From Auanema rhodensis (taxonomy: Eukaryota > Animalia > Nematoda), in assembly GCA_964057225.1 (NCBI GenBank), contig OZ059894.1, forward strand, positions 7,440,001 through 7,504,000: a DNA stretch of 64,000 bases. The letters are read 5' to 3'. Below are positions 1 to 64,000 of this stretch, piece by piece. The notes under the pieces were generated by a model, which saw nothing but the letters and a program-made list of their open reading frames with translations, was not told where the DNA came from and did no database searches. The position numbers and the translations under genes are program-made. Within the stretch, counting starts at the first letter, position 1, and every line of letters starts with the position of its first letter.

Positions 1-83
1 GGTCTAGGCTTATGATTAGCTTGTTTGGATGCATAAGGGATAGACGGCGTTCTCTTGTGAGATGATATTCTAGGAGATAATGT

Positions 84-155
84 GGCCGAATGGTCTAGGG
101 GTATGATTCTCGCTTTGGGTGCGAGAGGTCCCGGGTTCAAATCCCGGTTCGGCCC
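84..155 (+). tRNA. tRNA-Pro, anticodon TGG (first and representative copy of ~138)
   Basis: GGCCGAATGGTCTAGGGGTATGATTCTCGCTTTGGGTGCGAGAGGTCCCGGGTTCAAATCCCGGTTCGGCCC: acceptor stem GGCCGAA/TTCGGCC, anticodon stem CTCGC/GCGAG with loop TTTGGGT, T arm CCGGG-TTCAAAT-CCCGG, A and B boxes, no encoded CCA. Confidence 0.97.
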
Positions 156-159
156 GAAC

Positions 160-177
160 TTTTGCTTTCTTTTGTTT
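160..177 (+). terminator. Pol III oligo-dT terminator region (repeated after every tRNA copy)
   Basis: TTTTGCTTTCTTTTGTTT starts 4 nt after the tRNA 3' end and contains two T4 runs. Confidence 0.7.
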
Positions 178-1601
178 CAGAAACAGTTTTGATAAAGCTT
201 TCAGTTTCGGAACTTCTCTCAAATCCTTTCATTTTATATATTCTGGTAAAAAGGTCTAGGCTTATGGTTACGTTGTTCGGATGCATCAGGAATAGACGGC
301 GGATCTCTTGTGAGATGATATACTTTGAGATAATGTGGCCGAATGGTCTAGGGGTATGATTCTCGCTTTGGGTGCGAGAGGTCCCGGGTTCAAATCCCGG
401 TTCGGCCCAAAATTTTGCTTTCTTTTGTTTCAGAAACAGTTTTGATAAAGCTTTCAGTTTCGGAACTTCTCTCAAATCCTTTCATTGGATATATTCTGGT
501 AAAAAAGTCTAGGCTTATGGTTACGTTGTTTGGATGCATCAGGAATAGACGGCGGATCTCTTGTGAGATGATATACTTTGAGATAATGTGGCCGAATGGT
601 CTAGGGGTATGATTCTCGCTTTGGGTGCGAGAGGTCCCGGGTTCAAATCCCGGTTCGGCCCAAAATTTTGCTTTCTTTTGTTTCAGAAACAGTTTTGATA
701 AAGCTTTCAGTTTCGGAACTTCTCTCAAATCCTTTCATTGGATATATTCTGGTAAAAAGGCCTAGGCTTATGGTTACGTTGTTTGGATGCATCAGGAATA
801 GACGGCGGATCTCTTGTGAGATGATATACTTTGAGATAATGTGGCCGAATGGTCTAGGGGTATGATTCTCGCTTTGGGTGCGAGAGGTCCCGGGTTCAAA
901 TCCCGGTTCGGCCCAAAATTTTGCTTTCTTTTGTTTCAGAAACAGTTTTGATAAAGCTTTCAGTTTCGGAACTTCTCTCAAATCCTTTCATTGGATATAT
1001 TCTGGTAAAAAGGTCTAGGCTTATGGTTACGTTGTTTGGATGCATCAGGAATAGACGGCGGATCTCTTGTGAGATCATATTCTAGGAGATAATGTGGCCG
1101 AATGGTCTAGGGGTATGATTCTCGCTTTGGGTGCGAGAGGTCCCGGGTTCAAATCCCGGTTCGGCCCAAAATTTTGCTTTCTTTTGTTTCAGAAACAGTT
1201 TTGATAAAGCTTTCCGTTTCGGAACTTCTCTCAAATCCTTTCATTGGATATATTCTGGTAAAAAGGTCTAGGCTTATGGTTACGTTGTTTGGATGCATCA
1301 GGAATAGACGGCGGATCTCTTGTGAGATCATATTCTAGGAGATAATGTGGCCGAATGGTCTAGGGGTATGATTCTCGCTTTGGGTGCGAGAGGTCCCGGG
1401 TTCAAATCCCGGTTCGGCCCAAACTTTTGCTTTCTTTTGTTTCAGAAACAGTTTTGATAAAGCTTTCAGTTTCGGAACTTCTCTCAAATCCTTTCTTTGG
1501 ATAATTTCCGGTAAAAAGGTCTAGGCTTATGGTTACGTTGTTTGGATGCATCAGGAATAGACGGCGGATCTCTTGTGAGATGATATTCTAGGAGATAATG
1601 T

Positions 1602-1723
1602 CGATTGGACATTGTTTCTTGGATATATTGTGATAAAAAGCTCCAAGCTTATGATTACCGTGTTTGGATGCATCAGGAATAGACGGCAGATCTCTTGTGA
1701 GATCATATTCTAACAGATAATGT
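1602..1723 (+). repeat. 122-bp tRNA-less subunit (representative copy)
   Basis: CGATTGGACATTGTTTC followed by ~105 bp homologous to the spacer upstream of each tRNA. Period 1602 to 1724. Longest run is five copies at 21909-22518. Confidence 0.93.
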
Positions 1724-4700
1724 CGATTGGACATTGTTTCTTGGATATATTGTGAAAAAAGGTCCAAGCTTATGATTACCGTGTTTGGATGCATCAGGAA
1801 TAGACGGCGGATCTCTTGTGAGATGATATTCTGGGAGATAATGTGGCCGAATGGTCTAGGGGTATGATTCTCGCTTTGGGTGCGAGAGGTCCCGGGTTCA
1901 AATCCCGGTTCGGCCCAAACTTTTGCTTTCTTTTGTTTCAGAAACAGTTTTGATAAAGCTTTCAGTTTCGCAACTTCTCTCAAATCCTTTCATTGGATAT
2001 ATTCTGGTAAAAAGGTCTAGGCTTATGGTTACGTTGTTTGGATGCATCAGGAATAGACGGCGGATCTCTTGTGAGATGATATACTTTGAGATAATGTCGA
2101 TTGGACATTGTTTCTTGGATATATTGTGATAAAAAGCTCCAAGCTTATGATTACCGTGTTTGGATGCATCAGGAATAGACGGCGGATCTCTTGTGAGATC
2201 ATATTCTAGGAGATAATGTCGATTAGACATTGTTTCTTGGATATATTGTGATAAAAAGCTCCAAGCTTATGATTACCGTGTTTGGATGCATCAGGAATAG
2301 ACGGCAGATCTCTTGTGAGATCATATTCTAGGAGATAATGTCGATTGGACATTGTTTCTTGGATATATTGTGAAAAAAGGTCCAAGCTTATGATTAGCTT
2401 GTTTGGATGCATAAGGGATAGACGGCGTTCTCTTGTGAGATGATATTCTAGGAGATAATGTGGCCGAATGGTCTAGGGGTATGATTCTCGCTTTGGGTGC
2501 GAGAGGTCCCGGGTTCAAATCCCGGTTCGGCCCAAACTTTTGCTTTCTTTTGTTTCAGAAACAGTTTTGATAAAGCTTTCAGTTTCGGAACTTCTCTCAA
2601 ATCCTTTCTTTGGATAATTTCCGGTAAAAAGGTCTAGTCTTATGGTTACGTTGTTTGGATGCATCAGGAATAGACGGCGGATCTCTTGTGAGATGATATA
2701 CTTTCAGATAATGTCGATTGGACATTGTTTCTTGGATATATTGTGAAAAAAGGTCCAAGCTTATGATTAGCTTGTTTGGATGCATAAGGGATAGACGGCG
2801 TTCTCTTGTGAGATGATATTCTAGGAGATAATGTGGCCGAATGGTCTAGGGGTATGATTCTCGCTTTGGGTGCGAGAGGTCCCGGGTTCAAATCCCGGTT
2901 CGGCCCAAACTTTTGCTTTCTTTTGTTTCAGAAACAGTTTTGATGAAGCTTTCACATTCGGAACTTCTCTCAAATCCTTTCTTTGGATAATTTCCGGTAA
3001 AAAGGTCTAGGCTTATGGTTACGTTGTTTGGATGCATCAGGAATAGACGGCGGATCTCTTGTGAGATCATATTCTAGGAGATAATGCGGCCGAATGGTCT
3101 AGGGGTATGATTCTCGCTTTGGGTGCGAGAGGTCCCGGGTTCAAATCCCGGTTCGGCCCAAAATTTTGCTTTCTTTTGTTTCAGAAACAGTTTTGATAAA
3201 GCTTTCCGTTTCGGAACTTCTCTCAAATCCTTTCATTGGATATATTCTGGTAAAAAGGTCTAGGCTTATGGTTACTTTGTTTGGATGCATCAGGAATAGA
3301 CGGCGGATCTCTTGTGAGATCATATTCTAGGAGATAATGTGGCCGAATGGTCTAGGGGTATGATTCTCGCTTTGGGTGCGAGAGGTCCCGGGTTCAAATC
3401 CCGGTTCGGCCCAAACTTTTGCTTTCTTTTGTTTCAGAAACAGTTTTGATAAAGCTTTCAGTTTCGGAACTTCTCTCAAATCCTTTCTTTGGATAATTTC
3501 CGGTAAAAAGGTCTAGGCTTATGGTTACGTTGTTTGGATGCATCAGGAATAGACGGCGGATCTCTTGTGAGATGATATTCTAGGAGATAATGTCGATTGG
3601 ACATTGTTTCTTGGATATATTATGATAAAAAGCTCCAAGCTTATGATTACCGTGTTTGGATGCATCAGGAATAGACGGCAGATCTCTTGTGAGATCATAT
3701 TCTAACAGATAATGTCGATTGGACATTGTTTCTTGGATATATTGTGAAAAAAGGTCCAAGCTTATGATTACCGTGTTTGGATGCATCAGGAATAGACGGC
3801 GGATCTCTTGTGAGATGATATTCTGGGAGATAATGTGGCCGAATGGTCTAGGGGTATGATTCTCGCTTTGGGTGCGAGAGGTCCCGGGTTCAAATCCCGG
3901 TTCGGCCCAAACTTTTGCTTTCTTTTGTTTCAGAAACAGTTTTGATAAAGCTTTCAGTTTCGGAACTTCTCTCAAATCCTTTCATTGGATATATTCTGGT
4001 AAAAAGGTCTAGGCTTATGGTTACGTTGTTTGGATGCATCAGGAATAGACGGCGGATCTCTTGTGAGATGATATACTTTGAGATAATGTCGATTGGACAT
4101 TGTTTCTTGGATATATTGTGATAAAAAGCTCCAAGCTTATGATTACCGTGTTTGGATGCATCAGGAATAGACGGCGGATCTCTTGTGAGATCATATTCTA
4201 GGAGATAATGTCGATTAGACATTGTTTCTTGGATATATTGTGATAAAAAGCTCCAAGCTTATGATTACCGTGTTTGGATGCATCAGGAATAGACGGCAGA
4301 TCTCTTGTGAGATCATATTCTAGGAGATAATGTCGATTGGACATTGTTTCTTGGATATATTGTGAAAAAAGGTCCAAGCTTATGATTAGCTTGTTTGGAT
4401 GCATAAGGGATAGACGGCGTTCTCTTGTGAGATGATATTCTAGGAGATAATGTGGCCGAATGGTCTAGGGGTATGATTCTCGCTTTGGGTGCGAGAGGTC
4501 CCGGGTTCAAATCCCGGTTCGGCCCAAAATTTTGCTTTCTTTTGTTTCAGAAACAGTTTTGATAAAGCTTTCCGTTTCGGAACTTCTCTCAAATCCTTTC
4601 ATTGGATATATTCTGGTAAAAAGGTCTAGGCTTATGGTTACTTTGTTTGGATGCATCAGGAATAGACGGCGGATCTCTTGTGAGATCATATTCTAAGAGA

Positions 4701-7700
4701 TAATGTGGCCGAATGGTCTAGGGGTATGATTCTCGCTTTGGGTGCGAGAGGTCCCGGGTTCAAATCCCGGTTCGGCCCAAACTTTTGCTTTCTTTTGTTT
4801 CAGAAACAGTTTTGATAAAGCTTTCAGTTTCGGAACTTCTCTCAAATCCTTTCTTTGGATAATTTCCGGTAAAAAGGTCTAGGCTTATGGTTACGTTGTT
4901 TGGATGCATCAGGAATAGACGGCGGATCTCTTGTGAGATGATATTCTAGGAGATAATGTCGATTGGACATTGTTTCTTGCATATATTGTGATAAAAAGCT
5001 CCAAGCTTATGATTACCGTGTTTGGATGCATCAGGAATAGACGGCAGATCTCTTGTGAGATCATATTCTAACAGATAATGTCGATTGGACATTGTTTCTT
5101 GGATATATTGTGAAAAAAGGTCCAAGCTTATGATTACCGTGTTTGGATGCATCAGGAATAGACGGCGGATCTCTTGTGAGATGATATTCTGGGAGATAAT
5201 GTGGCCGAATGGTCTAGGGGTATGATTCTCGCTTTGGGTGCGAGAGGTCCCGGGTTCAAATCCCGGTTCGGCCCAAACTTTTGCTTTCTTTTGTTTCAGA
5301 AACAGTTTTGATAAAGCTTTCAGTTTCGGAACTTCTCTCAAATCCTTTCATTGGATATATTCTGGTAAAAAGGTCTAGGCTTATGGTTACGTTGTTTGGA
5401 TGCATCAGGAATAGACGGCGGATCTCTTGTGAGATGATATACTTTGAGATAATGTCGATTGGACATTGTTTCTTGGATATATTGTGATAAAAAGCTCCAA
5501 GCTTATGATTACCGTGTTTGGATGCATCAGGAATAGACGGCGGATCTCTTGTGAGATCATATTCTAGGAGATAATGTCGATTAGACATTGTTTCTTGGAT
5601 ATATTGTGATAAAAAGCTCCAAGTTTGTGATTACCGTGTTTGGATGCATCAGGAATAGACGGCAGATCTCTTGTGAGATCATATTCTAGGAGATAATGTC
5701 GATTGGACATTGTTTCTTGGATATATTGTGAAAAAAGGTCCAAGCTTATGATTAGCTTGTTTGGATGCATAAGGGATAGACGGCGTTCTCTTGTGAGATG
5801 ATATTCTAGGAGATAATGTGGCCGAATGGTCTAGGGGTATGATTCTCGCTTTGGGTGCGAGAGGTCCCGGGTTCAAATCCCGGTTCGGCCCAAACTTTTG
5901 CTTTCTTTTGTTTCAGAAACAGTTTTGATAAAGCTTTCAGTTTCGGAACTTCTCTCAAATCCTTTCTTTGGATAATTTCCGGTAAAAAGGTCTAGTCTTA
6001 TGGTTACGTTGTTTGGATGCATCAGGAATAGACGGCGGATCTCTTGTGAGATGATATACTTTGAGATAATGTCGATTGGACATTGTTTCTTGGATATATT
6101 GTGATAAAAAGGTCCAAGCTTATGATTACCGTGTTTGGATGCATAAGGGATAGACGGCGGATCTCTTGTGAGATGATATTCTAGGAGATAATGTGGCCGA
6201 ATGGTCTAGGGGTATGATTCTCGCTTTGGGTGCGAGAGGTCCCGGGTTCAAATCCCGGTTCGGCCCAGAATTTTGCTTTCTTTTGTTTCAGAAACAGTTT
6301 TGATAAAGCTTTCAGTTTCGGAACTTCTCTCAAATCCTTTCATTGGATATATTCTGGTAAAAAGGTCTAGGCTTATGGTTACGTTGTTTGGATGCATCAG
6401 GAATAGACGGCGGATCTCTTGTGAGATGATATACTTTGAGATAATGTCGATTGGACATTGTTTCTTGGATATATTGTGATAAAAAGCTCCAAGCTTATGA
6501 TTACCGTGTTTGGATGCATCAGGAATAGACGGCAGATCTCTTGTGAGATCATATTCTAGGAGATAATGTCGATTGGACATTGTTTCTTGGATATATTGTG
6601 ATAAAAAGGTCCAAGCTTATGATTACGTTGTTCGGATGCATCAGGAATAGACGGCGGATCTCTTGTGAGATGATATTCTGGGAGATAATGTGGCCGAATG
6701 GTCTAGGGGTATGATTCTCGCTTTGGGTGCGAGAGGTCCCGGGTTCAAATCCCGGTTCGGCCCAAAATTTTGCTTTCTTTTGTTTCAGAAACAGTTTTGA
6801 TAAAGCTTTCAGTTTCGGAACTTCTCTCAAATCCTTTCATTGGATATATTCTGGTAGAAAAGTCTAGGCTTATGCTTACGTTGTTTGGATGCATAAGGGA
6901 TAGACGGCGGATCTCTTGTGAGATGATATTCTAGGAGATAATGTGGCCGAATGGTCTAGGGGTATGATTCTCGCTTTGGGTGCGAGAGGTCCCGGGTTCA
7001 AATCCCGGTTCGGCCCAAAATTTTGCTTTCTTTTGTTTCAGAAAAAGTTTTGATAAAGCTTTCAGTTTCGGAACTTCTCTCAAATCCTTTCTTTGGATAA
7101 TTTCCGGTAAAAAGGTATAGGCTTATGGTTACGTTGTTTGGATGCATAAGGGATAGACGGCGGATCTCTTGTGAGATGATATTCTAGGAGATAATGTGGC
7201 CGAATGGTCTAGGGGTATGATTCTCGCTTTGGGTGCGAGAGGTCCCGGGTTCAAATCCCGGTTCGGCCCAAAATTTTGCTTTCTTTTGTTTCAGAAACAG
7301 TTTTGATAAAGCTTTCAGTTTCGGAACATCTCTCAAATCCTTTCTTTGGATAATTTCCGGTAAAAAGGTCTAGGCTTATGGTTACGTTGTTTGGATGCAT
7401 CAGGAATAGACGGCGGATCTCTTGTGAGATGATATTCTAGGAGATAATGTCGATTGGACATTGTTTCTTGGATATATTGTTATAAAAAGCTCCAAGCTTA
7501 TGATTACCGTGTTTGGATGCATCAGGAATAGACGGCAGATCTCTTGTGAGATCATATTCTTGGAGATAATGTCGATTGGACATTGTTTCTTGGATATATT
7601 GTGATAAAAAGGTCCAAGCTTATGATTACGTTGTTCGGATGCATCAGGAATAGACGGCGGATCTCTTGTGAGATGATATTCTGGGAGATAATGTGGCCGA

Positions 7701-10700
7701 ATGGTCTAGGGGTATGATTCTCGCTTTGGGTGCGAGAGGTCCCGGGTTCAAATCCCGGTTCGGCCCAAAATTTTGCTTTCTTTTGTTTCAGAAACAGTTT
7801 TGATAAAGCTTTCAGTTTCGGAACTTCTCTCAAATCCTTTCATTGGATATATTCTGGTAAAAAGGTCTAGGCTTATGGTTACGTTGTTTGGATGCATCAG
7901 GAATAGACGGCGGATCTCTTGTGAGATCATATTCTAGGAGATAATGTGGCCGAATGGTCTAGGGGTATGATTCTCGCTTTGGGTGCGAGAGGTCCCGGGT
8001 TCAAATCCCGGTTCGGCCCAAACTTTTGCTTTCTTTTGTTTCAGAAACAGTTTTGATAAAGCTTTCAGTTTCGGAACATCTCTCAAATCCTTTCTTTGGA
8101 TAATTTCCGGTAAAAAGGTGTAGGCTTATGGTTACGTTGTTTGGATGCATCAGGAATAGACGGCGGATCTCTTGTGAGATGATATTCTAGGAGATAATGT
8201 CGATTGGACATTGTTTCTTGGATATATTGTGATAAAAAGCTCCAAGCTTATGATTACCGTGTTTGGATGCATCAGGAATAGACGGCAGATCTCTTGTGAG
8301 ATCATATTCTTGGAGATAATGTCGATTGGACATTGTTTCTTGGATATATTGTGATAAAAAGGTCCAAGCTTATTATTACGTTGTTCGGATGCATCAGGAA
8401 TAGACGGCGGATCTCTTGTGAGATGATATTCTGGGAGATAATGTGGCCGAATGGTCTAGGGGTATGATTCTCGCTTTGGGTGCGAGAGGTCCCGGGTTCA
8501 AATCCCGGTTCGGCCCAAAATTTTGCTTTCTTTTGTTTCAGAAACAGTTTTGATAAGGCTTTCAGTTTCGGAACTTCTCTCAAATCCTTTCTTTGGATAT
8601 ATTCTGGTAAAAAGGTCTAGGCTTATGGTTACGTTGTTTGGATGCATCAGGAATAGACGGCGTTCTCTTGTGAGATGTTATTCTGGGAGATAATGTGGCC
8701 GAATGGTCTAGGGGTATGATTCTCGCTTTGGGTGCGAGAGGTCCCGGGTTCAAATCCCGGTTCGGCCCAAAATTTTGCTTTCTTTTGTTTCAGAAACAGT
8801 TTTGATAAAGCTTTCAGTTTCGGAACTTCTCTCAAATCCTTTCATTGGATATATTCTGGTAAAAAGGTCTAGGCTTATGGTTACGTTGTTTGGATGCATC
8901 AGGAATAGACGGCGGATCTCTTGTGAGATCATATTCTAGGAGATAATGTGGCCGAATGGTCTAGGGGTATGATTCTCGCTTTGGGTGCGAGAGGTCCCGG
9001 GTTCAAATCCCGGTTCGGCCCAAAATTTTGCTTTCTTTTGTTTCAGAAACAGTTTTGATAAAGCTTTCAGTTTCGGAACTTCTCTCAAATCCTTTCATTG
9101 GATATATTCTGGTAAAAAGGTCTAGGCTTATGGTTACGTTGTTTGGATGCATCAGGAATAGACGGCGGATCTCTTGTGAGATCATATTCTTGGAGATAAT
9201 GTCGATTGGACATTGTTTCTTTGGATATATTCTGGTAAAAAGGTCTAGGCTTATGGTTACCGTGTTTGGATGCATCAGGAATAGACGGCAGATCTCTTGT
9301 GAGATCATATTCTTGGAGATAATGTCGATTGGACATTGTTTCTTGGATATATTGTGATAAAAAGGTCCAAGCTTATGATTACGTTGTTCGGATGCATCAG
9401 GAATAGACGGCGGATCTCTTGTGAGATGATATTCTGGGAGATAATGTGGCCGAATGGTCTAGGGGTATGATTCTCGCTTTGGGTGCGAGAGGTCCCGGGT
9501 TCAAATCCCGGTTCGGCCCAAAATTTTGCTTTCTTTTGTTTCAGAAACAGTTTTGATAAAGCTTTCAGTTTCGGAACTTCTCTCAAATCCTTTCATTGGA
9601 TATATTCTGGTAAAAAGGTCTAGGCTTATGGTTACGTTGTTTGGATGCATCAGGAATAGACGGCGGATCTCTTGTGAGATCATATTCTAGGAGATAATGT
9701 GGCCGAATGGTCTAGGGGTATGATTCTCGCTTTGGGTGCGAGAGGTCCCGGGTTCAAATCCCGGTTCGGCCCAAACTTTTGCTTTCTTTTGTTTCAGAAA
9801 CAGTTTTGATAAAGCTTTCAGTTTCGGAACATCTCTCAAATCCTTTCTTTGGATAATTTCCGGTAAAAAGGTCTAGGCTTATGGTTACGTTGTTTGGATG
9901 CATCAGGAATAGACGGCGGATCTCTTGTGAGATGATATTCTAGGAGATAATGTCGATTGGACATTGTTTCTTGGATATATTGTGATAAAAAGCTCCAAGC
10001 TTATGATTACCGTGTTTGGATGCATCAGGAATAGACGGCAGATCTCTTGTGAGATCATATTCTTGGAGATAATGTCGATTGGACATTGTTTCTTGGATAT
10101 ATTGTGATAAAAAGGTCCAAGCTTATTATTACGTTGTTCGGATGCATCAGGAATAGACGGCGGATCTCTTGTGAGATGATATTCTGGGAGATAATGTGGC
10201 CGAATGGTCTAGGGGTATGATTCTCGCTTTGGGTGCGAGAGGTCCCGGGTTCAAATCCCGGTTCGGCCCAAAATTTTGCTTTCTTTTGTTTCAGAAACAG
10301 TTTTGATAAGGCTTTCAGTTTCGGAACTTCTCTCAAATCCTTTCTTTGGATATATTCTGGTAAAAAGGTCTAGGCTTATGGTTACGTTGTTTGGATGCAT
10401 CAGGAATAGACGGCGTTCTCTTGTGAGATGTTATTCTGGGAGATAATGTGGCCGAATGGTCTAGGGGTATGATTCTCGCTTTGGGTGCGAGAGGTCCCGG
10501 GTTCAAATCCCGGTTCGGCCCAAAATTTTGCTTTCTTTTGTTTCAGAAACAGTTTTGATAAAGCTTTCAGTTTCGGAACTTCTCTCAAATCCTTTCATTG
10601 GATATATTCTGGTAAAAAGGTCTAGGCTTATGGTTACGTTGTTTGGATGCATCAGGAATAGACGGCGGATCTCTTGTGAGATCATATTCTAGGAGATAAT

Positions 10701-13700
10701 GTGGCCGAATGGTCTAGGGGTATGATTCTCGCTTTGGGTGCGAGAGGTCCCGGGTTCAAATCCCGGTTCGGCCCAAAATTTTGCTTTCTTTTGTTTCAGA
10801 AACAGTTTTGATAAAGCTTTCAGTTTCGGAACTTCTCTCAAATCCTTTCATTGGATATATTCTGGTAAAAAGGTCTAGGCTTATGGTTACGTTGTTTGGA
10901 TGCATCAGGAATAGACGGCGGATCTCTTGTGAGATCATATTCTTGGAGATAATGTCGATTGGACATTGTTTCTTTGGATATATTCTGGTAAAAAGGTCTA
11001 GGCTTATGGTTACGTTGTTTGGATGCATCCTTTCTTTGGATAATTTCTGGTAAAAAGGTCTAGGCTTATGGTTACGTTGTTTGGATGCATCAGGAATAGA
11101 CGGCGGATCTCTTGTGAGATCATATTCTAGGAGATAATGTGGCCGAATGGTCTAGGGGTATGATTCTCGCTTTGGGTGCGAGAGGTCCCGGGTTCAAATC
11201 CCGGTTCGGCCCAAAATTTTGCTTTCTTTTGTTTCAGAAACAGTTTTGATAAAGCTTTCAGTTTCGGAACATCTCTCAAATCCTTTCTTTGGATAATTTC
11301 CGGTAAAAAGGTCTAGGCTTATGGTTACGTTGTTTGGATGCATCAGGAATAGACGGCGGATCTCTTGTGAGATGATATTCTAGGAGATAATGTCGATTGG
11401 ACATTGTTTCTTGGATATATTGTGATAAAAAGCTCCAAGCTTATGATTACCGTGTTTGGATGCATCAGGAATAGACGGCAGATCTCTTGTGAGATCATAT
11501 TCTTGGAGATAATGTCGATTGGACATTGTTTCTTGGATATATTGTGATAAAAAGGTCCAAGCTTATGATTACGTTGTTCGGATGCATCAGGAATAGACGG
11601 CGGATCTCTTGTGAGATGATATTCTGGGAGATAATGTGGCCGAATGGTCTAGGGGTATGATTCTCGCTTTGGGTGCGAGAGGTCCCGGGTTCAAATCCCG
11701 GTTCGGCCCAAAATTTTGCTTTCTTTTGTTTCAGAAACAGTTTTGATAAAGCTTTCAGTTTCGGAACTTCTCTCAAATCCTTTCATTGGATATATTCTGG
11801 TAAAAAGGTCTAGGCTTATGGTTACGTTGTTTGGATGCATCAGGAATAGACGGCGGATCTCTTGTGAGATCATATTCTAGGAGATAATGTGGCCGAATGG
11901 TCTAGGGGTATGATTCTCGCTTTGGGTGCGAGAGGTCCCGGGTTCAAATCCCGGTTCGGCCCAAACTTTTGCTTTCTTTTGTTTCAGAAACAGTTTTGAT
12001 AAAGCTTTCAGTTTCGGAACATCTCTCAAATCCTTTCTTTGGATAATTTCCGGTAAAAAGGTCTAGGCTTATGGTTACGTTGTTTGGATGCATCAGGAAT
12101 AGACGGCGGATCTCTTGTGAGATGATATTCTAGGAGATAATGTCGATTGGACATTGTTTCTTGGATATATTGTGATAAAAAGCTCCAAGCTTATGATTAC
12201 CGTGTTTGGATGCATCAGGAATAGACGGCAGATCTCTTGTGAGATCATATTCTTGGAGATAATGTCGATTGGACATTGTTTCTTGGATATATTGTGATAA
12301 AAAGGTCCAAGCTTATTATTACGTTGTTCGGATGCATCAGGAATAGACGGCGTTCTCTTGTGAGATGTTATTCTGGGAGATAATGTGGCCGAATGGTCTA
12401 GGGGTATGATTCTCGCTTTGGGTGCGAGAGGTCCCGGGTTCAAATCCCGGTTCGGCCCAAAATTTTGCTTTCTTTTGTTTCAGAAACAGTTTTGATAAAG
12501 CTTTCAGTTTCGGAACTTCTCTCAAATCCTTTCATTGGATATATTCTGGTAAAAAGGTCTAGGCTTATGGTTACGTTGTTTGGATGCATCAGGAATAGAC
12601 GGCGGATCTCTTGTGAGATCATATTCTAGGAGATAATGTGGCCGAATGGTCTAGGGGTATGATTCTCGCTTTGGGTGCGAGAGGTCCCGGGTTCAAATCC
12701 CGGTTCGGCCCAAAATTTTGCTTTCTTTTGTTTCAGAAACAGTTTTGATAAAGCTTTCAGTTTCGGAACTTCTCTCAAATCCTTTCATTGGATATATTCT
12801 GGTAAAAAGGTCTAGGCTTATGGTTACGTTGTTTGGATGCATCAGGAATAGACGGCGGATCTCTTGTGAGATCATATTCTTGGAGATAATGTCGATTGGA
12901 CATTGTTTCTTTGGATATATTCTGGTAAAAAGGTCTAGGCTTATGGTTACCGTGTTTGGATGCATCAGGAATAGACGGCAGATCTCTTGTGAGATCATAT
13001 TCTTGGAGATAATGTCGATTGGACATTGTTTCTTGGATATATTGTGATAAAAAGGTCCAAGCTTATGATTACGTTGTTCGGATGCATCAGGAATAGACGG
13101 CGGATCTCTTGTGAGATGATATTCTGGGAGATAATGTGGCCGAATGGTCTAGGGGTATGATTCTCGCTTTGGGTGCGAGAGGTCCCGGGTTCAAATCCCG
13201 GTTCGGCCCAAAATTTTGCTTTCTTTTGTTTCAGAAACAGTTTTGATAAAGCTTTCAGTTTCGGAACTTCTCTCAAATCCTTTCATTGGATATATTCTGG
13301 TAAAAAGGTCTAGGCTTATGGTTACGTTGTTTGGATGCATCAGGAATAGACGGCGGATCTCTTGTGAGATCATATTCTAGGAGATAATGTGGCCGAATGG
13401 TCTAGGGGTATGATTCTCGCTTTGGGTGCGAGAGGTCCCGGGTTCAAATCCCGGTTCGGCCCAAACTTTTGCTTTCTTTTGTTTCAGAAACAGTTTTGAT
13501 AAAGCTTTCAGTTTCGGAACATCTCTCAAATCCTTTCTTTGGATAATTTCCGGTAAAAAGGTCTAGGCTTATGGTTACGTTGTTTGGATGCATCAGGAAT
13601 AGACGGCGGATCTCTTGTGAGATGATATTCTAGGAGATAATGTCGATTGGACATTGTTTCTTGGATATATTGTGATAAAAAGCTCCAAGCTTATGATTAC

Positions 13701-16700
13701 CGTGTTTGGATGCATCAGGAATAGACGGCAGATCTCTTGTGAGATCATATTCTTGGAGATAATGTCGATTGGACATTGTTTCTTGGATATATTGTGATAA
13801 AAAGGTCCAAGCTTATTATTACGTTGTTCGGATGCATCAGGAATAGACGGCGGATCTCTTGTGAGATGATATTCTGGGAGATAATGTGGCCGAATGGTCT
13901 AGGGGTATGATTCTCGCTTTGGGTGCGAGAGGTCCCGGGTTCAAATCCCGGTTCGGCCCAAAATTTTGCTTTCTTTTGTTTCAGAAACAGTTTTGATAAG
14001 GCTTTCAGTTTCGGAACTTCTCTCAAATCCTTTCTTTGGATATATTCTGGTAAAAAGGTCTAGGCTTATGGTTACGTTGTTTGGATGCATCAGGAATAGA
14101 CGGCGTTCTCTTGTGAGATGTTATTCTGGGAGATAATGTGGCCGAATGGTCTAGGGGTATGATTCTCGCTTTGGGTGCGAGAGGTCCCGGGTTCAAATCC
14201 CGGTTCGGCCCAAAATTTTGCTTTCTTTTGTTTCAGAAACAGTTTTGATAAAGCTTTCAGTTTCGGAACTTCTCTCAAATCCTTTCATTGGATATATTCT
14301 GGTAAAAAGGTCTAGGCTTATGGTTACGTTGTTTGGATGCATCAGGAATAGACGGCGGATCTCTTGTGAGATCATATTCTAGGAGATAATGTGGCCGAAT
14401 GGTCTAGGGGTATGATTCTCGCTTTGGGTGCGAGAGGTCCCGGGTTCAAATCCCGGTTCGGCCCAAAATTTTGCTTTCTTTTGTTTCAGAAACAGTTTTG
14501 ATAAAGCTTTCAGTTTCGGAACTTCTCTCAAATCCTTTCATTGGATATATTCTGGTAAAAAGGTCTAGGCTTATGGTTACGTTGTTTGGATGCATCAGGA
14601 ATAGACGGCGGATCTCTTGTGAGATCATATTCTTGGAGATAATGTCGATTGGACATTGTTTCTTTGGATATATTCTGGTAAAAAGGTCTAGGCTTATGGT
14701 TACGTTGTTTGGATGCATCCTTTCTTTGGATAATTTCTGGTAAAAAGGTCTAGGCTTATGGTTACGTTGTTTGGATGCATCAGGAATAGACGGCGGATCT
14801 CTTGTGAGATCATATTCTAGGAGATAATGTGGCCGAATGGTCTAGGGGTATGATTCTCGCTTTGGGTGCGAGAGGTCCCGGGTTCAAATCCCGGTTCGGC
14901 CCAAAATTTTGCTTTCTTTTGTTTCAGAAACAGTTTTGATAAAGCTTTCAGTTTCGGAACATCTCTCAAATCCTTTCTTTGGATAATTTCCGGTAAAAAG
15001 GTCTAGGCTTATGGTTACGTTGTTTGGATGCATCAGGAATAGACGGCGGATCTCTTGTGAGATGATATTCTAGGAGATAATGTCGATTGGACATTGTTTC
15101 TTGGATATATTGTGATAAAAAGCTCCAAGCTTATGATTACCGTGTTTGGATGCATCAGGAATAGACGGCAGATCTCTTGTGAGATCATATTCTTGGAGAT
15201 AATGTCGATTGGACATTGTTTCTTGGATATATTGTGATAAAAAGGTCCAAGCTTATGATTACGTTGTTCGGATGCATCAGGAATAGACGGCGGATCTCTT
15301 GTGAGATGATATTCTGGGAGATAATGTGGCCGAATGGTCTAGGGGTATGATTCTCGCTTTGGGTGCGAGAGGTCCCGGGTTCAAATCCCGGTTCGGCCCA
15401 AAATTTTGCTTTCTTTTGTTTCAGAAACAGTTTTGATAAAGCTTTCAGTTTCGGAACTTCTCTCAAATCCTTTCATTGGATATATTCTGGTAAAAAGGTC
15501 TAGGCTTATGGTTACGTTGTTTGGATGCATCAGGAATAGACGGCGGATCTCTTGTGAGATCATATTCTAGGAGATAATGTGGCCGAATGGTCTAGGGGTA
15601 TGATTCTCGCTTTGGGTGCGAGAGGTCCCGGGTTCAAATCCCGGTTCGGCCCAAACTTTTGCTTTCTTTTGTTTCAGAAACAGTTTTGATAAAGCTTTCA
15701 GTTTCGGAACATCTCTCAAATCCTTTCTTTGGATAATTTCCGGTAAAAAGGTCTAGGCTTATGGTTACGTTGTTTGGATGCATCAGGAATAGACGGCGGA
15801 TCTCTTGTGAGATGATATTCTAGGAGATAATGTCGATTGGACATTGTTTCTTGGATATATTGTGATAAAAAGCTCCAAGCTTATGATTACCGTGTTTGGA
15901 TGCATCAGGAATAGACGGCAGATCTCTTGTGAGATCATATTCTTGGAGATAATGTCGATTGGACATTGTTTCTTGGATATATTGTGATAAAAAGGTCCAA
16001 GCTTATTATTACGTTGTTCGGATGCATCAGGAATAGACGGCGGATCTCTTGTGAGATGATATTCTGGGAGATAATGTGGCCGAATGGTCTAGGGGTATGA
16101 TTCTCGCTTTGGGTGCGAGAGGTCCCGGGTTCAAATCCCGGTTCGGCCCAAAATTTTGCTTTCTTTTGTTTCAGAAACAGTTTTGATAAGGCTTTCAGTT
16201 TCGGAACTTCTCTCAAATCCTTTCTTTGGATATATTCTGGTAAAAAGGTCTAGGCTTATGGTTACGTTGTTTGGATGCATCAGGAATAGACGGCGTTCTC
16301 TTGTGAGATGTTATTCTGGGAGATAATGTGGCCGAATGGTCTAGGGGTATGATTCTCGCTTTGGGTGCGAGAGGTCCCGGGTTCAAATCCCGGTTCGGCC
16401 CAAAATTTTGCTTTCTTTTGTTTCAGAAACAGTTTTGATAAAGCTTTCAGTTTCGGAACTTCTCTCAAATCCTTTCATTGGATATATTCTGGTAAAAAGG
16501 TCTAGGCTTATGGTTACGTTGTTTGGATGCATCAGGAATAGACGGCGGATCTCTTGTGAGATCATATTCTAGGAGATAATGTGGCCGAATGGTCTAGGGG
16601 TATGATTCTCGCTTTGGGTGCGAGAGGTCCCGGGTTCAAATCCCGGTTCGGCCCAAACTTTTGCTTTCTTTTGTTTCAGAAACAGTTTTGATAAAGCTTT

Positions 16701-19700
16701 CAGTTTCGGAACATCTCTCAAATCCTTTCTTTGGATAATTTCCGGTAAAAAGGTCTAGGCTTATGGTTACGTTGTTTGGATGCATCAGGAATAGACGGCA
16801 GATCTCTTGTGAGATCATATTCTTGGAGATAATGTCGATTGGACATTGTTTCTTGGATATATTGTGATAAAAAGGTCCAAGCTTATGATTACGTTGTTCG
16901 GATGCATCAGGAATAGACGGCGGATCTCTTGTGAGATGATATTCTGGGAGATAATGTGGCCGAATGGTCTAGGGGTGTGATTCTCGCTTTGGGTGCGAGA
17001 GGTCCCGGGTTCAAATCCCGGTTCGGCCCAAAATTTTGCTTTCTTTTGTTTCAGAAACAGTTTTGATAAAGCTTTCAGTTTCGGAACTTCTCTCAAATCC
17101 TTTCATTGGATATATTCTGGTAGAAAGGTCTAGGCTTATGCTTACGTTGTTTGGATGCATCAGGAATAGACGGCGGATCTCTTGTGAGATCATATTCTAG
17201 GAGATAATGTGGCCAAATGGTCTAGGGGTATGATTCTCGCTTTGGGTGCGAGAGGTCCCGGGTTCAAATCCCGGTTCGGCCCAAACTTTTGCTTTCTTTT
17301 GTTTCAGAAACAGTTTTGATAAGGCTTTCAGTTTCGGAACTTCTCTCAAATCCTTTCTTTGGATATATTCTGGTAAAAAGGTCTAGGCTTATGGTTACGT
17401 TGTTTGGATGCATCAGGAATAGACGGCGTTCTCTTGTGAGATGTTATTCTGGGAGATAATGTGGCCGAATGGTCTAGGGGTATGATTCTCGCTTTGGGTG
17501 CGAGAGGTCCCGGGTTCAAATCCCGGTTCGGCCCAAAATTTTGCTTTCTTTTGTTTCAGAAACAGTTTTGATAAAGCTTTCAGTTTCGGAACTTCTCTCA
17601 AATCCTTTCATTGGATATATTCTGGTAAAAAGGTCTAGGCTTATGGTTACGTTGTTTGGATGCATCAGGAATAGACGGCGGATCTCTTGTGAGATCATAT
17701 TCTAGGAGATAATGTGGCCGAATGGTCTAGGGGTATGATTCTCGCTTTGGGTGCGAGAGGTCCCGGGTTCAAATCCCGGTTCGGCCCAAACTTTTGCTTT
17801 CTTTTGTTTCAGAAACAGTTTTGATAAAGCTTTCAGTTTCGGAACATCTCTCAAATCCTTTCTTTGGATAATTTCCGGTAAAAAGGTCTAGGCTTATGGT
17901 TACGTTGTTTGGATGCATCAGGAATAGACGGCGGATCTCTTGTGAGATGATATTCTAGGAGATAATGTCGATTGGACATTGTTTCTTGGATATATTGTGA
18001 TAAAAAGCTCCAAGCTTATGATTACCGTGTTTGGATGCATCAGGAATAGACGGCAGATCTCTTGTGAGATCATATTCTTGGAGATAATGTCGATTGGACA
18101 TTGTTTCTTGGATATATTGTGATAAAAAGGTCCAAGCTTATGATTACGTTGTTCGGATGCATCAGGAATAGACGGCGGATCTCTTGTGAGATGATATTCT
18201 GGGAGATAATGTGGCCGAATGGTCTAGGGGTATGATTCTCGCTTTGGGTGCGAGAGGTCCCGGGTTCAAATCCCGGTTCGGCCCAAACTTTTGCTTTCTT
18301 TTGTTTCAGAAACAGTTTTGATAAGGCTTTCAGTTTCGGAACTTCTCTCAAATCCTCTCTTTGGATAATTTCCGGTAAAAAGGTCTAGGCTTATGGTTAC
18401 GTTGTTTGGATGCATAAGGGATAGACGGCGGATCTCTTGTGAGATGATATACTTTGAGATAATGTCGATTGGACATTGTTTCTTGGATATATTGTGATAA
18501 AAAGGTCCAAGCTTATGATTACGTTGTTTGGATGCATAAGGGATAGACGGCAGATCTCTTGTGAGATCATATTCTAGGAGATAATGTCGATTGGACATTG
18601 TTTCTTGGATATATTGTGATAAAAAGCTCCAAGCTTATGATTACAATGTTTGGATGCATAAGGGATAGACGGCGGATCTCTTGTGAGATGATATTCTAGG
18701 AGATAATGTGGCCGAATGGTCTAGGGGTATGATTCTCGCTTTGGGTGCGAGAGGTCCCGGGTTCAAATCCCGGTTCGGCCCAAAATTTTGCTTTCTTTTG
18801 TTTCAGAAACAGTTTTGATAAAGCTTTCAGTTTCGGAACTTCTCTCAAATCCTTTCTTGGATAATTTCCGGTAAAAAGGTATAGGCTTATGGTTACGTTG
18901 TTTGGATGCATAAGGGATAGACGGCGTTCTCTTGTGAGATGTTATTCTGGGAGATAATGTGGCCGAATGGTCTAGGGGTATGATTCTCGCTTTGGGTGCG
19001 AGAGGTCCCGGGTTCAAATCCCGGTTCGGCCCAAAATTTTGCTTTCTTTTGTTTCAGAAACAGTTTTGATAAAGCTTTCAGTTTCGGAACTTCTCTCAAA
19101 TCCTTTCATTGGATATATTCTGGTAAAAAGGTCTAGGCTTATGGTTACTTTGTTTGGATGCATAAGGGATAGACGGCGTTCTCTTGTGAGATGTTATTCT
19201 GGGAGATAATGTGGCCGAATGGTCTAGGGGTATGATTCTCGCTTTGGGTGCGAGAGGTCCCGGGTTCAAATCCCGGTTCGGCCCAAAATTTTGCTTTCTT
19301 TTGTTTCAGAAACAGTTTTGATAAAGCTTTCAGTTTCGGAACTTCTCTCAAATCCTTTCATTGGATATATTCTGGTAAAAAGGTCTAGGCTTATGGTTAC
19401 GTTGTTTGGATGCATCAGGAATAGACGGCGGATCTCTTGTGAGATCATATTCTAGGAGATAATGTGGCCGAATGGTCTAGGGGTATGATTCTCGCTTTGG
19501 GTGCGAGAGGTCCCGGGTTCAAATCCCGGTTCGGCCCAAACTTTTGCTTTCTTTTGTTTCAGAAACAGTTTTGATAAAGCTTTCAGTTTCGGAACATCTC
19601 TCAAATCCTTTCTTTGGATAATTTCCGGTAAAAAGGTCTAGGCTTATGGTTACGTTGTTTGGATGCATCAGGAATAGACGGCGGATCTCTTGTGAGATGA

Positions 19701-20214
19701 TATTCTAGGAGATAATGTCGATTGGACATTGTTTCTTGGATATATTGTGATAAAAAGCTCCAAGCTTATGATTACCGTGTTTGGATGCATCAGGAATAGA
19801 CGGCAGATCTCTTGTGAGATCATATTCTTGGAGATAATGTCGATTGGACATTGTTTCTTGGATATATTGTGATAAAAAGGTCCAAGCTTATGATTACGTT
19901 GTTCGGATGCATCAGGAATAGACGGCGGATCTCTTGTGAGATGATATTCTGGAAGTTAATGTGGCCGAATGGTCTAGGGGTATGATTCTCGCTTTGGGTG
20001 CGAGAGGTCCCGGGTTCAAATCCCGGTTCGGCCCAAAATTTTGCTTTCTTTTGTTTCAGAAACAGTTTTGATAAAGCTTTCAGTTTCGGAACTTCTCTCA
20101 AATCCTTTCATTGGATATATTCTGGTAAAAAGGTCTAGGCTTATGGTTACTTTGTTTGGATGCATAAGGGATAGACGGCGTTCTCTTGTGAGATGTTATT
20201 CTGGGAGATAATGT

Positions 20215-20286
20215 GGCCGAATGGTCTAGAGGTGTGATTCTCGCTTTGGGTGCGAGAGGTCCCGGGGTCAAATCCCGGTTCGGCCC
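20215..20286 (+). pseudogene. Variant tRNA-Pro copy with T54G B-box change (also at 25889)
   Basis: CCCGGGGTCAAAT instead of CCCGGGTTCAAAT, plus D-region changes (GGTCTAGAGGTGTG). Confidence 0.6.
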
Positions 20287-23200
20287 AAAATTTTGCTTTC
20301 TTTTGTTTCAGAAACAGTTTTGATAAAGCTTTCAGTTTCGGAACTTCTCTCAAATCCTTTCTTTGGATATATTCTGGTAAAAAGGTCTAGGCTTATGGTT
20401 ACGTTGTTTGGATGCATCAGGAATAGACGGCAGATCTCTTGTGAGATGTTATTCTGGGAGATAATGTGGCCGAATGGTCTAGGGGTATGATTCTCGCTTT
20501 GGGTGCGAGAGGTCCCGGGTTCAAATCCCGGTTCGGCCCAAAATTTTGCTTTCTTTTGTTTCAGAAACAGTTTTGATAAGGCTTTCAGTTTCGGAACTTC
20601 TCTCAAATCCTTTCTTTGGATAATTTCCGGTAAAAAGGTATAGGCTTATGGTTACGTTGTTTGGATGCATAAGGGATAGACGGCGGATCTCTTGTGAGAT
20701 CATATTCTTGGAGATAATGTCGATTGGACATTGTTTCTTGGATATATTGTGATAAAAAGGTCCAAGCTTATGATTACGTTGTTCGGATGCATCAGGAATA
20801 GACGGCGGATCTCTTGTGAGATGTTATTCTGGGAGATAATGTGGCCGAATGGTCTAGGGGTATGATTCTCGCTTTGGGTGCGAGAGGTCCCGGGTTCAAA
20901 TCCCGGTTCGGCCCAAAATTTTGCTTTCTTTTGTTTCAGAAACAGTTTTGATAAGGCTTTCAGTTTCGGAACTTCTCTCAAATCCTTTCTTTGGATAATT
21001 TCCGGTAAAAAGGTATAGGCTTATGGTTACGTTGTTTGGATGCATAAGGGATAGACGGCGGATCTCTTGTGAGATCATATTCTTGGAGATAATGTCGATT
21101 GGACATTGTTTCTTTGGATATATTCTGGTAAAAAGGTCTAGGCTTATGGTTACGTTGTTTGGATGCATCAGGAATAGACGGCGTTCTCTTGTGAGATGTT
21201 ATTCTGGGAGATAATGTGGCCGAATGGTCTAGGGGTATGATTCTCGCTTTGGGTGCGAGAGGTCCCGGGTTCAAATCCCGGTTCGGCCCAAAATTTTGCT
21301 TTCTTTTGTTTCAGAAACAGTTTTGATAAAGCTTTCAGTTTCGGAACTTCTCTCAAATCCTTTCTTTGGATAATTTCCGGTAAAAAGGTATAGGCTTATG
21401 GTTACGTTGTTTGGATGCATCAGGAATAGACGGCAGATCTCTTGTGAGATCATATTCTTGGAGATAATGTCGATTGGACATTGTTTCTTTGGATATATTC
21501 TGGTAAAAAGGTCTAGGCTTATGGTTACGTTGTTTGGATGCATCCTTTCTTTGGATAATTTCCGGTAAAAAGGTATAGGCTTATGGTTACGTTGTTTGGA
21601 TGCATAAGGGATAGACGGCGGATCTCTTGTGAGATGATATTCTAGGAGATAATGTGGCCGAATGGTCTAGGGGTATGATTCTCGCTTTGGGTGCGAGAGG
21701 TCCCGGGTTCAAATCCCGGTTCGGCCCAAAATTTTGCTTTCTTTTGTTTCAGAAACAGTTTTGATAAAGCTTTCAGTTTCGGAACATCTCTCAAATCCTT
21801 TCTTTGGATAATTTCCGGTAAAAAGGTCTAGGCTTATGGTTACGTTGTTTGGATGCATCAGGAATAGACGGCGGATCTCTTGTGAGATGATATTCTAGGA
21901 GATAATGTCGATTGGACATTGTTTCTTGGATATATTGTGATAAAAAGCTCCAAGCTTATGATTACCGTGTTTGGATGCATCAGGAATAGACGGCAGATCT
22001 CTTGTGAGATCATATTCTTGGAGATAATGTCGATTGGACATTGTTTCTTGGATATATTGTGATAAAAAGGTCCAAGCTTATGATTACCGTGTTTGGATGC
22101 ATCAGGAATAGACGGCGGATCTCTTGTGAGATGATATTCTAGGAGATAATGTCGATTGGACATTGTTTCTTGGATATATTGTGATAAAAAGCTCCAAGCT
22201 TATGATTACCGTGTTTGGATGCATCAGGAATAGACGGCGGATCTCTTGTGAGATGATATTCTAGGAGATAATGTCGATTGGACATTGTTTCTTGGATATA
22301 TTGTGATAAAAAGCTCCAAGCTTATGATTACCGTGTTTGGATGCATCAGGAATAGACGGCAGATCTCTTGTGAGATCATATTCTTGGAGATAATGTCGAT
22401 TGGACATTGTTTCTTGGATATATTGTGATAAAAAGGTCCAAGCTTATTATTACGTTGTTCGGATGCATCAGGAATAGACGGCGGATCTCTTGTGAGATGA
22501 TATTCTGGGAGATAATGTGGCCGAATGGTCTAGGGGTATGATTCTCGCTTTGGGTGCGAGAGGTCCCGGGTTCAAATCCCGGTTCGGCCCAAAATTTTGC
22601 TTTCTTTTGTTTCAGAAACAGTTTTGATAAAGCTTTCAGTTTCGGAACTTCTCTCAAATCCTTTCATTGGATATATTCTGGTAGAAAAGTCTAGGCTTAT
22701 GCTTACGTTGTTTGGATGCATCAGGAATAGACGGCGGATCTCTTGTGAGATGATATTCTAGGAGATAATGTCGATTGGACATTGTTTCTTGGATATATTG
22801 TGATAAAAAGCTCCAAGCTTATGATTACCGTGTTTGGATGCATCAGGAATAGACGGCAGATCTCTTGTGAGATCATATTCTTGGAGATAATGTCGATTGG
22901 ACATTGTTTCTTGGATATATTGTGATAAAAAGGTCCAAGCTTATTATTACGTTGTTCGGATGCATCAGGAATAGACGGCGGATCTCTTGTGAGATGATAT
23001 TCTGGGAGATAATGTGGCCGAATGGTCTAGGGGTATGATTCTCGCTTTGGGTGCGAGAGGTCCCGGGTTCAAATCCCGGTTCGGCCCAAAATTTTGCTTT
23101 CTTTTGTTTCAGAAACAGTTTTGATAAGGCTTTCAGTTTCGGAACTTCTCTCAAATCCTTTCTTTGGATATATTCTGGTAAAAAGGTCTAGGCTTATGGT

Positions 23201-26200
23201 TACGTTGTTTGGATGCATCAGGAATAGACGGCGTTCTCTTGTGAGATGTTATTCTGGGAGATAATGTGGCCGAATGGTCTAGGGGTATGATTCTCGCTTT
23301 GGGTGCGAGAGGTCCCGGGTTCAAATCCCGGTTCGGCCCAAAATTTTGCTTTCTTTTGTTTCAGAAACAGTTTTGATAAAGCTTTCAGTTTCGGAACTTC
23401 TCTCAAATCCTTTCATTGGATATATTCTGGTAAAAAGGTCTAGGCTTATGGTTACGTTGTTTGGATGCATCAGGAATAGACGGCGGATCTCTTGTGAGAT
23501 CATATTCTTGGAGATAATGTCGATTGGACATTGTTTCTTGGATATATTGTGATAAAAAGGTCCAAGCTTATGATTACGTTGTTCGGATGCATCAGGAATA
23601 GACGGCGGATCTCTTGTGAGATGATATTCTAGGAGATAATGTCGATTGGACATTGTTTCTTGGATATATTGTGATAAAAAGCTCCAAGCTTATGATTACC
23701 GTGTTTGGATGCATCAGGAATAGACGGCAGATCTCTTGTGAGATCATATTCTTGGAGATAATGTCGATTGGACATTGTTTCTTGGATATATTGTGATAAA
23801 AAGGTCCAAGCTTATGATTACGTTGTTCGGATGCATCAGGAATAGACGGCGGATCTCTTGTGAGATGATATTCTGGGAGATAATGTGGCCGAATGGTCTA
23901 GGGGTATGATTCTCGCTTTGGGTGCGAGAGGTCCCGGGTTCAAATCCCGGTTCGGCCCAAACTTTTGCTTTCTTTTGTTTCAGAAACAGTTTTGATAAGG
24001 CTTTCAGTTTCGGAACTTCTCTCAAATCCTCTCTTTGGATAATTTCCGGTAAAAAGGTCTAGGCTTATGGTTACGTTGTTTGGATGCATAAGGGATAGAC
24101 GGCGGATCTCTTGTGAGATGATATACTTTGAGATAATGTCGATTGGACATTGTTTCTTGGATATATTGTGATAAAAAGGTCCAAGCTTATGATTACGTTG
24201 TTTGGATGCATAAGGGATAGACGGCAGATCTCTTGTGAGATCATATTCTAGGAGATAATGTCGATTGGACATTGTTTCTTGGATATATTGTGATAAAAAG
24301 CTCCAAGCTTATGATTACAATGTTTGGATGCATAAGGGATAGACGGCGGATCTCTTGTGAGATGATATTCTAGGAGATAATGTGGCCGAATGGTCTAGGG
24401 GTATGATTCTCGCTTTGGGTGCGAGAGGTCCCGGGTTCAAATCCCGGTTCGGCCCAAAATTTTGCTTTCTTTTGTTTCAGAAACAGTTTTGATAAAGCTT
24501 TCAGTTTCGGAACTTCTCTCAAATCCTTTCTTGGATAATTTCCGGTAAAAAGGTATAGGCTTATGGTTACGTTGTTTGGATGCATAAGGGATAGACGGCG
24601 TTCTCTTGTGAGATGTTATTCTGGGAGATAATGTGGCCGAATGGTCTAGGGGTATGATTCTCGCTTTGGGTGCGAGAGGTCCCGGGTTCAAATCCCGGTT
24701 CGGCCCAAAATTTTGCTTTCTTTTGTTTCAGAAACAGTTTTGATAAAGCTTTCAGTTTCGGAACTTCTCTCAAATCCTTTCATTGGATATATTCTGGTAA
24801 AAAGGTCTAGGCTTATGGTTACTTTGTTTGGATGCATAAGGGATAGACGGCGTTCTCTTGTGAGATGTTATTCTGGGAGATAATGTGGCCGAATGGTCTA
24901 GGGGTATGATTCTCGCTTTGGGTGCGAGAGGTCCCGGGTTCAAATCCCGGTTCGGCCCAAAATTTTGCTTTCTTTTGTTTCAGAAACAGTTTTGATAAAG
25001 CTTTCAGTTTCGGAACTTCTCTCAAATCCTTTCATTGGATATATTCTGGTAAAAAGGTCTAGGCTTATGGTTACGTTGTTTGGATGCATCAGGAATAGAC
25101 GGCGGATCTCTTGTGAGATCATATTCTAGGAGATAATGTGGCCGAATGGTCTAGGGGTATGATTCTCGCTTTGGGTGCGAGAGGTCCCGGGTTCAAATCC
25201 CGGTTCGGCCCAAACTTTTGCTTTCTTTTGTTTCAGAAACAGTTTTGATAAAGCTTTCAGTTTCGGAACATCTCTCAAATCCTTTCTTTGGATAATTTCC
25301 GGTAAAAAGGTCTAGGCTTATGGTTACGTTGTTTGGATGCATCAGGAATAGACGGCGGATCTCTTGTGAGATGATATTCTAGGAGATAATGTCGATTGGA
25401 CATTGTTTCTTGGATATATTGTGATAAAAAGCTCCAAGCTTATGATTACCGTGTTTGGATGCATCAGGAATAGACGGCAGATCTCTTGTGAGATCATATT
25501 CTTGGAGATAATGTCGATTGGACATTGTTTCTTGGATATATTGTGATAAAAAGGTCCAAGCTTATGATTACGTTGTTCGGATGCATCAGGAATAGACGGC
25601 GGATCTCTTGTGAGATGATATTCTGGAAGTTAATGTGGCCGAATGGTCTAGGGGTATGATTCTCGCTTTGGGTGCGAGAGGTCCCGGGTTCAAATCCCGG
25701 TTCGGCCCAAAATTTTGCTTTCTTTTGTTTCAGAAACAGTTTTGATAAAGCTTTCAGTTTCGGAACTTCTCTCAAATCCTTTCATTGGATATATTCTGGT
25801 AAAAAGGTCTAGGCTTATGGTTACTTTGTTTGGATGCATAAGGGATAGACGGCGTTCTCTTGTGAGATGTTATTCTGGGAGATAATGTGGCCGAATGGTC
25901 TAGGGGTGTGATTCTCGCTTTGGGTGCGAGAGGTCCCGGGGTCAAATCCCGGTTCGGCCCAAAATTTTGCTTTCTTTTGTTTCAGAAACAGTTTTGATAA
26001 AGCTTTCAGTTTCGGAACTTCTCTCAAATCCTTTCTTTGGATATATTCTGGTAAAAAGGTCTAGGCTTATGGTTACGTTGTTTGGATGCATCAGGAATAG
26101 ACGGCAGATCTCTTGTGAGATGTTATTCTGGGAGATAATGTGGCCGAATGGTCTAGGGGTATGATTCTCGCTTTGGGTGCGAGAGGTCCCGGGTTCAAAT

Positions 26201-29200
26201 CCCGGTTCGGCCCAAAATTTTGCTTTCTTTTGTTTCAGAAACAGTTTTGATAAGGCTTTCAGTTTCGGAACTTCTCTCAAATCCTTTCTTTGGATAATTT
26301 CCGGTAAAAAGGTATAGGCTTATGGTTACGTTGTTTGGATGCATAAGGGATAGACGGCGGATCTCTTGTGAGATCATATTCTTGGAGATAATGTCGATTG
26401 GACATTGTTTCTTGGATATATTGTGATAAAAAGGTCCAAGCTTATGATTACGTTGTTCGGATGCATCAGGAATAGACGGCGGATCTCTTGTGAGATGTTA
26501 TTCTGGGAGATAATGTGGCCGAATGGTCTAGGGGTATGATTCTCGCTTTGGGTGCGAGAGGTCCCGGGTTCAAATCCCGGTTCGGCCCAAAATTTTGCTT
26601 TCTTTTGTTTCAGAAACAGTTTTGATAAGGCTTTCAGTTTCGGAACTTCTCTCAAATCCTTTCTTTGGATAATTTCCGGTAAAAAGGTATAGGCTTATGG
26701 TTACGTTGTTTGGATGCATAAGGGATAGACGGCGGATCTCTTGTGAGATCATATTCTTGGAGATAATGTCGATTGGACATTGTTTCTTTGGATATATTCT
26801 GGTAAAAAGGTCTAGGCTTATGGTTACGTTGTTTGGATGCATCAGGAATAGACGGCGTTCTCTTGTGAGATGTTATTCTGGGAGATAATGTGGCCGAATG
26901 GTCTAGGGGTATGATTCTCGCTTTGGGTGCGAGAGGTCCCGGGTTCAAATCCCGGTTCGGCCCAAAATTTTGCTTTCTTTTGTTTCAGAAACAGTTTTGA
27001 TAAAGCTTTCAGTTTCGGAACTTCTCTCAAATCCTTTCTTTGGATAATTTCCGGTAAAAAGGTATAGGCTTATGGTTACGTTGTTTGGATGCATCAGGAA
27101 TAGACGGCAGATCTCTTGTGAGATCATATTCTTGGAGATAATGTCGATTGGACATTGTTTCTTTGGATATATTCTGGTAAAAAGGTCTAGGCTTATGGTT
27201 ACGTTGTTTGGATGCATCCTTTCTTTGGATAATTTCCGGTAAAAAGGTATAGGCTTATGGTTACGTTGTTTGGATGCATAAGGGATAGACGGCGGATCTC
27301 TTGTGAGATGATATTCTAGGAGATAATGTGGCCGAATGGTCTAGGGGTATGATTCTCGCTTTGGGTGCGAGAGGTCCCGGGTTCAAATCCCGGTTCGGCC
27401 CAAAATTTTGCTTTCTTTTGTTTCAGAAACAGTTTTGATAAAGCTTTCAGTTTCGGAACATCTCTCAAATCCTTTCTTTGGATAATTTCCGGTAAAAAGG
27501 TCTAGGCTTATGGTTACGTTGTTTGGATGCATCAGGAATAGACGGCGGATCTCTTGTGAGATGATATTCTAGGAGATAATGTCGATTGGACATTGTTTCT
27601 TGGATATATTGTGATAAAAAGCTCCAAGCTTATGATTACCGTGTTTGGATGCATCAGGAATAGACGGCAGATCTCTTGTGAGATCATATTCTTGGAGATA
27701 ATGTCGATTGGACATTGTTTCTTGGATATATTGTGATAAAAAGGTCCAAGCTTATGATTACCGTGTTTGGATGCATCAGGAATAGACGGCGGATCTCTTG
27801 TGAGATGATATTCTAGGAGATAATGTCGATTGGACATTGTTTCTTGGATATATTGTGATAAAAAGCTCCAAGCTTATGATTACCGTGTTTGGATGCATCA
27901 GGAATAGACGGCGGATCTCTTGTGAGATGATATTCTAGGAGATAATGTCGATTGGACATTGTTTCTTGGATATATTGTGATAAAAAGCTCCAAGCTTATG
28001 ATTACCGTGTTTGGATGCATCAGGAATAGACGGCAGATCTCTTGTGAGATCATATTCTTGGAGATAATGTCGATTGGACATTGTTTCTTGGATATATTGT
28101 GATAAAAAGGTCCAAGCTTATTATTACGTTGTTCGGATGCATCAGGAATAGACGGCGGATCTCTTGTGAGATGATATTCTGGGAGATAATGTGGCCGAAT
28201 GGTCTAGGGGTATGATTCTCGCTTTGGGTGCGAGAGGTCCCGGGTTCAAATCCCGGTTCGGCCCAAAATTTTGCTTTCTTTTGTTTCAGAAACAGTTTTG
28301 ATAAAGCTTTCAGTTTCGGAACTTCTCTCAAATCCTTTCATTGGATATATTCTGGTAGAAAAGTCTAGGCTTATGCTTACGTTGTTTGGATGCATCAGGA
28401 ATAGACGGCGGATCTCTTGTGAGATGATATTCTAGGAGATAATGTCGATTGGACATTGTTTCTTGGATATATTGTGATAAAAAGCTCCAAGCTTATGATT
28501 ACCGTGTTTGGATGCATCAGGAATAGACGGCAGATCTCTTGTGAGATCATATTCTTGGAGATAATGTCGATTGGACATTGTTTCTTGGATATATTGTGAT
28601 AAAAAGGTCCAAGCTTATTATTACGTTGTTCGGATGCATCAGGAATAGACGGCGGATCTCTTGTGAGATGATATTCTGGGAGATAATGTGGCCGAATGGT
28701 CTAGGGGTATGATTCTCGCTTTGGGTGCGAGAGGTCCCGGGTTCAAATCCCGGTTCGGCCCAAAATTTTGCTTTCTTTTGTTTCAGAAACAGTTTTGATA
28801 AGGCTTTCAGTTTCGGAACTTCTCTCAAATCCTTTCTTTGGATATATTCTGGTAAAAAGGTCTAGGCTTATGGTTACGTTGTTTGGATGCATCAGGAATA
28901 GACGGCGTTCTCTTGTGAGATGTTATTCTGGGAGATAATGTGGCCGAATGGTCTAGGGGTATGATTCTCGCTTTGGGTGCGAGAGGTCCCGGGTTCAAAT
29001 CCCGGTTCGGCCCAAAATTTTGCTTTCTTTTGTTTCAGAAACAGTTTTGATAAAGCTTTCAGTTTCGGAACTTCTCTCAAATCCTTTCATTGGATATATT
29101 CTGGTAAAAAGGTCTAGGCTTATGGTTACGTTGTTTGGATGCATCAGGAATAGACGGCGGATCTCTTGTGAGATCATATTCTTGGAGATAATGTCGATTG

Positions 29201-32200
29201 GACATTGTTTCTTGGATATATTGTGATAAAAAGGTCCAAGCTTATGATTACGTTGTTCGGATGCATCAGGAATAGACGGCGGATCTCTTGTGAGATGATA
29301 TTCTGGGAGATAATGTGGCCGAATGGTCTAGGGGTGTGATTCTCGCTTTGGGTGCGAGAGGTCCCGGGTTCAAATCCCGGTTCGGCCCAAAATTTTGCTT
29401 TCTTTTGTTTCAGAAACAGTTTTGATAAAGCTTTCAGTTTCGGAACTTCTCTCAAATCCTTTCATTGGATATATTCTGGTAGAAAGGTCTAGGCTTATGC
29501 TTACGTTGTTTGGATGCATCAGGAATAGACGGCGGATCTCTTGTGAGATCATATTCTAGGAGATAATGTGGCCAAATGGTCTAGGGGTATGATTCTCGCT
29601 TTGGGTGCGAGAGGTCCCGGGTTCAAATCCCGGTTCGGCCCAAACTTTTGCTTTCTTTTGTTTCAGAAACAGTTTTGATAAGGCTTTCAGTTTCGGAACT
29701 TCTCTCAAATCCTTTCTTTGGATATATTCTGGTAAAAAGGTCTAGGCTTATGGTTACGTTGTTTGGATGCATCAGGAATAGACGGCGTTCTCTTGTGAGA
29801 TGTTATTCTGGGAGATAATGTGGCCGAATGGTCTAGGGGTATGATTCTCGCTTTGGGTGCGAGAGGTCCCGGGTTCAAATCCCGGTTCGGCCCAAAATTT
29901 TGCTTTCTTTTGTTTCAGAAACAGTTTTGATAAAGCTTTCAGTTTCGGAACTTCTCTCAAATCCTTTCATTGGATATATTCTGGTAAAAAGGTCTAGGCT
30001 TATGGTTACGTTGTTTGGATGCATCAGGAATAGACGGCGGATCTCTTGTGAGATCATATTCTTGGAGATAATGTCGATTGGACATTGTTTCTTTGGATAT
30101 ATTCTGGTAAAAAGGTCTAGGCTTATGGTTACGTTGTTTGGATGCATCCTTTCTTTGGATAATTTCCGGTAAAAAGGTATAGGCTTATGGTTACGTTGTT
30201 TGGATGCATAAGGGATAGACGGCGGATCTCTTGTGAGATGATATTCTAGGAGATAATGTGGCCGAATGGTCTAGGGGTATGATTCTCGCTTTGGGTGCGA
30301 GAGGTCCCGGGTTCAAATCCCGGTTCGGCCCAAAATTTTGCTTTCTTTTGTTTCAGAAACAGTTTTGATAAAGCTTTCAGTTTCGGAACATCTCTCAAAT
30401 CCTTTCTTTGGATAATTTCCGGTAAAAAGGTCTAGGCTTATGGTTACGTTGTTTGGATGCATCAGGAATAGACGGCGGATCTCTTGTGAGATGATATTCT
30501 AGGAGATAATGTCGATTGGACATTGTTTCTTGGATATATTGTGATAAAAAGCTCCAAGCTTATGATTACCGTGTTTGGATGCATCAGGAATAGACGGCAG
30601 ATCTCTTGTGAGATCATATTCTTGGAGATAATGTCGATTGGACATTGTTTCTTGGATATATTGTGATAAAAAGGTCCAAGCTTATGATTACGTTGTTCGG
30701 ATGCATCAGGAATAGACGGCGGATCTCTTGTGAGATGATATTCTGGGAGATAATGTGGCCGAATGGTCTAGGGGTATGATTCTCGCTTTGGGTGCGAGAG
30801 GTCCCGGGTTCAAATCCCGGTTCGGCCCAAAATTTTGCTTTCTTTTGTTTCAGAAACAGTTTTGATAAAGCTTTCAGTTTCGGAACTTCTCTCAAATCCT
30901 TTCATTGGATATATTCTGGTAGAAAAGTCTAGGCTTATGCTTACGTTGTTTGGATGCATCAGGAATAGACGGCGGATCTCTTGTGAGATGATATTCTAGG
31001 AGATAATGTCGATTGGACATTGTTTCTTGGATATATTGTGATAAAAAGCTCCAAGCTTATGATTACCGTGTTTGGATGCATCAGGAATAGACGGCAGATC
31101 TCTTGTGAGATCATATTCTTGGAGATAATGTCGATTGGACATTGTTTCTTGGATATATTGTGATAAAAAGGTCCAAGCTTATTATTACGTTGTTCGGATG
31201 CATCAGGAATAGACGGCGGATCTCTTGTGAGATGATATTCTGGGAGATAATGTGGCCGAATGGTCTAGGGGTATGATTCTCGCTTTGGGTGCGAGAGGTC
31301 CCGGGTTCAAATCCCGGTTCGGCCCAAAATTTTGCTTTCTTTTGTTTCAGAAACAGTTTTGATAAGGCTTTCAGTTTCGGAACTTCTCTCAAATCCTTTC
31401 TTTGGATATATTCTGGTAAAAAGGTCTAGGCTTATGGTTACGTTGTTTGGATGCATCAGGAATAGACGGCGTTCTCTTGTGAGATGTTATTCTGGGAGAT
31501 AATGTGGCCGAATGGTCTAGGGGTATGATTCTCGCTTTGGGTGCGAGAGGTCCCGGGTTCAAATCCCGGTTCGGCCCAAAATTTTGCTTTCTTTTGTTTC
31601 AGAAACAGTTTTGATAAAGCTTTCAGTTTCGGAACTTCTCTCAAATCCTTTCATTGGATATATTCTGGTAAAAAGGTCTAGGCTTATGGTTACGTTGTTT
31701 GGATGCATCAGGAATAGACGGCGGATCTCTTGTGAGATCATATTCTTGGAGATAATGTCGATTGGACATTGTTTCTTGGATATATTGTGATAAAAAGGTC
31801 CAAGCTTATGATTACGTTGTTCGGATGCATCAGGAATAGACGGCGGATCTCTTGTGAGATGATATTCTGGGAGATAATGTGGCCGAATGGTCTAGGGGTG
31901 TGATTCTCGCTTTGGGTGCGAGAGGTCCCGGGTTCAAATCCCGGTTCGGCCCAAAATTTTGCTTTCTTTTGTTTCAGAAACAGTTTTGATAAAGCTTTCA
32001 GTTTCGGAACTTCTCTCAAATCCTTTCATTGGATATATTCTGGTAGAAAGGTCTAGGCTTATGCTTACGTTGTTTGGATGCATCAGGAATAGACGGCGGA
32101 TCTCTTGTGAGATCATATTCTAGGAGATAATGTGGCCAAATGGTCTAGGGGTATGATTCTCGCTTTGGGTGCGAGAGGTCCCGGGTTCAAATCCCGGTTC

Positions 32201-35200
32201 GGCCCAAACTTTTGCTTTCTTTTGTTTCAGAAACAGTTTTGATAAGGCTTTCAGTTTCGGAACTTCTCTCAAATCCTTTCTTTGGATATATTCTGGTAAA
32301 AAGGTCTAGGCTTATGGTTACGTTGTTTGGATGCATCAGGAATAGACGGCGTTCTCTTGTGAGATGTTATTCTGGGAGATAATGTGGCCGAATGGTCTAG
32401 GAGTATGATTCTCGCTTTGGGTGCGAGAGGTCCCGGGTTCAAATCCCGGTTCGGCCCAAAATTTTGCTTTCTTTTGTTTCAGAAACAGTTTTGATAAAGC
32501 TTTCAGTTTCGGAACTTCTCTCAAATCCTTTCATTGGATATATTCTGGTAAAAAGGTCTAGGCTTATGGTTACGTTGTTTGGATGCATCAGGAATAGACG
32601 GCGGATCTCTTGTGAGATCATATTCTAGGAGATAATGTGGCCGAATGGTCTAGGGGTATGATTCTCGCTTTGGGTGCGAGAGGTCCCGGGTTCAAATCCC
32701 GGTTCGGCCCAAACTTTTGCTTTCTTTTGTTTCAGAAACAGTTTTGATAAAGCTTTCAGTTTCGGAACATCTCTCAAATCCTTTCTTTGGATAATTTCCG
32801 GTAAAAAGGTCTAGGCTTATGGTTACGTTGTTTGGATGCATCAGGAATAGACGGCGGATCTCTTGTGAGATGATATTCTAGGAGATAATGTCGATTGGAC
32901 ATTGTTTCTTGGATATATTGTGATAAAAAGCTCCAAGCTTATGATTACCGTGTTTGGATGCATCAGGAATAGACGGCAGATCTCTTGTGAGATCATATTC
33001 TTGGAGATAATGTCGATTGGACATTGTTTCTTGGATATATTGTGATAAAAAGGTCCAAGCTTATGATTACGTTGTTCGGATGCATCAGGAATAGACGGCG
33101 GATCTCTTGTGAGATGATATTCTGGGAGATAATGTGGCCGAATGGTCTAGGGGTATGATTCTCGCTTTGGGTGCGAGAGGTCCCGGGTTCAAATCCCGGT
33201 TCGGCCCAAACTTTTGCTTTCTTTTGTTTCAGAAACAGTTTTGATAAGGCTTTCAGTTTCGGAACTTCTCTCAAATCCTCTCTTTGGATAATTTCCGGTA
33301 AAAAGGTCTAGGCTTATGGTTACGTTGTTTGGATGCATAAGGGATAGACGGCGGATCTCTTGTGAGATGATATACTTTGAGATAATGTCGATTGGACATT
33401 GTTTCTTGGATATATTGTGATAAAAAGGTCCAAGCTTATGATTACGTTGTTTGGATGCATAAGGGATAGACGGCAGATCTCTTGTGAGATCATATTCTAG
33501 GAGATAATGTCGATTGGACATTGTTTCTTGGATATATTGTGATAAAAAGCTCCAAGCTTATGATTACAATGTTTGGATGCATAAGGGATAGACGGCGGAT
33601 CTCTTGTGAGATGATATTCTAGGAGATAATGTGGCCGAATGGTCTAGGGGTATGATTCTCGCTTTGGGTGCGAGAGGTCCCGGGTTCAAATCCCGGTTCG
33701 GCCCAAAATTTTGCTTTCTTTTGTTTCAGAAACAGTTTTGATAAAGCTTTCAGTTTCGGAACTTCTCTCAAATCCTTTCTTGGATAATTTCCGGTAAAAA
33801 GGTATAGGCTTATGGTTACGTTGTTTGGATGCATAAGGGATAGACGGCGTTCTCTTGTGAGATGTTATTCTGGGAGATAATGTGGCCGAATGGTCTAGGG
33901 GTATGATTCTCGCTTTGGGTGCGAGAGGTCCCGGGTTCAAATCCCGGTTCGGCCCAAAATTTTGCTTTCTTTTGTTTCAGAAACAGTTTTGATAAAGCTT
34001 TCAGTTTCGGAACTTCTCTCAAATCCTTTCATTGGATATATTCTGGTAAAAAGGTCTAGGCTTATGGTTACTTTGTTTGGATGCATAAGGGATAGACGGC
34101 GTTCTCTTGTGAGATGTTATTCTGGGAGATAATGTGGCCGAATGGTCTAGGGGTATGATTCTCGCTTTGGGTGCGAGAGGTCCCGGGTTCAAATCCCGGT
34201 TCGGCCCAAAATTTTGCTTTCTTTTGTTTCAGAAACAGTTTTGATAAAGCTTTCAGTTTCGGAACTTCTCTCAAATCCTTTCATTGGATATATTCTGGTA
34301 AAAAGGTCTAGGCTTATGGTTACGTTGTTTGGATGCATCAGGAATAGACGGCGGATCTCTTGTGAGATCATATTCTAGGAGATAATGTGGCCGAATGGTC
34401 TAGGGGTATGATTCTCGCTTTGGGTGCGAGAGGTCCCGGGTTCAAATCCCGGTTCGGCCCAAACTTTTGCTTTCTTTTGTTTCAGAAACAGTTTTGATAA
34501 AGCTTTCAGTTTCGGAACATCTCTCAAATCCTTTCTTTGGATAATTTCCGGTAAAAAGGTCTAGGCTTATGGTTACGTTGTTTGGATGCATCAGGAATAG
34601 ACGGCGGATCTCTTGTGAGATGATATTCTAGGAGATAATGTCGATTGGACATTGTTTCTTGGATATATTGTGATAAAAAGCTCCAAGCTTATGATTACCG
34701 TGTTTGGATGCATCAGGAATAGACGGCAGATCTCTTGTGAGATCATATTCTTGGAGATAATGTCGATTGGACATTGTTTCTTGGATATATTGTGATAAAA
34801 AGGTCCAAGCTTATGATTACGTTGTTCGGATGCATCAGGAATAGACGGCGGATCTCTTGTGAGATGATATTCTGGAAGTTAATGTGGCCGAATGGTCTAG
34901 GGGTATGATTCTCGCTTTGGGTGCGAGAGGTCCCGGGTTCAAATCCCGGTTCGGCCCAAAATTTTGCTTTCTTTTGTTTCAGAAACAGTTTTGATAAAGC
35001 TTTCAGTTTCGGAACTTCTCTCAAATCCTTTCATTGGATATATTCTGGTAAAAAGGTCTAGGCTTATGGTTACTTTTTTTGGATGCATAAGGGATAGACG
35101 GCGTTCTCTTGTGAGATGTTATTCTGGGAGATAATGTGGCCGAATGGTCTAGGGGTATGATTCTCGCTTTGGGTGCGAGAGGTCCCGGGTTCAAATCCCG

Positions 35201-36644
35201 GTTCGGCCCAAAATTTTGCTTTCTTTTGTTTCAGAAACAGTTTTGATAAAGCTTTCAGTTTCGGAACTTCTCTCAAATCCTTTCATTGGATATATTCTGG
35301 TAAAAAGGTCTAGGCTTATGGTTACGTTGTTTGGATGCATCAGGAATAGACGGCGGATCTCTTGTGAGATCATATTCTAGGAGATAATGTGGCCGAATGG
35401 TCTAGGGGTATGATTCTCGCTTTGGGTGCGAGAGGTCCCGGGTTCAAATCCCGGTTCGGCCCAAACTTTTGCTTTCTTTTGTTTCAGAAACAGTTTTGAT
35501 AAAGCTTTCAGTTTCGGAACATCTCTCAAATCCTTTCTTTGGATAATTTCCGGTAAAAAGGTCTAGGCTTATGGTTACTTTGTTTGGATGCATAAGGGAT
35601 AGACGGCGTTCTCTTGTGAGATGTTATTCTGGGAGAAAATGTGGCCGAATGGTCTAGGGGTATGATTCTCGCTTTGGGTGCGAGAGGTCCCGGGTTCAAA
35701 TCCCGGTTCGGCCCAAAATTTTGCTTTCTTTTGTTTCAGAAACAGTTTTGATAAAGCTTTCAGTTTCGGAACTTCTCTCAAATCCTTTCATTGGATATAT
35801 TCTGGTAAAAAGGTCTAGGCTTATGGTTACGTTGTTTGGATGCATCAGGAATAGACGGCGGATCTCTTGTGAGATCATATTCTAGGAGATAATGTGGCCG
35901 AATGGTCTAGGGGTATGATTCTCGCTTTGGGTGCGAGAGGTCCCGGGTTCAAATCCCGGTTCGGCCCAAAATTTTGCTTTCTTTTGTTTCAGAAACAGTT
36001 TTGATAAAGCTTTCAGTTTCGGAACTTCTCTCAAATCCTTTCATTGGATATATTCTGGTAAAAAGGTCTAGGCTTATGGTTACTTTGTTTGGATGCATAA
36101 GGGATAGACGGCGTTCTCTTGTGAGATGTTATTCTGGGAGATAATGTGGCCGAATGGTCTAGGGGTATGATTCTCGCTTTGGGTGCGAGAGGTCCCGGGT
36201 TCAAATCCCGGTTCGGCCCAAAATTTTGCTTTCTTTTGTTTCAGAAACAGTTTTGATAAAGCTTTCAGTTTCGGAACTTCTCTCAAATCCTTTCATTGGA
36301 TAAATTCTGGTAAAAAGGTCTAGGCTTATGGTTACTTTGTTTGGATGCATCAGGAATAGACGGCGGATCTCTTGTGAGATGATATACTTTGAGATAATGT
36401 CGATTGGACATTGTTTCTTGGATATATTGTGATAAAAAGCTCCAAGCTTATGATTACCGTGTTTGGATGCATCAGGAATAGACGGCAGATCTCTTGTGAG
36501 ATCATATTCTAGGAGATAATGTCGATTGGACATTGTTTCTTGGATATATTGTGATAAAAAGGTCCAAGCTTACGATTACGTTGTTTGGATGCATAAGGGA
36601 TAGACGGCGGATCTCTTGTGAGATGATATTCTAGGAGATAATGT

Positions 36645-36716
36645 TGTCGAATGGTCTAGGGGTATGATTCTCGCTTTGGGTGCGAGAGGTCCCGGGTTCA
36701 AATCCCGGTTCGGCCC
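36645..36716 (+). pseudogene. Variant tRNA-Pro copy with damaged acceptor stem
   Basis: 5' end reads TGTCGAA instead of GGCCGAA; the 3' half is canonical. Confidence 0.55.
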
Positions 36717-37897
36717 AAACTTTTGCTTTCTTTTGTTTCAGAAACAGTTTTGATAAGGCTTTCAGTTTCGGAACTTCTCTCAAATCCTCTCTTTGGATAA
36801 TTTCCGGTAAAAAGGTCTAGGCTTATGGTTACGTTGTTTGGATGCATAAGGGATAGACGGCGGATCTCTTGTGAGATGATATACTTTGAGATAATGTCGA
36901 TTGGACATTGTTTCTTGGATATATTGTGATAAAAAGGTCCAAGCTTATGATTACGTTGTTTGGATGCATAAGGGATAGACGGCAGATCTCTTGTGAGATC
37001 ATATTCTAGGAGATAATGTCGATTGGACATTGTTTCTTGGATATATTGTGATAAAAAGCTCCAAGCTTATGATTACAATGTTTGGATGCATAAGGGATAG
37101 ACGGCGGATCTCTTGTGAGATGATATTCTAGGAGATAATGTGGCCGAATGGTCTAGGGGTATGATTCTCGCTTTGGGTGCGAGAGGTCCCGGGTTCAAAT
37201 CCCGGTTCGGCCCAAAATTTTGCTTTCTTTTGTTTCAGAAACAGTTTTGATAAAGCTTTCAGTTTCGGAACTTCTCTCAAATCCTTTCTTGGATAATTTC
37301 CGGTAAAAAGGTATAGGCTTATGGTTACGTTGTTTGGATGCATAAGGGATAGACGGCGTTCTCTTGTGAGATGTTATTCTGGGAGATAATGTGGCCGAAT
37401 GGTCTAGGGGTATGATTCTCGCTTTGGGTGCGAGAGGTCCCGGGTTCAAATCCCGGTTCGGCCCAAAATTTTGCTTTCTTTTGTTTCAGAAACAGTTTTG
37501 ATAAAGCTTTCAGTTTCGGAACTTCTCTCAAATCCTTTCATTGGATATATTCTGGTAAAAAGGTCTAGGCTTATGGTTACTTTGTTTGGATGCATAAGGG
37601 ATAGACGGCGTTCTCTTGTGAGATGTTATTCTGGGAGATAATGTGGCCGAATGGTCTAGGGGTATGATTCTCGCTTTGGGTGCGAGAGGTCCCGGGTTCA
37701 AATCCCGGTTCGGCCCAAAATTTTGCTTTCTTTTGTTTCAGAAACAGTTTTGATAAAGCTTTCAGTTTCGGAACTTCTCTCAAATCCTTTCATTGGATAT
37801 ATTCTGGTAAAAAGGTCTAGGCTTATGGTTACGTTGTTTGGATGCATCAGGAATAGACGGCGGATCTCTTGTGAGATCATATTCTAGGAGATAATGT

Positions 37898-37969
37898 GGC
37901 CGAATGGTCTAGGGGTATGATTCTCGCTTTGGGTGCGAGAGGTCCCGGGTTCAAATCCCGGTTCGGCCC
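37898..37969 (+). tRNA. tRNA-Pro(TGG), last copy before the LTR element
   Basis: Identical to the canonical 72-nt copy. Confidence 0.95.
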
Positions 37970-38338
37970 AAACTTTTGCTTTCTTTTGTTTCAGAAACAG
38001 TTTTGATAAAGCTTTCAGTTTCGGAACATCTCTCAAATCCTTTCTTTGGATAATTTCCGGTAAAAAGGTCTAGGCTTATGGTTACGTTGTTTGGATGCAT
38101 CAGGAATAGACGGCGGATCTCTTGTGAGATGATATTCTAGGAGATAATGTCGATTGGACATTGTTTCTTGGATATATTGTGATAAAAAGCTCCAAGCTTA
38201 TGATTACCGTGTTTGGATGCATCAGGAATAGACGGCAGATCTCTTGTGAGATCATATTCTTGGAGATAATGTCGATTGGACATTGTTTCTTGGATATATT
38301 GTGATAAAAAGGTCCAAGCTTATGATTACGTTGTTCGG

Positions 38339-38704
38339 CGTTCCATTCGGAGACTCTATATATGTAACTGCAGGGTTAGAGCCAGACCGACTAGAGGAAT
38401 GAGGAATGGCACCGCCTTCCCTCATGCCCCTATTCGGGAGTTCGCCCCTTTGCAAGCCCATGGACGGTTTGCATCTAACTTAGTTAATCTTATATATTAG
38501 TCTTTGTCTTGTAAATGTAGTTTACTTTATCCTTGTGTTAATGTATTGTAATGATATTGTATTGTGTATAATAAACCTATATATTTCCTTATCTTATGTA
38601 ATCCTTATGCTCTGTTTCCATACCGCTACACTTATGGAATACTATACGCGTAGTTGAGCAGACTACAATGGTCTGTTCAATATACGTAGGAGCATAATGG
38701 AACG
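38339..38704 (+). repeat. 5' LTR (366 bp)
   Basis: Matches 50044-50409 with no difference seen by eye. Terminal inverted repeat CGTTCCATT...AATGGAACG. AATAAA at 38570-38575. Confidence 0.96.
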
Positions 38705-38717
38705 TGGAGGTTCCACC
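38705..38717 (+). promoter_or_regulatory. Primer-binding site, tRNA-Gln
   Basis: TGGAGGTTCCACC directly abuts the LTR and is complementary to GGTGGAACCT-CCA, the 3' end of metazoan tRNA-Gln. Confidence 0.88.
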
Positions 38718-39687
38718 TCGAACTCATTTTTGTCGCAAAAACTCGCATAAAAAGTCCATATTTTGATATCTAAATTAAAACTTCCTCCACGGTTAGCAAC
38801 ATAATGAGGGCGCCAACTTGTATAAGGTGCAGGTACAAGGGATCTCTCTTTTAGAGAGCTAGGACTACATAATTTTGAAATTTCACCCGCTGTCCCCACT
38901 CATAAAACCGTCTGAGTGTCCACCCTTATAATACCGTATCCTGCACCGCTTCTCTTGCATTTTTTTTTGAGGACGTTTGGATCGAAATAGGGGACAATTT
39001 CACCAAACGAAATTTTGATTACATTATTATTTGGCAACGAGGAGTTAGAATGAAATTTTGAAAGCGCACAAAGTTTAATATTTTATTGTGGTCAGGACTA
39101 GAGATTTGAAAGTTAAATTCAGGCGTAAAAGAGCATGCTAACTAAATATTTTTGCGGGAGCCGTTATTCGGTTTTTATTTTTTTTTTGATTGTGAGAATA
39201 GACCACACTAGTCCGAAAAATCCTGGCACAAATTTTATTGCCTGTCAGGTCATTTTGGCGAAAGCACATGGGCTACGGATGTTTTCTTCTCCGTAGAATG
39301 TGTCACCTTCCTCAGCTCATTTTTGTTGCTAACATCATAAGATATTCCCACACACCTACCGTAGTATTCATATTGTAATATTCTATAAATTAGTAGAATG
39401 GTTTAAAGAAAAAAATTGCGTTTTATAAACGAGCTTTGGTCTCAGTCCATTAGTAAAATGAGCAATCTTTTTAAATATTCTCGGAATCTCATTAGCATGC
39501 CAAAATCATTCCGAAAAAGAATCGCCCACGGCTTTTAATAATAACGTGCACATGAGCCATTTTCCCAAGGCGCACGCACTCCTTCTTTATTAATAAGCTC
39601 GACCAAAGTTTGTGTTATGGAAAAAAAAAAAAAAGAGAGAGAGAACAAATGAGTGAAATTAAGTATTTATTATATATGAAACAATTG

Positions 39688-40221
39688 TTAAAAGCCCCAT
39701 TTAAAATGCAACTGTCTCACAAATTCTATAGGCTGTGAGATGGGCTCATCGCTAGGCTCTAAATACTGCGAATACACCGAATCCGCAGAGGTCCTTAGCA
39801 ATAAGCCCATAGGAGACTGTTCATAAAATAAATAAATTTTAAACAAAATTTTAGACATATAATCATAAAAATCATGAGACTTATGCTCATACCAATTCCA
39901 AGGGGATGCGACCAGATTTGGGTTTTCATACCAATGCGCGCACAAGTCGGTGAGGCACCATCGCCGGATAGCTGCAACCTCATCCGCTATTTCCTGCATT
40001 AGGGAGAAGTTTACTAATCCCCTTCCCAGATAATGCATCTTTAAATCCTCAATAAACTAAAAATTCTTATTAAGATAACATGTTTCTTTGTTTTAACCAA
40101 CCATCTTAATTATGTCTGGGTGCGGCCTATAAGCTAACACTTCGTCTTGATCATACAAGACGAGGTCAGCGTACAGCTTCCTCAAGACAAAAGTCATTCC
40201 CGATAGACCTTCATAAGCCAT
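39688..40221 (-). CDS. Antisense two-exon accessory gene, ~162 aa, unknown function (exon 1 40221-40102, intron 40101-40057, exon 2 40056-39688)
   Basis: ATG at 40221 gives MAYEGLSGMTFVLRKLYADLVLYDQDEVLAYRPHPDIIKM. A 45-nt GTTGGT...TTTTTAG intron with an in-frame TAA joins it in frame to FIEDLK plus the 116-aa ORF 39688..40038. AATAAA on the minus strand at 39666-39671. Confidence 0.72.
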
Positions 40222-40633
40222 TCTTTGATTTATTTTTTTTTTTCAGCTCTACAAATATAAAGATTCTTATGCATAAAAAGGGGACATAAAACGACTGAAA
40301 ATCTCTCTCATACTTTCAAGAATTCAATTAGAGTAAAGTATTAAGATTGAGGCTAGAAAGAGCGAAGACCAAAAAAATTTATAATTGATGAACATCTGTG
40401 AAATAGAATAAAGAAAAGAGAATACGGTAGATAGGCGGAGCCAGATCTCAGGCCAAGATTTTAAAACTCTTTCTCATCTAATAACGATTCTCGGCGAAAG
40501 ACGCCACGTCTCAATCTTCAAACGTTTCTTACTTTTCCTATAACCGACCCGAATTTCTTGTCACTCATTCAACGTCAACATCCCCCATATAACGAAACAC
40601 TCGCGGTTTTTCCGAACCAAGAGTGATTCCAAA

Positions 40634-43600
40634 GTGGCACGAAGATACTCTTCGGCCGTCCCTGCTCTATACCCTTCTGAGTCCAGTGACGACATCGCAG
40701 TCGCCAGTCGAACCAGAAGCCGCACTCGACTCCTCAGTGTTCAGATTGAAGAGCCTGAACAAGAGGTAAAACCCAAAGTCGAGAAAACCTTCATTCCTCG
40801 AGAAGGCACGTATTCACCTCCGGACAACACCGAGGAGGACCCTGATTTCTATATTCAGGACTACAATATTCAAACTTCAGCTTCAACTCCAAAGGTACAC
40901 TCTTTTAAAAGTAATAAAAAGATTCAAAAAATTCAAAAACCAAAACAAATAACCTCTAATACTTCACCAGCCACTCCCCACCTAAACTTATCAACTTTAT
41001 CAGTTAATACTGATAACGATCTTGCATCTTCTTTTGAACTAACTCTAACACCGCAGGCATTTTCCACTCCGATAGAAAACTCACAACTTAATAAAACCTC
41101 ATCTCTCACTATTCGCAAATCACCCTTATCAGTTATCACTGATAAGCTTGATTCGAAAAAGCTTGATTCTAAAAAAATTAATAAAAGAAAAACTAATACA
41201 CCGCGTAGGCGCTCAACCTCTAATAATCCCGTAGAACCAAATCAGGAAATTACCGAAGTTTTGCCCTTATCACTAACTACTGATAAGTTCAAAAGTAAGA
41301 AATCTTTAACAGCTCGCTTAATAAAAGTTTTGAATTTGTCTCCAGGGGAGGTAACAACAGAACAAGTTGATAACTCTCTTCACGTATCCTCCAACCCAAC
41401 CCTTAATAAGTCAGATAGCGCTATACCCAGCTCAAGCGTATCAATACATTCGACGCCTCAGGCAACGAGTCGAATTATCAAACTCCCAGGGAAGCGGTTC
41501 TCCTCAGCCGCCCCTACCATTAGTTATCCAACATCTGGTAACTCGAAAAAGGGAGGTAAGAATTTAACGGCGAGAAGCTCAGGCAGTAAAGGGATTACGT
41601 CATCTCGCACATACCCTGAGGATATACCAACCATGACGGAGACACCACGTCTTCCGGGAGCTGGTAAATCTACCATTGCGCACGCATTAAGCTCACCTTA
41701 TTGCCCCATATACGACGGAAGTCGTAACTTTAGAGATTTCGTGGCAAAGTTTAATACCTTTTCTAACGCCTTAGGCTTAGTGATGCCCGAAAGACTAACT
41801 ATTTTACCATTACTATTGAAAAATGATAGAGCAGAGGAAGCTTATTTAGAGCTACCTGACAAGGTCAGAACTGCTGGACCTTGGGTTACCCTAATAGAAG
41901 AGTTAACATCCAAGCTGTGTCCCGAATACAATCAAGACCCTGCCCTTATCACACTTCAAAACAGCACTCAAGGCGATTTATCAATTGATGGTTTTGCACA
42001 AACGTTAAGAAACCTCAGCTTAAATGCTTTCTCTAATAGTGATACTCATAAAGATCACATTCTGAGGTCCACATTTTTGAGAGGCTTGAAAAATACGATA
42101 CGCCCAGGGGTAATTCGAGCAAAACCCAAAACTTTTGCTGAGGCTGTTGATAGTGCTCGCTGGGAGGAATCAATTGCAAACCAAGTAGCAGACCCTCAGG
42201 CGCTATTGGTTAACGCAATTGAAAGAACTTTCCCCCCGCGCAGAAACAATGGTGGGAGAGGTATGGCAAGAGGTTATCAATCTTTTAATAATAAAAATTA
42301 TCAAAATTATAATAATTATAACAATTATCATCCAAACTTTCAAAACAATCAAAATTATCATAAATTTTCAAAAAATCAAAAAGGCTGGAATTTCCAAAAC
42401 CCATTTGCTAGGAACCGCAATTTTGGTGACCGCGGTCGAAATTATCAGAATCAAAATCAAAATGGGTATCAAAGAAGCCATAATGCATCACAAAATCAAG
42501 AAATGAGCAATAATAGACAGAGAAATAACAGTACCTTTAGGGGAAATAACAACAATAGAGGCAGAGGTAGAGGCTCAAGAGTCAATAATTTGACTCTGAT
42601 ATCTCCTTTGACTTTAGCCGTAGCTTTATCAGTAATCTTATCACTGGTTACAACAGCTGAAGCATACCAGCTATGTACTAAAGCTACTGGAGGAGCCCTT
42701 CTCCGTCCCCCATCTCTCCGAAAATGCTTATTACCACCAATAAAGCATATCTTACGAACAAAAGTTCATCTTTATACAAGGAATCAAACGGCACATGAAT
42801 GGGATGCATGGAGATGCTCCAAAGAAATTCATAAAATGTGTATCAGAGACCTTTTGTTCCTTAGAGATACCAATACAACGATAGCGAGAATTGAAAAGAT
42901 ACCAGCTGCAGAATGCAGACTGGCAGTGAGAGATAGAAGATGGAATTGGAGTGAATTAAAGAAGATCGACAGCATAACATATGCAACTGACGAGCCTTCC
43001 TTCTCGCCAGGCCGATCTTTTAATAATGAACTATGTGAAGAGAAAGCCAGATTGGTTATCGAAAGAGGGGTTATGACACGGATGCCAGATGAAACTATAA
43101 TCTCCAATTTAATACTAAATACTGAAGGATGCTTAGCGCATCATGGAGAATGTGCATCAGATACCTCAATCATCATATGGGAGAAACAGCCTTATGAATA
43201 TCGATGCAACTATATCGACATGAGTGAATATGATGTGATAATTGGAGACGGCATTATTCTGTTACCAACCACTCAATCAGCCCTTGTAATCGATCAAAAA
43301 GAGATACCGAAGCAAATATCTTCTTGTTTTAAACAGCCAATCTTCCACACCACAACTGGCAATTACATTCTCTTACCACAGTACCCAAATGACACCAATA
43401 TCCATGTTTTAATAGAGAGAGAATATAAGAAACTTCCGGCGAAAAGAGATAAAAGAGCAATTGCGGAATGCACGGTTGAATTAAACAAGGAGTGGATACA
43501 AAAACAGGAAGATTTTGAAACTTTAATATTAAATATTTGTCCTTATCCTTTCTTACGACCGGTGATGAGTAATCCTGGTATTTATCAGATAATACCGCTT

Positions 43601-46600
43601 ATAAAGGCCAGACGAGCTGTCAACCCTTCATATTCAATTATTGACTGGGTTTCAGCACATCCCGAGAAGTTTTATTTCTTCTTAAGAAGTCCCGTATCTG
43701 ATAAATCCATACAACGTTTCCTTCAAACATACGAAATACACGACCCTGAGGAAGCAATACTTTATTTTCTTGCGCAAAAGGAACTGGCAGCAACCACTCG
43801 CGGCGCTATACGGTATTTAACCTCACAACAATTATTAGAACAGATAGGTGACAGATTAACAGCACACGAATTTGACGAAAAACTGCTAGAAAAAGACGGA
43901 TCCTACCGTGAAAGAGCCGAAAGCATAGCGATGGAGTTAGCTTATACACCGGTAATATTTGAAAACAATCTGTCGGTACCATCAAGGCAAGAGGTTTTAA
44001 AATCCTTTGTGAACATGCCGCCGATCCGACCAACTCTAACAACTGACAATGCTGATGAGCGTATAGTACTTAGAAACACTCTTTACTTATACCATAACTT
44101 GATGACATTGCGAGTAATAAGGCCAAATAAAACAGCAGCAGCCGTAGATGATGAAAAGTTCCGACAATTAACAATCAATGTGCCAGATACCAACAAATTA
44201 TATCGAGATAAAGATTCTAACTACGGTATATCGATAGGGCCCCACCCTCGCATTCAAAACCCAAGCGCAGATACACGCCAGCTACTTATAAAAACATTTT
44301 TACCACTGTTAGAGGATATTGAAACACCGCCTTATCTGACTAGAAGACTGTCATTAACGACAACAACGGACAAACCCGCTTCACTAGTTCAGGAGACAAC
44401 TAAAAGCCATACGACTCGGATTCCGACGACAACCACAGTTGAGACGACAACAGCCGCGATAACTACGACTCTCTCGCCAACAACATTAGCAACAGTCACT
44501 GACACGGCGTCACGAATCTTAAGGAAACAAAGAACATCATCTCCACCCGTAGAAACCAGAGAAATTCAGGCTCAGGCAACGTATACAGCGTCAAAAGTGA
44601 ACAACGAAATACAATTCAACCTCAACGTATCTCGCAGAATAGCTCAAGATCATCTACAATATACAACAACACTCATACAAGAAGAGCTACAGAAACATTT
44701 CATGGAATCTTATGAATCCATATGTGAGATTCAAAATAGATACCTCGAGCTATGGCGTTCTATTTTACACATAGAACCTACAATAGCAATGAGGACTATT
44801 TTAGGAAGAGAGGATATTGCAGCCCGTTTCGTAGGCAGCGATATAGTTCATGTTCATATATGCCTACCTCTTCAACCTAAAGCTGTTTATCATAATCATA
44901 AGATCAATGATACATGCTATTTGGAAACACCAGTAATAACAGAAGATGAGAGATTATATTTTGCTGCTCCAGGATCAAGAGACTTATTAACACATGGAAA
45001 AGAGATAGATTGCGAACATGTACCCACAGATGTATACTATCAAAATGGAGAATGGATAAATATAAATGGATCGGTTGAAGTAAAACCAATATCACTCTTT
45101 GATAAAGCGCAATACCACCAATTAACACCTTTAAAGTTCACAGGCGCTAACTTATACACCAATTTATCATTGAGAGTTTACTCAATGTCAACAGCTATTG
45201 CATATGGAGCAAGTTTAGCATCCATACGACAGAACCATGTTTTACATACTATTCACAACGATCCAAAAATTACGTCCGCCTTTAATCTTTTGAAAAAGGG
45301 CAGTGACTATATCTCTAAAGCAGCTGAGTTCACAACTTCCGCCTGGACTAGCGTAAAGCAATTTCTAATAGGATCAATTGAGAGAACACTCATCTTCATA
45401 GGATCAATGGTTACGATTGCCGCAGTATTAATAATTCTTTTCGTTGTTGCTAAATTTTGGTTCTTCAGAGCCACTCCACTAACCGTAATGCATGTCCACG
45501 AAATAGATAATGAGCCCCCAAGCTATGAAGAAACATTGGAACTTGTAAGCCGCCCAGACCAACAGATGCCAGATAACATCATGAAGCAATACTATCCTGC
45601 TTTAGTAACATTTATTCCAATCGCAATACCATTTGTTGCTTCTATTGTATCAGCGGAAACAAAGTTACCATTAATATATATATCAGTTGAAGATAAACTG
45701 ATTTTAGCTTTATGGGATTCAGGCTCATCAGTGTCATATGTTAGGCTCTCCACCCTCAAATATCTGAACATGGCCGAAAATGTCAAGAAGAGACATTTAG
45801 TAGCGATGGCAGCCAACAAGTCCACTTTCACATTTTATGGAAAGATAAATCTTGTAATTGAAATTGCCGGTTACGAGATCGAACACACCTTTTTGGTCTC
45901 AAACGATCATGACTGTCCTGCTCCCGCTTTAATTGGACTAGATTTCATGAAAGCGCTTGACAGCGAAAACATCGACGTCAGCCTTAAACCATCCAAGAAG
46001 AGGTTGGAGATTGGAAACAATGCCATCCCATTAATAGGAAACGAATCTATTAAGCATACGGAGATAACTGTGAATATCATTAATTTAAGAACAAAAACAT
46101 TAAAGCCTGATGAAGAGGCACCTATCCCAATAAAGACAGATAAACCACTAGAATCTAACGAAGTGGTTGTCTTAGGGGATAGTGGAAGCGCATTAAAATC
46201 ATTATATCCAACTGCGTTTCGTGATACCAGTGGAGTATATGTTATGTTCCGTAACAATACCGATGAAACAATAGCTATGGAAGCTAATTCAGTCATCGGA
46301 CAGGCAATAATTGGAGAAATTCCGGCTTGTGAACCCTTTAAGCATAAGCCAATTCTACCATATGTTCCGCCAGAGGCCGATTGGGAGAGTAAACTACCAT
46401 ATTTTCCAAGAGACTTCATAAAAGATCTTGATCTAGAGAATGCTGATCTCACGAAAGAAGAAAAACATGAGCTTACAAAAATAATTGAAAGCCATCGTGA
46501 GGCATTTCTTAACGAGGACAGGAAAATAGGCTTATTTAAAGGTCCTATAGAGCATACCATACCATTGAGAACAGATATGGATATGCCAAAGCCGAGAATA

Positions 46601-49339
46601 ACACGTATTCCCTTAGGAAAACAGGAAGAAATTGAAAAACAAGTCAAAGAAATGCTTGAGCAAGGCATAATAGAGCCTTCTACATCTCTATTTAATAGCC
46701 CTGTAGTACTAGTTAAGAAGAAAGATGACACGTATAGGTTTGTGACAGATTTTCGAGCTTTAAATAATGTCACACGCAAGCAAACTTATGTCATTCCAAG
46801 CATTTCTGACATAGTTGATTTGGCAGCAGGCGCCCAATTTTTCTCAAACTTCGATTTAGTGTCAGGATTTTTTCAAATATCCTTGAGAAAATCAGATCGA
46901 CCACTAACAGCATTTACGACCACATCCGGCACATACCAGTACAAACGGATGCCGATGGGCCTTTGTGGAGCCCCTCATACCTTTCAAACAGCAGTAAGGT
47001 ATTTGCAAAGTAAATGTTCTTGTAAACTATTTGTTTATTTGGACGATCTATTAGTTATATCTGATACAAGAGAACAACATCTCAAAGATATCGATGATTT
47101 ACTGCAAGCAGTAGAAGAATTGGGAATGAAGATAAAGCTTAAGAAATGCGCTTTTGCTCAACCAGAAGTGAAATTTCTAGGACTTATTGTAGGACGTCAA
47201 GGTATAAAACCTGACCCTCAAAAAGTCGCCGCCATACAAGATTATCCGGCACCAAAGAATGCAACAGGTGTACGAGCATTCTTGGGAATGGTTGGATTCT
47301 TTCGCAAATTCATGAAAGATTTTGCACGTATCGCAAGCCCTTTATACGATCTGACAAAGGCAGATACTGAATTCAAATGGGAAAACAAACATCAAGAAGC
47401 TTTAGACCTCCTTAAAAGAAGTTTAATACAGGCACCCGTTTTAAGCCCACCTAAATCGGACCGCTTGTTTATAGTTGAAAGCGACGGTAGTAACATCGCC
47501 ATAGGTGCTGTATTATTACAACCGGAAGATCCAAAACAACCTCTGAAAAATCTACACCCTATCGCATTTGCAAGCAGAAAACTAGTTAAAGCCGAACGTA
47601 ACTACGCACCAATCGAGATAGAAGCATTAGGCCTTGTATATGCATTAAATCAATTCCGTACATACATTCTTGGAACTCATACTATATGTATTACGGACCA
47701 TCGACCTCTTACCAGCTTAATGACACGCAGAGACTTATTTGGTCGTCTTGCGAAGTTCCAGCTGGTCATCCAAGAATATGATATTGAAATAAAATATCGC
47801 GCAGGCCAATTAAATAAAGTATGCGATGCTCTATCTCGATATATAGGTGAAGAAGCTAACGATGCTAAGCCGGAAACAAAGAAGAAGAAAATGGAAGAAA
47901 TTCACATTAACGCCATAAATACACCAACAATAAAGGAAATTCAACTAAGCACCCCTTGGATTAAACGGACGATAGCGGAGATTGAATATAGAGCACAAAA
48001 GAACATGACAGCTAATGACAGATATTGTGTCATAAATGACTTGCTCTATACAAAACCAACAGACAAAAAGCCACAACCCGCTATCGTAATACCACAAGAA
48101 CACCCCATAATTGAGGAAATAATCAAAGTTTTTCATGAGGATCCTACAATTGCAGCACATCAAGGAATTATTAAAACAAAAGAAGCAATTCTAAGAAGAT
48201 TCTATTGGACAAATATGCAGAACGACATTACTATATTCATCAAGAACTGCATTAAATGTGCTCAAAGAAAAAAAGATCCACATTCCATGACGGTACAACC
48301 AATAGGTCATTTTGAGATACCAAGCAAGCCATTTGAACGAGTCCACATGGACGTAATGGGACCATTTCCCCCTTCAAAAAGAAACTGTACCTACGTCATT
48401 ACCATGCAAGACGCATTTACAAAATGGTCAACAACAATTGCTGTACCACAAATAACAACGGAAATCACAATTGATCGATTTCTAAGACATTTCGTTTACA
48501 TTTTTGGACCACCCCATCGCTTGATCACCGATAGAGGTTCAAACTTTGTATCTAAAAAGTTCGAAGAAATGTGTACTAAACTTGGAATCAAACATGAACC
48601 AACACTACCACACCAAAAGAACTCAAATGGACAAGTGGAAAGACTTCACCGAACCCTCGAAGAAGGATTAACCCACTACTTAAAAGAGGACCTTAGTGAC
48701 TGGGATACTGTATTACCAAAAATCACTTTTGCTATTAACAATATTCAGCACGCGACTACAGGGATTGCGCCATACATTGCATTATTCGGTAAAGAATGCA
48801 GAATGTCAATGGACGCTGAATTACCAGAAACGATCACCAAAATTCAAGAAATTTCTGAAGAATTACTCCAAAGAAGACCAGATATGGACAAGAGAGACGA
48901 AATAATAAAGAACCGCATAGCTAAAAATCAAGAAAATGCGAAAAAGAAGAAAGATAGAACGCAAAGAGCACACCATAGAGACATTCAACCGGGCGACATG
49001 GTGATGACGACTATAAAATCACACCAAATCGGCCAAAAGCTTCGGAAAAGCTATGATGGACCATGCGAAGTCATCAACGTAGAAGGATCAAAAGTTCAAA
49101 TCAGAAATTCATCAGGAAAACTACAAGATATCCACAAAGATAACTTGAAAATCTTCTCTCCTGCTTCACAAAACATCTCTTACAACACTCGCGCAAGGTT
49201 TCGAGAAAGTCAAGCAGAAGAAGATAGCGACATCGAAATAATAGAAGTGATCAACAGGAACAACAAGGATAGCATAGATACAGAGCCAGAAGATGAAAAT
49301 GAAGACGAAATATGGCTTCCGAGGAATGAAGAAGAATAA
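40634..49339 (+). CDS. Gag-Env-Pol polyprotein (2901 aa from GTG; frame open from 40544; first ATG at 41633)
   Basis: One uninterrupted ORF containing capsid-like Gag, an N/Q/RG-rich region, a signal peptide, a Cys-rich glycoprotein, a TM helix, aspartic protease (LWDSGS), RT (YLDD), RNase H (ESDGS, EIEALG, TDHRPL) and integrase (HHCC, D-D-E, YDGPC). Confidence 0.95.
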   Translation: MARRYSSAVPALYPSESSDDIAVASRTRSRTRLLSVQIEEPEQEVKPKVEKTFIPREGTYSPPDNTEEDPDFYIQDYNIQTSASTPKVHSFKSNKKIQKIQKPKQITSNTSPATPHLNLSTLSVNTDNDLASSFELTLTPQAFSTPIENSQLNKTSSLTIRKSPLSVITDKLDSKKLDSKKINKRKTNTPRRRSTSNNPVEPNQEITEVLPLSLTTDKFKSKKSLTARLIKVLNLSPGEVTTEQVDNSLHVSSNPTLNKSDSAIPSSSVSIHSTPQATSRIIKLPGKRFSSAAPTISYPTSGNSKKGGKNLTARSSGSKGITSSRTYPEDIPTMTETPRLPGAGKSTIAHALSSPYCPIYDGSRNFRDFVAKFNTFSNALGLVMPERLTILPLLLKNDRAEEAYLELPDKVRTAGPWVTLIEELTSKLCPEYNQDPALITLQNSTQGDLSIDGFAQTLRNLSLNAFSNSDTHKDHILRSTFLRGLKNTIRPGVIRAKPKTFAEAVDSARWEESIANQVADPQALLVNAIERTFPPRRNNGGRGMARGYQSFNNKNYQNYNNYNNYHPNFQNNQNYHKFSKNQKGWNFQNPFARNRNFGDRGRNYQNQNQNGYQRSHNASQNQEMSNNRQRNNSTFRGNNNNRGRGRGSRVNNLTLISPLTLAVALSVILSLVTTAEAYQLCTKATGGALLRPPSLRKCLLPPIKHILRTKVHLYTRNQTAHEWDAWRCSKEIHKMCIRDLLFLRDTNTTIARIEKIPAAECRLAVRDRRWNWSELKKIDSITYATDEPSFSPGRSFNNELCEEKARLVIERGVMTRMPDETIISNLILNTEGCLAHHGECASDTSIIIWEKQPYEYRCNYIDMSEYDVIIGDGIILLPTTQSALVIDQKEIPKQISSCFKQPIFHTTTGNYILLPQYPNDTNIHVLIEREYKKLPAKRDKRAIAECTVELNKEWIQKQEDFETLILNICPYPFLRPVMSNPGIYQIIPLIKARRAVNPSYSIIDWVSAHPEKFYFFLRSPVSDKSIQRFLQTYEIHDPEEAILYFLAQKELAATTRGAIRYLTSQQLLEQIGDRLTAHEFDEKLLEKDGSYRERAESIAMELAYTPVIFENNLSVPSRQEVLKSFVNMPPIRPTLTTDNADERIVLRNTLYLYHNLMTLRVIRPNKTAAAVDDEKFRQLTINVPDTNKLYRDKDSNYGISIGPHPRIQNPSADTRQLLIKTFLPLLEDIETPPYLTRRLSLTTTTDKPASLVQETTKSHTTRIPTTTTVETTTAAITTTLSPTTLATVTDTASRILRKQRTSSPPVETREIQAQATYTASKVNNEIQFNLNVSRRIAQDHLQYTTTLIQEELQKHFMESYESICEIQNRYLELWRSILHIEPTIAMRTILGREDIAARFVGSDIVHVHICLPLQPKAVYHNHKINDTCYLETPVITEDERLYFAAPGSRDLLTHGKEIDCEHVPTDVYYQNGEWININGSVEVKPISLFDKAQYHQLTPLKFTGANLYTNLSLRVYSMSTAIAYGASLASIRQNHVLHTIHNDPKITSAFNLLKKGSDYISKAAEFTTSAWTSVKQFLIGSIERTLIFIGSMVTIAAVLIILFVVAKFWFFRATPLTVMHVHEIDNEPPSYEETLELVSRPDQQMPDNIMKQYYPALVTFIPIAIPFVASIVSAETKLPLIYISVEDKLILALWDSGSSVSYVRLSTLKYLNMAENVKKRHLVAMAANKSTFTFYGKINLVIEIAGYEIEHTFLVSNDHDCPAPALIGLDFMKALDSENIDVSLKPSKKRLEIGNNAIPLIGNESIKHTEITVNIINLRTKTLKPDEEAPIPIKTDKPLESNEVVVLGDSGSALKSLYPTAFRDTSGVYVMFRNNTDETIAMEANSVIGQAIIGEIPACEPFKHKPILPYVPPEADWESKLPYFPRDFIKDLDLENADLTKEEKHELTKIIESHREAFLNEDRKIGLFKGPIEHTIPLRTDMDMPKPRITRIPLGKQEEIEKQVKEMLEQGIIEPSTSLFNSPVVLVKKKDDTYRFVTDFRALNNVTRKQTYVIPSISDIVDLAAGAQFFSNFDLVSGFFQISLRKSDRPLTAFTTTSGTYQYKRMPMGLCGAPHTFQTAVRYLQSKCSCKLFVYLDDLLVISDTREQHLKDIDDLLQAVEELGMKIKLKKCAFAQPEVKFLGLIVGRQGIKPDPQKVAAIQDYPAPKNATGVRAFLGMVGFFRKFMKDFARIASPLYDLTKADTEFKWENKHQEALDLLKRSLIQAPVLSPPKSDRLFIVESDGSNIAIGAVLLQPEDPKQPLKNLHPIAFASRKLVKAERNYAPIEIEALGLVYALNQFRTYILGTHTICITDHRPLTSLMTRRDLFGRLAKFQLVIQEYDIEIKYRAGQLNKVCDALSRYIGEEANDAKPETKKKKMEEIHINAINTPTIKEIQLSTPWIKRTIAEIEYRAQKNMTANDRYCVINDLLYTKPTDKKPQPAIVIPQEHPIIEEIIKVFHEDPTIAAHQGIIKTKEAILRRFYWTNMQNDITIFIKNCIKCAQRKKDPHSMTVQPIGHFEIPSKPFERVHMDVMGPFPPSKRNCTYVITMQDAFTKWSTTIAVPQITTEITIDRFLRHFVYIFGPPHRLITDRGSNFVSKKFEEMCTKLGIKHEPTLPHQKNSNGQVERLHRTLEEGLTHYLKEDLSDWDTVLPKITFAINNIQHATTGIAPYIALFGKECRMSMDAELPETITKIQEISEELLQRRPDMDKRDEIIKNRIAKNQENAKKKKDRTQRAHHRDIQPGDMVMTTIKSHQIGQKLRKSYDGPCEVINVEGSKVQIRNSSGKLQDIHKDNLKIFSPASQNISYNTRARFRESQAEEDSDIEIIEVINRNNKDSIDTEPEDENEDEIWLPRNEEE
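41633..42580 (+). other. gag: Gag domain: capsid-like region plus N/Q/RG-rich basic tail, no zinc knuckle
   Basis: PIYDGSRNFRDFVAKF, MHR-like QGDLSIDGFAQTLR, FLRGLK...PKTFAEAV; followed by NNYNNYHPNFQNN...RGRGRG. Confidence 0.8.
42590..45466 (+). other. env: Envelope-like glycoprotein domain (class III fusogen, gB-like)
   Basis: Signal peptide LTLISPLTLAVALSVILSLVTTAEA|YQLC, many Cys and N-x-S/T sequons, furin-type KRDKR (43442-43456), gB-like core CEIQNRYLELW...GREDIAARFVGSDIVHVHIC...CY (44723-44920), TM LIFIGSMVTIAAVLIILFVVAKFWFF (45389-45466). Confidence 0.85.
45660..49339 (+). other. pol: Pol domains PR-RT-RNase H-IN
   Basis: DSG at 45716; YLDD at 47036-47047; RNase H from ~47470; integrase HHCC from ~48134 with catalytic D/D/E near 48350/48530/48638; GPY/F-like motif near 49051; acidic tail, no chromodomain seen. 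Start boundary is approximate. Confidence 0.95.
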
Positions 49340-50032
49340 CAACAAGATAATGCTACGTTATTTAAATTATTGTAACAAAATAACGATGAATTAAAAAAAA
49401 AAAAAAAAATTAATGCTAAATAACATTCAAAATAAAAATAGCATTTAATAGAGATTGAGAAAGGAAAAATAAGGCAAATTCTAAACGAGGAGATGTTATG
49501 ACTAATGGTTCCAAGTTACCGTAATCCTATGCGGACTAGAGGACATTTTGACAACCATCCGAGCTCCATGTGCCTCTCCAAATAAGATGAGATGAACACT
49601 GGTAGGCGTATCAACCACAATTTCATCTTAAGTGGTAGTCTCCATTAGTAATCAAGGATTCACTCTGGGAGACATATGGAGACACATTATTAAATCATAA
49701 TCTCGGTTCAATTTAGAAATGAGTACTTCTTGAGACCATTAGTCAAAATAATAACATATTCCCATTCATTACTAGCCCCTTTATTCTACAATCTCTATTA
49801 GGAAATGCTTGAATATTAAGATAATTAATTTATGAAATTAATAATATTCTAATTCATCGTCCCTTCATATTATATTGAACCCTTCTTATAAATTATTGTA
49901 ATTTTGTTTGTATACTAACTAAAACTCTATCATACTATAGTTATTGTGAAGCTAAAACAATTGAACTCTAAAACTCAGTTACATATAAGCCCAAATTTTT
50001 GTTTAAAATATCGCGAGGTCGCGACAATCTTT

Positions 50033-50041
50033 GAAAAAGGG
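50033..50041 (+). promoter_or_regulatory. Polypurine tract
   Basis: GAAAAAGGG, separated from the 3' LTR by the dinucleotide CA. Confidence 0.75.
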
Positions 50042-50043
50042 CA

Positions 50044-50409
50044 CGTTCCATTCGGAGACTCTATATATGTAACTGCAGGGTTAGAGCCAGACCGACTAGA
50101 GGAATGAGGAATGGCACCGCCTTCCCTCATGCCCCTATTCGGGAGTTCGCCCCTTTGCAAGCCCATGGACGGTTTGCATCTAACTTAGTTAATCTTATAT
50201 ATTAGTCTTTGTCTTGTAAATGTAGTTTACTTTATCCTTGTGTTAATGTATTGTAATGATATTGTATTGTGTATAATAAACCTATATATTTCCTTATCTT
50301 ATGTAATCCTTATGCTCTGTTTCCATACCGCTACACTTATGGAATACTATACGCGTAGTTGAGCAGACTACAATGGTCTGTTCAATATACGTAGGAGCAT
50401 AATGGAACG
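50044..50409 (+). repeat. 3' LTR (366 bp)
   Basis: Direct repeat of 38339-38704; AATAAA at 50275-50280. Confidence 0.96.
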
Positions 50410-50469
50410 TCGGATGCATCAGGAATAGACGGCGGATCTCTTGTGAGATGATATTCTGGAAGTTAATGT

Positions 50470-50541
50470 GGCCGAATGGTCTAGGGGTATGATTCTCGCT
50501 TTGGGTGCGAGAGGTCCCGGGTTCAAATCCCGGTTCGGCCC
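50470..50541 (+). tRNA. tRNA-Pro(TGG), first copy after the LTR element
   Basis: Canonical 72-nt copy starting ~60 bp after the 3' LTR. Confidence 0.95.
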
Positions 50542-52228
50542 AAAATTTTGCTTTCTTTTGTTTCAGAAACAGTTTTGATAAAGCTTTCAGTTTCGGAACT
50601 TCTCTCAAATCCTTTCATTGGATATATTCTGGTAAAAAGGTCTAGGCTTATGGTTACTTTTTTTGGATGCATAAGGGATAGACGGCGTTCTCTTGTGAGA
50701 TGTTATTCTGGGAGATAATGTGGCCGAATGGTCTAGGGGTATGATTCTCGCTTTGGGTGCGAGAGGTCCCGGGTTCAAATCCCGGTTCGGCCCAAAATTT
50801 TGCTTTCTTTTGTTTCAGAAACAGTTTTGATAAAGCTTTCAGTTTCGGAACTTCTCTCAAATCCTTTCATTGGATATATTCTGGTAAAAAGGTCTAGGCT
50901 TATGGTTACGTTGTTTGGATGCATCAGGAATAGACGGCGGATCTCTTGTGAGATCATATTCTAGGAGATAATGTGGCCGAATGGTCTAGGGGTATGATTC
51001 TCGCTTTGGGTGCGAGAGGTCCCGGGTTCAAATCCCGGTTCGGCCCAAACTTTTGCTTTCTTTTGTTTCAGAAACAGTTTTGATAAAGCTTTCAGTTTCG
51101 GAACATCTCTCAAATCCTTTCTTTGGATAATTTCCGGTAAAAAGGTCTAGGCTTATGGTTACTTTGTTTGGATGCATAAGGGATAGACGGCGTTCTCTTG
51201 TGAGATGTTATTCTGGGAGAAAATGTGGCCGAATGGTCTAGGGGTATGATTCTCGCTTTGGGTGCGAGAGGTCCCGGGTTCAAATCCCGGTTCGGCCCAA
51301 AATTTTGCTTTCTTTTGTTTCAGAAACAGTTTTGATAAAGCTTTCAGTTTCGGAACTTCTCTCAAATCCTTTCATTGGATATATTCTGGTAAAAAGGTCT
51401 AGGCTTATGGTTACGTTGTTTGGATGCATCAGGAATAGACGGCGGATCTCTTGTGAGATCATATTCTAGGAGATAATGTGGCCGAATGGTCTAGGGGTAT
51501 GATTCTCGCTTTGGGTGCGAGAGGTCCCGGGTTCAAATCCCGGTTCGGCCCAAAATTTTGCTTTCTTTTGTTTCAGAAACAGTTTTGATAAAGCTTTCAG
51601 TTTCGGAACTTCTCTCAAATCCTTTCATTGGATATATTCTGGTAAAAAGGTCTAGGCTTATGGTTACTTTGTTTGGATGCATAAGGGATAGACGGCGTTC
51701 TCTTGTGAGATGTTATTCTGGGAGATAATGTGGCCGAATGGTCTAGGGGTATGATTCTCGCTTTGGGTGCGAGAGGTCCCGGGTTCAAATCCCGGTTCGG
51801 CCCAAAATTTTGCTTTCTTTTGTTTCAGAAACAGTTTTGATAAAGCTTTCAGTTTCGGAACTTCTCTCAAATCCTTTCATTGGATAAATTCTGGTAAAAA
51901 GGTCTAGGCTTATGGTTACTTTGTTTGGATGCATCAGGAATAGACGGCGGATCTCTTGTGAGATGATATACTTTGAGATAATGTCGATTGGACATTGTTT
52001 CTTGGATATATTGTGATAAAAAGCTCCAAGCTTATGATTACCGTGTTTGGATGCATCAGGAATAGACGGCAGATCTCTTGTGAGATCATATTCTAGGAGA
52101 TAATGTCGATTGGACATTGTTTCTTGGATATATTGTGATAAAAAGGTCCAAGCTTACGATTACGTTGTTTGGATGCATAAGGGATAGACGGCGGATCTCT
52201 TGTGAGATGATATTCTAGGAGATAATGT

Positions 52229-52300
52229 TGTCGAATGGTCTAGGGGTATGATTCTCGCTTTGGGTGCGAGAGGTCCCGGGTTCAAATTCCGGTTCGGCTC
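52229..52300 (+). pseudogene. Degenerate tRNA-Pro copy
   Basis: TGTCGAA 5' end, C61T in the B box (AAATTCCGG) and TTCGGCTC 3' end. Confidence 0.7.
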
Positions 52301-54225
52301 AAAATTTTGCTTTCTTTTGTTTCAGAAACAGTTTTGATAAAGCTTTCAGTTTCGGAACTTCTCTCAAATCCTTTCATTGGATATATTCTGGTAAAAAAGT
52401 CTAGGCTTATGGTTACTTTGTTTGGATGCATAAGGAATAGACGGCGTTCTCTTGTGAGATGATATTCTAGGAGATAATGTGGCCGAATGGTCTAGGGGTA
52501 TGATTCTCGCTTTGGGTGCGAGAGGTCCCGGGTTCAAATCCCGGTTCGGCCCAAAATTTTGCTTTCTTTTGTTTCAGAAACAGTTTTGATAAAGCTTTCA
52601 GTTTCGGAACTTCTCTCAAATCCTTTCTTTGGATAATTTCCGGTAAAAAGGTATAGGCTTATGGTTACGTTGTTTGGATGCATCAGGAATAGACGGCGGA
52701 TCTCTTGTGAGATGATATTCTAGGAGATAATGTGGCCGAATGGTCTAGGGGTATGATTCTCGCTTTGGGTGCGAGAGGTCCCGGGTTCAAATCCCGGTTC
52801 GGCCCAAAATTTTGCTTTCTTTTGTTTCAGAAACAGTTTTGATAAAGCTTTCAGTTTCGGAACTTCTCTCAAATCCTTTCATTGGATAATTTCCGGTAAA
52901 AAGGTCTAGGCTTATGGTTACGTTGTTTGGATGCATCAGGAATAGACGGCAGATCTCTTGTGAGATCATATTCTAGGAGATAATGTCGATTGGACATTGT
53001 TTCTTTGGATAATTTCCGGTAAAAAGCTCCAAGCTTATGATTACCGTGTTTGGATGCATCAGGAATAGACGGCAGATCTCTTGTGAGATCATATTCCAGG
53101 AGATAATGTCGATTGGACATTGTTTCTTGGATATATTATGATAAAAAGGTCCAAGCTTATGATTACGTTGTTCGGATGCATCAGGAATCGACGGCGGATC
53201 TCTTGTGAGATGATATTCTGCGAGATAATGTGGCCGAATGGTCTAGGGGTATGATTCTCGCTTTGGGTGCGAGAGGTCCCGGGTTCAAATCCCGGTTCGG
53301 CCCAAACTTTTGCTTTCTTTTGTTTCAGAAACAGTTTTGATAAAGCTTTCAGTTTCGGAACTTCACTCAAATCCTTTCATTGGATATATTCTGGTAAAAA
53401 GCTCTAGGCTTATGGTTACTTTGTTTGGATGCATCAGGAATCGACGGCGGATCTCTTGTGAGATGATATTCTGGGAGATAATGTCGATTGGACATTGTTT
53501 CTTGGATATATTGTGATAAAAAGGTCCAAGCTTATGATTACCGTGTTTGGATGCATCAGGAATAGACGGCAGATCTCTTGTGAGATCATATTCTAGGAGA
53601 TTATGTCGATTGGACATTGTTTCTTGGATATATTGTGATAAAAAGGTCCAAGCTTATGATTACGTTGTTCGGATGCATCAGGAATCGACGGCGGATCTCT
53701 TGTGAGATGATATTCTGCGAGATAATGTGGCCGAATGGTCTAGGGGTATGATTCTCGCTTTGGGTGCGAGAGGTCCCGGGTTCAAATCCCGGTTCGGCCC
53801 AAACTTTTGCTTTCTTTTGTTTCAGAAACAGTTTTGATAAAGCTTTCAGTTTCGGAACATCTCTCAAATCCTTTCTTTGGATAATTTCCGGTAAAAAGGT
53901 ATAGGCTTATGGTTTCGTTGTTTGGATGCATCAGGAATAGACGGCGGATCTCTTGTGAGATGATATTCTAGGAGATAATGTCGATTGGACATTGTTTCTT
54001 GGATATATTGTGATAAAAAGCTCCAAGCTTATGATTACCGTGTTTGGATGCATCAGGAATAGACGGCAGATCTCTTGTGAGATCATATTCTAGGAGTTAA
54101 TGTCGATTGGACATTGTTTCTTGGATATATTGTGATAAAAAGCTCCAAGCTTATGATTACCGTGTTTGGATGCATCAGGAATAGACGGCGGATCTCTTGT
54201 GAGATGATATTCTAGGAGATAATGT

Positions 54226-54297
54226 TGCCGAATGGTCTAGGGGTATGATTCTCGCTTTGGGTGCGAGAGGTCCCGGGTTCAAATTCCGGTTCGGCCC
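54226..54297 (+). pseudogene. Variant tRNA-Pro, G1T plus C61T (also at 57340, 59459, 62703)
   Basis: TGCCGAA...GGTTCAAATTCCGG. Confidence 0.6.
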
Positions 54298-57200
54298 AAA
54301 ATTTTGCTTTCTTTTGTTTCAGAAACAGTTTTGATAAAGCTTTTAGTTTCGGAACTTCTCTGAAATCCTTTCATTGGATATATTCTGGTAAAAAGGTCTA
54401 GGCTTATGGTTACGTTGTTTGGATGCATCAGGAATAGACGGCGGATCTCTTGTGAGATCATATTCTAGGAGATAACGTGGCCGAATGGTCTAGGGGTATG
54501 ATTCTCGCTTTGGGTGCGAGAGGTCCCGGGTTCAAATCCCGGTTCGGCCCAAACTTTTACTTTCTTTTGTTTCAGAAACAGTTTTGATAAAGCTTTCAGT
54601 TTCGGAACTTCTCTCAAATCCTTTCATTGGATATATTCTGGTAAAAAGGTCTAGGCTTATGGTTACTTTGTTTGGATGCATCAGGAATAGACGGCAGATC
54701 TCTTGTGAGATCACATTCTAGGAGATGATGTCGATTGGACATTGTTTCTTGGATATATTGTGATAGAAAGCTCCAAGCTTATGATTACCGTTTTTGGATG
54801 CATCAGGAATAGACGGCAGATCTCTTGTGAGATCATATTCTAGGAGATAATGTCGATTGGACATTGTTTCTTGGATATATTGTGATAAAAAGGTCCAAGC
54901 TTATGATTACGTTGTTTGGATGCATAAGGGATAGACGGCAGATCTCTTGTGAGATCATATTCCAGGAGATAATGTGGCCGAATGGTCTAGGGGTATGATT
55001 CTCGCTTTGGGTGCGAGAGGTCCCGGGTTCAAATCCCGGTTCGGCCCAAAATTTTGCTTTCTTTTGTTTCACAAAAAGTTTTGATAAAGCTTTCAGTTTC
55101 GGAACTTCTCTCAAATCCTTTCATTGGATATATTCTGGTAAAAAGGTCTAGGCTTATGGTTGCGTTGTTTGGATGCATCAGGAATAGACGGCGGATCTCT
55201 TGTGAGATGATATTCTAGGAGATAATGTCGATTGGACATTGTTTCTTGGATATATTGTGATAAAAAACTCCAAGCTTATGATTACCGTGTTTGGATGCAT
55301 CAGGAATAGACGGCAGATCTCTTGTGAGATCATATTCTAGGAGATAATGTGGCCGAATGGTCTAGGGGTATGATTCTCGCTTTGGGTGCGAGAGGTCCCG
55401 GGTTCAAATCCCGGTTCGGCCCAAACTTTTGCTTTCTTTTGTTTCAGAAACAGTTTTGATAAAGCTTTCAGTTTCGGAACTTCACTCAAATCCTTTCATT
55501 GGATATATTCTGGTAAAAAGCTCTAGGCTTATGGTTACTTTGTTTGGATGCATCAGGAATCGACGGCGGATCTCTTGTGAGATGATATTCTGGGAGATAA
55601 TGTCGATTGGACATTGTTTCTTGGATATATTGTGATAAAAAGGTCCAAGCTTATGATTACCGTGTTTGGATGCATCAGGAATAGACGGCAGATCTCTTGT
55701 GAGATCATATTCTAGGAGATTATGTCGATTGGACATTGTTTCTTGGATATATTGTGATAAAAAACTCCAAGCTTATGATTACCGTGTTTGGATGCATCAG
55801 GAATAGACGGCAGATCTCTTGTGAGATCATATTCTAGGAGATAATGTGGCCGAATGGTCTAGGGGTATGATTCTCGCTTTGGGTGCGAGAGGTCCCGGGT
55901 TCAAATCCCGGTTCGGCCCAAACTTTTGCTTTCTTTTGTTTCAGAAACAGTTTTGATAAAGCTTTCAGTTTCGGAACATCTCTCAAATCCTTTCATTGGA
56001 TAATTTCCGGTAAAAAGGTCTAGGCTTATGGTTACGTTGTTTGGATGCATCAGGAATAGACGGCAGATCTCTTGTGAGATCATATTCTAGGAGATAATGT
56101 CGATTGGACATTGTTTCTTTGGATAATTTCCGGTAAAAAGCTCCAAGCTTATGATTACCGTGTTTGGATGCATCAGGAATAGACGGCAGATCTCTTGTGA
56201 GATCATATTCCAGGAGATAATGTCGATTGGACATTGTTTCTTGGATATATTATGATAAAAAGGTCCAAGCTTATGATTACGTTGTTCGGATGCATCAGGA
56301 ATCGACGGCGGATCTCTTGTGAGATGATATTCTGCGAGATAATGTGGCCGAATGGTCTAGGGGTATGATTCTCGCTTTGGGTGCGAGAGGTCCCGGGTTC
56401 AAATCCCGGTTCGGCCCAAACTTTTGCTTTCTTTTGTTTCAGAAACAGTTTTGATAAAGCTTTCAGTTTCGGAACTTCACTCAAATCCTTTCATTGGATA
56501 TATTCTGGTAAAAAGCTCTAGGCTTATGGTTACTTTGTTTGGATGCATCAGGAATCGACGGCGGATCTCTTGTGAGATGATATTCTGGGAGATAATGTCG
56601 ATTGGACATTGTTTCTTGGATATATTGTGATAAAAAGGTCCAAGCTTATGATTACCGTGTTTGGATGCATCAGGAATAGACGGCAGATCTCTTGTGAGAT
56701 CATATTCTAGGAGATTATGTCGATTGGACATTGTTTCTTGGATATATTGTGATAAAAAGGTCCAAGCTTATGATTACGTTGTTCGGATGCATCAGGAATC
56801 GACGGCGGATCTCTTGTGAGATGATATTCTGCGAGATAATGTGGCCGAATGGTCTAGGGGTATGATTCTCGCTTTGGGTGCGAGAGGTCCCGGGTTCAAA
56901 TCCCGGTTCGGCCCAAACTTTTGCTTTCTTTTGTTTCAGAAACAGTTTTGATAAAGCTTTCAGTTTCGGAACATCTCTCAAATCCTTTCTTTGGATAATT
57001 TCCGGTAAAAAGGTATAGGCTTATGGTTTCGTTGTTTGGATGCATCAGGAATAGACGGCGGATCTCTTGTGAGATGATATTCTAGGAGATAATGTCGATT
57101 GGACATTGTTTCTTGGATATATTGTGATAAAAAGCTCCAAGCTTATGATTACCGTGTTTGGATGCATCAGGAATAGACGGCAGATCTCTTGTGAGATCAT

Positions 57201-60200
57201 ATTCTAGGAGTTAATGTCGATTGGACATTGTTTCTTGGATATATTGTGATAAAAAGCTCCAAGCTTATGATTACCGTGTTTGGATGCATCAGGAATAGAC
57301 GGCGGATCTCTTGTGAGATGATATTCTAGGAGATAATGTTGCCGAATGGTCTAGGGGTATGATTCTCGCTTTGGGTGCGAGAGGTCCCGGGTTCAAATTC
57401 CGGTTCGGCCCAAAATTTTGCTTTCTTTTGTTTCAGAAACAGTTTTGATAAAGCTTTTAGTTTCGGAACTTCTCTGAAATCCTTTCATTGGATATATTCT
57501 GGTAAAAAGGTCTAGGCTTATGGTTACGTTGTTTGGATGCATCAGGAATAGACGGCGGATCTCTTGTGAGATCATATTCTAGGAGATAACGTGGCCGAAT
57601 GGTCTAGGGGTATGATTCTCGCTTTGGGTGCGAGAGGTCCCGGGTTCAAATCCCGGTTCGGCCCAAACTTTTACTTTCTTTTGTTTCAGAAACAGTTTTG
57701 ATAAAGCTTTCAGTTTCGGAACTTCTCTCAAATCCTTTCATTGGATATATTCTGGTAAAAAGGTCTAGGCTTATGGTTACTTTGTTTGGATGCATCAGGA
57801 ATAGACAGCAGATCTCTTGTGAGATCACATTCTAGGAGATGATGTCGATTGGACATTGTTTCTTGGATATATTGTGATAGAAAGCTCCAAGCTTATGATT
57901 ACCGTTTTTGGATGCATCAGGAATAGACGGCAGATCTCTTGTGAGATCATATTCTAGGAGATAATGTCGATTGGACATTGTTTCTTGGATATATTGTGAT
58001 AAAAAGGTCCAAGCTTATGATTACGTTGTTTGGATGCATAAGGGATAGACGGCAGATCTCTTGTGAGATCATATTCCAGGAGATAATGTGGCCGAATGGT
58101 CTAGGGGTATGATTCTCGCTTTGGGTGCGAGAGGTCCCGGGTTCAAATCCCGGTTCGGCCCAAAATTTTGCTTTCTTTTGTTTCACAAAAAGTTTTGATA
58201 AAGCTTTCAGTTTCGGAACTTCTCTCAAATCCTTTCATTGGATATATTCTGGTAAAAAGGTCTAGGCTTATGGTTGCGTTGTTTGGATGCATCAGGAATA
58301 GACGGCGGATCTCTTGTGAGATGATATTCTAGGAGATAATGTCGATTGGACATTGTTTCTTGGATATATTGTGATAAAAAACTCCAAGCTTATGATTACC
58401 GTGTTTGGATGCATCAGGAATAGACGACAGATCTCTTGTGAGATCATATTCTAGGAGATAATGTGGCCGAATGGTCTAGGGGTATGATTCTCGCTTTGGG
58501 TGCGAGAGGTCCCGGGTTCAAATCCCGGTTCGGCCCAAACTTTTGCTTTCTTTTGTTTCAGAAACAGTTTTGATAAAGCTTTCAGTTTCGGAACTTCACT
58601 CAAATCCTTTCATTGGATATATTCTGGTAAAAAGCTCTAGGCTTATGGTTACTTTGTTTGGATGCATCAGGAATCGACGGCGGATCTCTTGTGAGATGAT
58701 ATTCTGGGAGATAATGTCGATTGGACATTGTTTCTTGGATATATTGTGATAAAAAGGTCCAAGCTTATGATTACCGTGTTTGGATGCATCAGGAATAGAC
58801 GGCAGATCTCTTGTGAGATCATATTCTAGGAGATTATGTCGATTGGACATTGTTTCTTGGATATATTGTGATAAAAAACTCCAAGCTTATGATTACCGTG
58901 TTTGGATGCATCAGGAATAGACGGCAGATCTCTTGTGAGATCATATTCTAGGAGATAATGTGGCCGAATGGTCTAGGGGTATGATTCTCGCTTTGGGTGC
59001 GAGAGGTCCCGGGTTCAAATCCCGGTTCGGCCCAAACTTTTGCTTTCTTTTGTTTCAGAAACAGTTTTGATAAAGCTTTCAGTTTCGGAACATCTCTCAA
59101 ATCCTTTCTTTGGATAATTTCCGGTAAAAAGGTATAGGCTTATGGTTTCGTTGTTTGGATGCATCAGGAATAGACGGCGGATCTCTTGTGAGATGATATT
59201 CTAGGAGATAATGTCGATTGGACATTGTTTCTTGGATATATTGTGATAAAAAGCTCCAAGCTTATGATTACCGTGTTTGGATGCATCAGGAATAGACGGC
59301 AGATCTCTTGTGAGATCATATTCTAGGAGTCAATGTCGATTGGACATTGTTTCTTGGATATATTGTGATAAAAAGCTCCAAGCTTATGATTACCGTGTTT
59401 GGATGCATCAGGAATAGACGGCGGATCTCTTGTGAGATGATATTCTAGGAGATAATGTTGCCGAATGGTCTAGGGGTATGATTCTCGCTTTGGGTGCGAG
59501 AGGTCCCGGGTTCAAATTCCGGTTCGGCCCAAAATTTTGCTTTCTTTTGTTTCAGAAACAGTTTTGATAAAGCTTTTAGTTTCGGAACTTCTCTGAAATC
59601 CTTTCATTGGATATATTCTGGTAAAAAGGTCTAGGCTTATGGTTACGTTGTTTGGATGCATCAGGAATAGACGGCGGATCTCTTGTGAGATCATATTCTA
59701 GGAGATAACGTGGCCGAATGGTCTAGGGGTATGATTCTCGCTTTGGGTGCGAGAGGTCCCGGGTTCAAATCCCGGTTCGGCCCAAACTTTTACTTTCTTT
59801 TGTTTCAGAAACAGTTTTGATAAAGCTTTCAGTTTCGGAACGTCTCTCAAATCCTTTCATTGGATATATTCTGGTAAAAAGGTCTAGGCTTATGGTTACT
59901 TTGTTTGGATGCATCAGGAATAGACGGCAGATCTCTTGTGAGATCACATTCTAGGAGATGATGTCGATTGGACATTGTTTCTTGGATATATTGTGATAGA
60001 AAGCTCCAAGCTTATGATTACCGTTTTTGGATGCATCAGGAATAGACGGCAGATCTCTTGTGAGATCATATTCTAGGAGATAATGTCGATTGGACATTGT
60101 TTCTTGGATATATTGTGATAAAAAGGTCCAAGCTTATGATTACGTTGTTTGGATGCATAAGGGATAGACGGCAGATCTCTTGTGAGATCATATTCCAGGA

Positions 60201-62955
60201 GATAATGTGGCCGAATGGTCTAGGGGTATGATTCTCGCTTTGGGTGCGAGAGGTCCCGGGTTCAAATCCCGGTTCGGCCCAAAATTTTGCTTTCTTTTGT
60301 TTCACAAAAAGTTTTGATAAAGCTTTCAGTTTCGGAACTTCTCTCAAATCCTTTCATTGGATATATTCTGGTAAAAAGGTCTAGGCTTATGGTTGCGTTG
60401 TTTGGATGCATCAGGAATAGACGGCGGATCTCTTGTGAGATGATATTCTAGGAGATAATGTCGATTGGGCATTGTTTCTTGGATATATTGTGATAAAAAA
60501 CTCCAAGCTTATGATTACCGTGTTTGGATGCATCAGGAATAGACGGCAGATCTCTTGTGAGATCATATTCTAGGAGATAATGTGGCCGAATGGTCTAGGG
60601 GTATGATTCTCGCTTTGGGTGCGAGAGGTCCCGGGTTCAAATCCCGGTTCGGCCCAAACTTTTGCTTTCTTTTGTTTCAGAAACAGTTTTGATAAAGCTT
60701 TCAGTTTCGGAACTTCACTCAAATCCTTTCATTGGATATATTCTGGTAAAAAGCTCTAGGCTTATGGTTACTTTGTTTGGATGCATCAGGAATCGACGGC
60801 GGATCTCTTGTGAGATGATATTCTGGGAGATAATGTCGATTGGACATTGTTTCTTGGATATATTGTGATAAAAAGGTCCAAGCTTATGATTACCGTGTTT
60901 GGATGCATCAGGAATAGACTTCAGATCTCTTGTGAGATCATATTCTAGGAGATTATGTCGATTGGACATTGTTTCTTGGATATATTGTGATAAAAAACTC
61001 CAAGCTTATGATTACCGTGTTTGGATGCATCAGGAATAGACGGCAGATCTCTTGTGAGATCATATTCTAGGAGATAATGTGGCCGAATGGTCTAGGGGTA
61101 TGATTCTCGCTTTGGGTGCGAGAGGTCCCGGGTTCAAATCCCGGTTCGGCCCAAACTTTTGCTTTCTTTTGTTTCAGAAACAGTTTTGATAAAGCTTTCA
61201 GTTTCGGAACTTCACTCAAATCCTTTCATTGGATATATTCTGGTAAAAAGCTCTAGGCTTTTGGTTACTTTGTTTGGATGCATCAGGAATCGACGGCGGA
61301 TCTCTTGTGAGATGATATTCTGGGAGATAATGTCGATTGGACATTGTTTCTTGGATATATTGTGATAAAAAACTCCAAGCTTATGATTACCGTGTTTGGA
61401 TGCATCAGGAATAGACGGCAGATCTCTTGTGAGATCATATTCTAGGAGATAATGTGGCCGAATGGTCTAGGGGTATGATTCTCGCTTTGGGTGCGAGAGG
61501 TCCCGGGTTCAAATCCCGGTTCGGCCCAAACTTTTGCTTTCTTTTGTTTCAGAAACAGTTTTGATAAAGCTTTCAGTTTCGGAACTTCTCTCAAATCCTT
61601 TCATTGGATATATTCTGGTAAAAAGGTCTAGGCTTATGATTACGTTGTTCGGATGCATCAGGAATCGACGGCGGATCTCTTGTGAGATGATATTCTGCGA
61701 GATAATGTGGCCGAATGGTCTAGGGGTATGATTCTCGCTTTGGGTGCGAGAGGTCCCGGGTTCAAATCCCGGTTCGGCCCAAACTTTTGCTTTCTTTTGT
61801 TTCAGAAACAGTTTTGATAAAGCTTTCAGTTTCGGAACATCTCTCAAATCCTTTCTTTGGATAATTTCCGGTAAAAAGGTATAGGCTTATGGTTTCGTTG
61901 TTTGGATGCATCAGGAATAGACGGCGGATCTCTTGTGAGATGATATTCTAGGAGATAATGTCGATTGGACATTGTTTCTTGGATATATTGTGATAAAAAG
62001 CTCCAAGCTTATGATTACCGTGTTTGGATGCATCAGGAATAGACGGCAGATCTCTTGTGAGATCATATTCTAGGAGATAATGTCGATTGGACATTGTTTC
62101 TTGGATATATTGTGATAAAAAGGTCCAAGCTTATGAATACGTTGTTCGGATGCATCAGGAATCGACGGCGGATCTCTTGTGAGATGATATTCTGGGAGAT
62201 AATGTGGCCGAATGGTCTAGGGGTATGATTCTCGCTTTGGGTGCGAGAGGTCCCGGGTTCAAATTCCGGTTCGGCCCAAACTTTTGCTTTCTTTTGTTTC
62301 AGAAACAGTTTTGATAAAGCTTTCAGTTTCGGAACATCTCTCAAATCCTTTCTTTGGATAATTTCCGGTAAAAAGGTCTAGGCTTATGGTTACGTTGTTT
62401 GGATGCATCAGGAATAGACGGCGGATCTCTTGTGAGATGATATTCTAGGAGATAATGTCGATTGGACATTGTTTCTTGGATATATTGTGATAAAAAGCTC
62501 CAAGCTTATGATTACCGTGTTTGGATGCATCAGGAATAGACGGCAGATCTCTTGTGAGATCATATTCTAGGAGTTAATGTCGATTGGACATTGTTTCTTG
62601 GATATATTGTGATAAAAAGCTCCAAGCTTATGATTACCGTGTTTGGATGCATCAGGAATAGACGGCGGATCTCTTGTGAGATGATATTCTAGGAGATAAT
62701 GTTGCCGAATGGTCTAGGGGTATGATTCTCGCTTTGGGTGCGAGAGGTCCCGGGTTCAAATTCCGGTTCGGCCCAAAATTTTGCTTTCTTTTGTTTCAGA
62801 AACAGTTTTGATAAAGCTTTTAGTTTCGGAACTTCTCTGAAATCCTTTCATTGGATATATTCTGGTTAAAAGGTCTAGGCTTATGGTTACTTTGTGTGGA
62901 TGCATAAGGGATAGACGGCGGATCTCTTGTGAGATCATATTCTAGGAGATAACGT

Positions 62956-63027
62956 GGCCGAATGGTCTAGGGGTATGATTCTCGCTTTGGGTGCGAGAGG
63001 TCCCGGGTTCAAATCCCGGTTCGGCCC
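62956..63027 (+). tRNA. tRNA-Pro(TGG), last copy in the window
   Basis: Canonical 72-nt copy. Confidence 0.95.
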
Positions 63028-63232
63028 AAACTTTTACTTTCTTTTGTTTCAGAAACAGTTTTGATAAAGCTTTCAGTTTCGGAACTTCTCTCAAATCCTT
63101 TCATTGGATATATTCTGGTAAAAAGGTCTAGGCTTATGGTTACTTTGTTTGGATGCATCAGGAATAGACGGCAGATCTCTTGTGAGATCACATTCTAGGA
63201 GATGATGTCGATTGGACATTGTTTCTTGGATA

Positions 63233-64000
63233 TGTCACATCTGCTAGCACATGGTAAACATGTGCGCGCTATTCAAATAGCGGGAGCCTGAACAAGCCCC
63301 GCCTACAACATGGGACACACATGGCACTCTTGCTTCTGGCCTAACCCAGATAGGTTGTCTTATAGCCATGTGAGTCTCATCTCTATATCATCTATATATA
63401 TACTCTATTTAATACTTTATTATATCTCTTTATATTCTTTCTTAATGTAATTCTTATATTGTATTTTCTTGTTATCTGATAATGAATCTTTTTCTCTTTA
63501 AGTATTTGTCTTAATAAGGAAATCGGGGCGTTCGGGTCTGCCTACCTAAGGAACAAGGTAGAAGTACATATATCTTCCGACCATGAAAAGACGGGAAGAA
63601 ACAATATGTAACGTGGAGGTTCCACCTTGCTTACTTTACTGTTAATTTATTGACAGCAAGTTTACGAGACTTTTGGACTTAATTACCCAACAGTGAGGAG
63701 TAACCGAGCCGTGCACCATGATTTCCCCAAAAATTATTTTGGCTACCACTTCTCCTCCGCTCAACGAAAACTGGGAGGTGTCTGAGACGTTTGGGGAAAC
63801 TATCAGACAATAGTTTTGACGAGCGTTACCTTTTTGTTATGCACGCGCGTGCTATTTTGATTCATTACTTTATGATGTGAATGTCCAGTGTGGCAACAGA
63901 GCTCACTTTTTAGCTGAGTTGTTTGGAAGCTGGAGGCTGTTGGGATAATTTTATTTACGATTTATTAATTTTGATTCACATCCAAGGGTTCATCAGGGTT
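63233..64000 (+). mobile_element. 5' end of a second LTR retroelement (putative 5' LTR 63233-63613, then leader; truncated by the window)
   Basis: The array breaks abruptly inside a 122-bp unit at TGTCACAT. The segment ends ATGTAACG (imperfect inverted repeat) and is immediately followed by the same PBS as element 1. Confidence 0.85.
63614..63626 (+). promoter_or_regulatory. Primer-binding site, tRNA-Gln (element 2)
   Basis: TGGAGGTTCCACC, identical to 38705-38717. Confidence 0.85.

Follow-up and report, generated by a model that had tools for sequence, protein, structure and literature searches.

The stretch of DNA analyzed here (the window) comprises 64,000 nt of the Auanema rhodensis contig OZ059894.1 (positions 7,440,001 to 7,504,000 of the forward strand), and all coordinates below are positions within it. 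An intact Ty3/gypsy LTR element of the order gag-env(gB)-pol occupies 38339-50409 (+) and interrupts a tRNA-Pro array. It is flanked by two copies of the target-site duplication TCGG (left copy 38335..38338, right copy 50410-50413) and is bounded by a 5' LTR of 366 nt (38339..38704, +), with CG..CG termini and a short inverted repeat, and by a 3' LTR (50044..50409, +). The two LTRs are identical at 367 of 367 aligned bases, the last of which is common to the primer-binding site and the target-site duplication, and the insertion is therefore very recent. Both LTRs run from CGTTCC to GGAACG and the duplicated target is 4 nt long; the usual LTR termini are TG..CA. The primer-binding site (38705..38716, +) is of the tRNA-Gln type and complements exactly, over 12 nt, the Gln tRNA end given in supplementary table 1 of PMC13524379, and a polypurine tract lies at 50033..50041 (+). 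Thus the LTR pair, target-site duplication, primer-binding site and polypurine tract by which a GAG-ENV-POL element with a gB-type env is recognized are all present.

A single open frame of 2931 codons (40544..49339, +), delimited from the ORF listing and Pfam, contains in order an ATG-less extension of 363 codons, the presumed gag, a gB-type env, protease, reverse transcriptase (RT), RNase H, followed by integrase. The gag was assigned by its position, that part of the frame having no Pfam family match. The pol region was identified by matches to RVT_1 (6e-32), RT_RNaseH (2.7e-28) and rve (3.6e-15) and has the order protease-RT-RNase H-integrase, with a protease match (7.4e-4) that is below the curated cut-off. 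The env lies upstream of pol and matches PF24664 (5.7e-15) above the cut-off and PF00606 (6.4e-9) below it, which places the fusion protein in the gB/Monjiviricetes type, class III. Hydrophobic segments are found at residues 684 and 1617 of the long ORF, and a search of low sensitivity with its N-terminal part against longer proteins returned no homologue.

The beginning of this frame is unusual in composition. It is open for 363 codons (40544-41632) before the first ATG at 41633, and all three sense frames lack an ATG over the 1242 nt of 40391-41632, where shuffled sequences contain a mean of 6.8 and reached zero in 1 of 2000 cases. The ATG-less extension is rich in Ser, Thr and Pro and is basic (54 K+R, 33 D+E). 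Read from the sequence, these features suggest a non-AUG start of the extension with leaky scanning to the gag ATG. In addition, a stop-free frame of 292 codons (45907-46785, -) lies opposite protease and RT and is probably a shadow of the sense codons.

The leader between the 5' LTR and the long ORF measures 1837 nt (approximately 1.84 kb), and a second gene lies within it on the minus strand, between the primer-binding site and the long ORF. Exon 1 (40102..40221, -) carries the putative start codon and 40 codons, the ATG at 40221 being preceded by a run of A. A 45-nt phase-0 GT-AG intron with an in-frame TAA follows (40057..40101, -), and exon 2 (39688..40056, -), which appears in the ORF listing, contains 122 codons and a TAA stop. 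The intron ends are GT..TTTTTAG, and its GC content is 0.22 as compared with 0.42 in the exons. Splicing removes the in-frame stop and joins the 40 and 122 codons into one frame of 162 amino acids. An AATAAA at 39666..39671 (-) is a candidate, and likely, poly(A) signal. An Rfam scan of 38339-41700 found no family.

Most of this anatomy had been proposed in the initial annotation, and it was borne out in the sequence: TTTTCAG at 40301-40295, TTTGTAG at 40255-40249 and the ATG at 40221 in an A-rich context are all present, as are the 40-codon exon, the 45-nt GT-AG intron with its in-frame stop and the 122-codon exon. Two details required adjustment. The AATAAA, given as about 17 nt past the stop, is present at a distance of 16 nt. 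The product, described as Trp/Tyr-rich and 162 amino acids long, has that length but is only modestly enriched (Trp 3.1%, Tyr 8.0%, all aromatic residues 16.7%).

The length of exon 2 is not significant in itself, since of 1000 dinucleotide-shuffled versions of the 1837-nt leader, 60 contained an open frame of at least 122 codons. A one-intron model of at least 162 codons was reached in 1 of 1000 such shuffles.

Splicing was examined in assembled contigs from four public runs of one study, which are unstranded and are regarded as RNA by guess, none being recorded as RNA. Among the pieces listed, a joint at 40056/40102 ('skips 45, CT..AC') was found in three of the four runs, in one contig each, with shorter sides of 229, 78 and 57 nt; the fourth run has no contig at this joint among those pieces. 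The ends of the joint read CT..AC and so correspond to GT..AG when the minus strand is read, which places the splicing on that strand. Thus the 40102/40056 junction, which the initial annotation had named as the one to look for, is present in probable, unstranded RNA of three of the four runs. It is the only joint among those listed across 38340-50040; none of the joints listed for the contigs on that interval is on the sense strand, and none leads from the 3' LTR. Over the gene, the contigs agree with the sequence of the element itself, with no loose end listed between 38723 and 49631. At 40370, outside both coding regions, one extra A in a homopolymer was seen in two of the four runs while one covered run is without it, which means that another copy or allele exists.

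The frame could have arisen by chance, or a DNA copy that lacks the 45 nt could mimic splicing, so that there would be no functional gene at all. The frequency with which shuffled leaders produce a frame as long as exon 2 would allow this, as would the presumed RNA nature of runs that all come from one study. However, in three runs the segment that is skipped is bounded by precisely the GT..AG predicted, its removal restores one frame, and a homologue that is 59% identical has kept both the frame and the C-terminus. We regard this explanation as highly improbable. The claim of the initial annotation that the leader contains a spliced antisense protein-coding gene therefore holds, given the contig junction, the homologue and the position between the LTRs, and the gene is almost certainly real and expressed.

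The homologue was identified in a full HMMER pass of exon 2 against 1,835,955,588 protein representatives, which returned a single match, P0001 (E 4.3e-38). P0001, whose source is one contig of 1035 nt, is identical to exon 2 at 71 of 121 aligned residues (59%), evenly spread over the whole exon, with two one-residue indels, no frameshift and a common KWGF C-terminus. Directly ahead of the exon-2 match, P0001 starts with the protein letters MFQ. A gene caller that started within an intron ending at the same phase-0 junction would produce such a start, and the P0001 start is apparently an acceptor read as codons, with the intron in the same position. A search of proteins with a two-sequence profile gave one match among 26 candidates, again P0001 only, and a word index returned no homologue of exon 2; exon 1 has no homologue among these results. 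Exact look-ups of five proteins of the window in the protein collection found none of them present. The same profile matched none of 92 candidate stretches in metagenome contigs and none of 45 in viral contigs. The RT of the element matched none of 34 candidates in viral contigs and the env none of two, and the RT search of metagenomes returned 42 loci of distant elements (best identity 41-45% over the full query), at which env, gag, either exon and the two-sequence profile gave no match.

The conservation between exon 2 and P0001 was compared with a neutral model of substitutions only (roughly 0.25 changes per site on a single lineage and no indels). Of 5000 runs that diverged neutrally to the identity of P0001, 106 still had an open frame. 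The observed substitutions are weakly more conservative than neutral ones, the observed mean BLOSUM score being reached in 231 of 5000 runs, and the share of positive changes does not differ from neutral (1833 of 5000). These comparisons, which are of sequences only, indicate that the antisense frame has been under selection.

This selection could date from a time before capture, when the gene was still a host gene. According to this explanation, the gene is a captured, lineage-specific host gene carried as a passenger, and its antisense orientation merely explains why its intron has survived. Its anatomy is host-like, with a short AT-rich intron, an AATAAA and a GC3 of 0.47 as compared with 0.33 in the polyprotein, and the context of P0001 is visible only within its 1035-nt contig. 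Capture of extra ORFs by LTR elements has also been documented in rotifers (PMC5408684) and plants (PMC7264820). Several observations argue against a passenger. First, a single relative in 1.84 billion representatives, together with the profile search, indicates that this is not a widely conserved host gene. Secondly, no near-identical host copy appears as a loose end among those listed, at a likeness cut-off of 90%. Third, the element, whose LTRs are identical, still has the gene with its frame, intron and poly(A) signal intact, and contigs that are probably RNA show expression of the gene. The passenger explanation is accordingly rather unlikely, and the gene has probably been kept because it serves the element.

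The orientation of the gene accounts for the persistence of its intron. The genomic RNA of the element is the sense strand, in which an antisense intron and an antisense poly(A) signal are ignored. Since the gene faces away from the genomic RNA, the gene, its intron and its poly(A) signal are copied intact in each round of reverse transcription, and the identical LTRs together with the intron still present in the DNA show that such copying was recent. The initial annotation had stated that an antisense intron survives reverse transcription, and this element is an instance of it.

The 5' end of the antisense message would be expected to lie close to the start codon. Eight ATGs occur upstream between 40650 and the start codon, two of them behind the candidate acceptor TTTTCAG (40295..40301, -), where they open two short upstream ORFs (ATG 40287 and 40274), and none behind TTTGTAG (40249..40255, -), the candidate trans-splice acceptor of the gene. 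Because of these upstream ATGs, the working 5' end should be near, either through trans-splicing at 40249 or through a close transcription start. One spliced contig spans 39828-40649 unbroken, through both candidate acceptors, and neither loose ends at these acceptors nor an SL leader were found among those listed in the contigs; start sites are not visible in contigs, and unstranded assembly can merge reads from both strands, so such contigs speak neither for nor against the divergent promoter around 40300-40540 and the SL trans-splicing that the initial annotation had proposed.

The strongest sense acceptor-like site of the element, 11 T of 12 followed by CAG, lies at 40232..40246 (+), and by analogy it is a candidate trans-splice site of the gag-env-pol mRNA; it can be likened to the SL1 site in the leader of Cer1 (PMC3315495). 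The sense site, which ends at 40246, and the antisense TTTGTAG, which ends at 40249, stand back to back, an arrangement that was noticed after the fact. The sense T-run is partly explained by the A-rich 5' context of the antisense gene, as the bases are the same. Under the hypothesis that both acceptors are used, sense RNA would resume at 40247 and antisense RNA at 40248, so that the mRNAs would overlap by 2 nt. Only the genomic RNA would then pair with the antisense message, and the mature mRNAs would avoid forming double-stranded RNA.

The predicted product has 162 amino acids, a mass of 19.3 kDa and a pI of 5.1, and is thus acidic. Its highest 19-residue hydropathy is 0.9, with no membrane segment, and no basic cluster of the KRKK type was found in exon 1, exon 2 or P0001. 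Pfam contains no family that matches either exon or P0001, including bZIP, DNA-binding, TRP28 (PF04195) and CCHC families, and the best PHROGs match has an E of 0.12. Structure models were made for exon 2 (pLDDT 53.5) and P0001 (pLDDT 47.0) only and are of low confidence; both display the same pattern, in which four to five helices are followed by about 29 loosely structured residues and then by a last helix. The fold comparison that the initial annotation had suggested for the product was made with the exon-2 model and gave no Foldseek match at E 0.001. The best VIA hit of that model (Z 5.3 at rmsd 5.8) was set aside as a generic helical match, the best PDB sequence match (E 0.14) was treated as chance, and the best Atlas scores (0.76 for Peptidase S28 and 0.81 for DUF3800) are below a useful level and differ between the two homologues. 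Two conserved motifs were also considered as leads. The first is the C-terminal WG shared by the gene and P0001, which we take to be Argonaute-hook-like, and the second is the shared C-L-x-x-L-C-x-x-x-Y, which is presumably BC-box-like with atypical first and last positions. Neither lead gained further support, and no SOCS-box match accompanies the second.

These features are more readily reconciled with a small soluble binding module than with an enzyme, with a fusogen or with an export factor that binds RNA. The proposed sequence of events would start with a host-like spliced mRNA from an internal promoter, with a short 5' end probably produced by trans-splicing at 40249. This mRNA would be exported and translated without help from the element, before or apart from the genomic RNA. 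The soluble, helical product of 19 kDa would then bind a host or element protein, not RNA, which is the weakest step of the proposal, and as an adaptor it would shield the element from host silencing or restriction. We tentatively prefer this reading, in which the product may be a protein-binding adaptor with an anti-defence role, and hold it with less than even confidence.

The initial annotation offered three functions, a direct RNA export factor, a silencing suppressor and a captured host gene, and an acidic protein fits the first of them poorly. A related possibility is a regulator of the CERV or Rev kind, which would enable the unspliced genomic RNA to exit the nucleus, or to bypass the strong sense acceptor at 40246, possibly with the help of an RNA-binding partner. 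There is a precedent in Cer1, a nematode Ty3/gypsy element that needs CERV, which a spliced mRNA encodes, for export of its genomic RNA (PMC10309623) and that must skip consensus splice and SL1 sites (PMC3315495). However, CERV has 517 amino acids, is encoded in the sense direction and contains KRKK, whereas the product described here has 162 amino acids, is antisense and acidic and has no basic cluster. Contact with RNA or the nucleus is more plausibly ascribed to the basic ATG-less extension of the long ORF, and no sense splice joint is among those listed. Because the product is acidic and predicted to be helical and has no basic patch, an RNA binder of this kind is less likely than a protein-binding adaptor, and we consider it doubtful.

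The gene could instead act as a brake on the element, in the manner of HBZ, with the protein repressing the LTR or the antisense RNA pairing with the leader and feeding RNA silencing. HBZ and APH-2/3/4, which are produced from spliced antisense transcripts, lower sense expression (PMC10186651), a double-stranded RNA role has been proposed for plant antisense ORFs (PMC7264820), and the whole antisense gene is complementary to the genomic RNA. On the other hand, the product matches no bZIP or DNA-binding family and has no basic region, and the gene is 9.8 kb from the 3' LTR. The conservation is at the protein level, so pairing of RNA alone is not the whole role. A brake is therefore improbable, and roles other than those named here share a small remainder of probability. 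The anti-defence adaptor remains our preferred, if tentative, reading of the product.

Nematode GAG-ENV-POL Ty3/gypsy elements with an HSV/gB-type env were reportedly described by Sacco et al. in 2022. The element in the window resembles the members of this group treated in PMC13524379 in its gene order, with a gB-type env between gag and pol, and also in its tRNA-Gln primer-binding site, its LTRs of approximately 370 nt and the long leader found in several Caenorhabditis members. The GAG-ENV-POL order is known in Nematoda, Bryozoa and Platyhelminthes (PMC13524379). Judged by this order, the Gln primer site and the short T-rich intron, a nematode host is likely. The main text of PMC13524379 contains no occurrence of 'antisense' or 'extra ORF', and the passages considered here describe no leader gene. 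In its supplementary table 1, Gln-primed elements make up 8 of the 36 nematode rows, and all eight are from Caenorhabditis. The distance from the first LTR to the gag start is 1.2-1.9 kb in six of these eight elements, as compared with 1.84 kb here, and 140 and 303 nt in the remaining two; these lengths were obtained by subtraction from the listed coordinates, with a 3000-nt extension, and the criterion for the gag start is not stated in the source (PMC13524379). By analogy, room for such a leader gene may be a lineage trait, and similar genes may be hidden in those leaders.

Several known systems share features with the gene. CERV of Cer1 is likewise an extra protein of a nematode Ty3/gypsy element that is produced from a spliced mRNA and has homologues only in a narrow lineage (PMC10309623, PMC3315495). 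It is the one tested nematode precedent, as an export factor and not as an anti-defence factor; it is encoded in the sense direction by five exons, the first of which are common to gag, and ends in the 3' ORF (PMC10309623). The gene described here, in contrast, is antisense, has two exons, is separate from gag and lies in the 5' leader. Plant Ty3/gypsy elements also carry antisense accessory ORFs, namely Grande gene23, the TRP28 ORFs of Retand, and RIRE2; the Grande ORF has its own internal promoter, and the functions of the plant ORFs are unassigned in these reports (PMC7264820, PMC11963269). Retand and Grande have the ORF placed between pol and their 3' LTR, whereas here the gene is between the primer-binding site and gag, is spliced, has no TRP28 and belongs to an animal element with an env. 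HTLV-1 HBZ and the APH proteins of HTLV-2/3/4 are similarly accessory proteins encoded by spliced antisense transcripts; the viruses are true retroviruses whose 3' LTR drives these transcripts, and HBZ has a bZIP (PMC10186651), whereas the present gene has no bZIP and adjoins the 5' LTR. In Drosophila, sORF1 and sORF2 of the MDG1 group are also small accessory ORFs upstream of gag in animal Ty3/gypsy elements, and sORF2 is a transmembrane, fusogen-like protein of env-less elements (bioRxiv 10.1101/2025.03.14.642691). Unlike sORF2, the present product has no membrane segment, such as the single TM helix of FAST-like proteins, and its element already has an env. Lastly, Cer19-ORF2 of Caenorhabditis is likewise an additional gene that is expressed and lies between the two LTRs of an element from a nematode, but it carries CCHC gag-knuckle signatures (PMC7084138), and the present product has no CCHC family match. 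Thus the gene resembles an accessory gene in its working, yet it differs from each known system in a feature that defines that system. In the literature searched, no animal Ty3/gypsy element is described as having a spliced antisense gene in its 5' leader, and a description may exist in Sacco et al. 2022, Ganko et al. 2001 or some supplements.

Animal Ty3/gypsy elements are usually described as having gag, pol and sometimes env. A conserved, spliced and expressed antisense gene of no known family in the leader of an element with an env would amount to an accessory gene such as complex retroviruses have, in a region that searches for sense ORFs pass over. A broader proposal, that spliced antisense accessory genes form a family in the long leaders of nematode gag-env-pol elements with products that blunt silencing, is unlikely on present evidence. 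If such a family exists, annotation pipelines that seek sense ORFs have missed a whole class of genes. Should the protein act against RNA silencing or regulate the genomic RNA, it would bear on the activity of retroelements in nematode germlines, which are rich in RNAi.

The surroundings of the element provide some further observations. The array on either side (1-38338 and 50410-63232) consists of higher-order tandem units of 122 and 253 nt with tRNA-Pro(TGG) genes, and its 26-nt tRNA core is present in 129 copies in the window. Loose ends at the primer-binding site (38690-38723) occur in all four runs and indicate that the organism carries more elements with this primer site. At 63233-64000 the array holds another LTR element, different from the first but with the same tRNA-Gln primer site (63614); it matches the first element over only 22 nt around the primer-binding site, and the portion in the window, an LTR and about 390 nt of leader, has no match to the antisense gene. 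A distance of 60 nt separates the end of the first element from a downstream tRNA gene (50470), and the two insertions in one tRNA array may reflect targeting near Pol III genes.

Follow-up and report, generated by a model that had tools for sequence, protein, structure and literature searches.

A Ty3/gypsy element of Auanema rhodensis with a predicted gB-like envelope between capsid and protease in one reading frame

Enveloped retroelements of nematodes and the element in the tRNA-Pro array

As described by Sacco et al. (J Gen Virol, 2022), the nematode endogenous retroviruses (NERV) are reportedly metaviruses with one continuous gag-env-pro-pol ORF, and they are said to encode an RNA-virus-like glycoprotein and extra ORFs, including one for a small hypothetical protein. 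Gypsy elements with the order GAG-ENV-POL and a gB-type envelope have been published from nematodes, bryozoans, and flatworms as 'ancient errantiviruses' (Chary and Hayashi, eLife 2026, PMC13524379); in the available part of that paper, 36 such nematode elements are listed and Sacco 2022 is cited with a 'flipped order' statement on nematode elements. Among the nematode Belpaoviridae, the available part of a second paper (PMC9094657) gives Tas a gB-like envelope and Atlas virus a single Gag-Pol-Env polyprotein. Because the layout has already been published (PMC13524379), the gag-env-pol order reported here is not new, and the novelty that the initial annotation had implied for it was not upheld.

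The window, a 64-kb stretch of contig OZ059894.1 of Auanema rhodensis, contains 138 tRNA-Pro genes and, inside their array, a Ty3/gypsy element of 12.07 kb on the plus strand. The element is flanked by the target-site duplication TCGG (38335..38338 and 50410-50413) in the spacer of the tRNA-Pro(TGG) tandem array and bounded by identical LTRs of 366 nt each (38339..38704 and 50044..50409), whose ends are the non-canonical CG...CG, not TG...CA, and make a short inverted repeat. A 12-nt primer-binding site of the tRNA-Gln type (38705..38716) and a polypurine tract (50030..50043) complete the features of Metaviridae (Ty3/gypsy), together with the LTRs and the short target duplication. A stop-free frame of 2931 codons (40544-49339) encodes, in order, the capsid, a signal peptide, a predicted class III gB-like envelope, a membrane anchor, and PR-RT-RH-IN, so the envelope lies in frame between Gag and the protease with no stop or frameshift, as first annotated.

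In terms of Pol (45656..49339), Pfam identified an aspartic protease (DSG at aa 1725), an RT with YLDD, an RNase H, and an integrase. The PR-RT-RH-IN order, the YxDD RT, and the gypsy-type RNase H are those of Metaviridae, and the marks of Belpaoviridae (YVDN RT, Peptidase_A17/DUF1759, and a 3'-end env) are absent, unlike in P0055, P0096, and P0101. In an RT tree that included no named or env-less gypsy references, the element grouped with env-pol YxDD rows, apart from six BEL/Pao-type rows (100/100). The original assignment to gypsy rather than BEL/Pao thus held.

The element is intact, as had been claimed: across four DNA runs from three studies, none of the five listed indels fell inside the frame, in which 23 synonymous variants, 10 non-synonymous variants, and one stop were found. 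It was likely inserted recently and is apparently transcribed. Two joints in the DNA runs, 41148-41633 and 43848-44996, have short sides of 31 and 23 letters and were not relied on. The runs carrying the element bear five organism labels, which had suggested horizontal transfer, but this is not supported, as three DNA runs with other labels also contain the tRNA-array spacer. The TTTCAG-type acceptors, the 45-nt intron described below, and the Gln primer site are consistent with a nematode. An Rfam search of the element and a longer-protein word search gave no match, and scans of viral and metagenome contigs for related loci found no relative.

Envelope domains and predicted fold

The envelope was initially placed at 42590..45660. 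It does occupy this region, with limits at approximately 42581 (signal) or 42665 (mature protein) and approximately 45463, and 45464-45660 is a cytosolic linker to the protease. A protease-site-like motif, VNNL, followed by the internal signal peptide lies at 42581..42664; the signal-like hydrophobic stretch covers aa 680-707 and ends AEA/YQLC, and both it and the transmembrane anchor (45392..45463, about aa 1617-1640) were called by hydropathy only. The N-terminal half (42665..43423) is beta-rich, has 10 conserved Cys, and likely represents class III domains I/II, and the C-terminal half (44591..45343) is modelled as a long helix and beta crown like gB domain III/IV. The furin loop contains the furin site RDKR (43445..43456, aa 968-971), an alpha-helical insert of ~300 aa (43457..44350), and a Thr-rich, mucin-like stretch (44351..44533) ending at the basic site RILRKQR. 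This last stretch changes fast, all six of its variants in the DNA runs being non-synonymous. Furin-type sites had been proposed in the plural, but RDKR is the only strict one; the basic sites KARR, RVIR, and RILRKQR fit the furin pattern more loosely. The ectodomain (aa 708 to ~1610) has 16 Cys, of which 14 are retained in most aligned relatives.

The cytosolic linker (45464..45655) carries a protease-site-like VHEI motif, PPSY, and YPxL; ahead of the protease it also has a hydrophobic stretch that contains proline. A second hydrophobic stretch, at aa 1683-1706, might be taken for an additional membrane segment, but just 3 of 19 chains, this element's included, have one. PPxY and YPxL were rejected as family-wide late domains, since their occurrence (2 and 4 of 41 tails, respectively) was within the shuffle range. 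P[ST]AP, which is absent from this element, occurred in 4 of 41 tails, against a shuffle mean of 0.29 (maximum 2).

The segment from EIQFNLN to CYLETP (from aa 1355), in which the initial annotation had recognised the gB domain III/IV pattern, matched Pfam Monjiviricetes_fusion above the cut-off (E 5.7e-15) and Glycoprotein_B at E 6.4e-9, with 36 bits, under the 43-bit cut-off. All 43 PDB sequence matches at E<=1 were to herpesvirus gB (best E 2.5e-4). Furthermore, Foldseek searches with the AlphaFold model, which has a pLDDT of ~90 over model residues 1-240, retrieved gB from the PDB at E 2.7e-11 and mononegaviral and herpes glycoproteins from BFVD, from E 1.2e-15, in agreement with the class III fold proposed earlier. 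The monomer model had a pTM of 0.53, and because 274 of its 900 residues had a pLDDT <50, the fold match rests on domains and not on the whole trimer; the global TM-score to gB was low (0.16-0.18 by query, rmsd ~25 A). Sequence and model together support the prediction of a class III gB-like envelope.

The helical insert was modelled as a folded, helical domain (pLDDT 76.7, pTM 0.75). It had no Atlas match, no PDB profile match, and no BFVD Foldseek match at E<=0.001, and a resemblance to the death domain (best VIA Z 4.4 over 63 residues, rmsd 3.5) was dismissed as common. The predicted domain is thus without a recognised fold, and blank searches do not establish a new one.

Leader, Gag, and proposed processing of the polyprotein

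The frame opens with 363 codons before its first ATG (40544..41632), rich in Ser/Thr/Pro/Lys, across which ATG is absent in all plus-strand frames. This stretch is possibly an extension of Gag, non-AUG-started or fed by splicing. Gag (41633..42580) comprises a capsid-like domain followed by a basic Asn/Gln/Arg/Gly-rich region that lacks a zinc knuckle; its match to Ty3_capsid (E 0.003) was under the Pfam cut-off, and its N-terminal domain is homologous in relatives.

On the minus strand of the 5' leader lies a probable gene of two exons, 40102..40221 (ATG at 40221, 40 codons, phase-0 junction) and 39688..40056 (122 codons and a stop, with AATAAA ~17 nt past the stop), separated by a GT-AG intron of 45 nt (40057..40101). 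An acceptor-like TTTTCAG occurs upstream of exon 1 (40301-40295). The intron was joined in three of four putative RNA runs and in none of four DNA runs; the former, none of them on record as RNA, are low-depth contigs from one study that cover the element unevenly and are unable to rank its parts. One of the DNA runs has 7 nt inserted within the intron. Exon 2 alone had no Pfam match and no homologue, and its best Atlas score, 0.76, was taken as noise. The spliced gene likely encodes an accessory protein of 162 aa.

Our main reading, to which we assign a probability of about 0.8, is that of an intact Ty3/gypsy element whose single frame encodes a class III gB-like envelope after the capsid and ahead of the protease, and whose polyprotein likely threads the ER membrane once. 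Gag would be synthesised in the cytosol. The envelope would be directed to the lumen by the internal signal sequence, signal peptidase would free its N-terminus there, and the anchor would halt transfer, leaving the tail and Pol to be made in the cytosol. In the envelope, furin would cut at aa 971, with a possible second cut near aa 1330, loosening or releasing the helical insert, and the viral protease would cut a V/I-N-A-I-like motif at the Gag/signal-stub junction, just past the anchor, and within Pol. Candidate sites for the viral protease are the motifs at aa 556, 680, 1651, and 2455. Before cleavage, Gag (via the signal stub) and Pol (via the envelope anchor) would be tethered to the Env-bearing membrane, so that particles would bud with the fusogen.

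Of 151 relatives, which are predicted proteins, a single chain combines gag, env, and pol in 16 and env and pol in 35. A hydrophobic stretch lay ahead of the envelope in 54 of 66 cases. The protease-site-like motif, which was defined after viewing the element and its relatives, occurred 23 times in the CA-to-signal linker (4.0 in shuffles, maximum 10), 35 times in the anchor-to-PR linker (5.3, maximum 14), and 11 times in the RH-IN linker (3.1, maximum 10), related sequences not being independent counts. It showed no comparable enrichment within the luminal loop (11 vs 7.8 in shuffles), the ectodomain halves (10 vs 8.2 and 10 vs 9.6), or the RT core (8 vs 5.5). Meanwhile, the furin motif was enriched in the luminal loop of the relatives (33 vs 6.8). 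Enrichment of the protease motif in three cytosolic linkers, and not in luminal parts, supports membrane threading, lending indirect support to the passage through the ER and the cuts by signal peptidase, furin, and viral protease that the initial annotation had put forward.

Even if folded and selected, the envelope may serve transfer from soma to germ line in the same animal, or membrane tethering, and not infection between animals, a possibility that we place slightly below even odds. It agrees with the available part of PMC13524379, in which the divergence of env mostly follows that of pol and of the hosts, fitting vertical descent, and with the tRNA-array spacer held by the three other-label DNA runs, which gives no sign of host jumping; however, the conserved Cys, furin loop, anchor, and fast-changing Thr-rich stretch fit an exposed viral surface protein. 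It is somewhat unlikely that, although the frame is continuous in the DNA, spliced or internally started RNAs set the levels of Gag, Env, and Pol, with the full polyprotein rare and the ratio not equimolar, as opposed to the equimolar output first envisaged. The 2.9-kb leader, in which 24 ATGs precede the first usable in-frame ATG, a plus-strand TTTTCAG acceptor within it (40240-40246), and splicing of the element on its opposite strand point this way, whereas the antisense intron is the only joint, and thus no env-skipping splice, listed in the four low-depth putative RNA runs, and protease-like motifs on both cytosolic sides of the envelope are expected if it is excised from a polyprotein. 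An assembly artefact, or nested insertion of a viral glycoprotein into a gag-pol element, has a negligible chance, given that independent DNA contigs span gag-env (X4, 41471-43884; X7, 38695-43884), overlapping contigs from three runs cover the env-to-pol linker (pieces from 45522 on), and the Auanema protein P0001 and 15 more have the same order in one chain.

Significance and comparison with known systems

What is added here to the published layout is the side-specific motifs, the helical insert, the spliced antisense gene, and the 363 open codons before the first ATG. Under the single-polyprotein reading, the element offers a clean case for how a mid-polyprotein envelope is threaded and cut, and for the question of cell-to-cell movement by such elements; exact candidate cut sites follow from the side-specific protease-like and furin pattern. 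If functional, the insert and the antisense gene would imply more complexity than is described in the available part of PMC13524379. An extended picture, which we consider unlikely, is that of a 'complex' enveloped metavirus that has captured a helical domain of new fold, cut by host proteases at both ends and acting in receptor binding or triggering in place of gH/gL, and that regulates itself through its antisense accessory gene, which is spliced, and through a long form of Gag started at a non-AUG codon.

The nearest named protein, P0001 of Auanema sp. JU1783, a partial, unannotated record, matches this order within a single chain, is 46% identical in the envelope region, and shares the furin site, PPSY, the pre-signal motif, and the helical insert, which is somewhat longer there. 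NERV reportedly also have env between gag and pol.

The GAG-ENV-POL errantiviruses, according to the available part of PMC13524379, have a like gene order, Ty3/gypsy Pol, LTR length, and gB-type envelope between signal and anchor. The tRNA-Gln primer site is shared with 8 of the 36 nematode rows and is identical in two: it is the exact reverse complement of the 12-mer Gln_UUG_CUG of two Caenorhabditis elements (supplementary file 1). The words 'polyprotein', 'fused', 'in-frame', 'single ORF', and 'frameshift' do not occur in the main text of that paper, so processing is not discussed there under these terms, and the antisense gene, helical insert, and CG ends go without mention in the available part. 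Herpesvirus gB and the nyami-, chu-, and rhabdo-like glycoproteins share pieces of the class III fold and the domain III/IV sequence pattern with this envelope, which differs from gB and the glycoproteins of negative-strand RNA viruses in its ~10% identity to them, its ~380 extra furin-loop residues, and its production in a retroelement polyprotein. Finally, in the available part of PMC9094657, Atlas virus and Tas have a BEL/Pao RT with YVDN, in contrast to YLDD here, and the Atlas virus envelope is C-terminal and class II, whereas that of the present element is central and predicted to be class III and gB-like.

Integration site and reading frame of the element

Across the window, 138 tRNA-Pro(TGG) genes, detected with ARAGORN, form a very large tandem array (positions 1–38334 and 50414–64000) whose units of approximately 122–125, 252, 375, and 497 nt are arranged in higher-order repeats. 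Its sole interruption is a 12,071-nt Ty3/gypsy element, which lies in a spacer of the array. The element is bounded by identical 366-nt LTRs (38339–38704 and 50044–50409) and flanked on both sides by a 4-nt TCGG duplication. The LTRs end in CG...CG instead of TG...CA, within a 9-nt inverted repeat (38339–38347 and 50401–50409); a primer site lies 3' of the 5' LTR, and a purine tract lies 5' of the 3' LTR.

The initial annotation had described gag, env, and pol in one uninterrupted frame, and this observation proved to be real: positions 40544–49339 of the plus strand constitute a stop-free frame of 2931 codons. Four DNA runs (public sequencing runs with contigs matching the element) from three studies covered 30 of 30 bins, and none of the five listed indels fell within the frame. 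The gag-env joint was bridged by single DNA contigs, and the env-pol joint was covered by overlapping contigs. A weak match to the Ty3 capsid (E 0.003) occurs downstream of the first Met (aa 364 of the frame), and the hydropathy profile contains a signal-like stretch at aa 680–707 and an anchor near aa 1617–1640.

The contigs of several runs matched only the LTR end and primer site (38684–38731) and then diverged, a hint that this host harbors another, related family of elements; short matches of this kind also occurred at 38965–39010 and 49631–49683. Near-complete copies of the element occurred in sequencing runs X1–X11 under five different organism labels. Because the tRNA-array spacer was also present in the three examined runs bearing other labels, mixing of samples or labels is a likelier explanation than host jumping.

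Envelope fold and predicted processing of the polyprotein

All 43 PDB sequence matches at E ≤ 1 were herpesvirus gB (best E 2.5e-4), and they fell on the segment that had been quoted as gB-like from sequence inspection. The AlphaFold model of the envelope, built from 102 sequences, had a mean pLDDT of 70.5 and a pTM of 0.53. The pLDDT was around 90 both for the long helix and crown and for the 240 residues at the N terminus; 274 residues scored below 50. Foldseek searches with this model retrieved gB chains from E 2.7e-11 and rhabdo-like, nyami-, chu-, and herpesvirus glycoproteins from E 1.2e-15. The TM-scores were low (0.16–0.25 by query), so the predicted resemblance to gB and class III glycoproteins is a match at the domain level only. 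Fourteen envelope cysteines were kept in most aligned relatives (range 44/64 to 60/61), and two cysteines of a helical insert were not.

Domain order, frame, hydrophobic segments, and motifs can be read directly from the polyprotein. The anatomy proposed initially holds up, as does the proposed topology, in which the polyprotein would thread the ER with Env inside and Gag and Pol outside. A protease-site-like motif, [VI][NHS][ASNTGE][ILV], which was taken from the domain borders of the element and thus picked after the data had been seen, occurs at six places in 2931 aa, four of them at borders (556, 680, 1651, and 2455). When counts in relatives, which are not independent of one another, were compared with 1000 shuffles, leaving out the element itself and P0001 (an unnamed Auanema sp. 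JU1783 protein), the motif was enriched in the capsid-to-signal linker (23 versus 4.0 in shuffles, 25 segments), the anchor-to-protease linker (35 versus 5.3, 39 segments), and the RNase H–integrase linker (11 versus 3.1, 19 segments). No enrichment was detected in the luminal loop (11 versus 7.8, 68 segments), the ectodomain halves, or the RT core of the relatives, and the furin motif was enriched in the luminal loop (33 versus 6.8). Cleavage by the viral protease on the cytosolic side and by furin on the luminal side would be expected to produce this pattern.

The protease is preceded by a further hydrophobic stretch, which was not counted as a membrane segment because it contains two prolines and passed the cut-off in no more than 3 of 19 chains. 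PPSY in the tail was common only to the element and P0001 (2/41), and four of 41 relatives (P0009, P0042, P0046, and P0061) had P[ST]AP late-domain-like motifs in the anchor-to-protease linker, more than shuffling would predict.

From the furin site (aa 968–971) to the long helix, the luminal loop spans 425 residues in the element; in the relatives it is mostly 20–70 residues long, exceeding 150 in 23 of 75. The region at aa 972–1269, for which 8 of the 151 relatives have a homologue at E < 0.01, was modeled from nine sequences as a compact helical domain (pLDDT 76.7, pTM 0.75), and sequence, profile, and structure comparisons yielded no convincing match for it. Among 40 of the 60 variant rows, 34 lay inside the frame (23 synonymous, 10 non-synonymous, and 1 stop). 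In these 40 rows, 11 of 13 variants in the helical domain were synonymous, whereas all six in the Thr-rich stretch that follows were protein-changing; the domain thus seems to be under constraint, and the mucin-like stretch to be variable. The insert may serve in receptor binding or shielding.

ATG-free extension and probable antisense gene

The first ATG of the frame is preceded by 363 open codons (40544–41632), over which the other two frames contain 15 and 40 stops. All three plus frames lack an ATG at 40389–41632, and zero ATG was obtained in 0.12% of codon-shuffle trials. Two readings would fit this stretch: translation from a non-AUG codon, with leaky scanning to 41633, or an unseen upstream exon. 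A non-AUG Gag extension at 40544–41632 is possible. In one DNA run, the third codon of the frame is a stop, which would place any start further downstream. The records of several relatives start at the Met equivalent to the capsid start.

On the minus strand of the 5' leader, a spliced gene encoding a candidate protein of 162 aa was found at 39688–40221. A joint from 40056 to 40102, skipping 45 nt with GT...AG on the minus strand, was present in three of four putative RNA runs (one study) and in none of the four DNA runs, three of which had listed contigs spanning the site. Splicing links the first exon (40 codons from ATG 40221) in phase 0 to a second one of 122 codons that ends at 39688; the unspliced frame reaches a stop after 42 codons. 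Shuffling of the leader yielded an open stretch of 122 codons in 3% of cases. The gene has a TTTTCAG acceptor-like site 80 nt upstream and an AATAAA shortly after its stop; the sole listed indel of the region falls inside the intron. Searches with exon 2 returned no homologue and no family. As a guess, the product might regulate the element or host silencing.

Relatives and published systems

In a word search, the sole full-length match was P0001 (46% identical), which has the identical domain order and is also a single chain. A profile-free search identified 293 proteins at E ≤ 0.001; 150 of them were analyzed together with P0001, all as predicted proteins compared at the protein level. Domain probes divided these 151 into 16 gag-env-pol, 35 env-pol, 10 gag-env, 4 pol-env, and 86 env-only proteins, the last class including BEL/Pao proteins whose RT was missed by the probe. 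Of the relatives P0041 and P0013, one carries an RRM domain that separates gag from env, and the other shows two protease matches and two integrase zinc-finger matches after env. In an RT tree of 27 rows, built without named or env-less reference elements, the element grouped with P0009 and P0024 (support 100/99; identity 59% and 55%, respectively) among 21 env-pol YxDD rows, apart from six YxDN rows (100/100).

The 2022 abstract of Sacco and colleagues reportedly describes a continuous gag-env-pro-pol ORF with extra ORFs, among them one for a small hypothetical protein; on this account the single frame would already be in print, and the small gene perhaps as well. The novelty that the initial annotation implied for the layout does not stand: errantiviruses of Nematoda, Bryozoa, and Platyhelminthes are described as having only gB-type ENV in the order GAG-ENV-POL (Chary and Hayashi, PMC13524379), with the nematode case credited there to Sacco et al. 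2022. Of the 36 nematode elements tabulated in that paper, 8 have a tRNA-Gln primer site, and two share the primer-site 12-mer of our element; the words polyprotein, fused, in-frame, single ORF, and frameshift are absent from its main text. Merchant 2022 (PMC9094657) shows a belpaovirus Gag-Pol-Env polyprotein and bears out the earlier statement that a gB-like env is known from Tas of Ascaris. No further specifics were obtained from PMC5408684 and bioRxiv 10.64898/2026.03.22.711591. Antisense ORFs are reported in plant Retand elements (PMC11963269). Among these systems, the element is genuine and intact and belongs to a published group; what makes it of interest is its testable processing map, together with the insert domain and the antisense gene.
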